Positions 1 through 41,184 of a stretch of 41,184 bases of DNA are shown one piece after another (positions within the stretch are counted from its first letter, which is position 1; each line of letters opens with the position of its first letter). The notes below the pieces were generated by a model. The model made no database searches and had not been told where the DNA came from. It was given only the letters and a program-made list of their open reading frames with translations. The stretch comes from a virus (taxonomy: Duplodnaviria > Heunggongvirae > Uroviricota > Caudoviricetes): the IMG/VR virus record IMGVR_UViG_3300045988_018086, positions 1 through 41,184 of that record, one strand, 5' to 3'. Made by a program: the position numbers and the translations under genes.

Positions 1-1910
1 CCCGCCCCAACGGCAGCAGCAGCGGCTACAGGTGCCAGGAACGGACCAACAACAGGGATAGCGGCCGTTGACTTATACGCTTCAATAGCTGCGGTGTACG
101 TGGCGATAGTGGCCTGTACGATAGCGAATGCCTTATACGCGCCAGAAGCCTCGCCCAACGCGGACCCGATATTTGAGGCCATGTTACCAAAGGCCGTTGC
201 CGTTGCCTCAGCACGCTTGGTGGCGTATTGCTCGTTGATGGCGTTAAGTGCCGCTTGATACTGTTCCTCTTTAATCAGACCCTGCTCGCGGTACTTATCA
301 GCTACCGCCAGTTTCTGCTGTTCCTGGATATCGAGAAGCTCAAGCTCAGTGGCATTCTGGCCCATAATTTGAGCCATGAAGTCGTCGCCTTTCTGCTGCT
401 TTTCCTGGGCTTCTTTCTGACGTTTATCCAGTTCATCTTGCCGTTTTTGCCCTGCTTCAAGGACAATAGCCGTTTTTGCTTGCTCGTATTCTTTCAGAGA
501 CAACGCGCCCTGGCTGTAAAACTCTTTTGCTTTAGCCAGTTTCTGCTGTTCCTGGGCGTCAATAGCCTTTAACTCGTCGTTGTTCTGACGGGCCAAAGTG
601 TCGAGGTAATCTTGCGCCTGATTGCGCAATTGCTCCGCCTTCTTAGCGGCGGCTTTTGCCGCTTTATCGTCGGCGTTTCCGGTGCCGCCAGTTCCGCCCT
701 TTTTATTAACAAGGCTGGCTAAGTCAATTTCTTGCTTCTTGCGCTCGTCATACTGCTTGCGCTGTTCCTCAATTTCTTTCTTACGCTGCTTAGACCTGTC
801 GGTAATGGCCCGGGATTCCGCCGCTGCGCGTTTTATGCTGGCGGCGTATGCGGCGTCAGCCTCTGCGGTCAGGTTTTTAAATGTGAGCGCTGCCGTTTTG
901 CTCGGGTCAAACACATCAGCAAGGGTCTGACCTAACGCTACAGCGTAATCGTCAATGCGCTGGAACCACGCAATAACCTCATGGAACGTCTGCTGAATGT
1001 CAGGCAACCACTCACGGATAGCATCAGGTATAGCCCCCAGCGAGTCTGACATATCAACGGATTTGTCCTCGGTGTCGTATGCCAGGTCATTCAGGGCATC
1101 AGAAATAAACTTGAACGATTCATTGAACAGTGTCACCCAATCCTGGAGCGTGGCTGCTATCTCATTAGACGCTATGGCGTCGGTGAGTGCCGTGATAGCA
1201 TCTTCCGCTCTCGCGGCTTGCTCACCTACGGCGTCACCAAAACCGGATTGCGCTACCGCAAGAACAAGACCATCGAAGGAGTCGGCGAGGCTCGACAACT
1301 GGCCATCTAAGGTCTTCGAACGCGTCTCCATAGCTCCGGCGAAATCAGTGTTGCCGATGTTTAGCAGGTATTTCTGAATCTCTTCGGAGTTCTTCTTAAC
1401 GGTAGTCGTTACGCCGCGGAACGTGAACGAAACGGTATCTGCCTGTTGGGAAGACTTAATGCCGAACTCTTTCAGCCGCTCAAACTCAAAGGTACTGGCG
1501 TCAGCCACAGCCTCAATCATCTGATTAAGGTCTTTACCCATAGCCGCCGCGGTGTTGCCGTAGGAGATTAACGCCTCTTTGCTGGGATTCAGGCCGAGGG
1601 CTACAAGTTTAGTGAAACCCTCTACCGCCTGATTGAGGCCATACGGGGTTTCTTTTGCGAACTGTTGCAGGACGCTGAAAGCCTTAGCCGCGTTCTCGGC
1701 GCTTCCGGTCATTGTGATGAGGCCGGAATTCAGCTTATCGAAGTTGCGCTGAGAGTCCACCAGCGCACTGAACACCTGTTTGGCGGTTTCCAGACTGACA
1801 ATGGCAGCCGCGGCAGCACCTGCGGCTTTGGTAAGCCCGTTCAGTTGTGATGTGGTTTTATCGACGCCGGTCGAAGATACTCGTACTATCAAGCTAGCGG
1901 TATCAGCCAT
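1..1910 (-). CDS. Tail tape measure protein, N-terminal and central part; ORF is open at the window start
   Basis: ATG at 1910 preceded by GAAGG RBS; long minus-strand ORF with no stop down to position 1 (the + strand ORFs 228..1377 are its antisense); sits downstream of G/GT chaperones as expected for a siphovirus. Confidence 0.65.
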   Translation of the reverse strand, partial: MADTASLIVRVSSTGVDKTTSQLNGLTKAAGAAAAAIVSLETAKQVFSALVDSQRNFDKLNSGLITMTGSAENAAKAFSVLQQFAKETPYGLNQAVEGFTKLVALGLNPSKEALISYGNTAAAMGKDLNQMIEAVADASTFEFERLKEFGIKSSQQADTVSFTFRGVTTTVKKNSEEIQKYLLNIGNTDFAGAMETRSKTLDGQLSSLADSFDGLVLAVAQSGFGDAVGEQAARAEDAITALTDAIASNEIAATLQDWVTLFNESFKFISDALNDLAYDTEDKSVDMSDSLGAIPDAIREWLPDIQQTFHEVIAWFQRIDDYAVALGQTLADVFDPSKTAALTFKNLTAEADAAYAASIKRAAAESRAITDRSKQRKKEIEEQRKQYDERKKQEIDLASLVNKKGGTGGTGNADDKAAKAAAKKAEQLRNQAQDYLDTLARQNNDELKAIDAQEQQKLAKAKEFYSQGALSLKEYEQAKTAIVLEAGQKRQDELDKRQKEAQEKQQKGDDFMAQIMGQNATELELLDIQEQQKLAVADKYREQGLIKEEQYQAALNAINEQYATKRAEATATAFGNMASNIGSALGEASGAYKAFAIVQATIATYTAAIEAYKSTAAIPVVGPFLAPVAAAAAVGA

Positions 1911-2235
1911 GATTTCTACCTTCAAAGATTGCTTCTAAGCCCATGATAATGTCTATCTCGAACAGGCTAAGCTGTTTTTGCGTAACATCGAGATAGGCTT
2001 TCAGGTCTTGCCACGTAACGGATTCTCTTGCAAACAATACTACAGCGTCCTCGCGCACGTGTCGCGTAAACTTAATGTCGCAATACGTCTCAAAGGTGGA
2101 TATAAAAAGGGGCGGGCATTCTGGCCCACCCCGTCGCGCTGCACGTTTTTTCTTATCGATTACACCCATCGCGATAAGCGCCTGTTCGTGTCCGTCAGCT
2201 ATAGAATCAAACTCTCTGATTTTATGCTTATCCAC
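1903..2235 (-). CDS. Tail assembly chaperone, T segment of the G/GT pair (likely expressed by -1 frameshift from the upstream G ORF)
   Basis: ORF lies in the -1 frame relative to 2268..2684 and stays open across that gene's stop codon; position between chaperone G and tape measure. Confidence 0.45.
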   Translation of the reverse strand: MDKHKIREFDSIADGHEQALIAMGVIDKKKRAARRGGPECPPLFISTFETYCDIKFTRHVREDAVVLFARESVTWQDLKAYLDVTQKQLSLFEIDIIMGLEAIFEGRNHG

Positions 2236-2267
2236 AAACTCATAGGTGGCGAACCTGTACAGCGCGT

Positions 2268-2684
2268 CTACTTTTCCTGTAATGCTTTGCGCTCAGCGTT
2301 ATGGAACGCTGCTACCTGTGTGCCTAATGCCTTGAACTGGTCCAGCAATTTGTTAAATGCTTCTTTAGAGAAAGGCTCATCAAAGCTCCAGCCGTTTACG
2401 ACTTCTGCCGCGAGTTGCCGGTTGAGGTCTTCCGCCAGTTCGTTAATAGCCAGGTTATATTCAGTATAGTCGCCGGATTCTTTGGCGGCTTTTTCCAGTT
2501 CTTCGAAACGCGCCAACCCGCGACGGTACGCAATAATGAAAGCACGCCCCGCTTTAACGGCGACATCCGCATCGGGACTTACAACGTTAAGCCATTCACC
2601 GGAGTCTTCGCCGTTTGGCAGCAGAATGGGCATCTTCTTGCCTACCAGTGCTTTCTCTTCGAAATAAAAATCAGAAAGTTTCAT
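2268..2684 (-). CDS. Tail assembly chaperone (gpG-like)
   Basis: 138-aa acidic protein immediately upstream of the frameshift segment and tape measure gene; synteny. Confidence 0.55.
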   Translation of the reverse strand: MKLSDFYFEEKALVGKKMPILLPNGEDSGEWLNVVSPDADVAVKAGRAFIIAYRRGLARFEELEKAAKESGDYTEYNLAINELAEDLNRQLAAEVVNGWSFDEPFSKEAFNKLLDQFKALGTQVAAFHNAERKALQEK

Positions 2685-2792
2685 TCTTTAATCCTTTGGT
2701 TAAGAGGTTACAGGTTAACGATAAATGCGCCAGACGGGAACCACCCGCTTTTCGTGTGCGACACTAGGCGCAAACTTATTCTATCACATTAC

Positions 2793-2821
2793 TTGCACAC
2801 CCCAATATAATAGGGTACTAT
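2793..2821 (+). promoter_or_regulatory. Sigma70-like promoter TTGCAC-N17-TACTAT overlapping an AATAG-N4-CTATT inverted repeat
   Basis: Hexamers with 17-nt spacing ~15 nt upstream of the 2837 ORF; 30-nt block nearly identical to the one at 13157..13185. Confidence 0.5.
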
Positions 2822-2836
2822 TCACTTACACCAACA

Positions 2837-3043
2837 ATGAAGGGGTTTAAAATGTCAAGTTTACCAGTTTCCTTAATTCTGTTTGCACTGCTCGCTTATT
2901 TCGCGCCTTTCCTGGTTGCGTACTTCCGTAACCATAAAGCGAAGTTAGCGATATTCATGGCTAATCTGTTTCTTGGTTGGGTTCTGCTGCCGTGGGTATT
3001 TATCTTAATCTGGGCGTGCAACTCGAATGTCAAAGAGAAGTGA
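2837..3043 (+). CDS. Small membrane protein, superinfection-immunity (Imm)-like; true start may be the ATG at 2852
   Basis: Two hydrophobic segments with LFLGW..LPW..LIWA motif typical of small phage immunity proteins; GAAGGGG RBS before second ATG. Confidence 0.5.
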   Translation: MKGFKMSSLPVSLILFALLAYFAPFLVAYFRNHKAKLAIFMANLFLGWVLLPWVFILIWACNSNVKEK

Positions 3044-3080
3044 GCTAGTATAGGACAAATCCTAAACACGAGGAATAAGC

Positions 3081-4211
3081 ATGGCCAGGAAGAAAATAAC
3101 CGACGAACAGTTACAGGAAGAATTGAACGCCGGTATGAAGAATATCGACATCGCCCGTAAATACGGCATCTCCGACCGCGTTATTCGTATCCGTAAAGCG
3201 AAGCTGGCTAAGAAAGGTGTAGGCCACGGGCGTGACGTTAGTTACCTTGTACCGGACGGCTACAAGATTAAAGGAACGTCATCACTGGTGGATGAGTTTG
3301 GCAACACCAAGTTGCAATGGGTTAAGACCGACACCGATGCCGAACGTCAGGTTGAATTGATGAAAGCCGTAATCGAAGGCATGAAGTCGGAGATTACACC
3401 AGTTGCACCTGTTAAAGCCGTTCGCGCCAAACGAGACGACAAGCTACTCAACCTTTACACTGTGTCTGATTTCCATCTCGGTATGCTGGCCTGGGCTGAC
3501 GAGAGCGGCGACGACTGGGACATGAAGATTGCGGAAGACCTGTTCTCCCGCTGGTTCGACGCAGCGTTCCAGAAAGCACCGGATGCCGGAACAGGAGTTA
3601 TTAATCTGCTGGGCGACCTTGCGCATTTCGATAGTCTGGACGCCGTTACACCTGCCAGTGGTCATGTTCTTGACGCTGACACCCGCTATCAGAAACTTGT
3701 ACGCTACATGATTCGTATGGTCCGCCGTGTCATTGATATGGCTCTCGTTAAACATAAAAATGTTCGCTTGCTTATCGTGCAAGGTAACCACGACGAAAGC
3801 GGAATGATTTGGTTAGCTGAGATGTTTAGTACGCTGTACGACAATGAGCCGCGTGTGCTCGTCGATACGTCGCCGGATGTTTACAAGATGGTGCAACACG
3901 GCAAAACGACGCTGTTCTTCCATCATGGGCATAAAGCACGATTCGACGCTATCGAACCGGTTATGATCGCCAAGTTCCGCAAAGCGTTCGGCGAGAGTGT
4001 TTACAGCTACGCCCACGTGGGTCACCTGCACCACCAAAAGATTGTAGAAAGCCGTAACATGATTGTTGAGCAACACCGCACTCTCGCGGCTAAAGATGCA
4101 TATGCCTCCCGCGGTGGGTGGATGTCGGGCCGCAGTGCAAACGTAATTACTTATAGCGCCGAATATGGCGAGGTCGCACGTTTAACTATTTCACCGGAGA
4201 TGCTTGGATGA
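3081..4211 (+). CDS. HTH domain fused to SbcD/Mre11-family metallophosphoesterase (putative nuclease)
   Basis: Motifs SDFHLG, GDLAHFD, QGNHDE, HHGH, GHLH of calcineurin-like phosphoesterases; N-terminal ~60 aa HTH-like. Confidence 0.65.
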   Translation: MARKKITDEQLQEELNAGMKNIDIARKYGISDRVIRIRKAKLAKKGVGHGRDVSYLVPDGYKIKGTSSLVDEFGNTKLQWVKTDTDAERQVELMKAVIEGMKSEITPVAPVKAVRAKRDDKLLNLYTVSDFHLGMLAWADESGDDWDMKIAEDLFSRWFDAAFQKAPDAGTGVINLLGDLAHFDSLDAVTPASGHVLDADTRYQKLVRYMIRMVRRVIDMALVKHKNVRLLIVQGNHDESGMIWLAEMFSTLYDNEPRVLVDTSPDVYKMVQHGKTTLFFHHGHKARFDAIEPVMIAKFRKAFGESVYSYAHVGHLHHQKIVESRNMIVEQHRTLAAKDAYASRGGWMSGRSANVITYSAEYGEVARLTISPEMLG

Positions 4212-4693
4212 AAGATATTGTGATTTTCGATTTAGACGGGACATTGGCAGATGGTACTCATCGTTTACACCTGCTGCCGAAAGATAACTACGGCGAAACC
4301 TGGGCGTGGAAACCATTTAACATGGCGTGCAAAGACGATGCACCCATTAAAGATAACATCGAACTGTGTAACGCCCTTAATCGTCGCTATGCCGTTATTA
4401 TCTTAACAGGCCGTAGTGATGACGCGGAAAAAGAAACCAGAATGTGGTTGCAGCGCCACCGCGTCGAATTTTATCAGTTAATCATGCGCAGCAAACACGA
4501 CAACAGAAAAGACATCGTAATTAAAGAAGAGGTGTTGCGTGCTATTGGGCCGGAGAGAATCTTGTGTGCATTCGACGACTCTCCAGCGGTAATAAAGCAT
4601 TTCCGCGAACTCGGCATAACCACTCACGCAGTTACTGAATACGACTGTAACGGGAACTCTACACACTTAAAACCACATGGGAGTGATAAATAA
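4208..4693 (+). CDS. HAD-family phosphatase resembling the 3'-phosphatase domain of T4 polynucleotide kinase-phosphatase
   Basis: VIFDLDGTLA (DxDGT) nucleophile motif, TGRSD, KDIVIKEE, AFDDSP blocks in the same order as the T4 Pnkp phosphatase domain as I recall it. Confidence 0.65.
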   Translation: MKDIVIFDLDGTLADGTHRLHLLPKDNYGETWAWKPFNMACKDDAPIKDNIELCNALNRRYAVIILTGRSDDAEKETRMWLQRHRVEFYQLIMRSKHDNRKDIVIKEEVLRAIGPERILCAFDDSPAVIKHFRELGITTHAVTEYDCNGNSTHLKPHGSDK

Positions 4694-5247
4694 TGGCTAA
4701 GGTAATTATTCTTAATGGCCCTGCGGGCTGCGGGAAAGACACACTTGCTAGGGCGCTGGTAGAAATGGGCTTTGCGAAGGGTGTCGCCAGTTTCAAGAAT
4801 CCGATGTTCAATATTGCTATGGCTGCGTTAGGCCAGGATGCTTACCGCGAGTTTCTCGACGGCTACGACGACCGGGCGCGGAAAGAAAAGCCAGAGGGTT
4901 TCCTTAACGGGTTGTCTCGGCGTCAGTTCATGATTGCCATTTCCGAGCAATTCATTAAACCGGTATTCGGTGATGATTATTTCGGTAAGTATCTTGCCGG
5001 AAACTTGCCCGACGGCGACGAAGTTTTTGTGGTGTCTGATGGCGGGTTCGCCAGCGAAGTAGCCCCTATCGTTGCCGCGGGGCATGATGTGAGAATCGTC
5101 CGCTTGCACAGAGACGGCCATACGTTTGAAGGGGACAGCCGCGGTTACCTGTACGATATTGATGGTGTAAAAGATTATGACACCTACATCATACCGGGTT
5201 ACGTTAAATCGAACGCTATAGGCATTGCTTTAAGATTAGGCTTGTAA
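4693..5247 (+). CDS. P-loop kinase, T4 gp1-like deoxynucleoside monophosphate kinase family
   Basis: Walker A GPAGCGKDT (GKDT signature); ATGA start/stop overlap with upstream gene. Confidence 0.6.
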   Translation: MAKVIILNGPAGCGKDTLARALVEMGFAKGVASFKNPMFNIAMAALGQDAYREFLDGYDDRARKEKPEGFLNGLSRRQFMIAISEQFIKPVFGDDYFGKYLAGNLPDGDEVFVVSDGGFASEVAPIVAAGHDVRIVRLHRDGHTFEGDSRGYLYDIDGVKDYDTYIIPGYVKSNAIGIALRLGL

Positions 5248-5252
5248 GAAAA

Positions 5253-5270
5253 AGGCCCCAAACGGGGCCT
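5253..5270. terminator. Bidirectional intrinsic terminator hairpin (AGGCCCC-AAAC-GGGGCCT) with flanking T/A runs
   Basis: Perfect 7-bp GC stem, U-run on both strands; lies between convergent genes (kinase and major tail). Confidence 0.6.
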
Positions 5271-5275
5271 TAGTT

Positions 5276-6442
5276 TTATGCGTATGTGATACGCTGAATA
5301 ACAATAGACGACTGGTACTGGTTGCCAGTAGCCTGGCCTTCAATAGACTGAGTGATTGACTCAGGTCCTCCAATCTCAGGTGTAACCGCCGTAAGTTCTG
5401 CACGTTTCAAACTGAAAGACATAGCCCCGTTTACCCCAGCCAGAATAGAGTTAATCTCCACCTGCTGCTCGTTGATAAACTTCTGAATCATCGCCATGTC
5501 GTACAGCTTACCGGAGATGGAGAAGGTGTTAGCTGCTCGGCTACGCTCCACAAACGCTACGTTAGTGTTGCCGAGTTCGAACTGTGCGGACGCGCTGTTG
5601 TCGTTGGTGATGGTCAGGCTGTCGCAACGCAACGGCGTAGAACCGTCGAACACAGAAACATCGACCGAGGAGAATGGCTCGTCACCAAACGTAACAGAGG
5701 AGAAATCAGAACCAGACGGCTGCGTGGTGAGAATCTCCTGACTGCGACCGATGAACGGGAAGCTGCCAGTTACCATAGCGTTAACAGCCTGTTCGATGGT
5801 AAAACCAGAAACTTCCACGCCTTTGGTTAGTGTGTACGCGTCAGTCCCGCCGCACTGGCCTTTGTACCAGGTGAGAATAGAGAACGTCTTGCACTGGCTT
5901 CCCGTTTCCAGTTTATCCCCTGTCTTAGCGGCGGTAGTTACTGTCTCTGTGGTCAGGGTATGCTGGATACCCGCCCCGGTCACTACCAGCGCCTCTACTG
6001 CAGTTACGATAAACGGTTTTGCGTTGTCACCGGTTAAGTCGGTAAACGCAATCAGGTCGCCCACTTCAACGCCGTCAGAAATAAAGCTACCTTCGGCACG
6101 GGTAAAGGTCTTGCCTGCAGGCGCGACGGTAATTGATAGCCCGGTCAGAGAACTACCGGATTGCCATGTAGAGCCTAAAGCTCCCGCCAGCCAGTCGTCC
6201 TGGCTTTTCGAGCTAAGCTCAATAGCGTATTCTCCGCTAACCTGCTTGTTACCGGTGCGGATTGACGTAGTTTCACGGCTGCCGTCCAGTTCGTTGGAGG
6301 TCAGCGTGTCGCGGGTAATGGCAGGAACGCCACCTGTGTTACGCAATGGCGACCAGACCGGGTTAGTCGGTGTTACGCCAGGGGTAGTTTCTGCCACATA
6401 GAATTGCGCAGTATTCGCGCCCTTAAAAGGAGTTGTAGCCAT
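5276..6442 (-). CDS. Major tail protein (likely start ATG at 6442; track start 6448 is GTG)
   Basis: Position upstream of G/GT chaperones; AGAGG RBS before ATG; followed by terminator. Confidence 0.55.
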   Translation of the reverse strand: MATTPFKGANTAQFYVAETTPGVTPTNPVWSPLRNTGGVPAITRDTLTSNELDGSRETTSIRTGNKQVSGEYAIELSSKSQDDWLAGALGSTWQSGSSLTGLSITVAPAGKTFTRAEGSFISDGVEVGDLIAFTDLTGDNAKPFIVTAVEALVVTGAGIQHTLTTETVTTAAKTGDKLETGSQCKTFSILTWYKGQCGGTDAYTLTKGVEVSGFTIEQAVNAMVTGSFPFIGRSQEILTTQPSGSDFSSVTFGDEPFSSVDVSVFDGSTPLRCDSLTITNDNSASAQFELGNTNVAFVERSRAANTFSISGKLYDMAMIQKFINEQQVEINSILAGVNGAMSFSLKRAELTAVTPEIGGPESITQSIEGQATGNQYQSSIVIQRITYA

Positions 6443-6444
6443 AT

Positions 6445-6861
6445 TCACAGCCTCTTGGTGAATGCAATAAAGTTAATTGACAATGGTCGTTTGGCCCATC
6501 CGTTTTCTACAATCAGCGGCCCCAGGCTAACCGATTGAACCTCGGCGCAGATGTCGTTACGAGAAAATGACTTACCTGCTTTGAATGCCGTGTTAAGTAA
6601 GTCTGCCATTTTATTGATTGGCGCGCTACCTTTCACCGATGCGTAGTTAATGTCGACCTGATAAACACCCGCGCGTTGTTCCGTGAAGAACAAATCTGCT
6701 TGCTCGGTATCCGCCAGTAACATGTAACTTGCCAGATATGGCGTATCGGTTGACGTCGGCGCGTCGATGTTTTCAAGCGCGACCTTGATGCCGTTGGCGG
6801 TTCCGAAGGCTACCAGCGGAACATCGAACGCTTTTGTTAAGTCCTCAAAGTAGCCCATCAT
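6445..6861 (-). CDS. Tail terminator / tail completion protein
   Basis: Synteny between neck proteins and major tail protein; overlapping start/stop coupling. Confidence 0.4.
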   Translation of the reverse strand: MMGYFEDLTKAFDVPLVAFGTANGIKVALENIDAPTSTDTPYLASYMLLADTEQADLFFTEQRAGVYQVDINYASVKGSAPINKMADLLNTAFKAGKSFSRNDICAEVQSVSLGPLIVENGWAKRPLSINFIAFTKRL

Positions 6862-7253
6862 TTCACCTTGTTGGCTTCTTCGTTAATGAGTTGCTGGAAG
6901 CGAGACACATTAGTCCTGACAACCCCGGCTGGCGCCTGTTGCGACCAACCATACTCCAGCCGTTGCGCATACGGCAGATTATTTGTCAGCGTGAACTCAT
7001 GCCAGTCAGCGGCTTTCAGCACGAAACTCGTAGCGTTTCCGGTTGCTGTGTTTCCTGATTTATCCGTAGCGTCCGTAATCCCGGAAGCAGGAGTACCGCC
7101 AGATGCCATCCAGTTCATACGAAAGCGGCCCGTGTCTACCGGACTCGCCTTTATAATAGCGGAAAACAGCTTGATAGACACCTGACGCATCACCTTCTCA
7201 GGGTTCTTCTTCGCCTTTTCCACGAACTTAGAGACATCGAGCGCGAAACTCAT
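6858..7253 (-). CDS. Head-tail joining (neck) protein
   Basis: Synteny; AGGTGAG RBS; 4-nt overlaps with neighbours. Confidence 0.4.
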   Translation of the reverse strand: MSFALDVSKFVEKAKKNPEKVMRQVSIKLFSAIIKASPVDTGRFRMNWMASGGTPASGITDATDKSGNTATGNATSFVLKAADWHEFTLTNNLPYAQRLEYGWSQQAPAGVVRTNVSRFQQLINEEANKVK

Positions 7254-7609
7254 TTTCTCACCTGAATAAAGTACGCCACGACGTCATCGTTAACCATCTT
7301 CTTCTCAATAGCTACGATGGACCATTGCTCGCCGCCGAATTGCACCTTGTCTTCCATCTTCGGAACGACGCTGTAATCGGCTTTAACAATCATGTCGCCA
7401 GCCTGAATCGTCGTACCGTTTACCAGTCCCGCGTTTACCGGAATCGGAACGGCCTTCAACGGCAACACTTCATCCGCAGACCAGACGTACTCACCGAGAA
7501 CTTCATCCCATACTTTTGAACCAGCGCGAATCAGAGATACCGTGCTACCGAATTTGGTTAGCAGGCGCGTACCCACGCCTTGCATACGTTTACTGAAAGC
7601 GGTGCTCAT
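7250..7609 (-). CDS. Head closure / neck protein (start at internal ATG 7609)
   Basis: AGAGGTG RBS before ATG 7609; the longer track ORF would overlap the upstream gene. Confidence 0.4.
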   Translation of the reverse strand: MSTAFSKRMQGVGTRLLTKFGSTVSLIRAGSKVWDEVLGEYVWSADEVLPLKAVPIPVNAGLVNGTTIQAGDMIVKADYSVVPKMEDKVQFGGEQWSIVAIEKKMVNDDVVAYFIQVRK

Positions 7610-7703
7610 TTTAGCACCTCTTGCAGCGTCAAAAGAACACCGTAACTGTGCAAGACTACCGCGGTAAGAAAACCAAAAACTACACCACATGTGAACTTAT
7701 TCA

Positions 7704-8330
7704 TCAAGCGGCCTCCAGTCTCGAAATAACCAGTAGCGCAGAAGGCGCTGTGCCCCATGCGGTTACGGTAGCCGCTTGAGGGTATACGCCACCAAAGTTA
7801 GCCCCGGAGCTATCCCCGGAGCTATCCCGCATAATCTGAACGGCAAACGTCTGGCCTGCGGTTGGGCTAATAACAACGCGGGACTCAATAGGAATTGTTA
7901 TGTTGGCGCTTACCAGCTTAGTTGCTGCGGGAGAGCCGTACTGAGCACCGTTTACTAAAATACGTGATAGCAGGATTGATGTCCCACTAGCGCCAGTACG
8001 CCCCGCCTGTAACTTGATGCGAACGGCGTAGTTACCCGCGGTGTTGAATGTAACAAGCCCTGCGGCATTAATCATTACCGGGTTAGACGCGCCTCCCTGC
8101 GCAGCCCCGAAAGTTAACTGTAACGCTGTATCTACTGCGGTAGGCGCTTGCGCCACGGTTGACGTGGCACGGAGAACTTCTACCTCTTTAACACCGGATG
8201 CAGCGTAAAGCATGGAGTCCGCTAACTGGGTATTTACCTCGCGCAACAACTCAGGGGTTATAGCGCCAGTTGTATTATCGGCGAGATTTGTCCCGATAAG
8301 GGTGAACATCTCTGTTTTAGTCTTCGCCAT
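7704..8330 (-). CDS. Putative virion structural protein (Gly/Ala/Thr-rich)
   Basis: Position in head-tail connector region; composition typical of structural proteins. Confidence 0.35.
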   Translation of the reverse strand: MAKTKTEMFTLIGTNLADNTTGAITPELLREVNTQLADSMLYAASGVKEVEVLRATSTVAQAPTAVDTALQLTFGAAQGGASNPVMINAAGLVTFNTAGNYAVRIKLQAGRTGASGTSILLSRILVNGAQYGSPAATKLVSANITIPIESRVVISPTAGQTFAVQIMRDSSGDSSGANFGGVYPQAATVTAWGTAPSALLVISRLEAA

Positions 8331-8332
8331 TT

Positions 8333-8845
8333 TTAACCCCGGTACACGTTAAACGAGAAGCCATTGTTAAGACCACCACACAGTAACGGGCGTAATGCGT
8401 CGTCCGCAGCGGTAATAGCGGTTGTGGCGCCACTGTTGCCGTTGTTGAAGTATGTCACTGTCACAGCACCCTCAACACGCTCAGTCTGCACGGAACGCCC
8501 ATCTGAGTTAGCCCGAACATCGGTACCCGCACCATACGTAACCGCAGCGATTACTTGTGCCCGGATTAACTGCGACGGGATAACATTATCCGCTACGGTG
8601 AAGCCGTTTAGTGTTGTTCCTGTACGTGGGTACGCCAGAGACTGTTCAGCGGATACGCGACGCCCGCACATCTGAGGTTCTGCAAGCCCAACATAAGTAG
8701 CACCGTTGCGCAGGGCCACCTCTGCGGCGGTATCGTCTGCCGGCAACACAAGACCGTAATTAGCCGCTAACGCGCGGGCGTCGGCCAGACTAACGTAACT
8801 GTCGGCATCAGGTACTATCGACCCATCTTCCACGATTAGCGGCAT
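8333..8845 (-). CDS. Head-tail connector protein (gp6-like)
   Basis: Synteny directly downstream of major capsid region; GAGGAA RBS. Confidence 0.4.
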   Translation of the reverse strand: MPLIVEDGSIVPDADSYVSLADARALAANYGLVLPADDTAAEVALRNGATYVGLAEPQMCGRRVSAEQSLAYPRTGTTLNGFTVADNVIPSQLIRAQVIAAVTYGAGTDVRANSDGRSVQTERVEGAVTVTYFNNGNSGATTAITAADDALRPLLCGGLNNGFSFNVYRG

Positions 8846-8848
8846 AAA

Positions 8849-9016
8849 TTATTCCTCTGATTTCGCCCGGCGCTGGCGGCGTGGTGTCTCTTCTTTAGCC
8901 GATTCTACCACGGTGCCTTCTGGTGCGAAACGAGCATCTACCACACGGAACCCCTGACGGTTATACTCGCGCTTCTGCTCGATGGTAATTGGCATTGGTA
9001 CGTATTTAATTTCCAC
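8849..9016 (-). CDS. Small basic protein (55 aa), GTG start
   Basis: GGAG RBS 8 nt upstream of GTG; fills the gap between terminator and connector gene; not in ORF track (under 60 aa). Confidence 0.3.
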   Translation of the reverse strand: MEIKYVPMPITIEQKREYNRQGFRVVDARFAPEGTVVESAKEETPRRQRRAKSEE

Positions 9017-9033
9017 TTTAATTTCTCCTAGTA

Positions 9034-9060
9034 AAAAGGGGCCGAAGCCCCTTTGTTTTT
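9034..9060. terminator. Intrinsic terminator hairpin (AGGGGC-CGAA-GCCCCT) followed by T-run, downstream of major capsid gene
   Basis: GC stem plus T5/A4 tracts. Confidence 0.55.
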
Positions 9061-9073
9061 ACTACTAACCGTG

Positions 9074-10060
9074 TTACAGGTCTGCGTTGGCGATTGCCAG
9101 AGTACCGAGGGTGTGCTTGTTCTCGGCAACAGCTTTGCCCCAGTTAGCCGCGGTGAACAGTTCTGCGTCCAGCGGAGATTTACCGCCGTTGGTAACGTCC
9201 CAGCTGTAGCCTTTCAGTTTCAGGCCGAAGCTGTAGTCCGCCTGCCAGGTGGTCTGGATGCGGGTGTTACCGTTGCTGGTGTCAATGTTGCTGATAATGT
9301 CAGAAGCATTATCAACGATGATGCCGTTCGCAACTACGGACAGAACCTTAGTCTTGTTCGGAGCACCGGTCTTGTTCGGAGCACCGGCCTCGTACAGCGC
9401 AGGAATGTCAGAGATTACGTAACGCTTGCCGAGAACATCGACAACCATAACGTTACCGGCAACGAACAGCTGGTTCGCGTTGGTCAGCGCTTTATCTACC
9501 AGAGTGTGGTAGGCCGCGCCGGTCATGATGTCAGTGACCAACAACTGAGACTGGTCGCCGAATTTAGCGTGGCTGTTGTTCAGCACGTTCAGGGACAAGC
9601 CAGCGGCCGCGGATACATCGTTAACCAGTGCAGGCTGACCTGATACCGCGGCAACGGCGGCACCAACAGCGGTGTTAAGCTGGTCAGCTAACAGTGCGTC
9701 AGAGAACCCTTCGGAGATAGCACGAATCGCGCTCGCCGGGTCTTCGTTCAGCCAGGTCATTTGCGCAGGCTCGAACAGTACCGGTCCGAAGCCGCCAGCG
9801 ACTTTAACGCCTACACGCTCGCCCTGAGTCAGCGCGGTAGCTGCCTGAGACGCGATAGCGGCGTAACGGTCAACGCGGCGTTTAGCGGAGGCAATCTGGT
9901 TAAAGAAAGACTCACGGGAGAAGTCACCGCGCCATGAAGCGGTAGACAGTACAATTGCGCCACCGGAGGCTGCGTTAAACTGGTCAGTTTTCTGGCCAAG
10001 CAGTTCGATAGTGGTACCGACGATATCGTCGTTATAAACCTTCATATCTGACAGAGACAT
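9074..10060 (-). CDS. Major capsid protein
   Basis: 328 aa, strong RBS, immediately after scaffold gene and followed by terminator (high-expression layout). Confidence 0.7.
   Translation of the reverse strand: MSLSDMKVYNDDIVGTTIELLGQKTDQFNAASGGAIVLSTASWRGDFSRESFFNQIASAKRRVDRYAAIASQAATALTQGERVGVKVAGGFGPVLFEPAQMTWLNEDPASAIRAISEGFSDALLADQLNTAVGAAVAAVSGQPALVNDVSAAAGLSLNVLNNSHAKFGDQSQLLVTDIMTGAAYHTLVDKALTNANQLFVAGNVMVVDVLGKRYVISDIPALYEAGAPNKTGAPNKTKVLSVVANGIIVDNASDIISNIDTSNGNTRIQTTWQADYSFGLKLKGYSWDVTNGGKSPLDAELFTAANWGKAVAENKHTLGTLAIANADL
9351..9386. repeat. Perfect 18-bp tandem duplication (GTCTTGTTCGGAGCACCG x2) inside the major capsid gene
   Basis: Read directly; gives in-frame GAPNKT-GAPNKT in the capsid protein. 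Confidence 0.85.
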
Positions 10061-10066
10061 ATTCTG

Positions 10067-10693
10067 TTATCCTCGTTTGCCGTATTTGGCGTTAAGTTTT
10101 TGCTGGATTACGTCCGCACCACCGGCCCCGCCAGTAGAATTTTTGTTACCGGAAGCCCCGCCGCCGGTTGCTGCATCTGCTTTAATCAGATGCGAAAATG
10201 CTTTGTGCTCACGCAGATACTTTTTAAATTGCTCTGCGTCGGTGGTGATGACATTACCATCTGCACCTGTGAACTTGGTCACAACGTCATCGCCGTCAAA
10301 TTCGGTCTTGACCATCATAGCGATAATATCCGCTGCGCTCTCATCAATCAACATGCCAGACAACTGGCTGATAACTGATTTACGTTCTGCGCCGAGGATA
10401 CGCTCAGCCATTTTGCTAATCTTACCGTCTTTCTCGGCGAGTACTGGCTCATACTGACTGCGCAACGTTTTCTCGAATGCCTCAAGTTCGCCGTTCTGTT
10501 TTGCGCGTTCCTGTTCGGCTTTCAGCTTCGCATCTGCGGCTTCTTTCGCAGCAGCGGCAGCAGCTTTCTTTTCAGACAAGAGCTTCTCGTTGTTAGCTTT
10601 AAGACCGGATACCAGCGCGTCAACTTCTTCTTTGGTAAACGTGGTCTTAGTCTCTTGTTGTTCGATAGTTTCGTCTTTCACTTCTTCGCTCAT
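10067..10693 (-). CDS. Scaffolding protein (start at internal ATG 10693)
   Basis: Acidic N-terminus, Ala/Lys/Glu-rich coiled-coil region, located directly upstream of major capsid gene; AGGGGA RBS. Confidence 0.6.
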   Translation of the reverse strand: MSEEVKDETIEQQETKTTFTKEEVDALVSGLKANNEKLLSEKKAAAAAAKEAADAKLKAEQERAKQNGELEAFEKTLRSQYEPVLAEKDGKISKMAERILGAERKSVISQLSGMLIDESAADIIAMMVKTEFDGDDVVTKFTGADGNVITTDAEQFKKYLREHKAFSHLIKADAATGGGASGNKNSTGGAGGADVIQQKLNAKYGKRG

Positions 10694-10772
10694 CAGTATG
10701 TCCCCTGGACGTTGGAATCCGGGCCACCCGGATTTACATGTCAAGAATAAATTATTCCAACATACAAGGCAA

Positions 10773-11036
10773 CTATTCCAGAATATTCCTCACGTAATCC
10801 TGCAACATGAACACTTTAAGTCTCAGTTGCCGTACACATTCTGCGTTCTGGACGTCAATAGCTAAATCCTCGTCCGCGTCGTTACTTGGCAGTGCCAGTT
10901 TGCACGGTGGCTGCATCATCGTCGTATCCGGGGATGGAATTGGCGTTTGCGACGGCGCGGGACTTGAGCTGCACGCGCTCAGGGTCAAAAGTGCACACGC
11001 TGCGGCCAGGCGTTTTAATGTACTTAACGACTTCAC
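10773..11036 (-). CDS. Outer-membrane spanin (Rz1-like lipoprotein), partly overlapping the i-spanin gene in another frame
   Basis: Signal peptide with lipobox LSAC, proline-rich mature part; GTG start with AGAGGT RBS; overlaps 10882..11268. Confidence 0.65.
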   Translation of the reverse strand: MKSLSTLKRLAAACALLTLSACSSSPAPSQTPIPSPDTTMMQPPCKLALPSNDADEDLAIDVQNAECVRQLRLKVFMLQDYVRNILE

Positions 11037-11268
11037 GGGTGATTACCTCTGATTTCGTCTTGCCTTCGTTATCAGCGGCGGCGGCCTTCGATTCATCCTG
11101 CTGCTGCCGTTGTGTTTTCTTAGCTAACTCAGCCTGTGCTTTCTGCTGTTGCTGCGAAACGAGATTCGCCCGGCCTCCGTTCCAGCCGCTGCGATACTGG
11201 TAGATGCCGTGTGCGTAAGCCAGGATGATGAAACATGCTCCCGCTACGACAGTTGCTTTAAGATTCAT
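10882..11268 (-). CDS. Inner-membrane spanin (Rz-like)
   Basis: N-terminal transmembrane segment followed by Gln/Ala/Lys-rich helical periplasmic domain; AAAGGGGA RBS. Confidence 0.65.
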   Translation of the reverse strand: MNLKATVVAGACFIILAYAHGIYQYRSGWNGGRANLVSQQQQKAQAELAKKTQRQQQDESKAAAADNEGKTKSEVITREVVKYIKTPGRSVCTFDPERVQLKSRAVANANSIPGYDDDAATVQTGTAK

Positions 11269-11290
11269 GTTTCCCCTTTCTCGATAAGTA

Positions 11291-11320
11291 AAGCCCCGCC
11301 TTAAAGCGGGGCTTTACTTA
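11291..11320. terminator. Hairpin (AAGCCCCGC-loop-GCGGGGCTT), candidate terminator/attenuator at the end of the conserved leader
   Basis: 9-bp GC-rich stem; moderate U-run on both strands. Confidence 0.4.
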
Positions 11321-11375
11321 TCATTTAAACATAGAAACGGCGTAATCTCAGTAAACCAGTTACTTTTTACACAAG

Positions 11376-11525
11376 CAATAGAGTATGGCCCTTCCGAACG
11401 CGTCAGCGTAACTACACTCAGGACTTACGTCCCGCTCCGTTACCTGCCCGCGCCGCGGTCGCTTGTTCATACTTCACAAGCTCAGGTGGAGCTTAGCACA
11501 TTTTTGGTGAAAAGTCAACTATTCG
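11376..11525 (-). promoter_or_regulatory. Copy A of a ~145-bp conserved element: promoter TTGACT-N17-TGcTAAGCT (minus strand, approx 11518 to 11490) plus conserved transcribed leader
   Basis: Blocks identical or near-identical to 23041..23190 (same orientation); promoter hexamers at same spacing in both. Confidence 0.5.
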
Positions 11526-11582
11526 AATAGTTTATTCCAACATTTACAATTGAGTGGAATAACTGGAATAATCACAGGCACT

Positions 11583-11607
11583 AAAAAGCCCCTTTCGGGG
11601 CTTCAGT
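11583..11607 (-). terminator. Intrinsic terminator (AGCCCC-TTTC-GGGGCT plus T5) after the Ig-like protein gene
   Basis: Stem and U-run on minus strand. Confidence 0.55.
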
Positions 11608-12069
11608 TTATTCTGGCTTAGTAACCTTCGCTGCTTTACTTACGGCCTCTATACCATCGGCATCAGTGACTTTAACGAAGTATTCACCAACTGCGTTAAC
11701 CGTCAGAGACAGAGCCTCTTCCGGGGCGTTTACCACTTCCTTCCCGTCTTTGTACCAGGTCAGCGCATATGGTGCTTTGCCCGCCTTAACTTCGACAGCG
11801 ATATTTGCGCTGCCGTCTGCCAGTTCCGTGTCTTTCGGTTGTACGGAGAAATACACATCACCGGCATCCGCCAGGTACTGAATCTCATAAAGCATACCTG
11901 CCGCTGGCAGCGCAATACCGGTCTTGTCCGCAAACGGCATATCGTCCACTGGTGTTCCGAGTACACTTTCGTCTTCAATAAACACCACGTTCTCGCCAGA
12001 GCCAGACACGCGGGAGTACTGTACTACGCGACGCGAAGGTACGTCGGTTACTTTGAAAAAGCCCATCAT
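11608..12069 (-). CDS. Ig-like domain protein (possible capsid decoration protein)
   Basis: Beta-rich sequence with ALTWYKDG motif typical of bacterial Ig-like domains; position after head morphogenesis gene. Confidence 0.45.
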   Translation of the reverse strand: MMGFFKVTDVPSRRVVQYSRVSGSGENVVFIEDESVLGTPVDDMPFADKTGIALPAAGMLYEIQYLADAGDVYFSVQPKDTELADGSANIAVEVKAGKAPYALTWYKDGKEVVNAPEEALSLTVNAVGEYFVKVTDADGIEAVSKAAKVTKPE

Positions 12070-13112
12070 TAATCCCCTTTCAGATAATCAGCAACACGTT
12101 TATCGAGTTCCGCCATCTGCTTAAGCGTGAGCGGATTCCCGAAACCATCTACAGATATTACGCGAAACTCTTCCGGCGATATACCGCTGTTACGGAAAAT
12201 CTTACCTCGCACCGGGCCGAGCGCCTGGTCCTGAAACCACGCCGGTTGTTGTTTAAGGAACTCGTAGTAAGTGGTGTCTACGCTTACCTGAGTGCCACCT
12301 TCCGCGCCTTTAGCCGCGCGTTTTGCGCCTTTATCGAGGAAGTCGAACTCGGAACTGATTACCGGAGCCGTGCACGACCGGCAGTTCGGATGGGCAGGGG
12401 GCATCGGCCCCTTACCAATTTCCCACGTCATCCCGTCTCTGACCCTGCAAATCGTACTGGTGCGGCTGTCAAGCGTTGACACCCACTCGTACTTCTCTAT
12501 GATGTCGTCGTTCTGGCGGTACGTCTCGTTACGGGCTTCGTTGGACACGTGAGACAGCGCGGTGCGGATGACGGTAGCGGCGTTACGCTCAGAGATGTCA
12601 GCCAGCCCACCGGCGCCTACTACATTCTTAACAATCTGCCGTGTTGTTTGACCTTGTACAAAGCCCATCTTAACGCCGGTTACAAGACGTGCTACTTCCG
12701 TTTCACCCCAGCCCGCCATCAGCTTAGTGAAATCGACAGGCTTGTCGCTTAATGAGAGCGGCTGAAACTCGGCAGCGGCCCACACCTGTTCAGCGGTAGG
12801 CGTAACAAATTCCGCATTAACGTTGGCCGTCAGCGTTTTTACGTTCCACTCAGCCTCATATGCCGCCAGTTCCTTAAGGTCATCTGTCAGCTTTGTTTGC
12901 CAGTCGCCCGTAAGTCCGGTCAGTGTTTCTTCCAGGTCACGTAACAGTTTATTCAGTCGTGCAGTGCTCCGACTGTCGTCACCGAATAACAGCACCTGCC
13001 GTTTGATTTCGTCCCGCATTTCCTGAAGGAACGGCGCGAGGTCTTTCACCTCACCGGATGCGGTGCGTTGCAGCCATATCTGGTGACTGATTAGGGATGT
13101 AAGTAAGCTCAT
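12069..13112 (-). CDS. Minor head / head morphogenesis protein (MuF / SPP1 gp7 family); start at ATG 13112
   Basis: Signature LDSRTSTIC...HPNCRC; AGGAGGG RBS before ATG 13112. Confidence 0.65.
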   Translation of the reverse strand: MSLLTSLISHQIWLQRTASGEVKDLAPFLQEMRDEIKRQVLLFGDDSRSTARLNKLLRDLEETLTGLTGDWQTKLTDDLKELAAYEAEWNVKTLTANVNAEFVTPTAEQVWAAAEFQPLSLSDKPVDFTKLMAGWGETEVARLVTGVKMGFVQGQTTRQIVKNVVGAGGLADISERNAATVIRTALSHVSNEARNETYRQNDDIIEKYEWVSTLDSRTSTICRVRDGMTWEIGKGPMPPAHPNCRSCTAPVISSEFDFLDKGAKRAAKGAEGGTQVSVDTTYYEFLKQQPAWFQDQALGPVRGKIFRNSGISPEEFRVISVDGFGNPLTLKQMAELDKRVADYLKGD

Positions 13113-13156
13113 GTGCCCTCCTGTAGTATCACCAGTGTAACGCATAAAAATAATAT

Positions 13157-13185
13157 TTGCAGACACCAATATAATAGGGTACTAT
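13157..13185 (+). promoter_or_regulatory. Promoter TTGCAG-N17-TACTAT with AATAG-N4-CTATT operator, near-identical to 2793..2821
   Basis: Identical 24-nt core CCAATATAATAGGGTACTATTCA; 27 nt upstream of ATG 13213. Confidence 0.5.
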
Positions 13186-13212
13186 TCATTTAACTTAAAC
13201 AGGAGATGCAAA

Positions 13213-13734
13213 ATGGTTACTACAGTAATTACTTTCCCCGCGTATGTAGGGGCGAAAATCTGCAGGGCTAAAAATGACGTACGCTACTACCTGAACGCTT
13301 TTTACATAGACCCTGAAGGGTTGATAGTGTCTACGGACGGTCATAGATTGTTCTGCGACAATGTGAAGACAAACGTTGAAACGGGAGTTCTCATTGACAC
13401 CAAAGGGAGGGAGCCTTCTAAATTTAACTACGCGGAGGTAGACCACGACAACGGCAGCGTTTCTTTCTATGACGATAGTCGTGCGCTTATATGTACACTT
13501 CCGGTGGATGTTGTAGACGGAAAATTTCCTGACTGGCGACGCGTGGCGCGCATTACACCGGATGCCGTCGGTAGCATAGGGTTCACTCTGCGCTATTTGG
13601 CAGACGCGTACAAGATTTCTAAGGCATACAAAAATGAAATTGCTCGTTTCGATTTCCAGGACCAAACCAGAGGATGCAAAATATCGTTTTCAGACACTGC
13701 GTTTATGGTGCTAATGCCCGCAAGATTTAAATAA
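13213..13734 (+). CDS. DnaN (beta sliding clamp)-like protein, truncated: domain II plus C-terminal half of domain III, no domain I
   Basis: Blocks DVRYYLN..TDGHRL, VDGKFPDWRRV and C-terminal MVLMPARF match E. coli DnaN DVRYYLNG..TDGHRL, VDGRFPDYRRV and YVVMPMRL as I recall that sequence; AGGAG RBS; own promoter and terminator. Confidence 0.55.
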   Translation: MVTTVITFPAYVGAKICRAKNDVRYYLNAFYIDPEGLIVSTDGHRLFCDNVKTNVETGVLIDTKGREPSKFNYAEVDHDNGSVSFYDDSRALICTLPVDVVDGKFPDWRRVARITPDAVGSIGFTLRYLADAYKISKAYKNEIARFDFQDQTRGCKISFSDTAFMVLMPARFK

Positions 13735-13738
13735 AACT

Positions 13739-13760
13739 AAGGCCCCATTGCGGGGCCTTT
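13739..13760. terminator. Bidirectional terminator hairpin (AAGGCCCC-ATTG-CGGGGCCTT)
   Basis: GC stem with T-runs on both strands between convergent genes. Confidence 0.55.
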
Positions 13761-13764
13761 TTCT

Positions 13765-15249
13765 TTACTCCTGTTGTTGCTGCGCCGACTGCGGAATTTC
13801 TCCCGCTACCTGAGTAACCGCACCTAACGGCAGTGGTGCGTCCTCAATAGCGTTCTGGATGTCTTCGTCCGTCCAGTCAGTTACGCCCGCCTTACGCAAT
13901 GCCGCGTAATAAGCTGTAGCTGGTAACAGGCCCGCGTTAATATCCGCCATCCACTGCGCGCGGTCCTGAGCGGTCATTGGTTGCAGGAAGAACTCCATGT
14001 TCAGTTTGAACTCAATTTCAGTGCTGTCGCTAATCCCAAGCATACCCGCGACCCAGCGCAACGCATCGGTATACGCCATGCTTACGTTACGTGCGATTGT
14101 TGCCATAACGGACGTATCAGCGCCGCGTTGCAGGCGTGCCGATTCCGCGGTGATTTGCTGCGTCGGGGTAATAAGCTGTGCACCAATCTGGATTGCCTGG
14201 TTCTCTTTATCCAACATGTTCTGCTTGGCTAGGTTGTTCTCACCGGCCTGGACCAGAAACGCATTGCCGCCGTAACCGATGTTATGGCCAGAACGTGACC
14301 CCATACGCACTCCGTGAGGGTTGGCTTCTTTCCATTGTCCCATGCTCATGTTCTCACCGGGGGCGATGAACAGAGTAGGCTGGCCTACGACGAAGCTGGA
14401 CTCCTCATTGTCCGCGCTGTTGCGGAAGTGCCCGATATTAAGTTCAGCCAACGGCAGCAAAGGTGCATCGTCAGGGGTTGAGTCGTTATTTCCCGCGCCG
14501 ATGAACGTGAACGGAATCACCCCGACCGGAATATTACCGAGTTTCGGGAATATTTCGATATAGCCACCTTCCGTCAGTGCACCTTTCTGGTTAAAGCGGT
14601 ACAGACGCTGGCGATACTGGCCTTCGAAAATATCAAGGACTCGGTATTGCTCGCCGTAGTTGGGGCTGAACTCATCCGCGCCATCGGTGTACTCGTATTC
14701 CTCACGCAATACAACCATAACCACACGATTAACAGACCCGACGCGCTGGAGACGCCAGTTGATGATATTCTCTGCGGTGTAGAAAGCGATTGTTGGGTTT
14801 AGTAAACCCTCGTTTTGCTCTGCCATGGTAGCTACTTCTACCGCGGGGGCGTCAACCAGCAAGCCACCGCGACCAACAGCATCAATCTCATACAGAGTAT
14901 CCTGTGCGTGCTGCCACAGGCCAACGCCCGACCCGTCACAGTTAGTGGTCAGGTATTCCATCTGAGACGGAATAATCATCTCTGGGTCTTTGCGCATTAC
15001 GCTGCCGACCATGCCTGAAAGCGTTCGCTTGGTGAAGTTGTAGCAAATTGCCCCCGCTTCGTATTCAGCCTGACGCTGGCGACCGTAAACCGGGTCCGGC
15101 TCGTTCTTACTGACGTCACGTAGATACGATGTCAGGTCGCCAGAAAGCGCATGTCGCACCTTCTGCCACTTAGGGAAATACTCTTCGTACTGGCGGTGGC
15201 GGGTTTTAACGTTCTGCCCTTGCCCTGCGTTAATGTTTGCGGAAACCAT
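13765..15249 (-). CDS. Portal protein
   Basis: 494 aa, immediately downstream of terminase large subunit; AGAGGA RBS. Confidence 0.65.
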   Translation of the reverse strand: MVSANINAGQGQNVKTRHRQYEEYFPKWQKVRHALSGDLTSYLRDVSKNEPDPVYGRQRQAEYEAGAICYNFTKRTLSGMVGSVMRKDPEMIIPSQMEYLTTNCDGSGVGLWQHAQDTLYEIDAVGRGGLLVDAPAVEVATMAEQNEGLLNPTIAFYTAENIINWRLQRVGSVNRVVMVVLREEYEYTDGADEFSPNYGEQYRVLDIFEGQYRQRLYRFNQKGALTEGGYIEIFPKLGNIPVGVIPFTFIGAGNNDSTPDDAPLLPLAELNIGHFRNSADNEESSFVVGQPTLFIAPGENMSMGQWKEANPHGVRMGSRSGHNIGYGGNAFLVQAGENNLAKQNMLDKENQAIQIGAQLITPTQQITAESARLQRGADTSVMATIARNVSMAYTDALRWVAGMLGISDSTEIEFKLNMEFFLQPMTAQDRAQWMADINAGLLPATAYYAALRKAGVTDWTDEDIQNAIEDAPLPLGAVTQVAGEIPQSAQQQQE

Positions 15250-15260
15250 TTGTTGTCCTC

Positions 15261-16511
15261 TTAAAGTGCGAAAGTCACCGGGATGTTGATTACTGGTTTA
15301 ACCACCGGCATCTCGTAAACTACAGGATAGCCGAGAGCATCCGCCATATGGTCAATGATGCCGTCTTTAGCTGGCTCTCCGTTATCATCGTATGCCTGCT
15401 GCTCCAGCGTCTTCGCTATCTCGGGGCATAAGTGGTCATTAACCCACAGCTTACCTTTTTCCAGTGCGGTATTCACGGCTAAAACACGGTCTTTAACCGG
15501 AGGGTTGGCGGATTTAGCGCGAACATCGAAACCGGCCTGCTGGAGTAACGCAATATCTGAGATTGACGCCGAGTTGGTCTTGCGGTTCTTGCCGCTGGCG
15601 TCCGGGTAAACGACTATGCGGTGGCCCTGCGACTTCCACTTCTCAGTAATTACACGCACGGTGTCCGGCGTATCAAACAGACCTTTCAGTTCTGCCACCG
15701 CGTGCCAGCCGTCTTTACGTTGCACATACACGGCGCTGGCGTTCTTCGTAACGTTGAAGTCCTGCCCGATGTACAGTGTATCGCCCGGTTGAATTGTCTC
15801 TTTGCTGCGGTGCTTGCGACGGTCATACGCATAATACACGCTGCCGGATGTCAGGTTAACGAACTCACCGTTCAGGTACGCGTTAATCAGTTGCGCGGGG
15901 TAAGTCTCGGTCAGTGAGCTAATGTAGTCAGGCGGCAGGAATCGCGCGTTCTCGTGTGTAGAAGCCTGCACCATCGAGTAACTCGGCGTCGGGTTCTCTT
16001 TGAACTTGGCGTAGACGAACTTGAACCCTTCCGGTGTCGTGGTGACAGAGATGTGGTTAGTTACGCCGGGGATAACCAGACGCATACGGGCGACTATTTT
16101 GTTCCACGCCAGCTCAGCTTTCTCACGGCTCAATACATCAAGCTCATCCACGACCGCAGCAGCGATTTTGAAGCCGACTATCGAGCCTGGGTTATCCATA
16201 GAACGGCAGATAACTGTACCGAGCACCGTCTTACCGCGAGTAACCACGACTTCTTTGTCGCCAGATTTAACCAGCACATCGAGGCCGAGCAGGTTAGCGG
16301 CTTCCTCAAATGTCGGGTAGAAGATGTCACGGATAGCCGGGTATGTCGGGCCGAAGTAACCCAGGCGCGTACCTGGATGCTTGAGCATAAACGTAAGCAG
16401 GTCAAGGCAGCCAACAAATGTCTTTCCGCTGCCGAAGCCGCCGACATAGGCTTTGTATTTGTTATCGCAATTCAGGAACAGTGCCTGCGGTGCGGATAGC
16501 TTAATACTCAT
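15261..16511 (-). CDS. terL: Terminase large subunit
   Basis: Walker A GGFGSGKT near N-terminus, C-terminal nuclease-like region; overlaps small subunit stop. Confidence 0.8.
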   Translation of the reverse strand: MSIKLSAPQALFLNCDNKYKAYVGGFGSGKTFVGCLDLLTFMLKHPGTRLGYFGPTYPAIRDIFYPTFEEAANLLGLDVLVKSGDKEVVVTRGKTVLGTVICRSMDNPGSIVGFKIAAAVVDELDVLSREKAELAWNKIVARMRLVIPGVTNHISVTTTPEGFKFVYAKFKENPTPSYSMVQASTHENARFLPPDYISSLTETYPAQLINAYLNGEFVNLTSGSVYYAYDRRKHRSKETIQPGDTLYIGQDFNVTKNASAVYVQRKDGWHAVAELKGLFDTPDTVRVITEKWKSQGHRIVVYPDASGKNRKTNSASISDIALLQQAGFDVRAKSANPPVKDRVLAVNTALEKGKLWVNDHLCPEIAKTLEQQAYDDNGEPAKDGIIDHMADALGYPVVYEMPVVKPVINIPVTFAL

Positions 16512-17053
16512 TCCTCTACCTCACCCATATTCGTTGTTACAATTTTACCTACAGGCTCTGCAACACTAAAAATAATCTCAGTCGGTGCCGTTTCTTCGGT
16601 GGATTCGACTGGTTTCTCTTTACCGAGGCCCAGTTTAGCTGCGGCGAACGTAGCAGAGATGCCCGCGGCCCCTGTCTCAGTGAAATATGCCTCTTCCAGC
16701 GCCTGTGCTGTTTCATAGGCTTCTGCAAATGCGGGAATCTCACGCAGCCACAGCTTAATAATCGGGATAGTTACGCCGATGTGTAAGGCGAAGCGGGCCA
16801 GTGACGGGGGTTTATCCTGAATCAGCGGGCGTTCGTCACCCTTAGACGTAGGCACGAGTTCCCACGACGTGCGGTCGAAGAACTCGATTAGCGCGTCGCA
16901 ATAATCCGGGTCCCACAGCGCGGCGGAATTACGGGATGATTGATAAAGGCTCTGTTTACCGCGCGGTCGTTTACGGCGGCGGTTTGCACTAACAGCTTCT
17001 TCATGTGCAGCTTGCACCACCTCTGGCGATGGCTGCTTGAGTTTCAGCTTCAT
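16508..17053 (-). CDS. terS: Terminase small subunit (start at ATG 17053)
   Basis: Basic N-terminal region RRRKRPRGK, position upstream of terL with 4-nt overlap; AAGGGGA RBS. Confidence 0.5.
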   Translation of the reverse strand: MKLKLKQPSPEVVQAAHEEAVSANRRRKRPRGKQSLYQSSRNSAALWDPDYCDALIEFFDRTSWELVPTSKGDERPLIQDKPPSLARFALHIGVTIPIIKLWLREIPAFAEAYETAQALEEAYFTETGAAGISATFAAAKLGLGKEKPVESTEETAPTEIIFSVAEPVGKIVTTNMGEVEE

Positions 17054-17150
17054 AGAATCCCCTTGCATATGCGTCTGACCATCAGAGCGCATCAGACGCG
17101 CCCTACGCGTCTAAAGGGATTATATAAGGTGATTGGGCAGGATGTACAGA

Positions 17151-17170
17151 AAAGCCCTCGGTAGAGGGCT
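17151..17170 (-). terminator. Intrinsic terminator (AAGCCCTC-TACC-GAGGGCTT plus U-run) on minus strand
   Basis: 8-bp stem followed by TTTTCTGT on minus strand. Confidence 0.55.
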
Positions 17171-17272
17171 TGTATCAGTTGTATAGGCCGTGGCGTGGTG
17201 CTCTTTTACCGTCGCCGCCGTAATGGTCGTTAGCTACGGGAATGGCCCGGGCGTTAGGGATGATTAGTAGTC

Positions 17273-17431
17273 TCATTTGAAGAAACCATCCTTGACAAGC
17301 TGACGGTATAGGTTAGCTGCGTAACGCTCTGCCTGGCCTTTGCGCCGAAATATTTTCCCATTAACTGAATACTTATTTAACTCTGGCTCGTACCAAACTT
17401 GGTTGTCGATGAACTCCAGAATACTAATCAT
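17273..17431 (-). CDS. Small protein (52 aa), ATGA-coupled to upstream gene
   Basis: AGAGGAGAG RBS; start overlaps stop of 17428..17688; under 60 aa so absent from track. Confidence 0.3.
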   Translation of the reverse strand: MISILEFIDNQVWYEPELNKYSVNGKIFRRKGQAERYAANLYRQLVKDGFFK

Positions 17432-17688
17432 TCCCCGCTCTCCTCTTTAGCAATACGTTGCTCAGTTTTAGTGATACCCCGGCGCGTGAATAACACCGGG
17501 CTTGTCTTAACGTGCGTCATCAGACGGTTGTTATAAATTACATGGCGCTCGCAGTTAACGTCTTTGCTGTACTTGGCAATCGTCATTTCGTTGATGCCGG
17601 TTTGTCGGCATGTCTCAGCCATCGTGCCGTATTCTTTAATCAGGTTTGGAATGCTGGTAATCATCCTAAGAAATTCCTCGTTGTCCAC
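17428..17688 (-). CDS. Small HTH-like DNA-binding protein (candidate regulator); start may be the ATG 8 codons in
   Basis: Segment GTMAETCRQTGINEMTIAKYSKD resembles a helix-turn-helix. Confidence 0.35.
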   Translation of the reverse strand: MDNEEFLRMITSIPNLIKEYGTMAETCRQTGINEMTIAKYSKDVNCERHVIYNNRLMTHVKTSPVLFTRRGITKTEQRIAKEESGE

Positions 17689-17833
17689 ATCGCATTCGGA
17701 TATTTGTTATCGCGGTCCTGCACTACGGCAACCATGTTACCGCGTTGCACCAGGCAAAAGTGCCGTTGTTGCTCGCCGTTGTAACGACGCCAGATTGCCT
17801 CTTCGATTGCTGCGTTGATGTCACTGAACATAT
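17663..17833 (-). CDS. Small hypothetical protein (56 aa)
   Basis: ATG with GGGGTG RBS; stop overlaps next start. Confidence 0.3.
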
Positions 17834-18016
17834 TCACCCCACTATCTCATCACCGAGCCACGCCGTTTCTCGTATATCGTCGACCACACAAGCGGCGTGC
17901 TCACGGCTAATTGCAAAAATGTAGAAGCTGAACTTCTTCCCGTCGGCGTCGATGTGGTTAACCGAGTAGGGTTTCCACAGGACACCATCAATTACTACTG
18001 GTTTAGGCGACTCCAT
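17834..18016 (-). CDS. Hypothetical protein (60 aa)
   Basis: ORF in early/middle minus operon with coupled start/stop. Confidence 0.35.
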   Translation of the reverse strand: MESPKPVVIDGVLWKPYSVNHIDADGKKFSFYIFAISREHAACVVDDIRETAWLGDEIVG

Positions 18017-18260
18017 ACGCTTTACCGCATTTTAAGCATGTGGCTCGATGCACCCCATCAACTAAATGCAGGCGGTAATCATGCTCGCAGGCGTTCATCT
18101 TTTCCTCTTCTCCTCTCAACAACATGAGAAGAACCTTAAATGCGGCTAACTGGTACTCACCGTTAATTGACAGTTGCCCGCCTAACGTCTGTTTCTCCGA
18201 CTCAAGCACCAGAATACGGCGCTCGAGCGATGCGATTGTGATTTTAGGCATTGGTGTCAC
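18003..18260 (-). CDS. Small protein with coiled-coil and C-terminal zinc-ribbon-like Cys/His cluster
   Basis: CEHD...CLKCG motif. Confidence 0.35.
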   Translation of the reverse strand: MTPMPKITIASLERRILVLESEKQTLGGQLSINGEYQLAAFKVLLMLLRGEEEKMNACEHDYRLHLVDGVHRATCLKCGKAYGVA

Positions 18261-18429
18261 CTTTGTTCAGGTTGAAGCGGTTAATCAGTTCACGGCGTGT
18301 CTCGTATAGCGACTCAACCATTTGCTCGGCTACCGCGATTTTAGTATTCAGGACGTACATCACGTGCCCTATGTCTACGCCGCCGTCAACGGCCTCTACC
18401 ATCATCTTTTCATATTCGCGGTCAGTCAT
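18244..18429 (-). CDS. Hypothetical protein (start likely ATG 18429)
   Basis: ATGA overlap with upstream small ORF. Confidence 0.35.
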   Translation of the reverse strand: MTDREYEKMMVEAVDGGVDIGHVMYVLNTKIAVAEQMVESLYETRRELINRFNLNKGDTNA

Positions 18430-18581
18430 TTCTTCTCTCCCCACATGCGATTGAGATACTTGTTCTTGTCCGGCCCATGGAAACTGTTACGTTTCATCAG
18501 TTCCTCGCGTGTCGGGAACGGAGTGTGACTTACTTTACGACCTACGCGTAACGGTTGGCTTATCTGACCTTGTTCGCTCAT
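18426..18581 (-). CDS. Small hypothetical protein (51 aa)
   Basis: AGGAGAG RBS, ATGA coupling at both ends. Confidence 0.3.
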   Translation of the reverse strand: MSEQGQISQPLRVGRKVSHTPFPTREELMKRNSFHGPDKNKYLNRMWGEKK

Positions 18582-18727
18582 TTCTTCTCTCCTGCATAAG
18601 CTGCTTTCAGTGTCTGCATCGCGGCGAACCAGAACGCGTCCGCAGGAATGCTGTTGCTCAGGTTACTAACGGCGATGCGTGCCATCAGTTGCGCATCTTT
18701 GAATGCTTCGGTATCTGTGATTTTCAT
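18578..18727 (-). CDS. Small hypothetical protein (49 aa)
   Basis: GGAG RBS, ATGA coupling with downstream ORF; first gene after promoter at ~18789. Confidence 0.3.
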   Translation of the reverse strand: MKITDTEAFKDAQLMARIAVSNLSNSIPADAFWFAAMQTLKAAYAGEKK

Positions 18728-18760
18728 CTTCTCTACTCCGTTCTCGTTGTCGATGGAGTA

Positions 18761-18789
18761 AATATAATTGGTGTGAGAGTAATAGTCAA
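18761..18789 (-). promoter_or_regulatory. Sigma70-like promoter TTGACT-N17-TATATT on minus strand
   Basis: Hexamers with 17-nt spacing, just downstream of terminator 18818..18842. Confidence 0.45.
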
Positions 18790-18817
18790 CTAGTCATTGC
18801 GGAAGATAGATAAAAAA

Positions 18818-18842
18818 ATCCCGGCTGGGTCAGGGCCGGGAT
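18818..18842 (-). terminator. Intrinsic terminator (ATCCCGGC-loop-GCCGGGAT plus T7) ending the lysis transcript
   Basis: 8-bp stem and T7 run on minus strand. Confidence 0.6.
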
Positions 18843-19053
18843 AAAACTGGAGAGCAGAGGGATGGAACAGGAGGTGATTTAAGTATCGTCGGATTAGTCT
18901 TAGGTGTCAACCTTCGCCGTAACCGACCTGCTCGTCAATATCGTCACGAGATTTAACTGGGTTGGTGAACTCTTGCAGTGCCATAACGGCCTCCATTGGC
19001 AAATACGAAAAACTTGGCCTAACCAGAATACTAAACGCCTTCGTATTCGTCCA

Positions 19054-19539
19054 TCATTTAACAGCCCTCCCAATAGCCTCAGCCTCTTGCCACGGCTTAC
19101 CTTCGAACAGCGCCAGACGCCCGGCGGTACGGCGACGCAGGCCAAGTAGTGGTTTGCCGTTCTGGTTGATGAACAGCGCCAGCTTAGCCCGCAGTGTTGC
19201 AGTATCACCAGAACGCAGTGCCTTGCCTGTGCCCGTAGTAGACGCAATCACGCCAGCACCTGCGTTATACACCAGGTCACACACCGCATCGAACTGTGCC
19301 TGTGTAAGCGAATGGTGCGCCGCGGCATCAACCGCAGCTACGGCTTTAGACATATCGCGATTCAGTAACAGGAGGCCTTGCCCCGGGGTGATGGTCTTAC
19401 CCGGGGTTACGTCCGGTCCGTAGTGCCCGTAGCCAATAGTCAGGTACTTCTCGTTCGGCGTAGCACGATACGCAGTTCCGCGGAATCCCTCAAATGCAGC
19501 GGTAAAATGCAATCCATTATCTGAAATATTTCGAGACAC
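19054..19539 (-). CDS. Endolysin, phage lysozyme (GH24, T4/P22 lysozyme-like); GTG start at 19539
   Basis: EGFRGTAY...TIGYGH motif; GGAGG RBS 8 nt before GTG; follows two holin-like genes. Confidence 0.65.
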   Translation of the reverse strand: MSRNISDNGLHFTAAFEGFRGTAYRATPNEKYLTIGYGHYGPDVTPGKTITPGQGLLLLNRDMSKAVAAVDAAAHHSLTQAQFDAVCDLVYNAGAGVIASTTGTGKALRSGDTATLRAKLALFINQNGKPLLGLRRRTAGRLALFEGKPWQEAEAIGRAVK

Positions 19540-19789
19540 GCTTATATCCTCCGTATGACAACCACGCCTGACGAATCTGGCGCAGCGCAACTAGTGTGAT
19601 TAACGTCCCGGGCAACGCAGGCGACATGCTGCCCTGTAGCAGGTGGATACACCCGGCGGCGCAGACGATAGCGGTCAGGATATAGAGCACCCTACCAAAT
19701 AGCCCGTCGTCAACGCTGGGGTGATATACATTAAACAGCGATGTGCCCCCGATTGCCAGCATACCGCCGAACCAGAATAGCTCATTCAT
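19517..19789 (-). CDS. Holin-like membrane protein (second of pair; holin or antiholin)
   Basis: Two or three hydrophobic helices, charged C-terminus, directly upstream of endolysin. Confidence 0.45.
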   Translation of the reverse strand: MNELFWFGGMLAIGGTSLFNVYHPSVDDGLFGRVLYILTAIVCAAGCIHLLQGSMSPALPGTLITLVALRQIRQAWLSYGGYKRVSKYFR

Positions 19790-20090
19790 CCGGGCCTCCT
19801 CGACGTGAGATGTATTCTCCGGCGACGATACCAGAGAGACGGGAATAGATAGGCATCCAGAGAATGGCGATGATGAATCCGAGGCCAGCTATCTCGCGCT
19901 CGCCGGTAATACCGAACCATTGGGCAGCGAGAGGTGCACCAAATACGGCGCAGGTGAAGCCGGTTGCGATAAAGCAGAAGCCGTCGATAGGGCCGGAAAT
20001 AACGGACTTATGTTGTCGTAGTCCGATAACCCCTCCGGCTAGTGCGGCAGCGAGAAGCCACCCCGTCACTGTTTCAGTAAATTTATCCAA
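19782..20090 (-). CDS. Holin-like membrane protein
   Basis: Three hydrophobic segments, ~100 aa, start of lysis cassette. Confidence 0.45.
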   Translation of the reverse strand: MDKFTETVTGWLLAAALAGGVIGLRQHKSVISGPIDGFCFIATGFTCAVFGAPLAAQWFGITGEREIAGLGFIIAILWMPIYSRLSGIVAGEYISRRGGPDE

Positions 20091-20296
20091 GATGAATCCT
20101 CCAGGTGCGTATTAAGTATGCAGTAACTGGAGGATAGCACGGTTAGGAATTATCTTAATAACGGTTTATTTATGTCTCCAGATGTATTGTCGTCTCTGTG
20201 GTTTCGTCGGAATATCATCGTATCCAAGCGATTTCCAGTAATTAAATAACCGATTAGCTATAGCTGCACGTTCCTTTGTTTTGAACTCACCGAGAT

Positions 20297-20458
20297 TCAC
20301 GGCCTTCCCGTTCTGGAAGCCACAGGCGCGGATAGCTTTGCGTCGGGCCTGAATCTCTGGGTACAGCGCGTTACGGCGGCGCTTGTATATTCGGACGGTT
20401 GCTCTCGGTGACAGCGGCGCAAGGCCGCTTCGTTTAGGATGTCAGTTGCGAGGCTCAT
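20297..20458 (-). CDS. Small hypothetical protein (53 aa; start at internal ATG, ATGA-coupled)
   Basis: ATG overlaps stop of 20455..20643. Confidence 0.25.
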   Translation of the reverse strand: MSLATDILNEAALRRCHREQPSEYTSAAVTRCTQRFRPDAKLSAPVASRTGRP

Positions 20459-20643
20459 ATGTCGAGAATCTCGCAGGCCATTTCTTCGGTAACTTTCGAA
20501 CAAGGTGCGTACAATACCTGGTCGGCGAAGTTACGCAGTTTGCGTTCCAGTTCCGCGTAATCTTCGTAACTTACATACTCCCCATTTACTTTACTATCGA
20601 AATGACCATCTTCATAAAAGCCTTTGCGAATAACCATAATCAC
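20455..20643 (-). CDS. Hypothetical acidic protein
   Basis: ORF in early minus operon, coupled to neighbours. Confidence 0.35.
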   Translation of the reverse strand: MIMVIRKGFYEDGHFDSKVNGEYVSYEDYAELERKLRNFADQVLYAPCSKVTEEMACEILDI

Positions 20644-20861
20644 TTCTCCTGTTTACCAAGTCGCTTAGGTGAGCAGATAGCGCGTACCTCTGAATCGATG
20701 GGCTTGTCACCCTGAAACAGGAAGTGTGCGTTCTCTGCGGCGCGTGCCGCGGACTGGCACGCCTCCGTCGAATAAAACGTTTCCGATGCCGCTAGTTGCA
20801 TCTGGCCCGCCGACAGTACCCAGATAAATAAGATGCTGGTCATCAGAAGTATTCCCCGCAC
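20640..20861 (-). CDS. Small secreted/periplasmic protein with predicted signal peptide
   Basis: N-terminal hydrophobic signal-like segment LLMTSILFIWVLSA followed by ~50-aa Cys-containing domain. Confidence 0.4.
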   Translation of the reverse strand: MRGILLMTSILFIWVLSAGQMQLAASETFYSTEACQSAARAAENAHFLFQGDKPIDSEVRAICSPKRLGKQEK

Positions 20862-21388
20862 GTTTTACATACTTTCGTACCGAACGGCGCGGAGCCATCT
20901 GTTATTACATAATAGAAACTGTGTTTGCACTCCCGTGTACAGGCTGTTGGCCCATACTCAAGTCCGTCCCACTCACGCTTGCCGCATTCGCAGCAAAACC
21001 GGCTACCGGGCACGTTGTCCTTGTGGCCTTCGGCAATAAACAATCCTGGAGCGATAATCCAATTGTGGTCACATTCCTGCGTATCTTCTTTTCGGCAACC
21101 AGATTGCTCCGAACCGTACGCACCTTTGCGGATAAGTTTGTAGGCCTCCACGTCACCAGTAGCCTCGACCAATGCCAGATGCAACTCCTTAACTTGCCCT
21201 GTCAGGTGCGATATGTGCTCAGATTTCTTAATGTTGTCTTCCCGCAACTCCTTAATCTGCGCCGACGCATCACGTAACTGATTCTTAAGTGACTGCACCT
21301 CATGCGCCAGGTCTTCGCTCCGGCTGTTATTTACCTGCTGCCGTAGCTGGTCGATCAGGTACTCGAATATTTCGTTTTTGTTACTCAT
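20843..21388 (-). CDS. Coiled-coil protein with C-terminal Cys-rich zinc-binding-like domain (start likely ATG 21388)
   Basis: Heptad-rich N-terminus; multiple CxxC pairs at C-terminus. Confidence 0.4.
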   Translation of the reverse strand: MSNKNEIFEYLIDQLRQQVNNSRSEDLAHEVQSLKNQLRDASAQIKELREDNIKKSEHISHLTGQVKELHLALVEATGDVEAYKLIRKGAYGSEQSGCRKEDTQECDHNWIIAPGLFIAEGHKDNVPGSRFCCECGKREWDGLEYGPTACTRECKHSFYYVITDGSAPFGTKVCKTCGEYF

Positions 21389-21518
21389 CAGCTTCACCCC
21401 TTTTCGCATCCACCCCGACTAGCAGCGATTTAGTGTCGCCGTCACACACCGAAGTGCTACTAATTATTTCGTAAGCGTCTACCAGTTCGCCTAAAGTCCA
21501 GCTACCGTACCAGCCCAT
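21381..21518 (-). CDS. Small hypothetical protein (45 aa)
   Basis: Strong RBS GAGAGGAGAG; first ORF after promoter at ~21577. Confidence 0.3.
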   Translation of the reverse strand: MGWYGSWTLGELVDAYEIISSTSVCDGDTKSLLVGVDAKRGEADE

Positions 21519-21548
21519 CTCTGTCTCTCCTCTCGCTTGTGTAAATGA

Positions 21549-21577
21549 ATAGTAGCCTATTCTATCTTAGTGTGCAA
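21549..21577 (-). promoter_or_regulatory. Promoter TTGCAC-N17-TACTAT with AATAG-N4-CTATT operator (minus strand)
   Basis: Same architecture as the promoters at 2793, 13157 and 22843. Confidence 0.45.
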
Positions 21578-21584
21578 GTAAATT

Positions 21585-21758
21585 TTATTGGTGTGTTATG
21601 GAGTCGATGAATGCCAGTAACTCCCTTTCCGCTTCTGCCTCTCTTTCTTCAAGCGACCAGGTAGCGGATTCCTCTGTCGCCGTTGCTAAATCGGTTTTCG
21701 CATCAACCATCGTGTCGATTAACGTGATTAGTCGTTCAGCCTGTTCTTTAGTAATCAT
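21585..21758 (-). CDS. Small hypothetical protein (57 aa)
   Basis: AGGAG RBS 9 nt upstream of ATG; the overlapping + strand track ORF 21598..21819 is low-complexity antisense. Confidence 0.3.
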   Translation of the reverse strand: MITKEQAERLITLIDTMVDAKTDLATATEESATWSLEEREAEAERELLAFIDSITHQ

Positions 21759-21892
21759 TGTTGCATCTCCTGCAATAGTCGCTTCGATTGTTGCGTTTGA
21801 TGAAAGTGTCGCCTTTTGACGACACTAAGTTAAAGTTGTACGCTGCTGTGTAGCAGCGTAAGTCACTCAGTAAAATCCCAAACTATTGAACA

Positions 21893-22093
21893 TCACACTT
21901 CTGGCGGCTCGGGTAACGGCATCCAGTGCGTCACGTACTTATCGTAGTGATTCCAGAAAGGCTTTCTCCCGTCATCAGGAACTATGTAATAATCGTGCTG
22001 AACTGCGTTATTTAACGTTTCATACACCAGGAACTCTTTATCCGTATACCCATTACCCGGCAGCATCTCACTACACTTAATCCACTCACCCAT
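21893..22093 (-). CDS. Small phage protein with C-terminal W..WMPLPEPP motif (DUF551-like)
   Basis: Motif recognition only. Confidence 0.4.
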   Translation of the reverse strand: MGEWIKCSEMLPGNGYTDKEFLVYETLNNAVQHDYYIVPDDGRKPFWNHYDKYVTHWMPLPEPPEV

Positions 22094-22243
22094 ACCTCAC
22101 ACCTCTTTCAATCAAGGATTGCACACCAGCTTTCCACGCCCGCCACGCGAGACGCGTCTTAACGTTCAGGTACTCTTTCTTTGAACCCTTGTTAACCGGC
22201 AGACCCTCGACCACAGCCCACCGTTCAAATGCTTCTCTCATAC
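22094..22243 (-). CDS. Small hypothetical protein (about 50 aa)
   Basis: ORF with overlapping stop/start to 21893..22093; not in track. Confidence 0.25.
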
Positions 22244-22426
22244 CAGAACCTCACATTCATCCCGATACACGAACAATAACGACCCTTTGTACTCAATCAT
22301 AAAACCATAATGGTTGATGCTGAACGCCGGAAAAACATCACCTACCGAGATTCCGAAATCTATAAGCCTGCGGTCAGTTATACGGACAAGCCTGCGGTCA
22401 GTTATACGGATTCGCATTAACGGCAA
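22238..22426 (-). CDS. Hypothetical protein containing an in-frame 24-bp tandem duplication
   Basis: Duplicated octapeptide RITDRRL(V/I) from tandem repeat at ~22364..22411. Confidence 0.35.
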   Translation of the reverse strand: MPLMRIRITDRRLVRITDRRLIDFGISVGDVFPAFSINHYGFMIEYKGSLLFVYRDECEVLV

Positions 22427-22617
22427 CCTCCCTCAGAGTCGTCGGCACAAGCATCACGATTCGATGCCGTTTTGATTGCCTGTAAGCTATTTAGCATTTG
22501 CTGGCTATCCATCGTAATAATTGTAATCCCGTCCGATAAATGCACCTCGTAGCGTTCAGCTACGAAATATATTTCCTCGAAATCATGATGTTTCAGTTCT
22601 TCAAATAATTCTTCCAT
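22417..22617 (-). CDS. Hypothetical acidic protein (ATG at 22617; track start 22620 is GTG)
   Basis: ORF in early operon. Confidence 0.35.
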   Translation of the reverse strand: MEELFEELKHHDFEEIYFVAERYEVHLSDGITIITMDSQQMLNSLQAIKTASNRDACADDSEGGCR

Positions 22618-22808
22618 CACTTCGCCCCTTTGAATTTAAAATTGTTGCCAATGAGTTTTAAGTTCTCCTCTTCTACGTATATTTGTGAATTTACCCCTCT
22701 CACCTTTTGCACGGTCACTACGTACTCTCCGGGAAATAAATTAGATTTTAATTCAATTATGCCGTGTTCACCGTCGGCGCATTTAACCAACTGACCATTC
22801 TTAAACAT
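22617..22808 (-). CDS. Hypothetical protein, first gene of minus early operon (ATG 22808; track start 22817 is GTG)
   Basis: AGGAG 8 nt upstream of ATG 22808; promoter immediately upstream. Confidence 0.4.
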   Translation of the reverse strand: MFKNGQLVKCADGEHGIIELKSNLFPGEYVVTVQKVRGVNSQIYVEEENLKLIGNNFKFKGAK

Positions 22809-22842
22809 AACCCTCACTCCTCTGTCTCGTCCCGATAAGTGA

Positions 22843-22871
22843 ATAGTATCCTATTATGTTGGGGCGTGCAA
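22843..22871 (-). promoter_or_regulatory. Early promoter TTGCAC-N17-TACTAT with AATAG-N4-CTATT operator (minus strand)
   Basis: Hexamers, spacing and operator shared with 2793, 13157 and 21549 promoters. Confidence 0.5.
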
Positions 22872-23040
22872 GAGATTAGTTACGTTGCCGTTGTGATTCT
22901 TTCGTTTCTTAAAGGAGTACGCAACGCAGTGGGTGGGCGTTAGCCCACCCCAGCGGAGTGAAGTACTCTCTACCTCACTCACTCACGGCAACTATAGAAA
23001 CTTTTAATTATCAGTGACTTGGGTATTTAGGCGGGATTAA

Positions 23041-23190
23041 CAATAGACTTTGGCCCTTCCGAAAGCGCCAGCGGAACTACACTCAAGTGCCTAATGGCAC
23101 GCGTTGCGTTCCCTGCCGCTCCGCGGTCGCTTGCGATATCTCACAAGCTCAGTGAAGCTTAGCATATTTTTAAGTAAAAGTCAATACTAG
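23041..23190 (-). promoter_or_regulatory. Copy B of the ~145-bp conserved element: promoter TTGACT-N17-TGcTAAGCT (approx 23184 to 23156, minus strand) plus conserved leader
   Basis: Homologous to 11376..11525 with identical promoter hexamers. Confidence 0.5.
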
Positions 23191-23231
23191 TAGCATCTTT
23201 TGTATCTTAGTAACTTTGTGTGGTGTTTTGG

Positions 23232-23260
23232 TTGCTTTTACAAAGTTACCGCCTTATACT
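23232..23260 (+). promoter_or_regulatory. Plus-strand early promoter TTGCTT-N17-TATACT
   Basis: Hexamers 30 nt upstream of ATG 23290 with AGGAG RBS between. Confidence 0.45.
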
Positions 23261-23289
23261 TCGGTACATCTTACATAGGAGAACGTGAA

Positions 23290-23460
23290 ATGACTATCAA
23301 TGAAGTAGCTGAACGTATTGGGGTGACACGTCAGACAATTAATAACTGGATTAAGAGTGGAAAGTTTCCTGATTGCAGCGTTAAAGTAATGGGTCGCCGG
23401 ATGCCGGGGACATTTGACCGTAATAAAGTTGAAGCGTGGATTAAGGAGAATGTGAAATGA
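23290..23460 (+). CDS. AlpA/MerR-like HTH DNA-binding protein (start at internal ATG; track start 23200 is an alternative start codon)
   Basis: INEVAERIGVTRQTINNWIKSG helix-turn-helix; AGGAG RBS. Confidence 0.5.
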   Translation: MTINEVAERIGVTRQTINNWIKSGKFPDCSVKVMGRRMPGTFDRNKVEAWIKENVK

Positions 23461-23747
23461 AAGGTGTAATTTTCCACGATAAAGAAAATGACAGTGCTTA
23501 TATGGTTTATTTAGTGCAAGGCGAGTACGCGTTATGCTTTAACGTTTCTTGTAAACTGGACTCTTATTCACCGTTTTGCGTTACAGAAGAATTGCAGTTG
23601 ATTAGTCTCCGAAGACTCAGCACAATGTCGGCTTCCATCGATGTCTCTGACCACTTAGCGTACGTTTGTCAGTATTTCGGTGATGAGATTGTTGTAGATT
23701 ATTATCGTAAGTACGCGCATTTGATGGAATGTCTGGCTAATAGATAA
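23457..23747 (+). CDS. Hypothetical protein
   Basis: ORF with ATGA overlap to upstream gene. Confidence 0.4.
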   Translation: MKGVIFHDKENDSAYMVYLVQGEYALCFNVSCKLDSYSPFCVTEELQLISLRRLSTMSASIDVSDHLAYVCQYFGDEIVVDYYRKYAHLMECLANR

Positions 23748-23804
23748 AAGAAAGCCCCAGCGTTAGAGCGCCGAGGCCAAATTACTTGCTGAAGGAAATA
23801 TAAC

Positions 23805-26090
23805 ATGTCCGATGTAATTTTATCCTACTCGTGGTCGCGTCGCAACGCGCGGGCTGAGAAAAAGGATATAAACGTCAGAACCACACACACGGCAACACTG
23901 GACGACCTGAAAGAGTTAATCCAGCCACTCGATGCTGTCCGTGACGGAATTAACCCGAAGACCGCGCCCGGTTATATCACCGCCGCGTGCGACTCGACGC
24001 ACAGCACTGTAAAAGACCCGGAAACCGGCGACTTTAAGCAAGCGCGTAAAGGCTTTTTCTATCGCTGTGACGCGTCTGTAAGCAAATCGTCGCTGGCGTA
24101 TCTGGACTTCGACAGCGCAACACCAGAAGAGTATCAGGAAGCGGTGCGCTTAGTTAAACGCAGCCGCCGGGGCATGTGTATCTATACCACGGCATCACAT
24201 ACCGACGAGTCCCCGCGCTTTCGCGTCGTCATGCCGCTGGCCCGTCCGGTTGAAGGTGGTGACATTATCCGTGTTCGTCACGGCTTGCTCGAGCACTTCT
24301 TCAAAGGCATGGGTGCTGACCGCAGCGGGTTCACTCTGTCACAGCCGATGTATCTGCCGCCGGTTGGCGCTACTGTTATCTGGTCGCGTCGCAACGACCT
24401 GATTGACCCGGACGAGTTACTGGAAGGCATCCCCGCCGTTGACGTTAGCAGCGCATCGGATTACCAGATACCGAAAGAACTGCGAACAGCGTTTACCGAT
24501 GCGTTTGAAGCACTGGCGTTCGAGTACGGCGGTATTATGACCCCGCGCGGCCTTAAGATGCCCGCTACGCCGGAACACGCCGAGAACTACAGCGACCCGA
24601 CACCGCGCCCGGATGACTTCCTGCTGTGCTTCCCGCGCGAGGGATATGAAGCGCCTAACGTAACCATGATTCACGACACCGACATTACGGCGACCGAGGG
24701 CATGTCATCGAAAGAGGTGTGGAAGTATGCGTGCGATGCAACCGGGCTGCCGTTCAGTGAAGTCGCAGAGGCCATCGGTTGGGGTGCACGTGAATCTGTT
24801 TCTTGCAGCCTGGACGACCTTGAAGACGACGAGGACTCAGAGGAGGACGAGTTACCGGAACCGGTAAAGGCTGATTTCGTCGTTGAAGGGTACATGCCGT
24901 CGGATTGCATATGGGATATCGTCGGGGAGTCCGGTACGTATAAATCCTTCTATACGCTGGGGATGATGTACCTGAGCGCCGCCGGATACCGGTTTGCGGG
25001 TGCTGACACCCAGCGTTGCCACCATTTCTATATCGACGGTGAAGGCGGCGCAGCTACCCGCACCCGTATCGATGCGCTCGCGGCTAAATATGGCGAGGAA
25101 GGTAAAGATTATGTACATGTTATAGACATGGGTGAAATACTCGGTATGCGAGAGGATAAAAAACTTACAGCACTCATCCGTATGATGCGTGAAACAGCAG
25201 GAGAGGAACCGATCGGTATGATTGCGTTCGATACCCTCAACCAGACGCTGGCCCTGACGATTGATAAGTTTGATGAGAACAGTTCATCAACTGCAATCGG
25301 CATGGGTAAAGTCATCGCTATCCTTAAAAAAGTGCGTGACGCGACTAAAGCTGCGGTAGGCGTTGTACACCATACACCGAAGGGCGGAAAGAAAGCCCGA
25401 GGTAGTGGTGCGCTGTACGCTGGCGTCGATGTGGAGCTGACAATCGAACGCGCGACAGACCGTCAGATAAATGTATACCACTCTAAATTTAAGCATGGGC
25501 CGCAACAGAAGACGGTTGGTATGGTGCTTGAGTCGGTACAGTTCCGCGAAGCCCCGCCACCGAAAGAATACCGCGCGGTTGAGTTCCTCGGTAGCACGGA
25601 GGAATACGGCACAATCGTAAACCTCGACCTGCCTGAGCCGCACAAAGCGCTTGTGCTTATGCCGTGGGGCTTCGAACCGTTCAAGACCGACGAGGAGAAA
25701 GAGCGGGAAGAAGGACTGACTAAGGAAGGTAAAGAAAACGTACGTAGAACCATGGAGAACGCCGTCAACAGTTCGGAAGCCACGATACTGGCGGCGTTTG
25801 AACTGGCGGAAGGAACCTACAACGGCAACGAAGGTATCACGGTAGCCGCGGCAAATAAGCTCGCACAGTCTGACCCCAACGCGAAGGCGTTCAACTCCAA
25901 AGAAGTCATAGAACGCGGAAAGATTAAGAAAATGGTTGAGGCGGGGTATCTTGTACCTGGTACGGACGAAAACAATCAGATAATCCCGGGCCGTTACAGA
26001 TTGAATACCCGAATAACGGACAACAAGATTCCGAAGACAATATACGAACCGAATGAAATGCTGACAGTGACAGAGGGGGATTTGGAATAG
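23805..26090 (+). CDS. Bifunctional primase-helicase: N-terminal archaeo-eukaryotic-type primase (Prim-Pol) fused to RecA-like (AAA_25/DnaB-like) ATPase
   Basis: AEP motifs LDFD (DxD) and TASHTD (sxH); Walker A GESGTYKS, Walker B-like MIAFD, HHTPKGG. Confidence 0.7.
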   Translation: MSDVILSYSWSRRNARAEKKDINVRTTHTATLDDLKELIQPLDAVRDGINPKTAPGYITAACDSTHSTVKDPETGDFKQARKGFFYRCDASVSKSSLAYLDFDSATPEEYQEAVRLVKRSRRGMCIYTTASHTDESPRFRVVMPLARPVEGGDIIRVRHGLLEHFFKGMGADRSGFTLSQPMYLPPVGATVIWSRRNDLIDPDELLEGIPAVDVSSASDYQIPKELRTAFTDAFEALAFEYGGIMTPRGLKMPATPEHAENYSDPTPRPDDFLLCFPREGYEAPNVTMIHDTDITATEGMSSKEVWKYACDATGLPFSEVAEAIGWGARESVSCSLDDLEDDEDSEEDELPEPVKADFVVEGYMPSDCIWDIVGESGTYKSFYTLGMMYLSAAGYRFAGADTQRCHHFYIDGEGGAATRTRIDALAAKYGEEGKDYVHVIDMGEILGMREDKKLTALIRMMRETAGEEPIGMIAFDTLNQTLALTIDKFDENSSSTAIGMGKVIAILKKVRDATKAAVGVVHHTPKGGKKARGSGALYAGVDVELTIERATDRQINVYHSKFKHGPQQKTVGMVLESVQFREAPPPKEYRAVEFLGSTEEYGTIVNLDLPEPHKALVLMPWGFEPFKTDEEKEREEGLTKEGKENVRRTMENAVNSSEATILAAFELAEGTYNGNEGITVAAANKLAQSDPNAKAFNSKEVIERGKIKKMVEAGYLVPGTDENNQIIPGRYRLNTRITDNKIPKTIYEPNEMLTVTEGDLE

Positions 26091-26099
26091 GTAAAAATA

Positions 26100-26117
26100 A
26101 AGGGGCGTTAAGCCCCT
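26100..26117 (-). terminator. Terminator hairpin (AAGGGGC-GTTA-GCCCCTT) with U-run on minus strand
   Basis: Stem plus TTTATTTTT on minus strand at the 3' end of the HTH gene. Confidence 0.45.
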
Positions 26118-26323
26118 TCACCCAACGCCAGCCACTTGGCGTCTACTTGCAGCACTTCCGCCAGTTTAAACAGCGTCGCTGGGCGGACGTCCTGAGTTAC
26201 CCCAAGTGCCAGCTGGTTAATCGCGCCCTGGGAAACGCCAGCCAGAACAGCCAGACGGCGCTGTGAGATGCCGAGTTCTTTACGGCGTTGTTCTACACGG
26301 ATGCCTAGTTCAGATGGTTGCAT
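26108..26323 (-). CDS. XRE-family (Cro/CI-type) HTH transcriptional regulator
   Basis: LGISQRRLAVLAGVSQGAINQLALG helix-turn-helix; strong TAAGGAG RBS; divergent from operator-containing promoters. Confidence 0.7.
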   Translation of the reverse strand: MQPSELGIRVEQRRKELGISQRRLAVLAGVSQGAINQLALGVTQDVRPATLFKLAEVLQVDAKWLALGEGA

Positions 26324-26353
26324 GTCAATTACTCCTTAGTCAGTTGATATGTG

Positions 26354-26367
26354 AATAGTACCATATT
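26354..26367. promoter_or_regulatory. Operator-like site AATAG-TACC-ATATT in the regulator's own upstream region
   Basis: Near-copy of the AATAG-N4-CTATT element, 30 nt upstream of the HTH gene start. Confidence 0.4.
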
Positions 26368-26387
26368 AATTATTTTAGAAAAGCCCG

Positions 26388-26416
26388 TTGACAAGTGAAT
26401 AGTTCGCTATTATAGT
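26388..26416 (+). promoter_or_regulatory. Promoter TTGACA-N17-TATAGT with AATAG-TTCG-CTATT operator in the spacer
   Basis: Consensus -35, 17-nt spacer, perfect 5-bp inverted repeat. Confidence 0.6.
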
Positions 26417-26447
26417 TAGCCCATACCAAACGAGAGGAGAATAAATA

Positions 26448-26918
26448 ATGTTAGAGAAATTCTTAGTATTACTGGAACGTTTCGTAGTTGCACATGAACT
26501 GATTGCTGCGAACAGTGCGAAACAAGTTGTCGTTGCCAAAACTGCAACAATAGAGCCTACTGTTGTGAAAGAAGTAACGAAAGAAATCCCGGTAGAAGGT
26601 GAAGACACCATTGACACTAAACCAGCAGAAGAAGAGAAGCCGAAGCGCAAGCCGCGTAAAGCTAAAGTAGAGGAGCCAACGCCAGAGCCGGAAGAAGAGA
26701 AAGAAGAAGTCGATTACCAGTCTCTGCGCGACCAGATTCAGGCTATCGACGATGCGATTAACGAAGGCCCAAGCGATGCTGCGTGCGACGATTCTGACGA
26801 ACTGCTGGAAGAGTTTACCGGTAAGAAGATGAAGATTGCAGCGATTAAAGACGAAGACCTGGCTGAGTATCTGGAGCGCCTGACGGCAATCAAGAACAAG
26901 TATTTCGAAGAAGAATAA
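26448..26918 (+). CDS. Highly acidic protein of unknown function
   Basis: 156 aa, Glu/Asp-rich with Pro/Lys linker; expressed from operator-controlled promoter. Confidence 0.45.
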   Translation: MLEKFLVLLERFVVAHELIAANSAKQVVVAKTATIEPTVVKEVTKEIPVEGEDTIDTKPAEEEKPKRKPRKAKVEEPTPEPEEEKEEVDYQSLRDQIQAIDDAINEGPSDAACDDSDELLEEFTGKKMKIAAIKDEDLAEYLERLTAIKNKYFEEE

Positions 26919-26961
26919 TTATCCCGCGGCCTTCGGGCCGCTTTAACTGAGGGTCGGAATT

Positions 26962-27234
26962 ATGATTTACCAACTCTACCGCGCCGTAGACAGGCGGGAT
27001 AGCACAGAGGCGCTATGGCTGTTACGTGCGCCGTCTGGCTCGCACCAGATGGAAGAGATGGCGTACTTAGGCAAAGTACCACGTCCTAAAGATATAGGCC
27101 GTCACGTGTCACACATTAAGCGTACGACATTCGCCAAACCTGACTTTTATGTCTTCGAGTCGATGTATGGGTGGGCGATGCACTGCGACCATAAGACACG
27201 GCATTTAATTGACCAGTGGGAGAACAGGGCATGA
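26962..27234 (+). CDS. Hypothetical protein
   Basis: ORF, stop overlaps next start (ATGA). Confidence 0.4.
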   Translation: MIYQLYRAVDRRDSTEALWLLRAPSGSHQMEEMAYLGKVPRPKDIGRHVSHIKRTTFAKPDFYVFESMYGWAMHCDHKTRHLIDQWENRA

Positions 27235-28481
27235 TTTTAAAAGAACGCGGTGGCAATAACGATGTGCACGCATTACTGTCGCCGTCTGGGGCTAAAAAGT
27301 GGCTGGCGTGCAGTGCATCACTGGCCTGTGAAAAAGATATTCCTAACACGTCAGGTAAAGCCGCGGTATTAGGCACAGCCATGCATACAATAGCCGAGGT
27401 CCATTTAAATCAGTACATCAAAGGCACTGCACTGCCGTTAGATCGTGAAGTTGGTGCTTATGTACTGGACGAGGGCAAAGGCCAGATTAAGGCGCTAATC
27501 AGTCCGATGAAAGGTGCGGTACTGATTACGGCGGACATGATTGAGCAGGTGCGCAAGTACACCGACTACTGCAAAGCGATTATCGATGTGGCGACTTACG
27601 CCAAACTCGAGATGCGTGTCAATCTTACTGAGGTGTTGCATCCGGGGTATGAAGGCGTTGAGACGTTCGGAACTGCTGACCTTGTTGCCGTCCAGGAACT
27701 GGCTAACACCGACGAGCACATGCTTATCATCGGCGACCTGAAAACTGGACGGCATCGTGTCGAAGCGAAAGAAAACAAGCAGCTTATGCTCTATGCTCTC
27801 GGTGTTTACCGCCGGCTCAAGAGACGTTATAACATAACGACTGTTCGTCTGGTCATCTTCCAGCCGTACGCGGGCGGTGCGTCGGAGTGGGACATCTCGG
27901 TTGAAGGCCTGGAACTGTTCGCTAAGTTCGCACAGAAACGGGCACTGTTAGCGCTTGATGCTTATTTCCGTGGAAAGAAGAACCTGAAAGCGTCGGACTT
28001 TAAACCGTCGGTCGATGGTTGCCAGTGGTGCCGGTTCTCTGAACAGTGTGCCGCGCGTACAAAGACGGTTAATTCTGTACTGGCGGAAGAACTTGAAGAC
28101 GACTTTGTGCTGGAACTGACGACGGAGCAACTCGTAGTTGAGTATGAGAAGTTGCCGCTGTTACGCCAGCACATCGACAAGGTTGAGAAAGCGATGACCG
28201 CCGCATTGCATTCCGGTAAGAAAGTTCCTGGGTACAAGCTGGTTGAAGGTAAGATGGGCAACCGTGCGTGGAAAGATGCCGATGCGATTGAAGTGTCACA
28301 CGGCGACATTCTCAAAAAAGAGGTATTGATGACCCCTACGGAGGCAGCAAAAGTTCTTTCGGCGGATGAGATGGCAGCGCTTGAGCCGTTTATTACCCGT
28401 AAGCCAGGCGCACCATGTGTCGCAACGGCAGACGACAAACGTCCTGAGTGGAATCAGGTTAGTGAAGAAGATTTGGAATAA
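27231..28481 (+). CDS. PD-(D/E)XK-family exonuclease (DUF2800/Cas4-RecB-like) with C-terminal Cys cluster; start at ATG 27231
   Basis: N-terminal SPSGAKKWLACSAS motif, GDLKTG...E.K core, C-terminal CQWCRFSEQC. Confidence 0.6.
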   Translation: MILKERGGNNDVHALLSPSGAKKWLACSASLACEKDIPNTSGKAAVLGTAMHTIAEVHLNQYIKGTALPLDREVGAYVLDEGKGQIKALISPMKGAVLITADMIEQVRKYTDYCKAIIDVATYAKLEMRVNLTEVLHPGYEGVETFGTADLVAVQELANTDEHMLIIGDLKTGRHRVEAKENKQLMLYALGVYRRLKRRYNITTVRLVIFQPYAGGASEWDISVEGLELFAKFAQKRALLALDAYFRGKKNLKASDFKPSVDGCQWCRFSEQCAARTKTVNSVLAEELEDDFVLELTTEQLVVEYEKLPLLRQHIDKVEKAMTAALHSGKKVPGYKLVEGKMGNRAWKDADAIEVSHGDILKKEVLMTPTEAAKVLSADEMAALEPFITRKPGAPCVATADDKRPEWNQVSEEDLE

Positions 28482-28485
28482 AGTG

Positions 28486-28514
28486 TTGACACCTGAATAG
28501 TTAGCTATTATAGT
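28486..28514 (+). promoter_or_regulatory. Promoter TTGACA-N17-TATAGT with AATAG-TTAG-CTATT operator in the spacer
   Basis: Near-identical to 26388..26416. Confidence 0.6.
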
Positions 28515-28567
28515 TCTAATCACTGGCCGGGCAGTTCCCGGAGTAAACTGAAAAGCGAGAAATCACG

Positions 28568-29194
28568 ATGGGTATTAAACTGAATCTGCGTAAAGTAAAC
28601 ACTGCATGGGTTAACGTATTCGAACGCGAAAAAGACCGTGAAAACGATGATGGCTCAATCACTAAAGGCCAGTACAGCGCGACTATCATCCTGCCGTCTG
28701 GCCACGCACAAATCGACGCGCTCTACGACACCGTTTACGCTGTGGTTGAAGAAGCGTTGGGCGCAGCTGCCGCTGAGAAGTGGATGAAGTCCAACTACGG
28801 CGAAGGTAAGCACATGGATAAATGTGCGATTAAAGACATTGCCGAGCGCGACAATCCGTTTGAAGACTTCCCGGAAGGCTTCTACTTCAAGGCGAAGGCA
28901 CAGAAACAGCCACTGATTGTAACCTCTAAAAAAGGCGAGACTCAGGTAGAACAGGACTTCAATGTAGACGGCGAACAGATTGAAGGTGAACAGGTTTACA
29001 GCGGCTGCGTCGCTAACGTAAGCGTTGAAATCTGGTTCAGCCAGAAATACAAAGTCCTCGGCGTTAACCTGCTGGCTATTAAATACGTCGGCGAAGGTAA
29101 AGCGTTCGGCGGTTCTAAAGTAGCTGCAAGTGTCGACGACCTGGAAGACGAAGAAGAAGATGAAGCACCGCGCCGAGAACGTCGTCGCCGTTAA
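28568..29194 (+). CDS. ssDNA-binding protein-like (DUF2815-type) with acidic C-terminal tail
   Basis: Acidic tail DDLEDEEEDEA; paired with upstream PD-(D/E)XK exonuclease. Confidence 0.55.
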   Translation: MGIKLNLRKVNTAWVNVFEREKDRENDDGSITKGQYSATIILPSGHAQIDALYDTVYAVVEEALGAAAAEKWMKSNYGEGKHMDKCAIKDIAERDNPFEDFPEGFYFKAKAQKQPLIVTSKKGETQVEQDFNVDGEQIEGEQVYSGCVANVSVEIWFSQKYKVLGVNLLAIKYVGEGKAFGGSKVAASVDDLEDEEEDEAPRRERRRR

Positions 29195-29213
29195 TATCTG
29201 AATTAATTTAACT

Positions 29214-29233
29214 AAGGCCCTTCATTGGGCCTT
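29214..29233 (+). terminator. Intrinsic terminator (AAGGCCC-TTCATT-GGGCCTT plus T5)
   Basis: Stem and U-run after SSB-like gene. Confidence 0.55.
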
Positions 29234-29253
29234 TTTACTAAGGGTCAAAAATA

Positions 29254-31434
29254 ATGAGTTACCTGTTCTTAGACTTTGAAACATTCTCCGAAGCCGATTT
29301 GAAGAAAGTCGGCTCCTACGCTTACGCCGAACATCCAACCACCGAAGTTCTAATCTGCACATATGCTTTTGACGACGAGCCTGTGCAGGTATGGGATTGC
29401 ACCAACGGCAGCGACATGCCGGGCGATTTGCACCGCGCGTTACGCCGTCTGGTGAAACCAAACAGCCGTATTAAGATGGTGTGGCACAACGGCTCAATGT
29501 TCGACAGGCCCATCATGAAGCACTGCTGGGGTTTTGATATTCCCGTAAGCAACACCATTGATACGATGATTTGGGCGTTTCGTCACGCGCTGCCGGGTTC
29601 ACTCGACGCATTGTGCGAAGTGCTTGGCGTGTCTGCAGACAACGCGAAAGACAAACGAGGCAAAGCGCTTATTCAGCGTTTCTCTAAACCGACGCCGAAG
29701 AACTACAAAATTCGCCGCTACACTGCTGAAACGCACCCGGATGAGTGGGCGCTGTTCATCAAGTACGCCGTTAGCGACATCACCGCGATGCGTGAAGTGT
29801 TCCATAAGTTGCCGCGTTGGGGTAACTCCGAGTTCGAAGACCGTGTACTGGAACTGGACCAGTTAATTAACGACCGCGGGTTTAAGGTCGACGTTGCGCT
29901 GGCGGAAGCCGCAATTGAAGCTGTGGAGAAACACAAGGCACAGTTACAGGAAGAAGCCCAACGTAAATACGGCGGCTCGCTTACAGGTAAGGACTTCCTG
30001 CCGATTCTGCGTGAACTGGCGCCTGCGCATCGCATCCACAACGCGCAGAAGTCTACGCTTAACGACCTGCTTGCTGACGATGATTTACCGGACGACGCCC
30101 GCACGATTATAGAAATGCGCCTCGGGGCGGCATCCACTGCGTCAACGAAATATAACCCGCTGCTGTTAGGCCGCTCGTCTGACGACCGCCGTCGCGGTTG
30201 CATCCAGTATGGTGGGGCTAAACGTACGTTACGATTTGCGGGTAAAGGCTTCCAGCCGCAGAACCTGGCGCGTGGGTACTATCACGATGATGAACTGGAT
30301 AAAGGTATTTCAGCATTACTTAAGGGCCGAGCACATCGCCGTTTTGATGTAGCCAAGCTAACGGCATCTACGGTTCGCAGCTGCATTATCCCGGAAGCCG
30401 GGTATAAGTTTGTCGTCGCCGACTACTCGAACGTTGAAGGCCGCGGTTTGGCGTGGCTGGCTGGCGAAGAAACCGCGCTTGATACGTTCCGTGCCGGGCT
30501 GGATATTTACTGCGTAACCGCAGGCAAGATGTTCGGCATGGAGCCGGATTACATTAAGAAAGAACGTAAAGACTTACGCCAGATTGGTAAGGCATGCGAA
30601 CTTGGACTTGGCTACGCGGGTGGTGTCGGCGCATTCGTACAGTTCGCCAAGAACCTCGGCCTTGACCTTGTTGATATGGCAAAAACAATGGACGGGACTT
30701 TCCCCGACCACATCTGGGCTGCTACCGCACGTGGATATGAGTGGGCGCGTATTCAGGAAGCCAAGCGACCACCACGTCCAGGTGAAAATGATGACCGACC
30801 ATCTTATATTCTTGATAAGAAAGTGTGGCGTACCTGCGACGCTATCAAGCGTATGTGGCGTGAGTCACACCCGGAAACAGTAGCTTTCTGGCGGGATATT
30901 GAAGACGCAGCTATGGCAGCTATCCGCAATCCGGGCAAAGAGTTCACCGCAGGGCCGCGGGGAGTTAAGTTTTCGCGCAACGTAGAAACGGACAACAACG
31001 GCAACAAAGTCGCCGGTTGGTGGTTGCGTATGACGTTGCCGTCTGGTCGAGTTATGTCATACCCTGGCGTCGGGTTAAGCGTGTCGAAAGAGACAGACGA
31101 AGACGGGAAGGTGTCTACCAACGTGCGCATCAAGTACCAGGGCGAAAACCAGTTAACCCGTCAGTGGGGCTTCCAGTACACCTACTCTGGTAAACTGGTG
31201 GAAAACTGCACTCAGGCGCTGTGCCGTGATTTGTTGGCTAATGCACTGCTGAACGTCGAAGCAAACGGCTACCCGATTGTGCTTCATGTTCACGATGAGA
31301 TTATCTGCGAGACACCAGATTTACCAGAATACAATGTCGCAGAACTGGAACGATTGATGTGCGAATTACCAGAGTGGGCCGAGGGGTTCCCTCTTGTAGC
31401 AGAAGGCGCGGAGATGAAGCGTTATGCCAAGTAA
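29254..31434 (+). CDS. DNA polymerase, family A, with N-terminal 3'-5' exonuclease domain
   Basis: Exo I DFET, Pol motif A DYSNVEGR, motif B RQIGKACELGLGYAGG, motif C HVHDE. Confidence 0.85.
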   Translation: MSYLFLDFETFSEADLKKVGSYAYAEHPTTEVLICTYAFDDEPVQVWDCTNGSDMPGDLHRALRRLVKPNSRIKMVWHNGSMFDRPIMKHCWGFDIPVSNTIDTMIWAFRHALPGSLDALCEVLGVSADNAKDKRGKALIQRFSKPTPKNYKIRRYTAETHPDEWALFIKYAVSDITAMREVFHKLPRWGNSEFEDRVLELDQLINDRGFKVDVALAEAAIEAVEKHKAQLQEEAQRKYGGSLTGKDFLPILRELAPAHRIHNAQKSTLNDLLADDDLPDDARTIIEMRLGAASTASTKYNPLLLGRSSDDRRRGCIQYGGAKRTLRFAGKGFQPQNLARGYYHDDELDKGISALLKGRAHRRFDVAKLTASTVRSCIIPEAGYKFVVADYSNVEGRGLAWLAGEETALDTFRAGLDIYCVTAGKMFGMEPDYIKKERKDLRQIGKACELGLGYAGGVGAFVQFAKNLGLDLVDMAKTMDGTFPDHIWAATARGYEWARIQEAKRPPRPGENDDRPSYILDKKVWRTCDAIKRMWRESHPETVAFWRDIEDAAMAAIRNPGKEFTAGPRGVKFSRNVETDNNGNKVAGWWLRMTLPSGRVMSYPGVGLSVSKETDEDGKVSTNVRIKYQGENQLTRQWGFQYTYSGKLVENCTQALCRDLLANALLNVEANGYPIVLHVHDEIICETPDLPEYNVAELERLMCELPEWAEGFPLVAEGAEMKRYAK

Positions 31435-31555
31435 ACTGATTATCGCGGTACTGGCGGGATTTGCTGCCGGTGTCTACTGTCACGAGGGTCAATACGGCAT
31501 GATGGTTGCCATATTGGGCATGTTCATCGCAATTTATCTGTGGGTGCTGGAATGA
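31424..31555 (+). CDS. Micro-ORF 1: 43-aa single-pass membrane peptide
   Basis: Hydrophobic sequence; ATG overlaps end of polymerase gene; stop overlaps next ATG (ATGA). Confidence 0.35.
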   Translation: MPSKLIIAVLAGFAAGVYCHEGQYGMMVAILGMFIAIYLWVLE

Positions 31556-31641
31556 AAATCTACTGGTTTTATGAAGAAGACTGTCGAATCTGTCCGCGCT
31601 GCGGTATTGAACATACGAAACGGGAGGGGTGCGTACTATGA
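31552..31641 (+). CDS. Micro-ORF 2: 29-aa zinc-ribbon-like peptide (C-x2-C-x2-C-x9-C)
   Basis: ATGA coupling at both ends; four Cys. Confidence 0.3.
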   Translation: MKIYWFYEEDCRICPRCGIEHTKREGCVL

Positions 31642-31790
31642 CAATGTTTGTATTTCGGACGATAGTAACCATGCTCGCACTGTTACTCGGGGCGGGAATA
31701 GCCGCGATGTTCTGTTACGGCCTGTTCTTTAAGTTTGCCGGTGTTGCCGTTCTAGGCGGGGCGTTTATAACTTGGGTTCTGCACTCATGA
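31638..31790 (+). CDS. Micro-ORF 3: 50-aa membrane protein
   Basis: Two hydrophobic stretches; ATGA coupling to VRR-NUC gene. Confidence 0.35.
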   Translation: MTMFVFRTIVTMLALLLGAGIAAMFCYGLFFKFAGVAVLGGAFITWVLHS

Positions 31791-32071
31791 CCCCGGAAGG
31801 CAAAATACAGAAATACGCAAAAGAGCGATTCGAGGCCATTGGTGGCCTCGTTCGTAAACTTTCCTACGAGGGGCGTTCCGGCGCTCCCGACCTGCTGGTA
31901 ATTCTCCCAGACGGCATAGTCTGGTTTGTCGAGGTGAAGAAAGACGAAAACACGAAGCCAGACCCACACCAGCTACGTGAGCATGAGCGTATGCGCAAAC
32001 GCGGCGCGAATGTTTTTGTCGTTGGTTCGTTTAAACAGGTTGACGACCTAATAGCGAGCTATTATAGTTAA
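31787..32071 (+). CDS. VRR-NUC domain nuclease (PD-(D/E)XK fold)
   Basis: PDLLVILPDG..FVEVK motif. Confidence 0.6.
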   Translation: MTPEGKIQKYAKERFEAIGGLVRKLSYEGRSGAPDLLVILPDGIVWFVEVKKDENTKPDPHQLREHERMRKRGANVFVVGSFKQVDDLIASYYS

Positions 32072-32101
32072 TCACACACCAACAATATAAGGAATTGAGA
32101 A

Positions 32102-32293
32102 ATGAAACACGAATATGACCGCAAGCCAGCACGTGACATCGTACCTGGCGATATGATTTTCAACGTTAAGACCCGCCACCCTGTTGCCGTTGATACGGTG
32201 TACGTCGAGTCGAACGGTAAACTGGTTATCGAAGATGTAACTGGTAACGTTACGGCGTTCGGGCGTAAAGAGTTAGTTCTGGTGCTGAAATGA
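32102..32293 (+). CDS. Hypothetical protein
   Basis: ORF with ATGA overlap to helicase gene. Confidence 0.4.
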   Translation: MKHEYDRKPARDIVPGDMIFNVKTRHPVAVDTVYVESNGKLVIEDVTGNVTAFGRKELVLVLK

Positions 32294-33714
32294 GTAAGTT
32301 TCAAAGGCGCGAGTACCAGAAGCTCATGACTTCGTTCATGTTGCGGCACCATCGCTGCAACATATGGGCAAGCATGGGCGCCGGGAAGACGGGCAGTGTC
32401 CTGTGGGCTTTAAACCGACTGTTCCGCAATGGGCAACTTAATGACGACGACCGCGTGTTAATCCTCGCCCCGTTGCGTGTTGCGTCTGGCACGTGGCCCG
32501 CAGAGCAAGAGAAATGGAACTTTCCCTGTCTGAGTGTCGTTGACGCGACCGGTTCAGAGAAGCGCCGCATCGCGGCGCTGGAATCAGACGCTAACGTGGT
32601 GTGTACAAACTACGAAGTTATCGAATGGCTGATTGACTACTACGGCAAAGACGACTGGCCTTTTACCGTTATCGTCGCCGACGAAAGCACGAAGCTGAAA
32701 TCATTCCGCAGCCGTTCAGGTGGAAGCAAGAGGGCGAAGGCGCTAAGTAAAGTTGCGTTCGGTAAGGTTAAGCGTTTCATTAACCTGACTGGTACGCCGT
32801 CGCCGAACGGCCTCAAGGACTTATGGGGCCAGAACTGGTTTATCGACGCGGGTGAGCGCCTCGGTTCTTCATACACAGCATTCACCGACCGCTGGTTTAA
32901 CTCGGTACAGAAAGGCAAATCAGCGATGGCGCGTGAGTATCATGCGCGCCCTGGTGCGGATAATGAAATCCATCAGAAGATGAAGGACATTAGTCTCACG
33001 ATTGACGCCGCTGAGTGGTTCGGTTGCGAAGCGCCAATTATCGTCCCTGTTGAAATTGACCTGCCGAAGAAAGCACGTCAGGCGTACATAGATATGGAGG
33101 AAAAGTTATTCGCAGAACTGGAGAGCGGAGAAGTTGAAGCCGCTAACGCGGCGGCAAAGACGTCAAAGTGCTTGCAAATTGCTTCCGGTGCCGTGTATGT
33201 GACGGGTGACGACGGAGAAGCAACCAAAGACTGGGAGAAAGTGCACGACACGAAACTGGATGCGCTGGAGTCAATTGTTGATGAGTTACAGGGCGCGCCG
33301 TTACTGGTGGCCTATCAGTTCAAGCACGAACTGGAGCGCATCCTTAAGCGATTCCCGCAGGCGCAGGCGTTCGCCAAAGGTGCCAAGGGTAATAAGCAGA
33401 TGGAAGCGTGGAACCGTGGCGAAATCGAAATCCTATGCGTGCACCCCGCGTCAGCCGGCCATGGCTTGAATTTACAGGACGGCGGACATCATCTGGCGTT
33501 TATTTCGCAAGGCTGGAACCTTGAGCACTATTTGCAGGTTGTCGAGCGTATAGGCCCGGTGCGCCAGAAGCAGGCGGGCCACGAGCGACCAGTGTTCATC
33601 TATCACATCGTTGCTAAAGACACGCTGGACGAGGTTGTTGCCTCGCGTACTGACGAGAAGAAATCGGTCCAGGAAGAGTTGCTTAATTACATGAAGAGAC
33701 GAGGTAAGAAATGA
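32290..33714 (+). CDS. Superfamily 2 helicase (SNF2/DEAD-like)
   Basis: Motif I GAGKTG, motif II DESTKLK, motif III LTGTPSPNG, C-terminal helicase domain. Confidence 0.75.
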   Translation: MSKFQRREYQKLMTSFMLRHHRCNIWASMGAGKTGSVLWALNRLFRNGQLNDDDRVLILAPLRVASGTWPAEQEKWNFPCLSVVDATGSEKRRIAALESDANVVCTNYEVIEWLIDYYGKDDWPFTVIVADESTKLKSFRSRSGGSKRAKALSKVAFGKVKRFINLTGTPSPNGLKDLWGQNWFIDAGERLGSSYTAFTDRWFNSVQKGKSAMAREYHARPGADNEIHQKMKDISLTIDAAEWFGCEAPIIVPVEIDLPKKARQAYIDMEEKLFAELESGEVEAANAAAKTSKCLQIASGAVYVTGDDGEATKDWEKVHDTKLDALESIVDELQGAPLLVAYQFKHELERILKRFPQAQAFAKGAKGNKQMEAWNRGEIEILCVHPASAGHGLNLQDGGHHLAFISQGWNLEHYLQVVERIGPVRQKQAGHERPVFIYHIVAKDTLDEVVASRTDEKKSVQEELLNYMKRRGKK

Positions 33715-33848
33715 ACATCATGGCCCCGACTCCGGCATTGCAAAAACGTATCAAGGAACTTGAGGAGGAAGTTCTACGGCTACGGCAGCAGAGAGACGCC
33801 GCTAATGCGCAACTGGCGTTTGTACTGGAGAAGTTATCAGAAGAGTAG
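33711..33848 (+). CDS. Small coiled-coil protein (45 aa)
   Basis: ATGA overlap with helicase stop; heptad pattern. Confidence 0.3.
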   Translation: MNIMAPTPALQKRIKELEEEVLRLRQQRDAANAQLAFVLEKLSEE

Positions 33849-33853
33849 AGAAA

Positions 33854-33871
33854 AGGCCCCGTTTGGGGCCT
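33854..33871. terminator. Bidirectional terminator hairpin (AGGCCCC-GTTT-GGGGCCT), near-identical to 5253..5270
   Basis: Same stem as the 5253 terminator; between convergent helicase-region and tailspike genes. Confidence 0.6.
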
Positions 33872-33876
33872 TAGTT

Positions 33877-36831
33877 TTATTTATCTTCTAGTGCTGCCAG
33901 CCTCTTCTCGAACTCGCGCATCTTCTTACGCTGATAGGCAATCTCTATGAAGAACATCTGGTCCGCCCTAACCCCCCATCTGCCGCCGGGAGGGGATACT
34001 TGTACAGTCTGGCCATCTTCATCAATATCATACGCAGCTTCAATTGAGTCGTAGCACAAGAAAGCATATTTACAATCGGTAGAATCTTTCTCCATAAGCC
34101 CATGGTTGACCAAGATGTCTCGCACATCTTGGGCTATCACACCGAAGTGTATCCTTGCAGTGTCACCCTTGATTGCTAGGCTTTCAAGCCACTTAAAAGA
34201 TATTACATGTATATCCTCCCATGCGGTAAGGAGTTGTCCCTCAATTTCCTCTTTGTTCGTCTTAAGTGTACCATCAGACGTGTTTATCGTACCGGTGGTC
34301 GCGTACACCGTAGTCCACCTATTACCTGCCGAACCTAAAGACACTTGCGAGTCTAAGTAAGGAAGAAAATTGTTGTATGAGTAGAAGCCTCCTGACGCAT
34401 ACATAATAGCCCTGTTAGGCGTTGCATGGTTTGCCCCGTACAGTTGCAGCAACGCACCATCGGAACGGGATGCACCATCACCACCGCTAACTATCAGTCT
34501 TTGACCCGATGGGGTTTTAGTGGGGACTGTTTTTGAAATCAGCCCGTAATCACCATCAAACCGTGCGCGCACGGCAGACTGTTGTGTACCATCGTATTCC
34601 AGCCCCGTTACATGCAGGGAGTACACGCTTACATCATTGTCAAACGTTAAAGGTGCTTCTACATGGCGTACACCATCTACCCCCATGGCGACAGGTATTG
34701 TACGGTTAGGAGTTGCTCCGTATTTGAAATCACGTGATACGTACGGGTGGTCTTCAATCTTTATCCGGTAGCTATATAAGTCAGCCGGATGCCCATCATG
34801 TTTGTACCATAACCTCGCACTGTTATCCCCTATGCTCCAGGGAGAGAAGAAGTCTTCCCCACCAAAGATATAGTACAACCAGCCATCTTTAACACAGACC
34901 GAGCCGACGCCGACAGCAGAGTTAACGATATGACCCTGGTATATTTGGTCGGTAATATTAAACCACTGAACATCATCTAAAGATGAAGGCCATGACGACA
35001 CATTAACTTTGCACATAAAGGTCCTCGGATACGAACCTTCATAGCGGCTGTCCTGCTCGCCACCTTCCCACTCACCAAAGGCACGTTCTGTACCAAAGAT
35101 GTAGAGATAGTCACCTACTTTAGCGAACGGAAGATTGGAGTGATGTACATTGTTCGGAAATCGCAAGTAGCTCCAGTTTTGCCCAGAATCGGTGCTCATC
35201 GCCAGTGTAGAGCCAGGGGAAGTAGGTAATGTGTCGCGTGTGGTAAGGTATAACACACCACCATAACTTTTCACGCACGGCTCACAAGCGTTATCAGCGT
35301 ATGCCTGAGCGACAGTGCGACGAACGAATACGCCAGGATTGTCATACACGTTACTAAAATACAAGACACCGAGACGCCTAGGGGGCACATCGCCGTTGTG
35401 ATAGCCGACAGCGATAGTGTAGTTAACATCATCTATAACCGCAAAACTATGTGTCTCCGTGACACACAAATCAGCGTTAGTGGAGTATGCTACCCCAGGC
35501 AATTCGGTAATTTCCCACGGGCTGTCCCAGAATCGCGTTGCGAAGTTCCAGGTAACACCCGCATTGTTTATGGTGGAACTAGCCGGGCTTGAGAGCGTAA
35601 CAGTGAACGTATTTCGGTTAATTATAGACGAAACCTTCATATTACCCGATACGCCAGTTGCCGATGTATTAGAGAAGTTAACCGCATCTCCTGCTTTTAG
35701 GCCATGATTTTCTATGACAATGGTAGCAGTAGTGGAGCCAGAACTAATAGTTATTCCGCCGGTTGGGTGTCTAAAATACGGCATTGGGCGTGACCAAAGT
35801 TCTGCCTTCTTCATCCGCATATTAGATAAGTAGCGGGTTTCTATAACTGCATATAATCGGTTGCCGCACGTACCCATGCTCATGCAGTGGTAGTTAACTC
35901 TGTCCGTAGAAACACTAGCATTATAGTCAGCATGGATTGGAGTCAACCACTCAGGCATTGACCAAGTCTGCCCGTCGTCTCCAGAGCGAACCCAAGCTAC
36001 ATGTAAGTTTTGAACACCATGTCGTTCGCCCGCCATAAACGGGGCGTAAATAACATGGTCGTAGACGAAAGTTTTATCCTGCGTCCATGCGTTGTAGAAC
36101 GGGGTATCCGTCACCTTAGTTAGTGAGCCGTTAAAGAAGCCATCAGCTACATAAGTAAGCGGTTGCCCGGCTACGCGCTCGTAAACGAATGCAGCATTCT
36201 TAAATTTACTAATGTCAGGTAATTGGGAAACTTTATAAGTCAAACCCCTGCCGTCTATAATCCAATTGTTGGGGGAAGCTGCTAATACATTAAAAATAGA
36301 TTGAGTATCATCAGTTACGCCGTCGCCCACGGCGCCCCATGCGCGCGGGTCGTATTCGTCCTTCCATCGCGCCACATGTAAATCTGGGTACAGAATTGCA
36401 CCGTTTACATCAGATATTTGCTGCCGCAGTATGACCGACCCGACAGGCTGCCACGCCCCATCTGCCACGCCACCGGTGGACTGCGGAGAAGATGACGCTG
36501 GGATAATTTTTGGTAGAGCACCCAACCAATAGTACCAATCCCCGTCACCGCCAGAGGACGACGGCCACAAAACTGCGGTGTTTCGGTCGTTAGCGGATAG
36601 TGTACCGCCTGACGTGAAATCAAAATCTGCCAGTTTAAAACCTGCGTCACGCAACACGGCGGGGAGTGTCTTCTGCGTCTGTCCAGTAACCTGATTTGTC
36701 GCGTAATCAATATCGGCACCACCGGCGACACCGCCGGATTTGCCAGTGATAACCTCGGCCTCGAAAATCTGATGTTTCTTGGCGGTTTGTAAATCCGCCA
36801 GGCTTAAAACGTCACCGCATCCGCTTGACAT
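33877..36831 (-). CDS. Tailspike: endosialidase (endo-N-acetylneuraminidase)-like with C-terminal intramolecular chaperone autoproteolysis domain
   Basis: 984 aa; C-terminal TSDGTLKTNKEEI...ISFKWL block typical of the self-cleaving chaperone domain; beta-propeller/beta-helix-like repeats. Confidence 0.7.
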   Translation of the reverse strand: MSSGCGDVLSLADLQTAKKHQIFEAEVITGKSGGVAGGADIDYATNQVTGQTQKTLPAVLRDAGFKLADFDFTSGGTLSANDRNTAVLWPSSSGGDGDWYYWLGALPKIIPASSSPQSTGGVADGAWQPVGSVILRQQISDVNGAILYPDLHVARWKDEYDPRAWGAVGDGVTDDTQSIFNVLAASPNNWIIDGRGLTYKVSQLPDISKFKNAAFVYERVAGQPLTYVADGFFNGSLTKVTDTPFYNAWTQDKTFVYDHVIYAPFMAGERHGVQNLHVAWVRSGDDGQTWSMPEWLTPIHADYNASVSTDRVNYHCMSMGTCGNRLYAVIETRYLSNMRMKKAELWSRPMPYFRHPTGGITISSGSTTATIVIENHGLKAGDAVNFSNTSATGVSGNMKVSSIINRNTFTVTLSSPASSTINNAGVTWNFATRFWDSPWEITELPGVAYSTNADLCVTETHSFAVIDDVNYTIAVGYHNGDVPPRRLGVLYFSNVYDNPGVFVRRTVAQAYADNACEPCVKSYGGVLYLTTRDTLPTSPGSTLAMSTDSGQNWSYLRFPNNVHHSNLPFAKVGDYLYIFGTERAFGEWEGGEQDSRYEGSYPRTFMCKVNVSSWPSSLDDVQWFNITDQIYQGHIVNSAVGVGSVCVKDGWLYYIFGGEDFFSPWSIGDNSARLWYKHDGHPADLYSYRIKIEDHPYVSRDFKYGATPNRTIPVAMGVDGVRHVEAPLTFDNDVSVYSLHVTGLEYDGTQQSAVRARFDGDYGLISKTVPTKTPSGQRLIVSGGDGASRSDGALLQLYGANHATPNRAIMYASGGFYSYNNFLPYLDSQVSLGSAGNRWTTVYATTGTINTSDGTLKTNKEEIEGQLLTAWEDIHVISFKWLESLAIKGDTARIHFGVIAQDVRDILVNHGLMEKDSTDCKYAFLCYDSIEAAYDIDEDGQTVQVSPPGGRWGVRADQMFFIEIAYQRKKMREFEKRLAALEDK

Positions 36832-36843
36832 ATAGAGTCCTCT

Positions 36844-38238
36844 TTAATTAAAACCATTGCTGAATCCGTCGGAGAAACCGCTGCCGTATGGCGCGACGCC
36901 GTCGTATTTGTAGAATCCGTCGTCATAGTTGTAGCCAGTAATCTTGACCGTGCGGTCGTCGCCAGGGTCGATTGAAGAAACAACTATCTTCTGAGCATTA
37001 TGCCTTGCTTCGTTGCCGAATGAAAACTCAGTTTTTAGTGCGCTATTCCCTGTGTAGATTGCTTCCTCTGGGGCAGAAAGCATAATCACTTCGCGGTCGT
37101 GGCTTCCTTTGATAACAGAGATACTCTGCACAGAGCCGTCGCGCTTCTTAAGAATGATGGAGTGGTCATCGCCAGGGGTAAACGTAACAGGCTGCGACAG
37201 CGTCAGCGTAAGCCCATTAACGGCAACAACATAACCATCCTGCGGAGCAATACGTGAACCTTTAACCACGCTGATTACGCCGCCGGGTGTAGCGAGCGAA
37301 CCTTCTTCAGTAGCTTCGAACTCTACGACAACTTTACTTAACGCATTGCGCTGATATCGACGCCACGCAAGCCAGTACGCCTGCTGGTAGTTGCGCACGC
37401 CCTTCGATTCGTATTCCTCCGTATTTGCACCGAGTTCTTCCGGGATATAAATCGTTTCCTGTACGTTAGTATCCGGGTCGATGTATGAGAACGACAGGCT
37501 ATCGTAGGTCGTAGAATCGTTGAATGTGCGCGTCCATTTCTCTGTACCAGTAGTTTTGCTGCGGTGGGTGAACACCATCTCGGGCCCAGCAACCGGACGG
37601 TCGAAACGCAGCATAATGTCCGCGCCTTTACGGTACGCAGTACAGAACACGGCTTCCGCTATAGTCTGAACGATGTCCTGCATCGTGGTGTCGTAGTCGT
37701 CGAACGTGTAGCAGAACTGCCCCGCTAATTCACTTCCGAAATAGGACTCAATCTCTTCTTGCACAGCAAGTAACTTGTCCATGTTTGCCGTTGTCAGTTC
37801 CAGATTGCCCACCGCAGGGTCGCGAGCAAGTCTGATTAGCGACTGCACCGCCTGTGTATTAGGAGTCATTACCGTATCGAATACACCATTACCGAGGTAT
37901 TTGTAGCACATCTCGGTTGCAATCATGCGCAGTTCAGGGTTGTTGATACTGGCGGCACGCGGCGTCTGTTTACGGGCGCAATGCACCGTTGTCCTGTTGC
38001 CGTAATGTGAGGTAGTGTCCAGTGACTGCCCATACAGGTTGATAAAGGTTATCTCGTCGCTTACCGTTCCGTCGTAGTCTTTATCAAAATTCGTTATACG
38101 GCGCATGCGGGCGCGGAAACGCGATGCAGTAGGTAGTCGCCCGTAGATAGACGTGCCGACGTAGTCGGTATTGTTGCCTGTAATTGTAGCTCGTACCGTG
38201 TAAATATCGCTCAATGGGTTGCGCTGAGAGTCAATCAT
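36844..38238 (-). CDS. Tail tip / host specificity protein (lambda J-like central domain)
   Basis: Region resembles the J-protein conserved core; position in tail tip cluster. Confidence 0.5.
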   Translation of the reverse strand: MIDSQRNPLSDIYTVRATITGNNTDYVGTSIYGRLPTASRFRARMRRITNFDKDYDGTVSDEITFINLYGQSLDTTSHYGNRTTVHCARKQTPRAASINNPELRMIATEMCYKYLGNGVFDTVMTPNTQAVQSLIRLARDPAVGNLELTTANMDKLLAVQEEIESYFGSELAGQFCYTFDDYDTTMQDIVQTIAEAVFCTAYRKGADIMLRFDRPVAGPEMVFTHRSKTTGTEKWTRTFNDSTTYDSLSFSYIDPDTNVQETIYIPEELGANTEEYESKGVRNYQQAYWLAWRRYQRNALSKVVVEFEATEEGSLATPGGVISVVKGSRIAPQDGYVVAVNGLTLTLSQPVTFTPGDDHSIILKKRDGSVQSISVIKGSHDREVIMLSAPEEAIYTGNSALKTEFSFGNEARHNAQKIVVSSIDPGDDRTVKITGYNYDDGFYKYDGVAPYGSGFSDGFSNGFN

Positions 38239-39391
38239 CTGGTACTGGAGTTACGCTGGTGCGATTATAGCCGCCGTCGTATTTGTAGAGGCCGTTCTGC
38301 CCTGCAACGTTAGCGAGTACCCTGTCAACTTCTCCGCGCACCATGTAATACCAGTCTGTAAGGGACACATCGTACGTGTTGCTCGGGCCTATAAACGTAT
38401 CTGAACGCTCTGTTAGGGCATACGTCTGCCCGCTATTAAGACGGCCCCAGTTAGAGGCACCGTTTACCGCTAATCTTACTTCGAAGTCGTCAACGTATAA
38501 AACCTCAAACGAGCCGTTCAGGTCAGCGATGTCCTTAACGTCAAAGTTGCGTAGCACCGCAACATCACCAACACTAAGAAACTCAGAAAAAGCAGAGTCT
38601 CCTGACGGGTCATAGATGTAGCCTGTGTTTGTGATACGTTTAGCTGTGCCACCGGCGCTTGGGTTAGCTCCGATGTCGTTTGGCGCTTTCAGTACAATAC
38701 CGTCAACGTCGTCGTTGGAGTATGTCACGTAGAGTTTCTGGTCAATGACGTCGCCGATTTGTAGTTGCGGTGAAGTTGTGTTGTTAGGTGACGTATAAGG
38801 CGCATACACGGCAACAGAGGAACCGGTGATGTCGCTTATCAGGGTATCGCCTTCCGTGACGCCATCAGACTCGATATGCAGATGCCCGCGCCCGGCATCA
38901 TAGTACGAATACTCCAGCAAAGCACCCGTGGAGTTGAACGCCTTATACGTCTGCATCAGGTCGTTAGGGATTGTCTGCACAGTCCCGCAGATGTCATAAG
39001 AGCGCTCATAGGGGCGCGGCTTGTTGGAGCGGTCTGTGAGACTGTTATTAGGCGATGTTGTCTGGTTGTTAGTCGCCGTGTAGTTGGCGTTGGTGGCCGT
39101 GTTCAGACCGAACAACTTGGCAATTGGCTTAAGGATAAAACCGAACACCTTACTAACTGCACCGAGCGCCCCGCTACCGGCACCCTCAATAATGTGGTAC
39201 ACGGCGTCTTCGTCTTTGAGTGCGTCGAAGTCGTCGGTGACATCAGTATCATCGCCAATCTCGCCCAGGTAGACGCGCACCGGCACGCCGTCCGGGATAC
39301 GGTTAACAACAAACTCCATCGGCATCCCGACGTGTTTTGTACGGTCGAAAGCTCCATCAGTGTTTCGCGTGTAGTGCAGGATTATCGCCAA
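38231..39391 (-). CDS. Tail tip protein
   Basis: Synteny; shares C-terminal YKYDG motif with 36844..38238. Confidence 0.4.
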   Translation of the reverse strand: MAIILHYTRNTDGAFDRTKHVGMPMEFVVNRIPDGVPVRVYLGEIGDDTDVTDDFDALKDEDAVYHIIEGAGSGALGAVSKVFGFILKPIAKLFGLNTATNANYTATNNQTTSPNNSLTDRSNKPRPYERSYDICGTVQTIPNDLMQTYKAFNSTGALLEYSYYDAGRGHLHIESDGVTEGDTLISDITGSSVAVYAPYTSPNNTTSPQLQIGDVIDQKLYVTYSNDDVDGIVLKAPNDIGANPSAGGTAKRITNTGYIYDPSGDSAFSEFLSVGDVAVLRNFDVKDIADLNGSFEVLYVDDFEVRLAVNGASNWGRLNSGQTYALTERSDTFIGPSNTYDVSLTDWYYMVRGEVDRVLANVAGQNGLYKYDGGYNRTSVTPVPDD

Positions 39392-39747
39392 AATTCAATC
39401 TCCGTGTACGTGTCTCTGAGGTCCGCCAGCCTGTCAAGCCGTACCTGACGTGAGGCAAGCTCGCAATGGCTGACCATCCCGTCGAAGTAAACTCCTGCGT
39501 GCCACACGATACGACCCCCACGGCGATACCCCATAAGCACCGCACAGAAGTTTTCAGGCTTATCAATTTTCGTAAGCCCTTTTGTGTTGCGGTGGCCTTC
39601 GTCAAACGCTTCGTTAATTGCCGTCGGGCTTGTAACGTCGAACGCCGGAGTATCTAGCCCGGCATCCGCGCGGACAATGCGCACGTGATGCCAGCAATTG
39701 CGCTTGCGAAAGTCGTAAGGTATGCCCGTGTAGTCGTTAATATTCAT
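39382..39747 (-). CDS. Tail assembly protein with NlpC/P60-like Cys-His peptidase motif (lambda K-like)
   Basis: NCWHHV ... HAGVYFDG arrangement. Confidence 0.45.
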   Translation of the reverse strand: MNINDYTGIPYDFRKRNCWHHVRIVRADAGLDTPAFDVTSPTAINEAFDEGHRNTKGLTKIDKPENFCAVLMGYRRGGRIVWHAGVYFDGMVSHCELASRQVRLDRLADLRDTYTEIEFWR

Positions 39748-40259
39748 GTGGTCAACAGGCCGCGTAATAACGGTATCTCTTTAGGTGTCATCAGTATACC
39801 AGTGCTTCGTTGGTTCAGCATAGGCGTACCAACATCCGCAGAAAACTCGCCTTTCTCCTGGTTGATGGCCTGTAACTCGTACACGACGGGGCCGTCAGCC
39901 GGGTGAGACAGGTCGGTGCTGACGTAACGGCGGAATACGAACTTCGGCAACTCAGTATTGCTCATCGGGATTTTATCCATCTCATCGTCCAGTTGATTGA
40001 GGATATCCGGTAGCGTAAACGTTGTCGTCTGGTCCATATCACTATTGTTAGCGGCCCCCGACGCCTCCATCGGGGTTGGCTCAAACGTGATAGTTTCGCC
40101 TGTCTCCAGTGTTGCCGTAAGTTCCTGTAGCCCGCGCACAAGATAGTACGTCTTTGATAGCAACGGGTGGCTGATTTGCAACGTGATGTAGTCCATCTCG
40201 CCGTCCGGGTTAGACGCCAGCTTACGGCGATAGGCTGCTTCTACTGATTCCTGGCTCAT
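39744..40259 (-). CDS. Minor tail protein (lambda L-like), start at ATG 40259
   Basis: Synteny; ATGA overlap with upstream gene. Confidence 0.4.
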   Translation of the reverse strand: MSQESVEAAYRRKLASNPDGEMDYITLQISHPLLSKTYYLVRGLQELTATLETGETITFEPTPMEASGAANNSDMDQTTTFTLPDILNQLDDEMDKIPMSNTELPKFVFRRYVSTDLSHPADGPVVYELQAINQEKGEFSADVGTPMLNQRSTGILMTPKEIPLLRGLLTT

Positions 40260-40756
40260 TGCATCGGGTCCCAAATTCGTGGAAACGTTGATTGTGCAGT
40301 TCCGTAGGCTTTAAGGAAACACCCCAGCCCGTCACCATAGCAACCGTACAAATCGGGCAGATTGTTAATCAGGCACTGGTTCTCAAGATCCTGGAACGGC
40401 GATTTCTCAGCGGTTGCCGTGAAAGTAATTGTCCAGTTAATCCCGTCTTCGGTGGACTCAGCGATGGTTGACGTGATTGTTACCTGGTAATCCTCGATAC
40501 CCATGCCGAAGTCATGTGCCATCCAGAAACTTGACGCACCGCCATCGACTTTCTCAAGGAACGACAGAAACGCCTGCCGCCCTAGCGCCGATGTAATCAG
40601 GGTTACGCTTATCGGGAACACGTCGTAATACGTGTCGCGCCCCTGACGTACACCTCCGCCAGCTAAATCGACGCTCCAGACGTTGTTACGTCTGGTCATT
40701 GAGTAGCCTTTTGACACCACCGGCTTAAGGCTACGTGGGAAATATAAGTCGCTCAT
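40256..40756 (-). CDS. Distal tail protein / minor tail protein (first gene after tape measure)
   Basis: Synteny immediately downstream of tape measure. Confidence 0.4.
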   Translation of the reverse strand: MSDLYFPRSLKPVVSKGYSMTRRNNVWSVDLAGGGVRQGRDTYYDVFPISVTLITSALGRQAFLSFLEKVDGGASSFWMAHDFGMGIEDYQVTITSTIAESTEDGINWTITFTATAEKSPFQDLENQCLINNLPDLYGCYGDGLGCFLKAYGTAQSTFPRIWDPMQ

Positions 40757-40801
40757 TATTTGAACCTCGATAGATTGGATGTTAACCTAACACCCATATT
40801 A

Positions 40802-41184
40802 TCACTTAAAGCCTGGTGCGTTTCTTGTAGCCTTCCTAGCTTTCGATATTTTGCTGTTACTATTCTGCAGCGAAGCAGCAACTTGCTCCTCTATGATGAT
40901 ACGCAAACGGCCTTCTTCGTCCTGTTCAACGCTGGTGTTGCCAATTTGTGCGCTGGTGTTATTTATAATGCTGATATTGGCCGGCCCGGTACCGCCGCCG
41001 TTTTGCCCCATAATTTCTTTCATCTGCTGTGCAGTGCGAACACGCGATGCGCCCGCGGGCATGATAACTTCTGGTTTACCACGTTCGGCGATAGTAGAAG
41101 CCTGCCCCGCAGATAACTGACCGCCTTGTTCACGGGCGGACCTGATAGCGGAAATCTGCGCCATACCCGCCCCAACGGCAGGAG
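40802..41184 (-). CDS. Tail tape measure protein, C-terminal part; ORF open at the window end and in frame with the ORF at the window start
   Basis: Minus ORF open to position 41184; the last 16 nt of the window repeat the first 16 nt and the reading frames agree (..AVGAG.. in both). Confidence 0.55.
   Translation of the reverse strand, partial: PAVGAGMAQISAIRSAREQGGQLSAGQASTIAERGKPEVIMPAGASRVRTAQQMKEIMGQNGGGTGPANISIINNTSAQIGNTSVEQDEEGRLRIIIEEQVAASLQNSNSKISKARKATRNAPGFK

What the first reader, a model, noticed from the sequence alone, without database searches (positions are those of the whole stretch)
2793..5270. Plus-strand accessory cassette inside the tail gene cluster: Imm-like membrane protein, HTH-SbcD nuclease, Pnkp-type phosphatase and dNMP-kinase-like protein
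Four genes on the opposite strand to the surrounding tail genes are bracketed by an operator-containing promoter and a bidirectional terminator. The phosphatase matches the T4 Pnkp 3'-phosphatase domain block for block, the kinase has the GKDT P-loop, and the 376-aa protein has all Mre11/SbcD metallophosphoesterase motifs behind an N-terminal HTH. An end-healing enzyme set next to a nuclease suggests nucleic-acid end processing or repair, possibly countering host nucleases that cut tRNA or DNA. The small membrane protein resembles superinfection immunity proteins.
Basis: partly seen in the sequence, partly recalled or inferred. Interest (0 to 1): 0.6.

Follow-up and report, generated by a model that had tools for sequence, protein, structure and literature searches.

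The report
Nucleotide-metabolism genes within phage tail cluster
A known K1G-type coliphage carries, on the opposite strand inside its tail genes, a small membrane 'immunity' gene plus a nuclease-like enzyme, a phosphatase and a nucleotide kinase that most likely supply DNA building blocks rather than repair cut RNA; the arrangement is already annotated in many phages and is ordinary.

The parts
2783..2811 (+). Sigma-70-like promoter candidate (ATCACA-17-TATAAT) upstream of the cassette
   Evidence: Consensus scan, 10 of 12 matches. The -10 TATAAT is conserved in Kagunavirus relatives. No inverted repeat or operator was found in 2685-2860. Function is not shown.
2852..3043 (+). Imm-type small membrane protein (63 aa, two hydrophobic helices); the mechanical ORF starts at 2837
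   Evidence: PF14373 9.3e-13, above cutoff; phrog_1039 4.7e-23. The start at 2852 matches the K1G annotation and follows AAGGGG. In K1H-like phages and Jerseyvirus T102 it is replaced by an unrelated 109-aa signal-peptide protein.
3051..3064 (.). Short palindrome TAGGA-CAAA-TCCTA just upstream of the MPE ribosome-binding site
   Evidence: Conserved in all Kagunavirus loci aligned, whichever first gene they carry. Its role is unknown.
3081..4211 (+). 376-aa HTH-fused, stand-alone nuclease-type binuclear metallophosphoesterase (HTH about residues 1-45; beta-hairpin and helix 61-104; MPE core 119-376)
4208..4693 (+). 161-aa HAD (DxDxT) phosphatase of the Pnkp/Dmp family; no kinase domain
   Evidence: Pfam HAD_PNKP 6.7e-20. 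hhalign to T4 Pnkp 96.5%. D8, D10, T67, K106 and D124 correspond to T4 D165, D167, S211, K258 and D278. It shares phrog_415 with T5 Dmp and shares Dmp's cap insert.
4693..5247 (+). 184-aa P-loop kinase of the T4 gp1 / T5 Dnk dNMP-kinase family
5252..5271 (.). Bidirectional intrinsic-terminator-like hairpin between the convergent kinase and tail tube genes
   Evidence: 8-bp stem with 6 GC pairs and T-rich tails on both strands. The stem is conserved and the loop varies (AAAC, GAAA, GGAA) in relatives.
1903..2684 (-). Flank: tail assembly chaperone and its frameshift extension
   Evidence: PF08748 and PF23812; phrog_15027. K1G annotates a joined CDS.
5276..6448 (-). Flank: tail tube protein
   Evidence: PF18906 5.4e-41.

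Best explanation
The region is a mosaic, opposite-strand insert in the tail gene cluster of a virulent Kagunavirus. It contains two functionally separate things.

(1) A small two-helix Imm-type inner-membrane protein. This is a swappable gene, probably for superinfection exclusion.

(2) A translationally coupled trio for DNA and nucleotide metabolism:
- An HTH-tethered, Mre11/SbcD/DP1-like metallophosphoesterase nuclease digests DNA. The target is host DNA or phage replication and recombination intermediates.
- A Pnkp/Dmp-family HAD phosphatase removes phosphates that the pathway cannot use. These are 3'-phosphates on DNA ends or nucleotides.
- A gp1/Dnk-family kinase converts 5'-dNMPs to dNDPs for phage DNA synthesis.

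What is shown here: the gene structure, the family and fold assignments, the conserved catalytic residues, the linkage across three phage lineages, and the absence of a ligase. What is inferred: the substrates, the order of the steps, and the source of the DNA.
For: - Kinase. It is in the same PHROG as both characterised dNMP kinases. The best fold match is T4 gp1. T5 Dnk matches the profile beyond the P-loop.
- Kinase distribution. It is widespread in virulent phages among DNA-metabolism genes and often occurs without the phosphatase. Examples are a site near ribonucleotide reductase in V18, a site next to an exonuclease in ECBP2, and ICP1.
- T5 parallel. T5 carries members of the same two families, Dmp and Dnk, for nucleotide turnover.
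- MPE. The fold is closest to 3'-5' exonucleases and nucleases. T4 gp46/47, a remote relative, is annotated as needed for recombination and host-DNA degradation.
- Trio linkage. The trio appears in the same order on the same strand in Kagunavirus, Webervirus and T7-like ECBP5. It is present in 41 of 80 HAD-anchored viral loci, and 63 of 80 have HAD with the kinase downstream.
- Position. It sits among replication and recombination genes, after endonuclease VII in ECBP5 and after a methylase in Drexlerviridae.
- Literature. A pangenome study of 522 Drexlerviridae reports the same exonuclease-PNK-dNMP kinase neighbourhood and proposes nucleotide supply (PMC13164509).
- Coupling. Stop and start codons overlap, which suggests co-expression.
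- Imm independence. The Imm gene is exchanged without touching the MPE.
Against: - No biochemical or genetic data exist for any of the four proteins.
- If the phosphatase were a 5'-dNMPase like T5 Dmp, co-expressing it with a dNMP kinase would be a futile cycle.
- By direct profile comparison the phosphatase is nearer T4 Pnkp (96.5%) than Dmp (21%). T4 Pnkp acts on polynucleotide ends.
- ECBP5 puts a DNA ligase directly after the trio, and Campylobacter phages put one directly before the MPE. This fits break repair at least as well.
- The MPE's margin over non-nuclease MPE folds is small (15.8 against 13.9).
- The MPE persists where the phosphatase and kinase are absent, so it may not work with them at all.
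- It is not known whether Kagunaviruses degrade host DNA.
Confidence: 0.5

Rival explanations
1. DNA end-healing and repair. The HAD enzyme removes 3'-phosphates from nicked or broken phage DNA. The MPE trims damaged ends. The kinase, despite its family, phosphorylates 5'-OH DNA ends. Host LigA, or a phage ligase in ECBP5, then seals. The module repairs damage from host nucleases or from replication.
For: - The phosphatase is a Pnkp-type HAD with all catalytic residues.
- An ATP-dependent DNA ligase lies directly downstream of the trio in ECBP5 and directly upstream of the MPE homologue in Campylobacter phage F368.
- The MPE fold is Mre11/SbcD-like.
- The three genes are tightly coupled.
Against: - The kinase belongs to the dNMP-kinase family by PHROG, fold and shared residues.
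- This phage has no detectable ligase.
- The pair is dispensable in sister Jerseyviruses.
- The phosphatase shares a cap insert and a PHROG with the mononucleotide phosphatase T5 Dmp.
Confidence: 0.2
2. Unrelated neighbours. The HTH-MPE has its own core role, such as replication or recombination nuclease, DNA processing or regulation. The phosphatase-kinase pair is an independent nucleotide-pool add-on that happens to land downstream of it. There is no trio pathway.
For: - The MPE stands alone in Warwickvirus, Dhillonvirus, Vibrio and Flavobacterium phages, and in Jerseyviruses, where an Ant-like gene replaces the pair.
- The MPE is persistent in 508 of 522 Drexlerviridae, while the kinases are variable.
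- In 22 of 80 loci, HAD and the kinase occur without an MPE within 6 kb.
- The MPE occurs at 80% identity or more in 292 records, against 57 for HAD and 53 for the kinase.
Against: - The same three-gene order has been kept in three distinct phage taxa, with overlapping or closely spaced genes.
- In phiR8-01 a different MPE family (phrog_221) sits beside the same kinase family. This hints at a functional rather than a historical link.
Confidence: 0.2
3. tRNA or RNA repair that counters anticodon nucleases, as with T4 Pnkp plus Rnl1.
For: - The phosphatase is homologous to the T4 Pnkp phosphatase domain, which heals RNA 2',3'-cyclic phosphate ends.
- Bacterial Pnkp uses an MPE-type phosphatase (PMC3675462, listed).
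Against: - There is no RNA ligase in the window.
- The kinase is not of a polynucleotide kinase family.
- None of the proteins matches a defence or anti-defence model in PADLOC. That library does not cover anti-defence genes well.
Confidence: 0.03

Closest known systems
T4 gp1 and T5 Dnk deoxynucleoside monophosphate kinases
   Different: The window kinase is shorter (184 aa against 241 and 250 aa) and lacks their roughly 50-residue insert. Identity is only 22-25%. Substrate range is untested.
T4 polynucleotide kinase-phosphatase (Pnkp, pseT), C-terminal phosphatase domain
   Same: DxDxT acylphosphatase fold family. All essential residues are conserved, and the RKD-x-x-KEE block is shared.
   Different: The window protein is a stand-alone phosphatase with no fused Pnkp-type kinase. 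It has an extra cap insert of about 16 residues that T4 lacks. No RNA ligase partner is present.
T5 Dmp deoxynucleoside-5'-monophosphatase
   Same: Same PHROG (415). The cap insert is shared in position and in a few residues. T5 also pairs it, at genome level, with a phrog_139 kinase.
   Different: Direct similarity is weak (hhalign 21%). Dmp is not hit by Pfam HAD_PNKP. Dmp has a different large insert between motifs II and III. In T5 the two genes are far apart and are annotated in different temporal classes.
Mre11/SbcD nucleases (including T4 gp47) and the archaeal PolD DP1 exonuclease
   Different: No capping domain after the core. No Rad50/SbcC/gp46 partner. An N-terminal HTH is present instead. 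The PHROG differs (704 against 100). Pfam scores fall below cutoff.
Drexlerviridae 'DNA repair exonuclease - PNK - dNMP kinase' neighbourhood upstream of the lysis genes
   Same: Homologous three genes in the same order. Described in PMC13164509, which interprets them as nucleotide supply.
   Different: In the window the trio lies on the opposite strand inside the tail cluster, is preceded by an Imm gene, and has its own promoter-like site and terminator.
T4 Imm superinfection immunity protein family (PF14373)
   Same: Pfam match above cutoff. A small protein with two hydrophobic helices.
   Different: 63 aa, and only the Pfam core of about 40 residues matches. The exclusion function is untested. 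In sister phages an unrelated secreted protein replaces it.

Membership tests
gp1/Dnk-type dNMP kinase | P-loop of the form GxxxxGKD(T) | tested here: met
   The window has GPAGCGKDT. T4 gp1 and T5 Dnk have SGKDT.
gp1/Dnk-type dNMP kinase | Family-level sequence membership together with the characterised enzymes | tested here: met
   phrog_139: window 3.8e-46, T4 gp1 1.8e-65, T5 Dnk 1.4e-51. hhalign to T5 Dnk 96.7%.
gp1/Dnk-type dNMP kinase | Fold closest to T4 gp1 rather than to polynucleotide kinases | tested here: met
gp1/Dnk-type dNMP kinase | The helical insert of about 50 residues present in gp1 and Dnk | tested here: not met
   Absent from the window kinase and its close family in the alignment.
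gp1/Dnk-type dNMP kinase | Phosphorylation of dNMPs to dNDPs | not testable with these tools
   Needs an enzyme assay.
T4-type Pnkp end-healing enzyme | DxDxT phosphatase with the essential residues D165, D167, S211, K258 and D278 | tested here: met
   D8, D10, T67, K106 and D124 align with them. The residue list comes from PMC3592404. Pfam HAD_PNKP scores above cutoff.
T4-type Pnkp end-healing enzyme | Pnkp-type polynucleotide 5'-kinase domain, fused or adjacent | tested here: not met
   The 161-aa protein has no kinase domain. The adjacent kinase is phrog_139, not the Pnkp-kinase PHROGs 505, 2071 or 8238. The hhalign match to T4 Pnkp covers only the P-loop.
T4-type Pnkp end-healing enzyme | A partner ligase to seal the healed ends | tested here: not met
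   tblastn with two ATP-dependent DNA ligases, T4 RnlA and T4 57B gives E > 1. None is annotated in the part of K1G that I viewed. NAD-dependent ligases and RtcB were not queried.
T4-type Pnkp end-healing enzyme | Activity on polynucleotide 3'-phosphate or 2',3'-cyclic phosphate ends | not testable with these tools
   Needs an enzyme assay. T4 Pnkp itself also acts on 3'-dTMP.
T5 Dmp-type 5'-deoxynucleotidase | Sequence relationship to Dmp | tested here: inconclusive
   Same PHROG 415 and a shared cap insert. But hhalign gives only 21%, and Dmp is not hit by Pfam HAD_PNKP.
Mre11/SbcD nuclease | Five metallophosphoesterase motifs (DxH, GD, GNH, H, GHxH) | tested here: met
   D130, H132, G178, D179, N236, H237, H282 and H317 are invariant in 102 sequences.
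Mre11/SbcD nuclease | Nuclease-domain fold | tested here: met
Mre11/SbcD nuclease | Capping domain C-terminal to the nuclease core | tested here: not met
   The model ends with the MPE core at residue 376. Only 184-193 residues align to SbcD and Mre11 chains of 319-362 residues.
Mre11/SbcD nuclease | A Rad50/SbcC ATPase partner encoded nearby | tested here: not met
   T4 gp46 finds nothing in the window (E 4.8). None is annotated in the part of K1G that I viewed.
Mre11/SbcD nuclease | Curated family score (Pfam Metallophos or Metallophos_2) | tested here: not met
   18.3 against a cutoff of 21.5, and 20.8 against a cutoff of 27. T4 gp47 is in a different PHROG.
Imm_superinfect (PF14373) | Pfam score above gathering threshold, and a small two-helix membrane protein | tested here: met
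   48.3 bits against a cutoff of 27.9. The translation shows two hydrophobic stretches.
Imm_superinfect (PF14373) | Blocks DNA entry of superinfecting phage | not testable with these tools
   Needs an infection assay.

The most novel reading that the evidence does not exclude
The trio could be a split, non-orthologous Pnkp-like end-healing system. The HAD 3'-phosphatase, the HTH-tethered MPE and a gp1-like kinase recruited to polynucleotide 5'-OH ends would together repair breaks that host defence nucleases make in phage DNA or in RNA. Sealing would fall to host LigA or RtcB, or to a phage ligase as in ECBP5. That would make it a widespread counter-defence module of Kagunavirus, Drexlerviridae and some T7-like phages.
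Probability: 0.07. Interest if true: 0.7.

Novelty: already known. Interest (0 to 1): 0.22.

Why it matters
As it stands the finding matters little. Near-identical phages already carry these annotations, and the exonuclease-phosphatase-dNMP kinase neighbourhood has been described and read as nucleotide supply in Drexlerviridae.

Two points have practical value:
- The widely propagated labels 'polynucleotide kinase' and '3'-phosphatase, 5'-polynucleotide kinase' for this 161-aa protein are wrong. It has no kinase domain, and its PHROG also holds the mononucleotide phosphatase T5 Dmp.
- The HTH-metallophosphoesterase is a very common core phage gene with no experimental characterisation. It occurs in 2,057 phage records and matches 4,634 cluster representatives. 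Knowing whether it degrades host DNA or processes phage DNA would fill a real gap for two large families of therapeutic coliphages and Klebsiella phages.

Tried and rejected
- Fused T5 A2-A1 idea. I tested whether the HTH-MPE is a fused version of T5 A2 (HTH) and A1 (host-DNA degradation). hhalign gave 5.8% for A1, covering only the GNHD motif, and 0.2% for A2. Rejected.
- Sequence searches of PDB. Single-sequence and 7-sequence profile searches gave nothing usable for the MPE or the kinase. Structure prediction was needed.
- Third homologue search. Run with the MPE alignment, it returned almost only 95-99% identical proteins. Diversity came from the representative library instead.
- The search for related loci. 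The HAD alignment worked.
- PADLOC. No hit for any of the four proteins.
- CRISPRi-ART paper. PTXU04 is not a Kagunavirus, so it offers no fitness data for these genes.
- K1B4 transcriptomics paper. The time course is too coarse to date the cassette. It only places the Imm gene with the methylase and polymerase genes rather than with the tail genes.
- Operator search. No inverted repeat in the promoter region.
Full report
**What the window is.**
The region 2600-5400 is 99.7% identical to Escherichia phages vB_EcoS_fTaEco03 and UTI89UKE1, and 98.3% identical to K1G (Guernseyvirinae, Kagunavirus). 199 phage records match, but only 48 cover at least 80% of the region. Those records already name the four genes. 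The names used are superinfection immunity protein, metallophosphoesterase or DNA repair exonuclease, polynucleotide kinase/phosphatase, and deoxynucleotide kinase or ATP-binding protein.

**The observation.**
- Four plus-strand ORFs lie between the minus-strand tail assembly chaperone and the tail tube gene. They are at 2837/2852-3043, 3081-4211, 4208-4693 and 4693-5247. The chaperone is at 2268-2684, with its frameshift extension at 1903-2235. The tube gene is at 5276-6448.
- The Imm gene most likely starts at ATG 2852, behind AAGGGG, as annotated in K1G.
- The three enzyme genes are coupled. The MPE stop and HAD start overlap (ATGA), and the HAD stop shares a base with the kinase start.
- The hairpin at 5252-5271 scores as terminator-like on both strands. 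In relatives its stem is kept while its loop varies.
- A promoter-like site at 2783-2811 has a conserved -10. I found no inverted repeat that could serve as an operator in 2685-2860.
- A short palindrome at 3051-3064, just before the MPE ribosome-binding site, is conserved whichever first gene a phage carries.

**The kinase.**
Pfam gives only sub-threshold P-loop hits. phrog_139 matches at 3.8e-46, and both characterised phage dNMP kinases belong to that PHROG: T4 gp1 at 1.8e-65 and T5 Dnk at 1.4e-51. The functions of those two proteins are taken from their genome records.
- A 76-sequence alignment gave a confident model with pLDDT 93.9.
- T5 Dnk matches the profile beyond the P-loop at 96.7%. 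GKD, R61, D116 and E122 are invariant across the family and both reference enzymes.
- The window kinase lacks the roughly 50-residue insert found in gp1 and Dnk.
- T4 Pnkp's kinase domain belongs to other PHROGs and matches only through the P-loop.

This is a dNMP-kinase-family protein, not a polynucleotide kinase.

**The phosphatase.**
Several results place it in the Pnkp phosphatase family:
- Pfam HAD_PNKP scores 6.7e-20.
- PDB sequence hits are Pnkp1 and T4 Pnkp.
- hhalign to T4 Pnkp gives 96.5%.
- The essential T4 residues D165, D167, S211, K258 and D278 (PMC3592404) align with D8, D10, T67, K106 and D124.

Its best PHROG is 415, at 8e-67. That PHROG also holds, full-length, T5 Dmp, the deoxynucleoside-5'-monophosphatase (3.6e-57). 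The window family and Dmp also share an insert between motifs I and II that T4 Pnkp lacks. That is the cap region, which usually sets substrate choice in HAD enzymes (my own knowledge). Direct similarity to Dmp is weak (21%), and Dmp is not hit by the Pfam model.

So the family assignment is firm, but the substrate is not decided. It could be polynucleotide 3'-ends, 3'-nucleotides or 5'-nucleotides. T4 Pnkp itself also dephosphorylates 3'-dTMP. The protein has no kinase domain, so the common label '3'-phosphatase, 5'-polynucleotide kinase' is wrong.

**The 376-aa protein.**
- Pfam Metallophos hits fall below cutoff. phrog_704 matches at 7e-167.
- DxH, GD, GNH, H and GHxH are invariant in 102 sequences that are 33-53% identical to it.
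- The model (pLDDT 93.1) shows a three-helix HTH at residues 8-44, a beta-hairpin plus helix at 61-104, and the phosphoesterase core at 119-376.
- The HTH resembles GerE/LuxR (E 0.009).
- T4 gp47, the true phage SbcD, matches at 80% over 185 columns and belongs to another PHROG.
- There is no capping domain and no Rad50/SbcC-like gene.
- It is not related to T5 A1 or A2.
- The family is large, with 2,057 phage records and 4,634 representative clusters. In BFVD it matches many uncharacterised phage proteins.

**Comparative anatomy.**

| Lineage | Arrangement |
|---|---|
| Webervirus | MPE-HAD-kinase, after a methylase and before the holin |
| T7-like ECBP5 | Endonuclease VII, then MPE-HAD-kinase, then an ATP-dependent DNA ligase |
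| Warwickvirus, Dhillonvirus, Vibrio and Flavobacterium phages | MPE alone |
| Campylobacter phage F368 | An HTH-less MPE homologue after a DNA ligase |
| Jerseyvirus T102 and phage SE126_1NRH | Same tail-cluster slot. T102 keeps an 88% identical MPE. The pair is replaced by a small ORF and an Ant-like protein (family checked in T102) |
| phiR8-01 | The kinase beside a different MPE family, without a HAD gene |
| V18 | The kinase near ribonucleotide reductase, without a HAD gene |
| ICP1 and ECBP2 | The kinase without a HAD gene |

- In 80 HAD-anchored viral loci, 41 have the full trio and 22 have HAD plus a downstream kinase but no MPE within 6 kb. A further 16 have HAD alone and 1 has MPE-HAD only. 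These loci are not phylogenetically independent.
- Records with a copy at 80% identity or more number 292 for the MPE, 57 for HAD and 53 for the kinase. The pair therefore travels together and is far less fixed than the MPE.
- A pangenome study of 522 Drexlerviridae found the 'DNA repair exonuclease' persistent in 508 of 522. The 'polynucleotide kinase' and the dNMP kinase were its most frequent downstream neighbours, and the authors suggested nucleotide supply (PMC13164509).
- The first gene of the slot alternates between the Imm type and an unrelated 109-aa protein with a signal-peptide-like N-terminus.

**Interpretation.**
The region is a mosaic: a swappable membrane-protein gene, a core HTH-nuclease gene, and an optional phosphatase plus dNMP-kinase pair. 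The best reading is DNA and nucleotide metabolism. In that reading the nuclease releases nucleotides, the phosphatase clears phosphates the pathway cannot use, and the kinase makes dNDPs. T5 offers a genome-level precedent, because it has members of the same two families, Dmp and Dnk.

The T4-style tRNA repair reading lacks a polynucleotide kinase and any ligase. A DNA end-repair reading stays alive for two reasons. The phosphatase is closer to T4 Pnkp than to Dmp, and ligases sit next to the module in two lineages. It is also possible that the MPE works independently of the pair. None of these readings can be settled without enzyme assays and deletions.

**Verdict.**
The mechanistic interpretation is only partly supported. 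The arrangement is already annotated and published, and interest is low. The main residual value is correcting a common misannotation and pointing to a very common, uncharacterised phage nuclease family.

Noticed in passing
window 2852-3043; L021, L022, L024, L028 and L014:3109-3438: The first gene of the slot alternates between the Imm-type protein and an unrelated 109-aa protein. The alternative belongs to phrog_14165 (unknown function) and starts MRKLVLALG..., which looks like a signal peptide. It occurs in K1H-like Kagunaviruses and in Jerseyvirus T102. The flanking sequence, including the region just upstream of the MPE, stays conserved.
   Followed up: partly
L014:4628-5642 (Salmonella phage T102); L015:4671-6196: In Jerseyvirus-type phages the phosphatase and kinase are replaced by a 76-aa ORF (phrog_2452) and an Ant-like anti-repressor or DNA-binding protein (phrog_63). 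In SE126_1NRH an HNH endonuclease is present as well.
   Followed up: partly
window 3051-3064: The palindrome TAGGA-CAAA-TCCTA sits immediately upstream of the MPE ribosome-binding site. It is conserved in all Kagunavirus loci aligned. It could be a binding site, perhaps for the MPE's own HTH, or an RNA hairpin.
   Followed up: no
L007:3585-7261 (Escherichia phage ECBP5): In this T7-like phage the order is endonuclease VII, MPE, HAD, kinase, ATP-dependent DNA ligase. In Campylobacter phage F368 (L005:2654-4951) a DNA ligase directly precedes an HTH-less MPE homologue.
   Followed up: partly
L009:2426-4133 (Yersinia phage phiR8-01): A metallophosphoesterase of a different family (phrog_221, not detected by the phrog_704-type profile) sits beside the same dNMP-kinase family, between endonuclease VII and the RNA polymerase gene.
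   Followed up: partly
window 4208-4693 and public records: Many GenBank records call this 161-aa phosphatase-only protein 'polynucleotide kinase' or '3'-phosphatase, 5'-polynucleotide kinase'. PHROG 415 carries that name although it contains T5 Dmp, a mononucleotide phosphatase.
   Followed up: yes
window 2852-3043 and 4208-4693: The Imm gene (GC 0.438) and the HAD gene (GC 0.451) have lower GC than the window (0.51), the MPE (0.509) and the kinase (0.505).
   Followed up: no
homologues P0016, P0022, P0025, P0255: Some near-identical MPE homologues are recorded as 406-411 aa rather than 376 aa. This probably reflects alternative upstream start calls.
   Followed up: no
L023 and L028: In two Kagunavirus contigs the kinase is 189 aa and is followed by further coding sequence instead of the terminator hairpin. 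The downstream edge of the slot therefore also varies.
   Followed up: no

Follow-up and report, generated by a model that had tools for sequence, protein, structure and literature searches.

Why does a phage carry its spanin genes in the head module, away from its holin and endolysin, and are these genes controlled separately from the rest of the lysis genes? The question is raised by positions 10773-11268 of a stretch of viral DNA of 41,184 nt (IMGVR_UViG_3300045988_018086:1-41184), the whole of which we call the window and from whose first letter all positions are counted. Judged by its sequence, the window is a Kagunavirus (Guernseyvirinae), namely a K1H-like coliphage, and when sequences were compared the spanin region was ~99% identical to coliphage K1H and Kagunavirus relatives. 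The pair very probably represents the 'Jersey' two-component spanin of Kagunavirus, located in its ancestral position, from where, as we infer, it opens the late head/tail unit. Annotations, a spanin catalogue and publications already cover the pair itself, its overlap and its distance from holin and endolysin, all of which are ordinary. The only potentially new item at this locus is a structured leader RNA which precedes the two genes.

The i-spanin gene (Rz-like) is positioned at 10882..11268 on the minus strand. It starts with ATG behind the ribosome-binding site AAGGGG and encodes 128 aa. The o-spanin gene (Rz1-like; 10773..11036, minus strand) starts with GTG, has the ribosome-binding site GAGG 9 nt upstream and encodes 87 aa. 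It is read in the +1 frame, overlaps Rz by 155 nt and continues for 109 nt past the Rz stop. Among the PHROG profiles, Rz matches phrog_2536 'Rz-like spanin' (E=1e-56), and Rz1 matches phrog_5672 (7e-30) and phrog_1267 (6e-20), both with the same description. The single hydrophobic stretch of Rz is N-terminal (residues 5-23, ATVVAGACFIILAYAHGIY, mean Kyte-Doolittle 1.72), and beyond this transmembrane helix the protein has a probably helical region rich in Q, K, E and A, and a single periplasmic cysteine, Cys92. The Rz1 signal contains K2, K8 and R9, an uncharged core LAAACALL and the lipobox L-S-A-C with Cys22, followed by Ser at +2. It satisfies the PROSITE PS51257-type rule, and the +2 residue is not Asp. 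The mature part of Rz1 has a Pro-rich N-terminus and two periplasmic cysteines, Cys45 and Cys67. These two and Cys92 of Rz are kept in every homologue compared; at least one periplasmic cysteine for intermolecular disulfides is the rule for two-component spanins (PMC6139136). The preliminary description had read this stretch as an Rz-like inner-membrane spanin and an overlapping Rz1-like lipoprotein with the lipobox LSAC, and the coordinates, the PHROG matches and the transmembrane stretch agree with that reading, as does the lipobox at Cys22, which is kept through sequence change in relatives.

Conservation was followed in 47 related IMG/VR loci with Rz identities of 62-99%. The signal peptide of Rz1 turns over in relatives and the lipobox is nevertheless retained, as LSAC, LASC (with the Cys shifted by one residue), LSGC or ITGC. 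In the portion of Rz that does not overlap Rz1, variation at the three codon positions was 0.067/0.052/0.156, and in the Rz1-only portion it was 0.054/0.017/0.164. Since the third codon position is in excess in both non-overlapping parts, both frames are under purifying selection. Rz1 is also the sole credible ORF with a lipobox in the whole window, which means that no second spanin is hidden beside the endolysin.

One locus of the set has a divergent pair (L038, 10001-10589 of IMGVR_UViG_3300045988_013393). Its i-spanin is shorter (118 aa), the overlap with the o-spanin is only 14 nt, and the o-spanin has an unrelated signal peptide with the lipobox ITGC. This pair resembles the 'separated' FSL_SP-031 variant of Kongari et al.

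General protein family collections were silent on the two proteins. Neither Rz nor Rz1 had a Pfam match at E<=0.01, including PF03245 (lambda Rz) and PF06085 (Rz1), and no NCBIfam model scored above its cut-off, the P2_Rz1 model reaching E=0.05 and 13.7 bits where its cut-off requires 27. A PDB sequence search with both proteins found no relative. Therefore, the placement of Rz and Rz1 comes from PHROGs and direct homology only. The single-sequence AF2 model of Rz has a helix at residues 3-62 (pLDDT ~66-84) and a C-terminal half below 50. With an overall pLDDT of 58 the model was too poor for a fold search.

Direct homology places the pair clearly. Rz and Rz1 are 99% and 100% identical to gp06 and gp07 of K1H (locus L004), and the identity to Jersey is 66%. 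In the K1H RefSeq record both ORFs are called 'Rz-like spanin', with 'Hoc-like head decoration' on one side and 'head scaffolding protein' on the other. Kongari et al. 2018 assigned K1G, K1H, K1ind1-3, Jersey, SETP3 and others to their 'Jersey' families, in which the i- and o-spanin genes are of the overlapped type, with an overlap of 155 bp for Jersey (PMC6139136). The i-spanin of 128 aa, the 155-nt overlap and the neighbouring genes are the same in the window, and we see no substantive difference from the Jersey and K1H spanins. A protein search over 50,697 phage records found the spanin family in 665 of them. In the Dhillonvirus Pubbukkers, the homologous pair lies between the MuF-like and the major head genes, and in a lambdoid Klebsiella phage a homologue with 39% identity stands inside a classical Q-lysozyme-spanin cassette, a context which links the family with lysis. 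In the literature searched we found no experimental test of any Jersey-family spanin. Many GenBank genomes of Kagunavirus and Jerseyvirus have one or both spanin ORFs as 'hypothetical protein' or the o-spanin uncalled, and in the P AB-2017 record Rz is called as an incomplete ORF of 219 nt.

Phage lipoproteins such as Cor and Llp exclude superinfection. The pair could have another envelope function, such as that of a superinfection-exclusion lipoprotein with its membrane partner, and the position unusual for lysis genes as well as the lack of a spanin match in Pfam and NCBIfam would fit with that. We consider this highly improbable. The pair has every architectural hallmark of two-component spanins, its homologue sits within the classical lambdoid lysis cassette just described, and the curation as spanins was done by the very group that defined them. 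Furthermore, the genome offers no alternative spanin candidate, yet the phage has a Gram-negative host, a holin and an endolysin.

In lambda, the periplasmic domains of Rz and Rz1 assemble into one complex across the whole periplasm; intact murein keeps it inert, and once the wall is degraded it fuses the inner and outer membranes. The pair in the window shares with Rz/Rz1 the combination of a type-II inner-membrane protein and an outer-membrane lipoprotein that is read from the same DNA in the +1 frame, the periplasmic cysteines and, by analogy, a presumed role in membrane fusion. It differs in having no detectable sequence similarity to the lambda proteins, in being overlapped whereas the lambda genes are embedded, in the longer o-spanin (a mature form of 66 aa, with a probably helical C-terminus) and in lying outside an S-R-Rz cassette. 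T4 is a precedent for unlinked spanins (PMC6139136), although its PseT.3/PseT.2 pair is of the separated type, belongs to an unrelated family and lies outside the head module.

By analogy with lambda, the i-spanin would be held in the inner membrane by its one N-terminal helix, and the o-spanin would be exported, lipidated at Cys22 and sorted to the outer membrane, as the Ser at +2 predicts. Their periplasmic domains would join across the periplasm and be restrained by intact murein until the holin releases the endolysin and the wall is degraded, whereupon the complex would fuse the two membranes with each other. Lysis is not timed by spanins, for which it is sufficient to be present before the holin fires. 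In the proposed scheme, the spanins would be transcribed first in the late head/tail unit, starting at a conserved sigma-70 promoter and passing a structured leader and a hairpin, and would accumulate alongside the capsid proteins, with the holin genes 8 kb away still timing lysis. Since prior accumulation is all they need, their placement among the most abundantly expressed late genes poses no problem.

The position between the scaffold and the Ig-like genes and the distance of about 8 kb to the holin/holin/endolysin genes, both given in the preliminary description, were found as described. On the minus strand, the scaffold gene (phrog_206) occupies 10067..10744 and the gene of the Hoc-like/Ig protein (phrog_3945, with weak matches to Ig_3/BiPBP_C) occupies 11608..12069. 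The lysis set, also on the minus strand and with PHROG matches to phrog_2359, phrog_2508 and phrog_7, spans 19054..20090. It comprises a holin (19782..20090), a holin/antiholin (19517..19789, assigned by PHROG) and an endolysin (19054..19590 as the longest ORF; PF00959 lysozyme, E=8e-27) whose true start, by K1H, is probably near 19542. The start of Rz and the end of the endolysin gene are 7.8 kb apart, on the same strand. The separation of the spanin pair from holin and endolysin is stated in PMC6763661 and likewise in the fBC-Eco01 paper (PMC9825357). Across the 47 loci the order holin-holin-endolysin...TerL-portal-MuF-Hoc-Rz-Rz1-scaffold was constant wherever the fetched sequence reaches. 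In Guernseyvirinae the position between Hoc and scaffold belongs to a fixed, ancestral order of the genes, which Dhillonvirus shares. Together with the placement of the genes in other lineages, this makes the head-module position a lineage trait and not an oddity of this genome.

Two places around the pair vary. The gap between Hoc and Rz is 339 nt in the window (11269-11607), 507 nt in K1H and up to ~925 nt elsewhere (loci L004-L049). The extra DNA lies upstream of the promoter described below, and in fBC-Eco01 it contains two small ORFs on the opposite strand; the gap has the look of a hot spot for insertions. The window also has an inserted opposite-strand gene of 173 aa that separates the portal gene from the MuF-like head gene (13213-13734, plus strand) that matches PHROG 3007 'RusA-like Holliday junction resolvase' and, weakly, polymerase processivity factors. 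It is flanked by a copy of a promoter motif (13154-13192) and a bidirectional terminator (13739-13759). K1H does not have this gene, and its portal and MuF-like genes are 37 nt apart.

We then come to how the pair would be transcribed. Directly after the stop of the Hoc-like gene lies an intrinsic terminator, GAAGCCCCGAAAGGGGCTTTTT (11586..11603, minus strand, repeat family D2), which is predicted to close the terminase-portal-MuF-Hoc unit. It is followed by a predicted sigma-70 promoter of the extended -10 type (11490..11531, minus strand), which was recognised by sequence and conservation. The promoter consists of a -35 box TTGACT (11518-11513), a 17-nt spacer, the motif TGc (11498-11496) and a -10 box TAAGCT (11495-11490). 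The -10 box is weak, with 3/6 consensus matches, and leans on the TGn motif; these 3/6 matches are the reason that a simple promoter scan missed the promoter. In the Salmonella-type relatives the -35 box, the TG, the T-A...T of the -10 box and the spacing are retained (TAGACT-17-TACGCT) and the spacer sequence is different. Independently of this, the fBC-Eco01 genome paper also has a host promoter predicted at this site.

A dyad, ACTATTCGAATAGT (11531-11518, minus strand), abuts the -35 box of the spanin promoter, and the Salmonella-type phages have ACTTT-N6-AAAGT instead. The dyad may be a regulator-binding site. Its half-site AATAGT recurs in a repeated motif, tgAATAGT-N-CTATTat, which occurs in promoter-like sequences on both strands (2790-2828, 13154-13192, 21539-21581 and 22836-22872, with further sites at 26374-26417, 28472-28515 and 32026-32069) and matches the 'phage promoter' consensus published for fBC-Eco01. 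The palindromic core of the motif suggests an operator common to several promoters.

Immediately downstream of the promoter, the window encodes a structured leader of 116 nt (11374..11489, minus strand; copy A), with a fold z-score of -5.4 and a covariance-model score of 142 bits. It starts within a few nucleotides of the predicted start site and folds into a short stem-loop followed by a long stem-loop of three helices. Invariant in it are ACCGCGG, UUCGGAAGG and UAUUG. The covariance model (R1) was made from 30 distinct sequences, and a 3-nt indel precludes an ungapped comparison, so that the alignment is model-based. In this alignment, which is fitted to the model, 93% of the cells paired against 27-43% in controls with slid partners, the covariation score was 0.246 against at most 0.036 in controls, and seven pairs had double changes. 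Salmonella-type phages have an iso-structural leader with ~53% identity. All 46 loci with upstream sequence carried copy A directly upstream of Rz.

The leader is also conserved in sequence. Sixteen loci have exactly the same leader (100% identity), with Rz coding sequences that are only 83-96% identical. Of 181 GenBank phage records, 180 have the 262-nt leader region at an identity of 94.7% or more, and for a 901-bp query that covered the spanins and their flanks, the leader included, the GenBank identities spread down to 60-80%. No Rfam family matched anywhere in the window at gathering thresholds, and the relaxed search of the leader copies gave sub-threshold matches to terminator hairpins only; tRNA and tmRNA genes were not found in the window either. 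A search of IMG/VR with the pattern ACCGCGG-N45-72-TTCGGAAGG returned at least 119 stretches, and the model was run on 100 of the 104 loci newly obtained from them. Thirteen matched, twelve of which, where the contig was listed, lay on Guernseyvirinae contigs that had already been seen; the thirteenth was the locus L212. Among the IMG/VR candidates selected by this pattern, the leader RNA was not found outside Guernseyvirinae.

The leader is followed by a perfect 17-bp hairpin, GATAAGTAAAGCCCCGC-TTTAAG-GCGGGGCTTTACTTATC, at 11283..11322 (minus strand), 14 nt upstream of the Rz ATG and ahead of the ribosome-binding site of Rz. Its stem is compensated between relatives (GCCCUGC/GCAGGGC, GCCCGGC/GCCGGGC and GCCCGAC/GUCGGGC). 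In Kagunavirus the hairpin is terminator-like, having a fair U tract (tail UUUACUUAU), and in Salmonella-type phages its U tract is poor. It could be a terminator or attenuator, a processing site or an mRNA stabiliser.

Behind the pair, the stop of Rz1 is separated from the ATG of the scaffold gene (10693) by a spacer of 79 nt, which contains another conserved hairpin (10716..10734, minus strand), whose arms are AAUCCGGG/CCCGGAUU in the window and ACACCGGG/CCCGGUGU in Salmonella-type relatives, a compensatory change. Since this hairpin has no U tract, the spanins are probably co-transcribed with the scaffold and capsid genes; the hairpin may serve in processing or stabilising the transcript. 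The repeated motif TGTTGGAATAA...TTGAC after the Rz1 stop was considered as a second promoter, for the scaffold gene, and rejected. Its two copies are within chance (14 of 100 shuffles), and the TTGACA is not retained in Salmonella-type relatives, unlike the adjacent hairpin. Further downstream, a canonical bidirectional intrinsic terminator (9035-9054) stands directly after the major capsid gene. The head-tail genes continue past it on the same strand, which means that termination there is partial or that it is read through.

The promoter and the structured RNA have a second copy in the window (copy B; 23039..23185, with the RNA at 23039-23155, minus strand; 104.8 bits, repeat family D3). It heads a leftward operon of small early genes followed by holin and endolysin. 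The RNA of copy B is 77% identical to copy A, with compensatory changes in the apical hairpin, and the hairpin of copy B has no U tract. About 15 of 41 relatives have copy B, and it is absent from K1H. In two loci (L017 and L107) the same RNA variant occurs at both sites, which suggests exchange between the two leader copies.

The preliminary description had noted a conserved leader and hairpin directly upstream of Rz, which the covariance model, the covariation and the stem compensation confirm, and had proposed that the spanins may be controlled separately from the other lysis genes. For the latter the evidence is divided. The pair has its own predicted promoter, leader and hairpin after the Hoc terminator, but the same promoter and leader head the holin/endolysin operon, and this position of copy B suggests shared and not separate control. 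Separate control of spanin expression is plausible on the sequence features. The most economical reading of the same features would have the late head/tail unit begin with Rz and Rz1; the spanins may also be read from upstream transcription. The only RNA-seq study of a Kagunavirus is coarse and does not mention the spanins, and in its temporal classes the lysozyme gene falls together with the MuF-like and capsid genes (PMC12645636). Separate transcription would in any case be of little consequence, because spanins do not time lysis.

What could the leader do? One tentative answer is that it is a cis-acting regulatory RNA of Guernseyvirinae that gates the late spanin-capsid-tail operon. It would act on RNA polymerase in the manner of a put RNA or as the target of a phage factor, and give read-through at the hairpin 11283-11322 and at later terminators. 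A common switch-on of spanin, capsid and tail genes that does not involve holin and endolysin would follow, which we rate as equally tentative. The layout of promoter, structured RNA, terminator-like hairpin and genes speaks for such a role, as do the structure backed by covariation, the full identity of the RNA in the 16 loci with diverged Rz and the iso-structural form, 53% identical, in Salmonella-type phages. The terminator after the capsid gene (9035-9054) needs read-through for the tail genes, and the two copies behind near-identical promoters recall HK022 putL/putR (PMC9378689). A Q-family antiterminator, whose lack would also fit, was found neither in the K1H annotation nor among nine small leftward ORFs of the window and an unconfirmed HTH candidate (26375..26650), all of which match PHROGs of unknown function or none.

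The likeness to putL/putR extends to two related structured RNAs with stem-loops just downstream of sigma-70 promoters, the leader copies preceding terminators and long operons. On the other hand, the leader has 116 nt against ~70 nt for put, it shows no sequence or covariance similarity to put, and its second copy is dispensable in most relatives; a put-like activity here would be an analogy. The identity of the leader with the HK022 put RNA itself was rejected: the model R1 had no match at E<=1 in HK022 27500-33500, a region in which putL was located by a published primer and putR is expected from the gene map, and the putL sequence has no clear similarity to the leader. The absence of copy B from most relatives, including K1H, also weakens the case for cis control, as do the lack of a good U tract in the hairpin of Salmonella-type phages and the same element at the head of the holin/endolysin operon, which favours common control. 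A further parallel is the lambda late region (PR'-qut-6S RNA-tR'), in which a strong promoter is followed by a ~200-nt leader, a terminator-like hairpin, and lysis and then head/tail genes. Here too a leader of ~200 nt ends in a terminator-like hairpin, with lysis and then head/tail genes behind it. In contrast to lambda, only the spanins follow and not holin and endolysin, and the conserved element is an RNA structure and not a DNA qut site.

Less probable still, and in our view unlikely, is that the leader is a free-standing gene for a trans-acting small RNA of ~200 nt that ends at the hairpin 11283-11322. The spanins would then merely lie downstream and be expressed by read-through or from upstream transcripts, which we likewise find unlikely. 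Its own promoter and the terminator-like hairpin ~200 nt downstream would suit a small RNA, the sub-threshold Rfam matches are weak and all fall on the terminator ends of small RNAs, and a second genomic copy is typical of small-RNA paralogues. However, none of the 46 loci with upstream sequence has copy A anywhere but directly in front of Rz. The upstream unit is closed by a terminator, and Rz would be left promoterless if all transcripts ended at the hairpin. The hairpins of copy B and of Salmonella-type phages also have no U tract, which does not fit a terminated small RNA.

For the phage group, the finding on the spanins confirms the existing annotation and the view that lysis genes need not cluster, for which T4 and the genome papers on Guernseyvirinae had already won acceptance. 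It is of use to annotators, as the o-spanin is often uncalled or left as 'hypothetical' in Kagunavirus, Jerseyvirus and Dhillonvirus. If the cis-acting role of the leader is true, the expression of spanins and virion would depend on an RNA element that is more strongly conserved than the genes behind it. If the leader controls read-through, it would be the second natural case in which late transcription is under the control of an RNA, here in a group of virulent coliphages widely used in phage therapy.

Follow-up and report, generated by a model that had tools for sequence, protein, structure and literature searches.

Control of RNA polymerase by nascent RNA without any protein is, to our knowledge, essentially limited to a single phage family, that of HK022 put with its close relatives. 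The put RNAs suppress terminators in cis without protein factors, and mutations in the zinc-binding domain of the RNA polymerase beta' subunit block their action. In HK022, put provides such antitermination by RNA alone, directly after a phage promoter (PMC9378689). The DNA stretch analysed here, called the window (41,184 nt), derives from a Kagunavirus (Guernseyvirinae), a virulent phage of E. coli, and carries two predicted promoters which are each joined to a homologous structured leader RNA. The leader is a previously undescribed, clade-restricted structured RNA family. Genome papers on Kagunavirus list predicted promoters and terminators only, and a word search in two of them gave neither 'non-coding' nor any mention of a leader RNA.

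A search of phage DNA databases with the region of the first copy (copy A) yielded about 180 phage records at 90-99 % identity, comprising Escherichia Kagunavirus phages (K1G, K1H and others) and Salmonella Jerseyvirus phages, both belonging to the Guernseyvirinae. These Guernseyvirinae are virulent siphoviruses of ~42 kb, and an RNA polymerase gene is absent from their annotation. The gene map was taken from the fully annotated relative Shashou, the plus strand of which corresponds to the minus strand of the window. The second copy (copy B) is situated in the divergent region between an operon for an HTH protein, primase-helicase and DNA polymerase on the plus strand and a long opposite operon with small early genes, an HslV-like protease, holin/antiholin/endolysin, more small genes, terminase, portal and head morphogenesis. 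Copy A is located 11.7 kb beyond copy B on the same strand, after a strong terminator (11603-11586) and before the genes for the i/o-spanin, scaffold, major capsid, connector and tail tube proteins. The i-spanin gene is the first in this spanin-scaffold-major capsid-tail tube operon; its Shine-Dalgarno (SD) sequence AAGGGG (11278-11273) and its start codon (ATG at 11268) lie within 11266..11278 on the minus strand.

The first-pass annotation had claimed two promoter-plus-leader elements in the same orientation with shared conserved blocks. Both points hold: every block quoted was found in both copies, which align with a mean column identity of 76 %. On the minus strand, 11376-11518 and 23041-23184 each contain TTGACT-N17-TAAGCT followed by a homologous leader of ~105 nt. 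The motif had been written as TTGACT-N17-TGcTAAGCT; its elements are present in both copies, but the spacing of 17 nt is obtained only with the TGc counted within the spacer. An ungapped core (11376-11420 and 23041-23085) is 89 % identical and is among the direct-repeat families of the window, of which there are only nine. The likeness is far above chance, because copy B as BLAST query against 2.3 Gb of phage DNA retrieved copy-A-type sequences from other phages with E~1e-22.

The copy-A promoter (11490..11518, minus strand) consists of the -35 element TTGACT (11518-11513), a 17-nt spacer ending with TGC and the -10 element TAAGCT (11495-11490), with a predicted transcription start at ~11483. 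The copy-B promoter (23156..23184, minus strand) has the same elements, TTGACT at 23184-23179, a 17-nt spacer ending with TGC and TAAGCT at 23161-23156; transcription is predicted to start at ~23149, divergent from the HTH/replication operon on the plus strand. A simple consensus promoter scan of the window listed neither of them, because TAAGCT matches TATAAT at 3 of 6 positions only. The promoters are predicted from the near-consensus -35 element, the TGn extension, the A at position 2 and the T at position 6 of the -10 element and the conservation across genera; the copy-A promoter is kept in about 180 phages, with TAGAYT-N17-TACGCT as the Jerseyvirus version. Each copy is read as a predicted sigma-70 host-type promoter with extended -10 element joined to the new leader RNA. 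Upstream of the copy-A promoter, an inverted repeat TTATTCC-N17-GGAATAA (11532..11562, minus strand) is a candidate binding site for a regulator; it is kept in Jerseyvirus and Cornellvirus-type phages and missing at copy B. The palindrome CTATTCGAATAG (11519..11530, minus strand) abuts the -35 element of copy A and is the inverted arrangement of an operator, AATAG-N4-CTATT, present in eight other promoters of the phage. Copy A provides the sole recognisable promoter for the spanin-capsid operon. A covariance-model search of the window for a third copy found none.

Three parts make up the folded leader: SL-I, a hairpin at the 5' terminus; SL-II, a long and irregular hairpin; and a single-stranded, conserved tail (AAGGGCCA..UCUAUUG). 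In copy A, all on the minus strand, SL-I (11461..11481) has the sequence GCUUGU-(9 nt)-ACAAGC, and SL-II (11394..11458) is composed of the base CCG/CGG, the helices GGCGCG/CGCGUU, CAG/CUG and GUAAC/GUUAC, an internal loop GGAG / GAGUGUA and the apex CGGGAC-GUAA-GUCCUG. The single-stranded tail AAGGGCCAUACUCUAUUG (11376..11393) is followed by a distal leader (11323..11375) with smaller conserved blocks, ACUGAGAUU and GCCGU, common to copy B and the Jerseyvirus leaders. The corresponding minus-strand features of copy B are SL-I (23129..23148; GCUUGUG-(6 nt)-CGCAAGC), SL-II (23059..23126; CCG/CGG, GGAGCG/CGCUUU, CAG/CUG, GGAAC/GUUCC and the apex GUGCC-AUUA-GGCAC) and the tail AAGGGCCAAAGUCUAUUG (23041..23058). 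Single-sequence folding of both copies gave the short 5' hairpin and the long irregular hairpin, with z = -3.3 for copy B. SL-I begins ~5 nt or less from the predicted transcription start and is promoter-proximal at all loci and in all genera.

Leader variants were gathered from the phage database and from two viral-contig scans. They comprise type A, which is nearly invariant in most phages, the Kagunavirus types A2, B1 (copy B of the window), B2 and B3, and a Jerseyvirus type. Covariation was analysed for 44 distinct sequences in a MAFFT alignment with the structure derived from type A; controls were 3' partners slid by 1-3 columns and 500 shuffles. Paired cells amounted to 88.7 % versus 29-43 % with slid partners, 8 pairs showed two-sided changes, the covariation score was 0.199 versus at most 0.095 with slid partners, and 0 of 500 shuffles attained the observed value. 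Realignment with the covariance model, which is fitted to the structure and so leans towards it, gave 92.0 % paired cells, 10 pairs with two-sided changes and a score of 0.233 versus at most 0.090 in the controls. The clearest covarying pair belongs to the helix GGNGCG/CGCNUU close to the SL-II base; it is C-G in 21, U-A in 20 and A-U in 3 sequences, and the two G-U pairs beside it are invariant (44/44). The structure is assigned to the minus-strand RNA, because these invariant G-U pairs would be A-C on the opposite strand. The conserved structured RNA proposed earlier, for which a lack of secondary structure and covariation had been named as refutation, was borne out in both respects by the 44-sequence alignment and the folding of the minus strand.

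SL-I and the apical hairpin are represented by unrelated but still hairpin-forming sequences in Jerseyvirus, SP-031 and phiEap-2. SL-I reads GCUUGU..ACAAGC in Kagunavirus, ACGCU-UUC-AGCGU in Jerseyvirus and UUCGU-UCU-ACGAA in Cornellvirus SP-031, and the apical hairpin is formed by GGGAC/GUCC, GUGCC/GGCAC, GUGC/GCAC, ACGUC/GACGU, GGGCGU/ACGCCC or GCC/GGC, depending on the type. The best-conserved parts of the leader are ACCGC at the 5' base and CGG at the 3' base of SL-II and the unpaired tail AAGGGYCR-N3-UCUAUUG. The tail segment GGAAGGG-YC-R is kept in three genera; the U-rich motif of the tail differs between genera (UCUAUUG, UAUAUUG, UCUUUUAC in SP-031, UCUUCUUC and UCUGUUAC). An alternative tail hairpin (C/U105-A/G115, GG/CC) has some support from C-G, U-A and C.A variants and is incompatible with the CCG/CGG base. 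A pseudoknot in which the SL-I loop pairs with the tail (in type A, AGUAUG/CAUACU) was rejected, as it is not kept in B1, B3 and the Jerseyvirus type. A coding function was rejected as well: no ORF of at least 60 amino acids overlaps the element, and tiny ORFs after the SD-like GGAAGGG vary in length or disappear between types, with single-base indels between close relatives (L005, L037, L048). A GCGGT-like stretch is considered structural, because one of its columns covaries with the pairing partner; an ops/RfaH site was rejected for this reason.

A GC-rich hairpin follows the leader in every locus, 60-100 nt downstream. After copy A, the first-pass annotation had placed a strong hairpin at 11291..11320. 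It lies directly before the spanin SD sequence as described but is larger, extending from 11322 to 11283 on the minus strand (11283..11322), and forms in the window a perfect stem of 17 bp (GAUAAGUAAAGCCCCGC / GCGGGGCUUUACUUAUC; loop UUUAAG) which comprises the inner stem GCCCCGC/GCGGGGC and the UUUACUUAU tract. The inner 7-bp stem shows compensatory changes, GC/CG/UA and GC/AU, between Kagunavirus and Jerseyvirus types, and a hairpin is present at the same place in Cornellvirus-type leaders. Its designation as terminator-like stands for the GC-rich stem, which is kept by compensatory changes, and is doubtful for the U-tract: UUUACUUAU follows the inner stem in Kagunavirus-type leaders only and is paired inside the 17-bp stem in the window. 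The stem is followed by UUAGCGUAU in Jerseyvirus and by UGUUACGAU in Cornellvirus. A weak terminating or attenuating activity of the hairpin is conceivable, as is a role in processing/stability or translation. A mimic of the type I-E CRISPR repeat had been considered on account of the common CCCCGC/GCGGGG stem, the likeness to the repeat sequence being judged by eye; it was dropped, as the Jerseyvirus stem differs (GCCCGGC) and other terminators in the window have similar stems.

The transcript of copy B reaches after ~200 nt a GC-rich hairpin without U-tract, GGGUGGGC-UAAC-GCCCACCC (22931..22950, minus strand). Other Kagunaviruses have at this place GGUGCC-UUCG-GGCACC, then GUUCGUUUCGUUUCG, and a U-rich tail is present in the B2 and B3 types. 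Between the copy-B leader and the first ORF (ATG 22808) follows a second, operator-type promoter (22843..22871, minus strand; TTGCAC-N17-TACTAT with AATAG-N4-CTATT in the spacer). It is kept in Jerseyvirus SGPC and belongs to the family of eight promoters with this spacer palindrome. Strong intrinsic terminators are present in the units downstream at 18846-18812, 17170-17150, 13759-13739 and 11603-11586, and the head-morphogenesis gene lies beyond a bidirectional terminator and a gene on the opposite strand.

In the window (143 and 96 bits) as in Shashou, the covariance model detected exactly two copies. In Jerseyvirus SGPC one copy was found at the A locus; the B locus had no element, even with filters off. 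Weak matches of 13.5-13.7 bits (E 0.11 in the whole-genome search, ~0.007 in a small search) pointed to a divergent copy at the A locus, in syntenic position, in Cornellvirus SP-031 and in two unclassified Guernseyvirinae, phiEap-2 and GRNsp27; the sequence there has the same layout and the tail GCGGAAGGGUCGGAAUCUUUUAC. Two phages, Cornellvirus Shemara and Pantoea phage AH01, combine the same 3' leader at the A locus with another 5' domain of several hairpins; AUAGUCUAUU is retained in Shemara. In Kaguna-, Jersey- and some Cornellvirus-type phages, the A-locus element is always at the head of the spanin-scaffold-capsid operon. The 5,426 complete E. coli genomes contained no match to the element. 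A pattern scan of 100,044 species genomes gave 114 matches; among the 80 loci listed, the model confirmed two, both on short stray phage contigs in bacterial assemblies, and the other listed loci scored as chance matches in GC-rich DNA. The leader-RNA family appears to be confined to the Guernseyvirinae.

Conservation of the element exceeds that of its surroundings: the noncoding block 11550-11251 is 94-100 % identical (50-nt windows) to that of Salmonella Jerseyvirus S100, the flanking genes only 58-90 %. L046 carries the A2 core at the A locus and L055 and L072 carry it at the B locus, in each case flanked by the upstream and tail sequences specific to that locus; Ec1-ASingh has a B1-like apex at the A locus. 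This suggests, from sequence comparison, an autonomous module with a core that is exchanged between the loci. In every genome where both copies were seen the two cores differ, which would fit a selection against identical direct repeats at a distance of 11.7 kb.

Searches against known RNA families were negative. The whole window had 0 matches in Rfam 15 at gathering thresholds; a permissive threshold gave only generic terminator-like sub-threshold matches on 11283-11368 and none at copy B, and a search for tRNA and tmRNA found none. An Rfam scan of HK022 left the put region unmatched, thus Rfam is without a put model. A covariance model of our own (R1) was built from 8 put RNAs found by BLAST (HK022 putL and putR, HK639, phiEt88, CobraSix, S9-5, UPF_BP1, PdC23) and scored HK022 putL with 96.8 bits and putR with 53.7 bits as controls. 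R1 had no match in the window, Shashou and SGPC at E<=10 and, with filters off over 11000-23500, none on the minus-strand segments 11376-11490 and 23041-23155. The invariant put blocks GAACGGC (stem I) and GGCGGGUUCAGGAUGAACGGCAAU (stem II) are missing from both copies. The element had been suggested to be HK022 put-like; as a claim of family membership this is contradicted by the model and by the missing blocks. The leader is not a member of the put family, and the likeness is one of logic, with no relationship by descent. Both systems have two diverged copies per genome, each downstream of a host-type promoter (immediately in the case of putL), two bulged stem-loops, terminators or hairpins downstream and no evident dedicated antiterminator protein, but two promoter-proximal stem-loops in two diverged copies are a generic resemblance only. 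In contrast to put, the leader is longer (~105 nt versus ~70 nt), has an unconserved SL-I sequence and a conserved unpaired 3' tail, which put lacks, and resides in a virulent siphovirus instead of a lambdoid phage. The analogy to put carries no mechanistic weight, because the leader has no similarity to put.

Lambdoid nut sites and the boxB-boxA-boxC leaders of rrn operons resemble the leader in a promoter-proximal hairpin, a conserved single-stranded U/C-rich motif and two copies heading long operons. However, the canonical boxA (CGCUCUUA / GCUCUUUAACAA) is missing and the U-rich motif of the leader stands after SL-II. A boxA similar to CGCUCUUA was not found upstream of either hairpin, and the nut test, which included a boxB with GNRA-like loop, was negative. 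The nut-like layout proposed in the first reading does not hold for the anatomy of the leader, which lacks a canonical boxA with a boxB behind it and has a U-rich motif that changes from genus to genus. A boxA reading of the tail is limited to SP-031, where UCUUUUAC is boxA-like; it is not kept in other members and was rejected. With the lambda PR'-qut-6S RNA-tR' region, copy A shares a late-operon promoter, an untranslated leader of ~190 nt and a hairpin, followed by lysis and structural genes. In contrast to lambda, a Q-family protein was not found by Pfam among 20 small early-region proteins, the initial transcribed region of the leader has no conserved -10-like pause inducer, and the same leader RNA is also present at an early-region promoter. 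A NANNAT hexamer, AAGTAT at ~+17, occurs in type A only and is missing from copy B and the Jerseyvirus type. The matches of the 20 small proteins in Pfam were restricted to HTH, NinH-like and DUF families; most had no match at all, and the finding of no N, Q or other antiterminator domain is a weak negative.

We tentatively favour a cis-acting elongation or read-through element, put-like by analogy and not by descent, as the function of the leader. The nascent leader RNA, an autonomous module, would act in cis on the very transcription complex from which it emerges. RNA polymerase would thereby resist pausing or termination, first at the GC-rich hairpin 60-100 nt downstream and further on at later terminators. 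Transcripts of copy A would then run into the spanin-scaffold-capsid-tail genes and those of copy B through the early/lysis/packaging region, while transcripts from neighbouring operator-type promoters would not read through. The tandem of copy B and an operator-type promoter would allow two transcript classes. Because copy A is the only recognisable promoter of the capsid operon, its transcripts must pass the pre-RBS hairpin. In favour of read-through are an autonomous, promoter-proximal and constrained module at the head of two units that contain intrinsic terminators, the GC-rich hairpin that always follows, and HK022 put as precedent. On the other side, a U-tract is present after copy A in Kagunavirus types only and absent after copy B of the window, and the hairpins after both copies may not be terminators at all. 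The Jerseyviruses manage the copy-B locus without the element, Shemara and AH01 have a different leader domain at the A locus, and the leader of the Jerseyvirus record SLMP1 is without the apical 50 nt of SL-II. Read-through is also not obviously needed for the units after the internal terminators at ~18830 and ~17160, because fresh promoters follow, TTGACT-17-TATATT at 18789 and TGTACA-18-TATAAT at 17148. A wider claim is doubtful, namely that the leader represents a self-sufficient RNA of a second class, with an evolutionary origin of its own, which reprograms the host RNA polymerase (anti-pausing/antitermination) throughout a subfamily of virulent siphoviruses; it would be an exchangeable 5' module, the task of which is taken over by alternative, non-homologous domains at the Jerseyvirus B locus and in phages of the Shemara/AH01 type.

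Other functions have to be weighed against read-through. The leader could be a stabiliser or processing module in which SL-I and the compact SL-II shield the 5' end from RNase E decay and the pre-RBS hairpin is an RNase III or stability site, yielding a long-lived, highly expressed late mRNA. The position of SL-I at the extreme 5' end in all genera despite an unconserved sequence is the expectation for a generic protective hairpin, the pre-RBS hairpin is kept by compensation without a consistent U-tract and is a perfect 17-bp duplex in the window, and copy A heads the most highly needed structural genes. We nevertheless regard a stabiliser as unlikely: a protective hairpin explains neither the near-invariant base of SL-II and the unpaired tail of three genera nor the placement of copy B in front of another promoter by which the first genes are already served. 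The most conserved parts of the leader, unpaired (GGAAGGGYC, UCUAUUG) or in the internal loop (AG-N-GUA opposite GAA/GGA), are typical of protein-binding sites and would suit a factor-dependent regulatory leader, nut-like in logic, in which a phage protein or host Nus or other factors would bind the tail and the internal loop of SL-II and control termination, translation or timing. Many small early proteins are without known function, and the boxA sequence, GCUCUUUAAC, is resembled by the SP-031 tail UCUUUUAC. This resemblance is lost in the other members (UCUAUUG, UAUAUUG, UCUUCUUC, UCUGUUAC), the order boxA-then-boxB is missing, the 20 small proteins gave the weak negative in Pfam for N, Q and other antiterminator domains, and one element serves both early-region and late structural-gene promoters; factor dependence is likewise considered unlikely.

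As a further alternative, the two copies would be paralogous genes for small RNAs (each ~190-220 nt between promoter and hairpin) that act in trans on host or phage targets, and the downstream genes would be transcribed by leak-through or from other promoters. Conservation in the region is highest over the entire block between promoter and hairpin, the first genes have a promoter of their own beyond the hairpin after copy B, and the hairpin of B2/B3-type Kagunaviruses has a U-rich tail. We consider small RNAs quite unlikely, as the spanin-capsid operon behind copy A has no second recognisable promoter, proper U-tracts are missing in the hairpins of window copy B, Jerseyvirus and Cornellvirus-type phages, a complementary target for the conserved tail was not found in the window, and no small-RNA family of Rfam matches the structured part. 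The shared sequence could finally have arisen from recombination between two promoters, as a duplicated promoter region without function at the RNA level. Recombination does happen, since cores move between the two loci, but the compensatory changes and helix-for-helix replacements across three genera, the conservation of the leader above that of the adjacent genes and the strand-specific G-U pairs render a mere duplication highly improbable.

If the leader does promote read-through in cis, a put-like function would be exerted by a structurally unrelated RNA in virulent phages, the strategy would have arisen more than once, and a second system would be available for the structural study of protein-free RNA polymerase control. 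Whatever the function, an unannotated RNA family supported by covariation heads the capsid operon, and about 200 sequenced phages of the Kaguna-, Jersey- and Cornellvirus types possess the leader, including many candidates for phage therapy. The compact cassette of promoter and leader is a candidate for a trial in synthetic biology. In several GenBank records, spurious 'hypothetical proteins' are annotated over the leader element.

The leader of the A locus, which heads the spanin-scaffold-capsid operon, has a mosaic architecture among relatives. Shemara (L209, 200-520) and Pantoea phage AH01 (L210, 200-530) possess behind a TATAAT promoter a multi-hairpin 5' domain unrelated to the element, fused to a 3' leader and a pre-RBS hairpin that are those of SP-031, a Cornellvirus with a weak A-locus match to the covariance model. 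The Jerseyvirus SGPC equivalent of the copy-B locus (L090, 25480-25870, minus strand) has the promoter TTGACA-N17-TAAGTT and a long hairpin domain (z = -2.85) that differs from the element. Downstream follow GGGCGAGCUAUAUU, AUCUGAUUU and GCCGUAG, common to the tail and leader of the element. The SGPC leader may be a functional analogue of the element with another 5' domain. In the record of Salmonella phage SLMP1 (L001, 592-640), the long irregular hairpin SL-II is without its apical ~50 nt, with GGUGC-GGAC-GCAUU left. Either the phage tolerates this loss as a natural deletion or the assembly is faulty, and the case informs the question of which RNA parts are essential.

Upstream of the promoter, copy A alone is preceded by the inverted repeat TTATTCC-N17-GGAATAA and by the palindrome CTATTCGAATAG abutting the -35 box, both within 11519-11562; a second ATTATTCC (11572-11565) accompanies the repeat. 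Jerseyviruses and Cornellvirus-type phages keep the inverted repeat as well as the palindrome, and the two are a candidate activator or repressor site of the capsid-operon promoter.

Another palindrome, AATAG-N4-CTATT, lies inside the -35/-10 spacer of eight sigma-70-like promoters in the window, six on the plus strand (2790-2828, 13154-13192, 26354-26367, 26374-26417, 28472-28515 and 32026-32069) and two on the minus strand (21548-21561 and 22843-22871). Two sub-types occur, TTGACA..TATAGT and TTGCAC..TACTAT. A phage HTH regulator probably uses the palindrome as its operator. A Kagunavirus paper (PMC9825357) reported the motif, detected by PHIRE, as 'phage RNA polymerase promoters', although the Shashou annotation lists no such polymerase. 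One of these operator-type promoters belongs to a sliding-clamp-like gene (13154-13734) on the strand opposite to the portal gene. After the portal gene comes first a strong bidirectional terminator (13739-13759) and then this gene, and the pair separates the portal gene from the one for head morphogenesis. For the latter no promoter was recognised, thus its expression may rely on read-through.

The copy-B leader of the window contains a tetranucleotide microsatellite, (GTGA)3, at 22974-22986 on the minus strand. In other Kagunaviruses it is (CTCA)3-7 (L051-L054, about 560-600), with a varying repeat number and the opposite orientation. In Shashou (L057, 5621-5731 and 37530-37637) and several other GenBank records, 'hypothetical proteins' of 35-36 aa are annotated over the element on either strand; indels between close relatives indicate that these ORFs are probably spurious. 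Among the bacterial genome assemblies checked, true model matches were restricted to two short contigs, JAEWLW010000073.1 of a 'Bacillota MAG' (L106) and scaffold48 of Taishania pollutisoli (L104), both of which resemble phage DNA of the Guernseyvirinae that entered bacterial genomes during binning or assembly.

Follow-up and report, generated by a model that had tools for sequence, protein, structure and literature searches.

What does a phage gain from a promoter fused to a structured leader that it carries twice, once at its divergent early control region and once ahead of its late structural genes? The window analyzed here, a stretch of 41,184 nucleotides, matches genomes of Kagunavirus (Guernseyvirinae siphoviruses of Escherichia coli) at 95% or more and is, judging from these matches, a Kagunavirus genome. 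A first-pass annotation had described positions 23041..23190 as the second copy (B) of a conserved promoter-plus-leader element, and several lines of evidence bear out the repeat. A repeat search of the window pairs 11376–11420 with 23041–23085 at 89% identity, and pairwise alignment shows that the similarity covers a longer stretch, about 11330–11518 versus 22990–23184 (~190 nt). The segments 23184..23041 of copy B and 11518..11376 of copy A, both on the minus strand, are about 80% identical. A covariance model built from 30 variants (R1) recovers copy B at 23023–23158 on the minus strand with 121.5 bits (E = 1e-31) as well as copy A with 154.7 bits. As the next match of R1 has an E-value of only 4.3, we conclude that the window contains exactly two copies. 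The elements of the cassette are as follows.

23156..23184, minus strand: copy B promoter, with -35 TTGACT (23184..23179), TG (23164..23163), -10 TAAGCT (23161..23156) and a 17-nt spacer
23150..23041, minus strand: conserved copy B RNA core, ~110 nt
23129..23148, minus strand: copy B hairpin P1 (GCUUGU.../...GCAAGC), from minimum-free-energy and consensus folds
23059..23126, minus strand: copy B long arm P2-P3-P4, from folds and covariation
within 23059..23126, minus strand: copy B P2 (CCG.GGAGC / GCUUU.CGG), with two invariant G·U pairs
within 23059..23126, minus strand: copy B P3 (CAG, GGAAC / GUUCC, CUG), with pairs that change on both sides
within 23059..23126, minus strand: copy B asymmetric, purine-rich internal loop …GAGUGUAG…, opposite …GGAGC…
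23100..23087, minus strand: copy B P4 hairpin GUGCC-AUUA-GGCAC, with pairs that change on both sides
23041..23058, minus strand: copy B conserved single-stranded 3' tail AAGGGCCAAAGUCUAUUG, from alignments
22991..23017, minus strand: linker motifs (C)ACUGAUAAUUAAAAGUUUCUAUAGU, common to copy A and the leader of phage K1G
11490..11518, minus strand: copy A promoter, TTGACT-17-(TGc)TAAGCT
11376..11483, minus strand: copy A RNA core (P1, P2-P4 arm and 3' tail), from the R1 match (154.7 bits) and folding

In annotated relatives, the minus-strand genes run leftward from the divergent control region at about 23 kb in the order small early genes, holin, endolysin, terminase, portal, head morphogenesis and Ig-like protein, and beyond copy A they continue with spanins, scaffold, capsid and head-tail genes up to a terminator at about 5.25 kb. 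The proposal that one RNA element heads both an early and a late transcription unit agrees with this order, given that the unit also precedes the spanin-scaffold-capsid genes at copy A.

The predicted copy B transcript starts at about 23150/23149, some 2–3 nt ahead of hairpin P1. We compared the promoter across 66–67 distinct upstream sequences from relatives, in which the -35 hexamer TTGACT is found in 65 of 67, the -10 hexamer TAAGCT in 66 of 66 and a spacer of exactly 17 nt in 66 of 66. The TG is invariant, the third position of the TGn motif being C, A or G, and both the spacer and the discriminator vary in sequence. A variable spacer together with invariant hexamers, TG and spacing is the signature of an extended -10 sigma-70 promoter, and the predicted promoter at both copies is of this class. 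The exact pattern TTGACT-N14-TGNTAAGCT occurs in the window only at copies A and B. A simple consensus scan misses the copy B promoter because TAAGCT matches the consensus at only three of six positions. Thus, the minus-strand promoter that the first-pass annotation had placed at copy B, followed by a GC hairpin and the leftward operon, stands, its -35, -10, TG and 17-nt spacing being essentially invariant. An inverted repeat, AAGCTC-N5-GAGCTT, spans the -10 hexamer and the start site. Upstream of the promoters, a perfect 16-bp palindrome, AACTATTCGAATAGTT, at 11520–11535 on the minus strand abuts the copy A -35 hexamer, and copy B has TACYRGTA where copy A carries this palindrome. The core promoter and the RNA are common to both copies, and the upstream regulation probably is not.

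The RNA that follows the promoter has a fold of its own. An alignment of 43 distinct sequences, drawn from viral and metagenome contigs and public phage records and falling into six core types, supports that all six share a hairpin P1 of 6–8 bp, two unpaired nucleotides and then the P2-P3-internal loop-P4 arm, which comprises about 23 bp with an asymmetric internal loop. Standard pairs make up 95.8% of the pair cells, compared with 28–40% when the 3' partners are slid by 1–3 columns (six core variants), and the covariation score of 0.209 is reached by none of 500 shuffles (0.093 ± 0.006); these pairing statistics overstate independence, as the alignment was fitted to the model and the sequences are related, so that about six lineages are in fact represented. 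In seven pairs both partners have changed, as in C-G/U-A/A-U of P2, where pair 40/110 is seen in all three states, and U-A/A-U/G-C in P3. P4 differs completely in sequence among the six core types and is always a hairpin of 4–6 bp (GGGAC/GUCCU, CGGAC/GUCCG, GUGCC/GGCAC, CACG/CGUG, CACGU/ACGUG and GGUGC/GCACU). The six pairs of P1 are constant save for one U-A/U-G change, and covariation is therefore no test of P1. Single-sequence folding energies are unexceptional, with z from -0.1 to -3.7.

Conservation within the core is concentrated in P1, the junction, the base of P2 and the tail (UUCGGAAGG…CUAUUG), all of which are nearly unvarying, and the positions that never vary are grouped where the two stems meet. 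The tail motifs UUCGGAAGG and CUAUUG are almost invariant in the alignments, in which no pairing partner was found for either. Pairing of the P1 loop (AGUAUG) with the tail (CAUACU) into a pseudoknot was considered and is not supported, given that the tail position involved is free (C, G, A or U) and the loop is constant. With respect to strand, there are 160 G·U cells and 6 A·C cells, two P2 pairs are invariantly G·U and one P4 pair usually so, and pairing falls from 95.8% on the minus strand to 82.9% on the opposite strand. The G·U excess and this drop together indicate that the functional molecule is RNA of the minus strand. Based on these comparisons, copies A and B are a real, previously undescribed structured RNA with its own promoter, copy B being the second instance of a self-contained cassette of promoter and leader RNA.

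Beyond the core, both copies run through a linker, of ~55 nt at copy A and ~90 nt at copy B, into a hairpin. The relevant signals are these.

22931..22951, minus strand: GC hairpin GGGGUGGGC-UAAC-GCCCACCC, between copy B and the class I promoter, without a U-run
22843..22871, minus strand: class I promoter TTGCAC-17-TACTAT of the leftward early operon, from a four-copy repeat family (D4/I1/I3), with palindrome AATAGGATACTATT over the -10
23232..23260, plus strand: proposed plus-strand promoter TTGCTT-17-TATACT, weak and not called by the consensus scan
11284..11320, minus strand: terminator-like hairpin t_A, …AAAGCCCCGC-UUUAAG-GCGGGGCUUU, then ACUUAUCG, ~20 nt before the i-spanin start codon (11268)
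11580..11603, minus strand: strong intrinsic terminator AAGCCCCGAAAGGGGCUUUUU, from repeat family D2, which ends the portal / head-morphogenesis / Ig-like block upstream of the copy A promoter and is an annotated terminator in phage Shashou

The GC hairpin downstream of copy B exists as claimed earlier, with the correction that it lies at 22951..22931 on the minus strand and not at about 22925..22946. Of the two divergent promoters said to flank copy B, the one at 22843..22871 is real as a sequence, and that at 23232..23260 is the weak site listed above, which the scan does not call. Whereas t_A is followed by a U-rich tail, UUUACUUAU, the copy B hairpin of the window has no U-run, which makes its status as a terminator doubtful; it may be no terminator at all. 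In other phages that carry copy B, a different hairpin, GGUGCC-UUCG-GCACC, followed by a U-rich tail, occupies the same place. The stem of t_A is kept by compensatory changes in relatives (CCCCGC/GCGGGG, CCCUGC/GCAGGG and CCCAGC/GCUGGG). After the hairpin, co-directional genes follow at both copies, at copy B by way of the class I promoter and then the early operon. At copy A, no other promoter-like site was found between t_A and the scaffold and capsid genes, and given the terminator at 11603..11580 upstream, capsid expression should come from the copy A promoter across t_A. A further strong terminator lies directly after the capsid gene, at 9054..9035. Between the copy B core and its hairpin there is also a short GTGA/CTCA repeat (22972–22988), the copy number of which varies (contigs L001, L037 and L042).

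The two copies differ in their distribution. Copy A is present in 181 of 181 matching phage records from Kagunavirus and Jerseyvirus, and the copy A region of the window matches Salmonella Jerseyviruses, whereas copy B is present in about 43 records, all of them Kagunavirus-like. The copy A intergenic region (window 11200–11600) is 93–99% identical to that of Salmonella phage ER1, compared with 65–87% for the flanking genes, and over the segment 11400–11499 the identity to a Salmonella Jerseyvirus reaches 99%. This level is kept although the scaffold and capsid genes 3' of copy A are exchangeable modules, the boundary of which copy A adjoins. With filters off, copy A is the sole match of R1 in phage K1G and in the Jerseyvirus ER1. 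At the copy B site, K1G (L055 36680–36900) carries a consensus-like promoter that is unrelated to that of copy B, TTGACA-17-TAAAAT, and another leader, which has hairpins of its own, one of which resembles t_A (AAAGCCCCGC…GCGGGGC); it rejoins the window sequence at ACTGATAATTAAAAGTTTCTATAG, with the same GC hairpin kept. This unrelated leader suggests that the B site behaves as an exchangeable leader cassette. The first-pass annotation would have taken it as counting against its proposal if only one copy were conserved in relatives, or if the similarity stemmed from a recent segmental duplication without expression. As far as conservation is concerned, the former is what we find, with 181 records for A, about 43 for B and replacement of B in K1G. 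A recent neutral duplicate is contradicted by the existence of copy B in at least four core variants, the fold of which is preserved through compensatory changes. On this evidence, copy B is a lineage-restricted second copy that is neither recent nor neutral.

There is also evidence for exchange between the two sites. A natural chimera (L041:2142-2434, compared with L045:1532-1826 and with copy A of the window) combines A-site flanks, that is, the promoter-upstream region, the linker and t_A, with a B-type core, and at some B sites the promoter spacer and the P1 loop are of the A type. We take the chimera as evidence for gene conversion between the two copies, and a B-type core at an A site supports that the cores evidently work in either place. 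This natural exchange fits the earlier idea that the two leaders are interchangeable.

Outside this group of phages, scans of viral, metagenome and genome collections with DNA patterns gave only Guernseyvirinae-like contigs and a few random matches that R1 rejected, and no related sequence was found in E. coli genomes. The only plasmid match, at two places of the E. coli 'plasmid' record CP088689.1 (44,086 bp), is presumably to a Kagunavirus genome, the size of which the record has, that was deposited as a plasmid. The capsid gene of the window (9074–10744, scaffold and capsid) is common at >90% to only 19 records, K1G-type phages carrying a different one, and the nearest capsid genes outside the subfamily are those of Serratia phage Smarc3 (76% amino acid identity) and of Vibrio phages (~60%). 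R1 has no match in Smarc3. Just upstream of its spanin genes, Smarc3 has another long GC-rich hairpin, GGUUAUGCUCG…CGAGCAUACC (L106 3128–3200), which may be an unrelated structure at an equivalent position.

We find that the element belongs to no described RNA family among those to which it was compared. The whole window has no match in Rfam 15 at the gathering score, and E-value scans of both copies return only sub-threshold matches that are due to chance or driven by the terminator. Rfam holds no model of put, the polymerase-utilization RNA of phage HK022, and its silence is therefore uninformative on that family. When applied to the complete HK022 genome without filters, R1 finds nothing better than E = 5 and nothing at putL (~28240–28312), which argues against homology to put. 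A local resemblance to put (GAGCGCGGCGGG vs GACCGCGGCGCGGG) was taken as chance, as the pairing does not correspond. A boxA (CGCUCUUA-like) with a boxB hairpin bearing a GNRA-like pentaloop is absent from the RNA strand of both copies; the nearest sequence, ACUCCUUUAAGAA, follows the hairpin of copy B, and the other B types have not retained it. Among ten early proteins, a PHROGs search for an N-like antiterminator gave families of unknown function and one HTH/excisionase-like protein, a search that small basic proteins could escape, and the annotation of K1G lists no antiterminator protein. The literature search returned no description of the sequence or of such an element, and the published Kagunavirus transcriptome gives no information on intergenic RNA.

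Several other identities were considered and set aside. In copy A, the AUG of the P1 loop opens a 36-aa frame, which copy B of the window lacks; one-nucleotide indels cut it from 36 codons to 9 in the L043 and L015 types, and published annotations assign the 'hypothetical proteins' of the A site and of the B site to opposite strands. Based on these frame-breaking indels and inconsistent strands, we reject a coding ORF. The string GCGCCAGCGG on the plus strand of copy B, which also occurs in the E. coli type I-E repeat, is no CRISPR-repeat mimic, being absent from copy A and on the wrong strand. Reading of the initial transcribed region reveals no -10-like hexamer consistent between the two copies, as a sigma-dependent pause element would have. 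Sites complementary to the conserved single-stranded motifs are not enriched within the phage genome, as phage targets of an Hfq-type trans-acting small RNA with an exposed seed might be.

How, then, might this RNA act? We favor the hypothesis that it is a cis-acting anti-termination leader, similar in function to put or nut and unrelated to either, and assign to this reading a probability of roughly 0.4. Host sigma-70 RNA polymerase most likely starts at the extended -10 promoter, and the first ~110 nt of the transcript fold into the two adjacent stem-loops, P1 and the long P2-P3-P4 arm. The nascent RNA could then act in cis on its own polymerase, either alone, as does HK022 put, or with a phage or host factor, as does lambda nut, and the modified complex would read through the GC hairpin or terminator after each copy and through later terminators. 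The presumed targets are, for copy B, the hairpin at 22951..22931 and terminators deeper in the leftward operon (early genes, holin, endolysin, terminase and portal), and, for copy A, t_A and the strong terminator after the capsid gene. Promoter conservation, the fold, the strand assignment, the position before hairpins and operons and the exchangeability of the cores are the evidence-based steps of this scheme, from which we infer the interaction with polymerase and the read-through.

One argument for an anti-termination leader is that of layout, in that a promoter, a two-hairpin RNA, a hairpin and a long operon occur in this order twice per genome, as they do for put in HK022. HK022 putL and putR mediate protein-independent processive antitermination in cis, suppressing pausing and termination via the zinc-binding domain of the RNA polymerase beta' subunit. 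In putL there are two adjacent stem-loops, the first duplex starts at about nucleotide 3 of the transcript, and the conserved nucleotides of put are concentrated near the stem junction (PMC9378689). Our element likewise has two adjacent stem-loops, a first duplex from about nucleotide 3 and a conserved junction, and in both phages two related copies each follow a sigma-70 promoter and precede terminators and long operons. There are differences, however. The core of the element is ~110 nt long compared with ~70 nt for put, it invariably comes joined to a promoter of its own, while in HK022 the distance from PR down to putR is 270 nt, and its phage is a virulent siphovirus in which one copy heads late structural genes, whereas HK022 is lambdoid. 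Furthermore, there is no homology in sequence or structure, and the activity of the element is a prediction.

Other known systems resemble the element in part. As in lambda nutL/nutR with N, there are two related sites, here predicted to act as RNA in cis, behind two promoters, and nut licenses read-through of terminators; the element is much larger, however, lacks boxA and a 15-nt hairpin of the boxB type and has no recognized N-like protein. Copy A, as a sigma-70 promoter with a leader of ~190 nt to a terminator directly before lysis and structural genes, recalls the PR'-6S RNA-tR' region of lambda with Q. In that system, Q loading uses DNA sites and a sigma-dependent pause and not a conserved RNA fold, whereas the RNA of the element covaries; additionally, no Q homolog is annotated in K1G and the second copy of the element heads an early operon. 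EAR of the Bacillus eps operon and conAn2 of pLS20 are processive-antitermination leader RNAs (PMC8191782), and they resemble the element in being structured, ~100 nt in size and placed in the 5' leader of long operons that have terminators inside them. The element differs from them in having no match in Rfam, EAR included, a different host group and no known partner protein.

Further observations count for an anti-termination leader: the promoter and the covarying RNA are inherited as one unit, the fold belongs to the strand that leads into the genes behind it, at copy A the unit is shielded from upstream transcription and the capsid genes appear to depend on its promoter, the hairpins after both copies are maintained (A) or replaced by another hairpin (B), the copy A island is more conserved across genera than the genes that flank it, and a B-type core is found at a natural A site. 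On the other side, neither homology to put nor boxA/boxB nor an antiterminator protein was found, the copy B hairpin has no U-run, the single-sequence folding energies are unexceptional, and a leaky t_A would allow capsid expression alone. Additionally, since the same leftward operon runs without copy B in K1G and the Jerseyviruses, the element is dispensable there. A bolder form of the proposal would have the element represent an undescribed class of cis-acting antiterminator RNA, structurally unrelated to put, which virulent Guernseyvirinae siphoviruses use as a portable, promoter-packaged cassette, copied and homogenized between operon heads by gene conversion. Host RNA polymerase would leave the cassette in a termination-resistant state as it enters the capsid operon and, in some lineages, as it enters the leftward early/lysis/packaging operon. 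In this full form the proposal is a tentative one that we regard as less likely than not.

The standard layout of a small-RNA gene is likewise a promoter, a folded RNA and a terminator, which counts against an anti-termination leader; a stand-alone small RNA gene is the main rival. Such a gene would yield a discrete RNA with its 3' end at the hairpin, ~190 nt long for copy A and ~220 nt long for copy B, which would work in trans by pairing with mRNAs of host or phage or by protein binding, with copy B providing an early or extra dose. The conserved promoter of its own, the folded 5' domain, the AU-rich linker and the terminator-like hairpin all suit this, as do the sub-threshold Rfam matches at t_A, which are all to small-RNA or leader terminators. 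So does conservation, in that the whole A unit including the linker is extremely conserved between phages of E. coli and Salmonella, as would be the case with a conserved target, and linker motifs are common to A, B and the K1G leader. However, t_A lies 20 nt before spanin-scaffold-capsid genes that have no other visible promoter, which would make the unit their promoter and leader as well, and the most conserved nucleotides are at a helix junction rather than in an exposed seed. The missing U-tail of the copy B hairpin in the window, the lack of enriched complementary sites elsewhere in the phage genome and the lack of related sequence in E. coli genomes also speak against it. We consider a small RNA acting on its own unlikely; small-RNA and leader roles could coexist.

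An element for RNA processing or stability, an option that the first-pass annotation had also raised, appears more improbable still. Here, RNase III would cut the P2-P4 arm, as it does T7 and lambda leaders, and/or P1 would shield the operon mRNA from 5'-end-dependent decay, and it is true that the arm of ~23 bp has an asymmetric internal loop, that P1 begins ~3 nt from the predicted 5' end and that the element heads long polycistronic units. The RNase III hairpins of T7 are similarly repeated two-stem structures with an asymmetric internal loop in early and late transcripts, but they sit between cistrons genome-wide, whereas the element exists in two copies only, both fused to one specific promoter and running from its +1, and has the additional conserved P1, junction and 3' tail; cleavage of the element is hypothetical. 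The invariance of these three parts exceeds the need of a generic double-stranded RNA site or 5' hairpin, and the hairpins that follow would be left unexplained. Least probable, and in our estimate very much so, is an element that acts as DNA (an operator, a replication origin or a recombination linker) or a neutral duplicate without RNA function. The position of copy B in the divergent control region beside replication genes, that of copy A at the boundary of exchangeable head-gene modules and the inverted repeat over the -10 and start site would fit a DNA element, and very high conservation could partly reflect frequent recombination. Nevertheless, the strand asymmetry of the pairing (in percentage and in the ratio of G·U to A·C cells) makes a purely DNA-level role unlikely and, together with the compensatory changes, points to single-stranded RNA from one strand, and the copy B variants diverge widely yet keep the fold, as a neutral duplicate would not.

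In sum, the anatomy that the first-pass annotation proposed is right, and its anti-termination idea is the best hypothesis available. The put RNAs are the only RNA family known to reprogram bacterial RNA polymerase without a dedicated protein factor. If the anti-termination leader is true, a second and unrelated put-like RNA would suggest that this strategy is more general and would provide a new way into the elongation complex. In these phage genomes no stretch is more conserved than copy A, which surpasses even the capsid genes 3' of it, and knowledge of its role is therefore central to understanding how these phages set the timing and dose of late gene expression. The phages that carry the element are now widely isolated for therapy against E. 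coli K1/UPEC and Salmonella. Even if it were a small RNA or a processing site, the element would be an unannotated RNA supported by covariation that spurious 36-aa 'hypothetical proteins' mask in genome records.

The window contains further families of transcription signals. Near-identical GGCCCC/GGGGCC terminators at 5250–5279, 11583–11612, 13728–13773 and 33838–33883, several of them bidirectional, mark the ends of transcription blocks. The class I promoter family, TTGCAC-17-TACTAT, is found at 2790–2828 (plus), 13154–13192 (plus), 21581–21539 (minus) and 22872–22836 (minus), and a class II family, TTGACA-17-TATAGT, at 26374–26417, 28472–28515 and 32026–32069 (all plus). Both classes have an operator-like palindrome, AATAG-N4-CTATT, over the -10, a sign that one repressor may act on both to switch early transcription off, for which the small HTH protein encoded at 23290–23460 is a candidate.

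Follow-up and report, generated by a model that had tools for sequence, protein, structure and literature searches.

The Cro protein of phage 434 binds 14-bp palindromic operators as a dimer, and the arrangement of one repressor with many scattered operators and many operons is known from P1 C1, from mycobacteriophage L5 gp71 with its stoperators and from phiC31 with its conserved inverted repeats; these last three repressors, which belong to other families or are larger and have mostly asymmetric sites, maintain lysogeny. The put RNAs of HK022 are another pertinent case, being cis-acting two-stem RNAs that lie downstream of a promoter and make the RNA polymerase terminator-resistant. The window analyzed here (i.e., the whole stretch of DNA under study, 41,184 nucleotides) is a complete Kagunavirus genome (Guernseyvirinae) of a virulent E. 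coli K1 phage, and the explanation that we favor as a whole, with a probability of roughly 0.7, is that its small XRE-family protein is a 434-Cro-like repressor acting via the palindrome AATAG-N4-CTATT, which lies on most of the predicted phage promoters.

Guernseyvirinae (Kagunavirus, Jerseyvirus) are among the phages most commonly isolated for therapy or biocontrol of E. coli K1/UPEC and Salmonella, and they have been used as engineering chassis (e.g., phage CM001; PMC11990801). We found no description in the literature of how these phages time their gene expression with host RNA polymerase alone, nor one of such an operator in the literature on Guernseyvirinae, Jerseyvirus, Kagunavirus and MB78; the Jerseyvirinae taxonomy (Arch Virol 2015) or the older MB78 promoter work may contain one.

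The XRE protein and its genomic setting

An earlier note on this DNA had placed an XRE-family, Cro/CI-type helix-turn-helix protein at 26108..26323 on the minus strand, and this was borne out. Pfam HTH_3 (PF01381) matches its residues 11-65 (E 1.2e-12, 48.1 bits vs. a cutoff of 23), the closest PDB sequence match is 434 Cro (1zug; E 1.8e-6, full length, ~40% identity), and the AlphaFold model (pLDDT 79) has five helices (5-17, 21-28, 32-39, 48-57 and 62-66), for which Foldseek returned the 434 repressor, 434 Cro and SinR (1pra, 2cro, 3qq6; probability 1.00, TM 0.71-0.76), with C.AhdI as a further match. The PHROG label is “transcriptional repressor”, and a protein homolog search gave close Kagunavirus-type homologs only. 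As the protein is a single domain that has no C-terminal S24 peptidase or oligomerisation domain and can be aligned with 434 Cro (71 aa) over its whole length, sequence and modeled fold support a Cro-type rather than a CI-type assignment. The gene is monocistronic, having a hairpin shared with the helicase-primase gene on one side and its own predicted promoter on the other; no adjacent co-transcribed toxin gene of a toxin-antitoxin pair (HigA/HipB type) was found at the locus, HipB and HigA appearing solely as fold or sequence neighbors.

The window yielded neither an integrase nor any other lysogeny gene, just as the earlier note had stated: every ORF longer than 300 aa matches a replication, packaging, structural/tail or accessory gene of P AB-2017, the reference relative for ORF mapping, which is annotated as virulent, and the same reasoning has led others to regard Jerseyvirus as virulent (PMC9409062). 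A CI partner with a cleavable C-terminal domain was likewise not found, the small ORFs giving no second HTH_3 protein; instead of three tandem operators between divergent promoters, only a perfect site and an imperfect one are present in the XRE intergenic region, and there are no R-M genes near the XRE locus or elsewhere in the window. An annotated “repressor” in a phage genome need not mean a temperate lifestyle, which is relevant to the safety screening of therapeutic phages.

The palindrome and its promoters

AATAG-N4-CTATT (14 bp) occurs in seven exact copies in the window (at 2809, 13173, 21548, 22842, 26398, 28496 and 32050), whereas 0.01 would be expected by chance and none of 100 dinucleotide-preserving shuffles reached seven; when 5-mer palindromes with gaps of 0-8 are all counted in an unbiased way, it ranks first (n = 7 vs. 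0.03 expected). Every copy is intergenic, and a start codon in matching orientation follows it at a distance of 14-58 bp. Single-mismatch copies are seen at 26354 (AATAGTACCATATT), 11510 and 18781, the latter two of which are not noise, since their central N4 is TTGA, the start of the minus-strand -35 hexamer TTGACT, and both sites are kept, each with one mismatch, in P AB-2017 and Jerseyvirus. The seven positions that the earlier note had claimed comprise six exact copies and the mismatched 26354 (the note itself had called one copy degenerate); its list was incomplete, as the exact site at 32050 and the conserved one-mismatch sites at 11510 and 18781 had been missed, so that the units it had assigned to the regulon stand within a larger set of seven perfect and three imperfect but conserved sites, to which a third replication operon and two promoters of the late region also belong (Table 1).

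Table 1. Putative operators, their predicted promoters and targets, and neighboring features (window coordinates; positions in relatives in brackets).
Feature	Position	Strand	Predicted promoter or context	Promoter targets	Relatives
Perfect operator (putative)	2809..2822	+	2793..2822, TTGCAC-N17-TACTAT	Accessory unit in tail-gene region (+): Imm_superinfect 2852..3043, phosphoesterase, HAD hydrolase, ATPase (to 5247)	Orthologues in P AB-2017 (12385), Jerseyvirus (13810), SS3e (39868)
Imperfect operator (putative)	11510..11523	-	AATAG-TTGA-CTTTT, centred on -35 of TTGACT-N17-(TGc)TAAGCT (11518..11490)	Structured-RNA copy B, then Rz, scaffold, capsid and tail genes	Identical in P AB-2017 (21043) and Jerseyvirus (4236)
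Perfect operator (putative)	13173..13186	+	13157..13186, TTGCAG-N17-TACTAT	Single accessory gene 13213..13734, 173 aa; phrog_3007, weak beta-clamp-like match	Gene absent from P AB-2017; remnant promoter and terminator kept (22671)
Imperfect operator (putative)	18781..18794	-	ACTAG-TTGA-CTATT, centred on -35 of TTGACT-N17-TATATT (18789..18761); terminator just upstream of site	Small-gene/NinH block, from 18727 leftward (17273..18727)	Kept in P AB-2017 (27825); AATAG-TTGA-CTAGT in Jerseyvirus and SS3e (mismatch in other half)
Perfect operator (putative)	21548..21561	-	21549..21577, TTGCAC-N17-TACTAT, site over -10	21381..21518, 20843..21409, then small genes leading to holin and lysozyme genes	
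Perfect operator (putative)	22842..22855	-	22843..22871, TTGCAC-N17-TACTAT, site over -10	Leftward small-gene operon, 22817 down to ~21585	Kept in Kagunavirus loci and Jerseyvirus (35472)
HTH_17 protein gene (rival candidate binder)	23290..23460	+	56 aa; first gene of helicase-primase operon		
Shared hairpin	26099..26129	.	Between convergent helicase-primase and XRE genes; terminator-like on minus strand		
XRE/Cro-like protein gene	26108..26323	-	71 aa; convergent with helicase-primase operon, divergent from exonuclease operon		
O2, imperfect operator (putative)	26354..26367	-	AATAT-GGTA-CTATT on minus strand; overlaps -10 TACTAT (26360..26355) of predicted XRE promoter	XRE gene	TTGCAC-N17-TACTAT with degenerate left half at this position in Jerseyvirus
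O1, perfect operator (putative)	26398..26411	+	26388..26416, TTGACA-N17-TATAGT; site in spacer, touches -10	26448..26918, 26962..27234, PD-(D/E)XK exonuclease gene 27216..28481 (+)	
Perfect operator (putative)	28496..28509	+	28486..28514, TTGACA-N17-TATAGT	Enc34-type ssDNA-binding protein gene 28568..29194, DNA polymerase I 29254..31434, small ORFs, VRR-NUC	Orthologues in P AB-2017, Jerseyvirus, Tsm2
Perfect operator (putative)	32050..32063	+	32040..32068, TTGACG-N17-TATAGT	32102..32293, helicase gene 32290..33714, 33711..33848	Orthologues in P AB-2017 (40763), Jerseyvirus (25671)

The sites fall into three registers relative to the predicted promoters. In one class (TTGCAC/TTGCAG-N17-TACTAT; 2809 and 13173 on the plus strand, 21548 and 22842 on the minus strand) the palindrome covers the -10, in another (TTGACA/TTGACG-N17-TATAGT; 26398, 28496 and 32050, all on the plus strand) it fills the spacer and touches the -10, and at the minus-strand promoters of 11510 and 18781 it is centred over the -35; the contexts that the earlier note had given for both predicted sigma-70-like classes agree with this. 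Such a shift with respect to the promoter hexamers is in keeping with a site that a protein binds in its own right and not with a portion of a single promoter consensus. Judged by consensus, the predicted TTGCAC-N17-TACTAT promoters are weak, and transcription from the 18781 promoter may run on into the terminase genes. As for the XRE gene itself, it does diverge from an operator-bearing promoter and has a degenerate copy in its own upstream region, as had been noted before, O1 being perfect, O2 carrying one mismatch and the two lying 44 bp apart (centre to centre).

A covarying structured RNA of ~110 nt was also observed; it occurs twice in the genome, both times downstream of a strong predicted promoter, and covariation supports a two-helix fold for it. 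Copy B, which would be transcribed from the predicted 11510 promoter, heads the late structural genes. No Rfam family was matched, either in the whole window at gathering thresholds or in 22850-23300 at E up to 1.

Conservation in related phages

A motif search in relatives, which the earlier note had proposed as a check, found the palindrome enriched and conserved. In the XRE intergenic region, of which 36 distinct Kagunavirus versions were compared, the O1 half-sites are invariant throughout, while around them the central N4 takes 6 variants, the -35/palindrome linker and the discriminator vary too, and the variation of the promoter includes a 17/18-bp spacer change; the O2 half-sites, mismatch included, are invariant in all Kagunavirus loci. 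Exact palindromes number 2-6 per IMG/VR Kagunavirus locus (36 loci, L004-L039, mostly partial genome stretches), 6 in P AB-2017, 5 in Jerseyvirus FSL SP-101 (in the form TAATAG-N4-CTATTA), 3 in SS3e and 2 in Tsm2. A relaxed form, AWTAS-N4-STAWT, which is a pattern derived post hoc from Cornellvirus SE1, gives 5 sites in that genome vs. 0.56 expected, all of them intergenic, and 4 sites in Cornellvirus VSiP.

The XRE proteins of Kagunavirus and Jerseyvirus are 49% identical and differ in the recognition helix (SQGAINQ vs. SQSLITH), the core half-site being the same. Two candidates for a more divergent pairing of protein and site were set aside: L040, whose XRE is 39% identical, was rejected as a case of covariation, being a GC-rich contig that is unrelated and in which no palindrome is enriched, and SS3e, taken for a genome with a divergent XRE, carries a Jersey-type protein with an N-terminal sequence problem.

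Which protein, if any, binds the palindrome

The XRE protein had been regarded in the earlier note as the only obvious binder, which overlooked a weak NinH-like protein and, above all, the HTH_17 protein (Pfam HTH_17 at 4e-9), labeled “excisionase and transcriptional regulator” in PHROG and in relatives; the preference for XRE itself is favored by comparative evidence. The HTH_17 protein has a DNA-binding domain, its own predicted promoter is without the AATAG palindrome, its identity between Kagunavirus and Jerseyvirus is 77-80%, so that on conservation alone it fits the unchanged core motif better than the less conserved XRE does, and its ortholog K1B4_008 is among the genes, just four in number, that an RNA-seq study of Kagunavirus vB_Eco_K1B4 (PMC12645636) classed as “early”. 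That it, as an early regulator of the same promoters, is what recognizes the palindrome seems to us highly improbable nonetheless, as no HTH_17 homolog was detectable in SE1 (tblastn E up to 10; Pfam on SE1 early ORFs) or in VSiP and Serratia phage Tsm2 (tblastn E up to 1), all three of which keep an XRE homolog and still have the 14-mer at orthologous promoters (exact in Tsm2, relaxed in Cornellvirus), and it is this that makes XRE the best candidate. To our knowledge, moreover, it is not typical for excisionase/MerR-type HTH_17 proteins this small to bind two-fold symmetric operators 14 bp long. The idea that the protein acts as an AlpA/Q-like antiterminator which loads at the spacer palindrome was rejected because Pseudomonas aeruginosa AlpA (residues numbered to at least 142, eight helices, an N-terminal ring) is well over twice its size and binds a 6-bp element as a monomer. 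A perfect inverted repeat of 10 bp, located at the promoter of HTH_17 (23210..23249) and considered as a second operator, is exact in only 2/40 loci.

It might also be that a host (E. coli/Salmonella) factor or some unrecognized small phage protein recognizes the palindrome, the role of XRE being local, e.g., confined to its own intergenic region. Nothing physically ties XRE to the distant sites, ~20 small phage ORFs that lack a Pfam family could harbor such a binder, and the motif is common to phages of E. coli, Salmonella and Serratia, hosts with similar factors; we deem this unlikely, however, as the best site and a degenerate one are found at the flanks of XRE's own promoter region, which is usual for autoregulated repressors, XRE alone among the DNA-binding proteins found occurs in every motif-bearing lineage, and no enterobacterial regulator is known to us whose site is AATAG-N4-CTATT. 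Still less credence is given to there being no regulator at all and the conserved block being an extended promoter consensus inherited via duplicated promoter cassettes: the block does exceed the palindrome within each promoter class (e.g., TACTATTCAYTTA, CTATTATAGTT), and in the TTGCAC/TTGCAG class one half-site belongs to the -10, yet the same two-fold symmetric 14-mer recurs in all three registers with respect to the -35 and -10, its upstream half-site in the spacer (unconstrained in sigma-70 promoters) is invariant although the neighboring bases vary, and the Jerseyvirus counterpart of the 18781 site still has exactly one mismatch, only in the other half.

A proposed circuit for the Cro-like protein

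If XRE is the Cro-like repressor that we take it for, its dimer would bind the 14-bp palindrome (e.g., in AATAGTTCGCTATT) and, once bound, would exclude host RNA polymerase from the seven sigma-70-type promoters with perfect copies, the -10-covering sites serving two leftward small-gene operons and two late-region accessory units and the spacer-filling ones serving three replication operons. The one-mismatch sites (XRE's own promoter and the two late-region -35s) would need a higher concentration of the repressor to be occupied, so that, as XRE accumulates in the course of infection, the early and replication promoters would be turned down first, XRE would next limit its own synthesis, and late transcription would at most be trimmed. 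In lambdoid phages this task falls to Cro; here it would be carried out with neither a CI partner nor lysogeny. What is most likely in this scheme is that one repressor throttles the early and replication genes; binding of XRE to the motif, repression as its effect and the order of occupancy are what we infer from the arrangement of sites, and the role of XRE, which could be a temporal or a superinfection one, is likewise a conjecture. The computationally testable parts of the earlier interpretation (protein type, palindrome, enrichment, no lysogeny genes) have all held.

The K1B4 RNA-seq offers some expression data to set beside this. Gene 004 of that phage (216 nt, on the opposite strand and adjoining the helicase-primase gene), the ortholog of XRE, is expressed and classed as “middle”, and the Imm gene, which carries a putative perfect operator upstream, and PolA were both called “late” (PMC12645636), which shows no obvious fit with an early shut-off; the sampling (5-120 min, with peaks classed in three periods) is too coarse for the predicted shut-off order.

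One might go further and see in the Cro-like protein a master governor which, with graded operators in three registers and a put-like RNA, would make up a complete temporal program run by host RNA polymerase only in Kagunavirus, Jerseyvirus, Cornellvirus and Tsm2-like virulent phages. Perfect sites would shut the early, replication and accessory promoters, one-mismatch sites would tune XRE's own and the late promoters, and late transcription would escape via promoters followed by an undescribed put-like RNA rendering host RNA polymerase terminator-resistant, and the program would run with neither a sigma factor nor an RNA polymerase nor a protein antiterminator of the phage's own. This broader proposal is possible but rather doubtful.

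Should the repressor reading be true, it would provide a compact map with one regulator and ~10 promoters, would lend itself readily to knockout and reporter testing, and would supply natural promoter-operator variants of use in phage engineering. Cro without CI would, on the other hand, be expected biology and no surprise, i.e., a tidy circuit of an ordinary kind.

Comparison with known systems

The two copies of the structured RNA resemble the put RNAs of HK022 in being sequence-related, in each following a strong promoter, in their two-stem architecture with a short linker and in standing in front of long terminator-containing operons; they differ in length (~110 nt vs. ~70 nt) and in that one copy heads late structural rather than early genes, and we know of no sequence similarity between them and put.

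Fold and size, as seen by Foldseek, also liken XRE to the controller (C) proteins C.AhdI and C.BclI, which are small XRE dimers on promoter palindromes and in which graded site affinity and autoregulation give a timing/delay circuit to which the phage system may be compared. C proteins, however, both activate and repress one or two promoters of an R-M operon, whereas ~10 promoters would be concerned in the phage, which has no R-M genes. From P1 C1, L5 gp71 and phiC31 the system is set apart by its minimal Cro-type domain and by a phage genome that has no lysogeny genes.

The closest likeness is to phage 434, with which the locus shares a 71-aa single-domain HTH_3 protein of the same five-helix fold, 14-bp two-fold symmetric operators (putative here) that overlap core promoter elements as in OR/OL, and a repressor gene that diverges from a replication operon running rightward, two sites lying between them. 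Unlike 434, the phage is virulent and has no CI partner, tripartite OR/OL, integrase or bistable switch, its half-site is AATAG instead of ACAA, its protein is only ~40% identical to 434 Cro, and its operators are single and spread over ~10 promoters genome-wide instead of being clustered. Judging from the sequence, then, the system would probably be a Cro-type repressor-operator regulon without a CI partner, and thus of a kind that is already known.

Genome Organization

With its 41,184 bp, the window is a Kagunavirus (Guernseyvirinae) genome, complete and circularly permuted. Kagunaviruses are virulent siphoviruses infecting E. coli K1. When 4 kb around the XRE/operator locus were used as a query, 448 phage records matched, K1ind3/K1ind2 being the best (95% identity), and Escherichia phage P AB-2017, equal in length to the window and differently permuted, encodes proteins nearly all of which map onto it, most at 90-100% identity. 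Every ORF longer than 300 aa could be assigned and none is an integrase, in line with the earlier note, which had seen none.

Coordinates of the features discussed
Feature	Position	Strand	Remarks
Long leftward block, beginning	from 22817 downwards	minus	small early-type genes, then holins, lysozyme
Long leftward block, continued		minus	more small genes (including NinH-like), then terminase, portal, head, tail genes
Long leftward block, end (endosialidase tailspike)	33877..36831	minus	reached by passing around the window ends
Replication operons	23290..26090, 26448..28481, 28568..32071, 32102..33848	plus	
Accessory unit within late block	2852..5247	plus	Imm_superinfect, phosphoesterase, HAD, ATPase
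Second accessory unit within late block	13213..13734	plus	
XRE gene	26108..26323	minus	71 aa, HTH_3 domain
HTH_17 gene	23290..23460	plus	56 aa; "excisionase and transcriptional regulator" in relatives
Weakly NinH-like gene	17428..17688	minus	
Imperfect operator AATAG-TTGA-CTTTT	11510	minus	one mismatch
Imperfect operator ACTAG-TTGA-CTATT	18781	minus	one mismatch
Structured RNA, copies A and B	23040..23165 and 11376..11495	minus	~110 nt, covarying fold

The second accessory unit (13157..13734(+) with its own operator-bearing promoter) is a single gene for a 173-aa protein (phrog_3007, "RusA-like") that gives weak matches of the DNA polymerase III beta-clamp kind; P AB-2017 (L001, at 22671) lacks the gene and keeps a remnant promoter with a terminator immediately after it. 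In Jerseyvirus FSL SP-101 (hereafter Jerseyvirus; L002, 11249..13773), the operator-controlled, Imm-headed accessory operon ends in an Ant-type anti-repressor gene, in place of which the window has the phosphoesterase, HAD and ATPase genes. The J-like central tail protein, one 827-aa ORF in P AB-2017, is split in the window (36847..39319(-)) into two reading frames (residues 1-357 in frame -3, 360-827 in frame -1; junction near 38249/38250), by either a frameshift or a sequencing error.

Operator Set and Its Conservation

The palindrome AATAG-N4-CTATT is present in seven exact copies in the window, against 0.01 expected from dinucleotide-preserving shuffles, and comes first when all 5-mer inverted repeats with gaps of 0-8 are counted blind, the runners-up being GC-rich terminator stems (n = 3). 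Six of the seven sites listed in the earlier note are exact copies and the one at 26354 is a one-mismatch copy, as had been described there; an exact copy at 32050 had been missed. All exact sites are intergenic, match the orientation of the downstream gene and lie 14-58 bp from its start codon, and the promoter contexts proposed earlier (over the -10 of TTGCAC-N17-TACTAT promoters; in the spacer of TTGACA-N17-TATAGT ones) are borne out at four and three of them, respectively: in class 1 promoters (TTGCAC/TTGCAG-N17-TACTAT), the right half-site falls within the -10, and in class 2 promoters (TTGACA/TTGACG-N17-TATAGT), the palindrome fills the spacer, its final T being the first -10 base.

One-mismatch copies number three, with 0.8 expected by chance for all matches with at most one mismatch. 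Besides the one at the XRE gene's own promoter (O2, 26354..26367(-)), those at 11510 and 18781 are not random, and in each the central TTGA forms the first four bases of TTGACT, the -35 hexamer of a promoter predicted on the minus strand, so that the motif is found in three positions relative to the promoter hexamers. Both are kept in P AB-2017 and Jerseyvirus, and the 18781-type site of Jerseyvirus and SS3e has exactly one mismatch, in the opposite half (AATAG-TTGA-CTAGT). The operator set of the window therefore consists of seven perfect and three conserved imperfect sites, and promoter-like sites without the motif are found at 23190(-), ~23241(+) (HTH_17/helicase-primase operon), 18910(-) and 17148(-). 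The HTH_17/helicase-primase operon also has a perfect 10-bp inverted repeat (GTAACTTTGT-N20-ACAAAGTTAC, 23210..23249) over its predicted TTGCTT-N17-TATACT promoter, exact in only 2/40 related loci.

Enrichment of the motif in related genomes, whose absence the earlier note had named as a ground for refutation, is seen in all 36 Kagunavirus loci retrieved from IMG/VR through the XRE protein (2-6 exact copies per locus, one of them invariably 88-89 bp ahead of the XRE start codon), P AB-2017 (six exact sites), Jerseyvirus (five, at orthologous promoters and extended to TAATAG-N4-CTATTA), SS3e (three) and Serratia phage Tsm2 (two, plus further one-mismatch copies). Cornellvirus SE1 has zero exact copies; it carries the relaxed AWTAS-N4-STAWT at five intergenic promoter positions (0.56 expected), and Cornellvirus VSiP has four such sites, clearly orthologous ones among them. 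When the 36 distinct forms that the XRE intergenic region takes in Kagunavirus are aligned, the half-sites of the perfect operator O1 (26398..26411) prove invariant and its central 4 bp occur in six variants. Around it, the discriminator varies, as does the -35 linker, both in its bases and in its length (spacers of 17 or 18 bp); the O2 half-sites, mismatch included, are as fixed as those of O1. Some IMG/VR loci (e.g., L004 14662/14831 and L033 14567/14726) have extra exact copies in a GGTGTAACAGGTCAATAGGTTACTATTT...GACTTACGCTGCTACACAGCAG context without a counterpart in the window.

The Candidate Binder

The XRE protein consists of a single HTH_3 domain, no second domain being found in its 71 aa. 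Among solved structures, its best match is phage 434 Cro (also 71 aa; residues 6-68 aligned), followed by the 434 repressor DNA-binding domain, HipB and P22 c2, and its AlphaFold model, a five-helix bundle (pLDDT 79), retrieves 434 repressor, SinR, 434 Cro and the controller proteins C.AhdI/C.BclI in Foldseek at TM ~0.7. On the points examined, it fits a Cro-type XRE repressor, and the putative operator system would work like that of Cro. 434 Cro and 434 repressor bind as dimers to 14-bp operators (ACAA-N6-TTGT), the same length as the palindrome of the window, and the glutamine opening the 434 recognition helix is retained in XRE as Gln32, which is no more than a lead. The gene is monocistronic; it converges with the helicase-primase gene, the two sharing a hairpin, and is transcribed away from the exonuclease operon.

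XRE is not, however, the only obvious cognate binder, as the earlier note had it, for the HTH_17 and weakly NinH-like proteins are also encoded (27 other small or unassigned ORFs of the window yielded no further DNA-binding domains). HTH_17 is a serious rival: its Kagunavirus-Jerseyvirus identity is 77-80%, as opposed to 49% for XRE, and in an RNA-seq time course of a Kagunavirus its ortholog is among the four "early" genes, that of XRE being classed as "middle" (PMC12645636; genes identified through the coordinates in its supplementary table). Yet SE1, VSiP and Tsm2 keep the 14-mer on promoters while an HTH_17 homolog was not found in them (tblastn at E <= 10 in SE1 and E <= 1 in VSiP and Tsm2; Pfam on SE1 early ORFs), and they do encode an XRE homolog (39-42% identical, relocated to the head of the helicase-primase operon), which favours XRE. 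As XRE is the sole recognisable DNA-binding protein co-occurring with the motif in every lineage examined, a handful of genomes, we infer that it is the probable binder.

Structured RNA Upstream of the Early-Left and Late Operons

Two ~125-nt minus-strand blocks, A (~23158 down to 23045) and B (~11489 down to 11380), are 79% identical and contain a structured RNA also seen in Jerseyvirus (from 4264), P AB-2017 (from 21028) and ~20 IMG/VR loci. Each copy immediately follows a strong promoter with an extended -10 (TTGACT-N17-TGcTAAGCT). Copy A is located in a 430-bp non-coding stretch that precedes the early leftward promoter, and copy B comes after a terminator-like stem, ahead of the Rz, scaffold, capsid and tail genes. 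Across 15 distinct versions (Kagunavirus, P AB-2017, Jerseyvirus), the fold, a hairpin plus a long helix, has 97.3% of cells paired (32-44% with partners slid), 22 cells with double-sided changes (0-5 when slid) and a covariation score of 0.231 (<=0.051 when slid), pair 38/97 being seen as CG, UA and AU. No Rfam family matches it; in layout (two copies, close to a promoter, two stems) it is similar to the put antiterminator RNAs of HK022 (PMC9378689), and it may serve the early-left and late operons as a put-like antiterminator or as a leader RNA of another type. The copy B promoter carries an imperfect operator, which would connect this RNA with the operator set.

That operator is overlapped by perfect 12-bp everted half-sites (CTATT-CG-AATAG, 11511..11522), directly upstream of the late RNA promoter's -35, centred near -42 and kept in P AB-2017 and Jerseyvirus, which might add a third half-site. 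Besides copy A, the 430-bp gap between the divergent early operons (22856..23289) contains a GC hairpin (22931..22950) together with several short palindromes, and an origin or a packaging signal could lie there too.

Proposed Circuit and Comparison with Known Systems

Assuming transcription to start ~7 nt downstream of the -10, the palindrome spans ~-19 to -6 in class 1, ~-25 to -12 in class 2 and ~-40 to -27 in the third register, at any of which a bound XRE dimer would be expected to keep RNA polymerase off. A dimer bound there is unlikely to activate, and since the spacers already have the optimal 17 bp, there is no need to invoke a MerR-type mechanism. The putative regulon includes both accessory units, as previously proposed, and is wider than stated there: perfect sites lie at the two small-gene operons read leftward, at three replication operons and at the two accessory units, and imperfect ones at the promoter of XRE itself and at two promoters of the late region. 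Most simply, this reads as a shut-off graded by concentration, in which accumulating XRE would first turn down early, replication and accessory transcription and next limit its own synthesis, late promoters being least affected. Cro does such turning-down late in lambdoid lytic growth, and a matching role is proposed here for XRE in a genome without CI. Since the operator is common to Kagunavirus and Jerseyvirus, a related genome that superinfects would automatically be cross-repressed as well; the temporal and superinfection roles both appear to fit the data, neither being separable from the other. The RNA-seq time course, too coarse for the order of shut-off, classes Imm and PolA as "late" (PMC12645636), which is weak evidence against a simple early shut-off.

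The protein is already labelled "transcriptional repressor", "CRO" or "DicA" in GenBank, and the operator set and regulon are seemingly undescribed, no published description having been found in a search that did not reach the 2015 Jerseyvirinae paper and the older MB78 promoter papers. The circuit, although not surprising, is clean and testable, and belongs to a practically important phage group. It differs from a lambdoid immunity region in lacking CI, an integrase and tandem operators; its dispersed single operators are, rather, like those of P1 C1, the L5 stoperators and the phiC31 inverted repeats, and the graded-affinity timing logic proposed for XRE is like that of restriction-modification controller proteins.

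Follow-up and report, generated by a model that had tools for sequence, protein, structure and literature searches.

The family A DNA polymerase gene and the VRR-NUC nuclease gene of this phage flank three consecutive open reading frames of 43, 29 and 50 aa, which raises the question of whether such short frames are genes and, if they are, what they do inside a replication module. The window analyzed here, i.e., the whole stretch of 41,184 nucleotides, shares 90–96% identity with K1G-like Kagunavirus genomes, and its source is a K1G-like Kagunavirus (Guernseyvirinae), a phage of E. coli. An earlier sequence-only reading had described the three frames, designated here o1, o2 and o3, as joined by ATGA start–stop overlaps between the two enzyme genes, and the coordinates obtained here agree with that description. 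It had also attributed their absence from the open reading frame track to their size; the 60-aa cut-off does exclude all three. The features of the locus are as follows.

28,486–28,514, forward strand: promoter-like site TTGACA-17-TATAGT, matching the consensus at 11 of 12 positions, 5' of the SSB-like and polymerase genes
29,254–31,434, forward strand: family A DNA polymerase gene (DNA polymerase in the annotation of relatives), ending in an 11-nt overlap with the start of o1
31,410–31,413, forward strand: GGAG, SD-like motif of o1, 10 nt 5' of its ATG and still within the polymerase gene (3' end)
31,424–31,555, forward strand: o1, ATG to TGA, 43 aa, hydrophobic, PHROG 10404
31,436–31,444, forward strand: CTGATTATC, left copy of a short repeat whose partner copy lies at the o2 start, 116 nt away
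31,552–31,641, forward strand: o2, ATG to TGA, 29 aa, Cys-rich and soluble, with a CPRCG knuckle, PHROG 38225
31,622–31,629, forward strand: GGGAGGGG, SD-like motif of the cassette that follows, located within the KREG codons of o2
31,638–31,790, forward strand: o3, ATG to TGA, 50 aa, hydrophobic throughout, with GxG and GG motifs, PHROG 14925
31,787–32,071, forward strand: VRR-NUC nuclease gene, ATG start in an ATGA overlap with the o3 stop, no SD-like motif
33,853–33,872, forward strand: terminator-like hairpin of 8 pairs (6 G-C) followed by a T run, 3' of the helicase gene

Genomic context and coding evidence

The ATGA tetranucleotide occupies all three junctions of the cluster: o1/o2 at 31,552, o2/o3 at 31,638 and o3/VRR-NUC at 31,787. 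The nuclease, named Holliday junction resolvase or endonuclease in relatives, matches PHROG 93 and PHROG 5702, and its match to Pfam VRR_NUC (E 7.5e-4) lies below the Pfam cut-off. The promoter-like site at 28,486–28,514 is likely the start of the transcript that carries the micro-ORFs, and the hairpin at 33,853–33,872 is likely the end of the operon. A promoter and terminator scan revealed no comparably strong site between this promoter-like site and the micro-ORFs, and none of comparable strength, of either kind, that would separate o1–o3 from the flanking replication and recombination genes; all of these genes likely form one operon. The same scan placed a second promoter-like site at 32,040, and one weak promoter-like match (9/12) falls within the micro-ORF region. 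An Rfam scan of positions 31,000–32,400 returned chance-level matches only.

All three frames correspond to protein families that already exist in PHROGs and have no function assigned. The match of o1 to PHROG 10404 covers residues 1–43 of 43 (E 4.5e-32), that of o3 to PHROG 14925 covers residues 1–50 of 50 (E 9.9e-33), and residues 1–28 of o2 align with profile positions 5–32 of 36 in PHROG 38225 (E 2.5e-22). Coding sequences for hypothetical proteins are annotated for o1, o2 and o3, respectively, in phages fKuEco01 (KE1_038, KE1_037 and KE1_036) and Bas70 (Bas70_0041, Bas70_0040 and Bas70_0039); these and other Kagunavirus and Jerseyvirus genomes carry the same genes in the same order with the same 4-nt overlaps. 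Thus, o1–o3 are already catalogued as hypothetical proteins, and the original observation is correct but ordinary. Neither the overlaps nor the gene sizes are unusual here: of the 74 same-strand gene pairs in the relative Bas70, 20 have a 4-nt overlap, and 22 of its 83 genes encode fewer than 60 aa. New in the present analysis are the organization of the junction as a cassette slot, the position of o2 as its fixed core, and the use of the o2 3' end as a shared ribosome-binding site and start. Our literature search found no functional, ribosome-profiling or proteomic data on o1–o3, and the only Kagunavirus transcriptome paper found annotates 57 ORFs and is silent on o1–o3 (PMC12645636).

Conservation and dN/dS in related phages, by which the sequence-only reading had proposed to judge the frames, bear them out, with reading frames kept and purifying selection on all three. 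In the annotated frames, dN/dS across the 23 loci that contain every part of the cluster, namely this window and 22 related loci, was 0.20 for o1, 0.055 for o2 and 0.17 for o3, next to control values of 0.11 for the polymerase C-terminus, 0.13 for VRR-NUC and 0.07 for the next gene. The other two forward frames gave values of 0.84–2.25; one antisense frame also gave low dN/dS, as did the corresponding frame of the control genes, because the wobble position is shared. Nucleotide diversity is highest at codon position 3 in o1, o2 and o3. The lengths of homologues are nearly always exactly 43, 29 and 50 aa, and the internal length variants comprise whole codons: an o3 variant lacks 5 aa, and variants of o1 have 3 aa duplicated or 14 aa deleted. 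Frameshifted fusions make up a rare separate class together with three forms that are truncated or diverge at the C-terminus (P0178, P0180 and P0184), in most cases with one or two contigs per form. The junctions are equally stable: the 4-nt overlap of the o1 stop with the o2 start occurs in 45 of 45 loci (43 ATGA, 2 GTGA), the o2/o3 overlap in all 20 loci where the two genes adjoin, and the o3/VRR-NUC overlap in each of the 25 loci that have o3. Together, these patterns point firmly to o1, o2 and o3 as genuine, conserved protein-coding genes. A minus-strand ORF at 31,301–31,672 (123 aa) was also considered as a gene and was rejected, since it is interrupted by internal stops in 35 of 45 relatives.

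Homologue searches with all three peptides found none outside Guernseyvirinae-like phages. For o1 and o3, all matches were at least about 78% identical, save a few truncated or frameshifted variants, and the longest of the matching contigs reach up to about 46 kb, the size of a phage genome. For o2, a word-indexed search, in which the query was padded to reach 40 aa, retrieved the same family and frameshifted fusions only, and a profile search of 1.84 billion representatives retrieved the same family and four repetitive Cys-rich proteins only.

Organization of the cassette slot and its translation signals

Among 50,697 phage records searched by tblastn, 445 contain o2, 224 contain o1 and 121 contain o3. 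The polymerase/VRR-NUC junction forms a variable cassette slot. Its one fixed element, o2, is core to the Guernseyvirinae subfamily, and the optional o1 (5' of o2) and o3 (3' of o2) are accessory, dispensable genes. Eight architectures were distinguished among 52 loci, this window included, and in relatives the places of o1 and o3 are taken by a 25-aa hydrophobic peptide, a 64–67-aa soluble protein, an HNH endonuclease, or nothing. The sequence-only reading had left the placement of the three frames in the replication module unexplained, and the existence of a cassette slot with o2 as its core answers this in part. In gene order, the variable cassettes follow o2 directly, as do DNA methyltransferase genes in relatives.

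Outgroup phages carry a related polymerase (59–65% identity over the C-terminal 150 aa) and VRR-NUC (47–57%) with no o2, and in one outgroup type the slot is empty; therefore, the module does not generally need an o2-like protein. A general association of a small Cys-rich gene with VRR-NUC in more distant phages was also considered and dropped: some loci have such a gene (L063, L069/L070 and L080), but most have unrelated genes or nothing at this position. At present, the junction is best described as an ordinary trait of phage genome organization and a tidy natural cassette slot of modest practical value. For annotation, 14 of 40 sampled records have no annotated feature beneath the o2 match, so that a 29-aa core gene goes unannotated in many deposited genomes of Salmonella and E. 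coli phages that are candidates for therapy.

In o1-less phages, the first 7 codons of o1 are fused in frame to o2 by a 116-nt deletion between copies of the repeat TGATTATC; the repeat is exact in both copies in loci L042 and L043, and in this window 6 of its 8 bases match. Recombination between the repeat copies generates the o1-less form of Salmonella phages. The deletion is in frame, and o2 therefore retains a start that overlaps the polymerase stop.

The translation signals differ between the genes of the cluster. A GGAG/AGGAG-type motif lies 4–10 nt 5' of o1 in 44 of 45 loci (8–10 nt in 43), and all 25 loci with o3 have GAGG or GGAGG 8–10 nt before its start. Free-standing o2 lacks an SD-like motif in each of the 45 loci, and the 25 loci without such a motif before VRR-NUC are those where VRR-NUC follows o3. 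Thus, o2 and VRR-NUC show the sequence pattern of coupled pairs, an overlapping start with no SD of its own, and their translation probably relies on ribosomes that have just ended at the overlapping stop. The claim that the three frames are translationally coupled is therefore plausible for o2, and extends to VRR-NUC; coupling is not required for o1 and o3, which have their own SD-like motifs. Termination–reinitiation at ATGA is known from phage and bacterial operons in general and, as the overlap frequency in Bas70 illustrates, is nothing special to this locus.

The motif that serves o3 lies within o2 itself. The KREG codons at the o2 3' end form invariant alignment columns, GAGGGG is identical in all 12 of the commonest variants of this end, and the gene following o2 starts inside the o2 stop. 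The o2 3' end supplies the ribosome-binding site and the start to whichever gene follows, and part of its conservation may reflect this role and not constraint on the protein.

Sequence properties of the three peptides

The Cys residues of o2 are spaced C11-x2-C14-x2-C17-x9-C27 and include a single CPRCG (CPxCG) knuckle. Among the 52 loci, Cys14 and Cys27 are invariant, Cys17 has one exception and the His at position 22 is mostly kept; Cys11 is replaced by Arg or Phe in 6 loci. The description of o2 as a four-cysteine zinc ribbon was therefore overstated: the peptide has one knuckle where a zinc ribbon has two CxxC(H) hairpin knuckles, the replaceable Cys11 leaves fewer than four conserved Cys ligands, and a Pfam scan of o2 at E values up to 1 found no zinc-ribbon family. 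A Cys3His or an alternative ligand set is possible. The beta-strand followed by CPRCG resembles the CPxCG knuckles of zinc ribbons and rubredoxins, e.g., the second knuckle of cytochrome c oxidase subunit 5B, but the second half-site is His-x4-Cys and not CxxC. The best alignment in a PDB sequence search, IYWFYEEDCRICPRCGIEH against FWLHKGEAQRCPRCGAHY, had an E value of 0.4, which is not significant, and was confined to the CPRCG knuckle. AlphaFold2 gave a low-confidence model of o2 (pLDDT 59.8), with nothing more than a two-residue hairpin at the knuckle. In one public record, an o2 homologue bears the name of 3-hydroxyanthranilate dioxygenase, the name being that of the source; this enzyme carries a rubredoxin-like site.

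The first and third peptides are markedly hydrophobic, with GRAVY values of 1.35 for o1 and 1.67 for o3, in agreement with the proposal that two of the three are membrane peptides; the single-pass topology proposed for both fits o1 less well. Two hydrophobic segments, at about residues 5–18 and 26–42, surround a polar loop at residues 19–25, so that a two-segment hairpin is more likely for o1 than a single pass. This loop, YCHEGQY, is the best-conserved part of o1. The o3 peptide is hydrophobic from residue 2 to residue 48, positions 7 and 32 being the sole variable or polar ones, and its glycine motifs (GxG and GG) are conserved. Its AlphaFold2 model is a single, turn-free helix of 48 residues (pLDDT 90). 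Such a helix is twice as long as a membrane span, and the model would be compatible with topologies with or without a hairpin in the membrane. The Pfam scan (E up to 1) returned only sub-threshold matches for the peptides, to EMC6, SPC12, PufX and ZNF598.

Possible roles of the peptides

The explanation that we consider somewhat better than evenly probable, taken as a whole, combines real genes, a cassette slot, translational coupling, an adaptor role for o2 and membrane accessory roles for o1 and o3. Ribosomes finishing o1 would restart on o2 and those finishing o3 on VRR-NUC, and these restarts would link the output of o2 and of VRR-NUC to that of the upstream gene. The o2 product would be a soluble, metal-stabilized peptide, with Cys14, Cys17, Cys27 and either the position-22 His or Cys11 as ligands of the ion; most likely, it would act as a small adaptor that attaches to a partner protein of the replication/recombination module. 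This role is argued from gene position and conservation, because no family outside the phage group matches. The o1 and o3 peptides would insert into the host inner membrane as dispensable accessory factors and not as parts of the replisome, with superinfection exclusion or interference with the host envelope as example roles.

Exclusion is conjectured from hydrophobicity and dispensability only and has known parallels. T4 Imm and HK97 gp15 are small inner-membrane phage proteins that block superinfection. Like them, o1 and o3 are short, hydrophobic, of one or two segments, dispensable and encoded outside the lysis cassette; unlike them, they measure only 43 and 50 aa and have no match to such proteins in Pfam or PHROGs. 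In the Pfam scan at E up to 1, neither o1 nor o3 matched superinfection-immunity families of the T4 Imm type, and neither has the sequence signature of that type. If they are exclusion or anti-host factors, they would join a growing list of very small phage membrane effectors. A second parallel concerns gene order. Genes 5.3 to 5.9 of phage T7 form a small accessory cluster between the DNA polymerase and exonuclease genes, and their products are soluble host-interference factors and not replisome parts. Both clusters consist of short genes between a family A polymerase and a nuclease in a DNA-metabolism operon, near a homing-endonuclease-type gene; however, no sequence similarity was found between them, and two of the three products here are probable membrane peptides, whereas the T7 proteins are soluble.

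An alternative role for o2, which we regard as doubtful, is that of a small zinc-finger regulator comparable to Mu Com or P2 Ogr, which would control the expression of downstream genes by binding RNA or DNA. A small, Cys-rich, universally kept peptide with a CPxCG knuckle, encoded directly 5' of variable cassettes or methyltransferase genes, would suit such a function. Against it, 29 aa leave room for one knuckle, no similarity to the Com or Ogr families was detected in Pfam or PHROGs, and o2, with 5 basic and 5 acidic residues, is uncharged overall, which speaks against its binding DNA strongly by itself.

For the membrane peptides, o1 and/or o3 might instead be holin-like, antiholin-like or membrane-depolarizing factors that tune lysis or stop host energy metabolism, as their small size and very hydrophobic, Gly/Ala-rich segments would permit. 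Bas70, however, has a full lysis set elsewhere, with two holins and an endolysin at 40,179–41,218 and Rz-like spanins at 5,487–5,982, far from the polymerase region; o1 and o3 belong to the replication operon and are not beside the endolysin. PHROGs and Pfam gave no holin family match for either peptide, and assignment to the holins or antiholins was rejected on these grounds, leaving a lysis-timing role unlikely. To our knowledge, characterized holins are all longer than 43 and 50 aa.

More unlikely still is an arrangement in which the replication/recombination machinery is tied to the inner membrane through o1 and o3, and o2 serves as the soluble link. The probable translational linkage of two putative membrane peptides and a Cys-rich peptide between a polymerase and a resolvase-type nuclease is what such a tether would look like, and strongest conservation in the YCHEGQY loop of o1 is expected of an interaction surface. 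Yet about half of the o2-bearing records lack o1 and about three quarters lack o3, although their polymerase and nuclease are essentially the same, and the 3' position can hold unrelated genes or nothing; an essential tether would not be so easily dispensed with. Phage phi29 p1 and p16.7 are membrane-associated replication organizers, but no sequence similarity to phi29 proteins was detected in the PHROGs and Pfam searches.

With comparably low probability, o2 could be a co-translated, stoichiometric, metal-binding micro-subunit of the polymerase or VRR-NUC, with o1 and o3 as interchangeable inner-membrane docking modules. If this held, the junction would be a plug-in site for micro-proteins that alters how or where the phage replicates, and o2 as a polymerase or resolvase subunit would add a micro-protein component to the family A phage replication module.

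Finally, the least probable reading, that the frames are passive relics of degraded mobile elements or spacers for ribosome traffic from polymerase to VRR-NUC whose peptide sequence is irrelevant, would accommodate the HNH homing endonucleases hosted by the slot, the frequent loss of o1 and o3 and the nucleotide-level ribosome-binding-site role of the o2 3' end, but it is contradicted by purifying selection (dN/dS 0.055–0.20) in or near the range of the neighboring enzymes, by the almost constant peptide lengths, by the invariant or near-invariant residues (Cys14, Cys17 and Cys27 of o2, YCHEGQY of o1 and the glycine motifs of o3), and by the deletion that removed o1 and left o2 in frame.

Gene order and coding status of the micro-ORFs

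Between the DNA polymerase gene and the VRR-NUC gene, whose product is called Holliday junction resolvase or endonuclease in relatives, lie three micro-ORFs, designated o1, o2 and o3. Their coordinates bear out the sequence-only reading, which described three consecutive micro-ORFs linked by ATGA overlaps; the o1/o2, o2/o3 and o3/VRR-NUC junctions are all ATGA.

Genes of the segment, with dN/dS per segment on one common set of 23 loci
29254-31434, family A DNA polymerase, 5' of the micro-ORFs; C-terminus dN/dS 0.11
31424-31555, o1, ATG to TGA, 43 aa, first 11 nt overlapping the polymerase stop; dN/dS 0.20
31552-31641, o2, ATG to TGA, 29 aa; dN/dS 0.055
31638-31790, o3, ATG to TGA, 50 aa; dN/dS 0.17
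31787-32071, VRR-NUC nuclease, ATG at 31787, 3' of the micro-ORFs; dN/dS 0.13
32102-32293, 63-aa gene after VRR-NUC; dN/dS 0.07
32290-33714, SNF2-type helicase, after the 63-aa gene

Positions 31000-32300 share 90-96% identity with K1G-like siphophages of E. coli (genus Kagunavirus, subfamily Guernseyvirinae) and 80-90% with several hundred Salmonella Jersey-like phages (437 matching records in total). Escherichia phage P AB-2017 (KY295898.1) is 95-96% identical to the window over the region examined, matching at a different offset. For comparison, homologous segments were extracted from 79 loci around VRR-NUC homologues in IMG/VR and from three GenBank relatives. Conservation and dN/dS in relatives, which the sequence-only reading had proposed as a check, favour the frames, with values of 0.055-0.20 for o1-o3 versus 0.84-2.25 in their other two forward frames. 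One antisense frame also gives low dN/dS, control genes included, because it shares the wobble position, and is therefore uninformative. Third codon positions hold most of the diversity in all three ORFs, and internal length variants are whole-codon changes (o3 with 5 aa deleted; o1 with 3 aa duplicated or 14 aa deleted). By these comparisons, o1, o2 and o3 are real genes and not chance ORFs. A 123-aa minus-strand ORF spanning this region (31301-31672) is interrupted by stop codons in 35 of 45 relatives and was therefore rejected as a gene.

Public assemblies also contain a few frameshifted fusion products of 68-79 aa that join o1 to o2 or o2 to o3 (P0002-P0005, P0010, P0081, P0084, P0164, P0177), in which o1 enters the o2 frame at differing points or o2 runs on into o3 with loss of Cys27, and a few forms of o3 that are cut short or diverge at the C-terminus (P0180, P0184). 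As these variants mostly come from one or two contigs, they were taken as errors or rare mutants; the fusions may be sequencing errors.

The original observation is accurate, yet the three genes are an ordinary, already annotated feature of the Guernseyvirinae. All are annotated as hypothetical proteins in fKuEco01 and Bas70, in matching positions with respect to the polymerase, and the annotation of phage G AB-2017 covers o1 and o3. They match PHROG families of unknown function, 10404 (o1) and 14925 (o3) over their full length and 38225 (o2) over 28 of 29 residues. In Bas70, overlaps of exactly 4 nt join 20 of 74 neighbouring gene pairs on the same strand, and 22 of 83 genes fall below 60 aa; the overlaps and small size of o1-o3 are therefore unexceptional. 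No relatives outside their own family were found among 5.8 billion clustered proteins or, by profile, among 1.84 billion representatives, and the longest contigs with matches reach phage-genome size only, up to about 46 kb. Literature searches found no expression or functional reports on o1-o3, and the sole Kagunavirus transcriptome paper found annotates 57 ORFs without resolving them (PMC12645636).

Core and optional genes of the slot

A tblastn search of 50,697 phage records matched o2 in 445, essentially every record matching the 31000-32300 region, o1 in 224 and o3 in 121. Eight architectures of the polymerase/VRR-NUC slot occur among 52 loci, the window included.

Slot architectures
1: o1-o2-o3
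2: o1-o2
3: o2-o3
4: o2 alone
5: o1-o2 and a 25-aa hydrophobic peptide
6: o1-o2 and a 64-67-aa soluble protein, then o3
7: o1-o2 and a 64-67-aa soluble protein, without o3
8: o1-o2 and an HNH endonuclease

o2 is a core gene, with o1 and o3 optional, and the slot is built of modules whose punctuation stays fixed, 4-nt overlaps being retained wherever neighbouring genes adjoin. What merits retention is this cassette architecture and o2 itself, a universally conserved 29-aa core gene that often goes unannotated: no feature underlies the match in 14 of 40 sampled records.

In phages lacking o1, o2 begins MLSKLII-YYF..., the first seven o1 codons being fused in frame to o2, and the DNA alignment has a gap of 116 nt, bounded in L042 and L043 by an exact TGATTATC repeat (o1 nt 14-21, o2 nt 2-9); the second copy in the window matches at 6 of 8 bases. 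Deletion between the repeats is the simplest origin of this form; it kept both o2 and a start overlapping the polymerase stop.

The soluble protein (MSNKPFSKKLAALVDMPEWEF...CAGCTHKGVYYSEHD...) is an alternative cassette at slot 3, the position after o2 (L010, L019, L026, L029, L032, L036, L044, L049, about 2152-2504 in locus coordinates). It shares the ATGA start at the end of o2, whether or not o3 follows. Another alternative there is a single hydrophobic peptide of 23-25 aa (L006, L007, L056, about 2415-2501), beginning MTML in L007 and L056 (MTMLTTIMIIVAVFLGVAVLSKVTD in L007) and MITI in L006. The MTML peptides have the same first residues as o3 and, like it, a GVAVL motif; they may be internal-deletion derivatives of o3.

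o2 was absent from the outgroup phages examined, in which the C-terminal 150 aa of the polymerase are 59-65% and VRR-NUC 47-57% identical; their slots are empty or filled by unrelated small genes or a protein of roughly 130 aa. In two of these phages, L051 (2119-2508) and L054 (2110-2511), the slot protein, of 129-133 aa, carries HExxH-like motifs (HEAVHC, HECYH), which suggest a small metalloprotease-like domain.

Protein features and proposed roles

The o2 product is soluble (GRAVY -0.43) and without net charge, with cysteines spaced C-x2-C-x2-C-x9-C. Cys14 and Cys27 are invariant in 52 loci, Cys17 has one exception, and the His at position 22 is usually retained; Cys27 is missing from two rare public variants. 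The earlier description as a four-cysteine zinc-ribbon-like peptide needs correcting: with a single CPRCG knuckle and a replaceable Cys11 (Arg or Phe at six loci), o2 falls outside the definition of a two-knuckle zinc ribbon. The cysteine/His pattern suggests one metal site. Neither Pfam nor AlphaFold2 nor a search of PDB sequences was decisive for o2.

In o1, two hydrophobic segments flank the loop YCHEGQY, the best-conserved part of the protein, which favours a helical hairpin over the single pass previously assigned. o3 is hydrophobic over its entire length, with conserved GxG and GG motifs, K, Q, E or N at position 32 and W, R or G at position 7; AlphaFold2 models it as a single 48-residue helix (pLDDT 90).

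We propose that o2 would be a metal-stabilised micro-protein tied to the output of polymerase and nuclease, probably serving as an adaptor for some partner in replication or recombination. Peptides o1 and o3 would sit in the inner membrane, be dispensable and have an accessory role directed at the host, for example in superinfection exclusion. Frequent loss of o1 and o3 weakens the alternative of a replisome tethered to the membrane. Likewise, a role in lysis timing is weakened by the location of the genes, the lysis genes of relatives being located elsewhere, and by the lack of family matches. For o2, neutral charge and small size weaken the case for regulation in the manner of Com or Ogr. 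The purifying selection on the ORFs contradicts a reading of them as passive relics.

Expression signals and flanking genes

Promoter- and terminator-like sites
28486-28514, strong promoter-like site
31638-31666, weaker promoter-like match, 9/12
31992, weaker terminator-like stem, 5 pairs
32040-32068, strong promoter-like site TTGACG-17-TATAGT, 10/12, inside the last VRR-NUC codons and just 5' of the 63-aa gene
33853-33872, terminator-like hairpin

Since the strong sites lie outside and the micro-ORF region has only weaker consensus matches, o1-o3 appear to be internal to a single operon; the site at 32040-32068 could drive the 63-aa gene and helicase as an internal promoter.

Shine-Dalgarno (SD)-like motifs at gene starts
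o1: GGAG/AGGAG-type, 4-10 nt upstream (8-10 nt in 43), 44 of 45 loci
o2, free-standing: none in any of 45 loci
o3: GAGG/GGAGG, 8-10 nt upstream, 25 of 25 loci
VRR-NUC: no motif in 25 of 52 loci; loci with o3 also number 25

The KREG codons of o2 supply the o3 motif, whose GAGGGG core is identical in all 12 of the commonest o2 3'-end variants; given this dual use, part of the conservation of the o2 3' end may be at the nucleotide level. In o3-less loci, the GAGG-type motif embedded in o2 usually lies 12-13 nt before the VRR-NUC start. Ribosomes terminating on o1 would translate o2, and those terminating on o3 would translate VRR-NUC.

Downstream, an ATGA overlap joins the 63-aa gene (32102-32293) directly to the helicase gene (32290-33714) in the window. 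A DNA cytosine methyltransferase gene lies between them in the close relatives fKuEco01, Bas70 and K1G, and is absent from the window and phage G AB-2017 alike. The polymerase part of the genome is a mobile-element hotspot. Several relatives carry HNH-type endonuclease genes inside the polymerase gene or just 3' of it (locus coordinates: L005 1441-2148; L025 1765-2280; L042 and L043 1999-2505; L054 1351-1866), and some GenBank records term the polymerase intein-containing.
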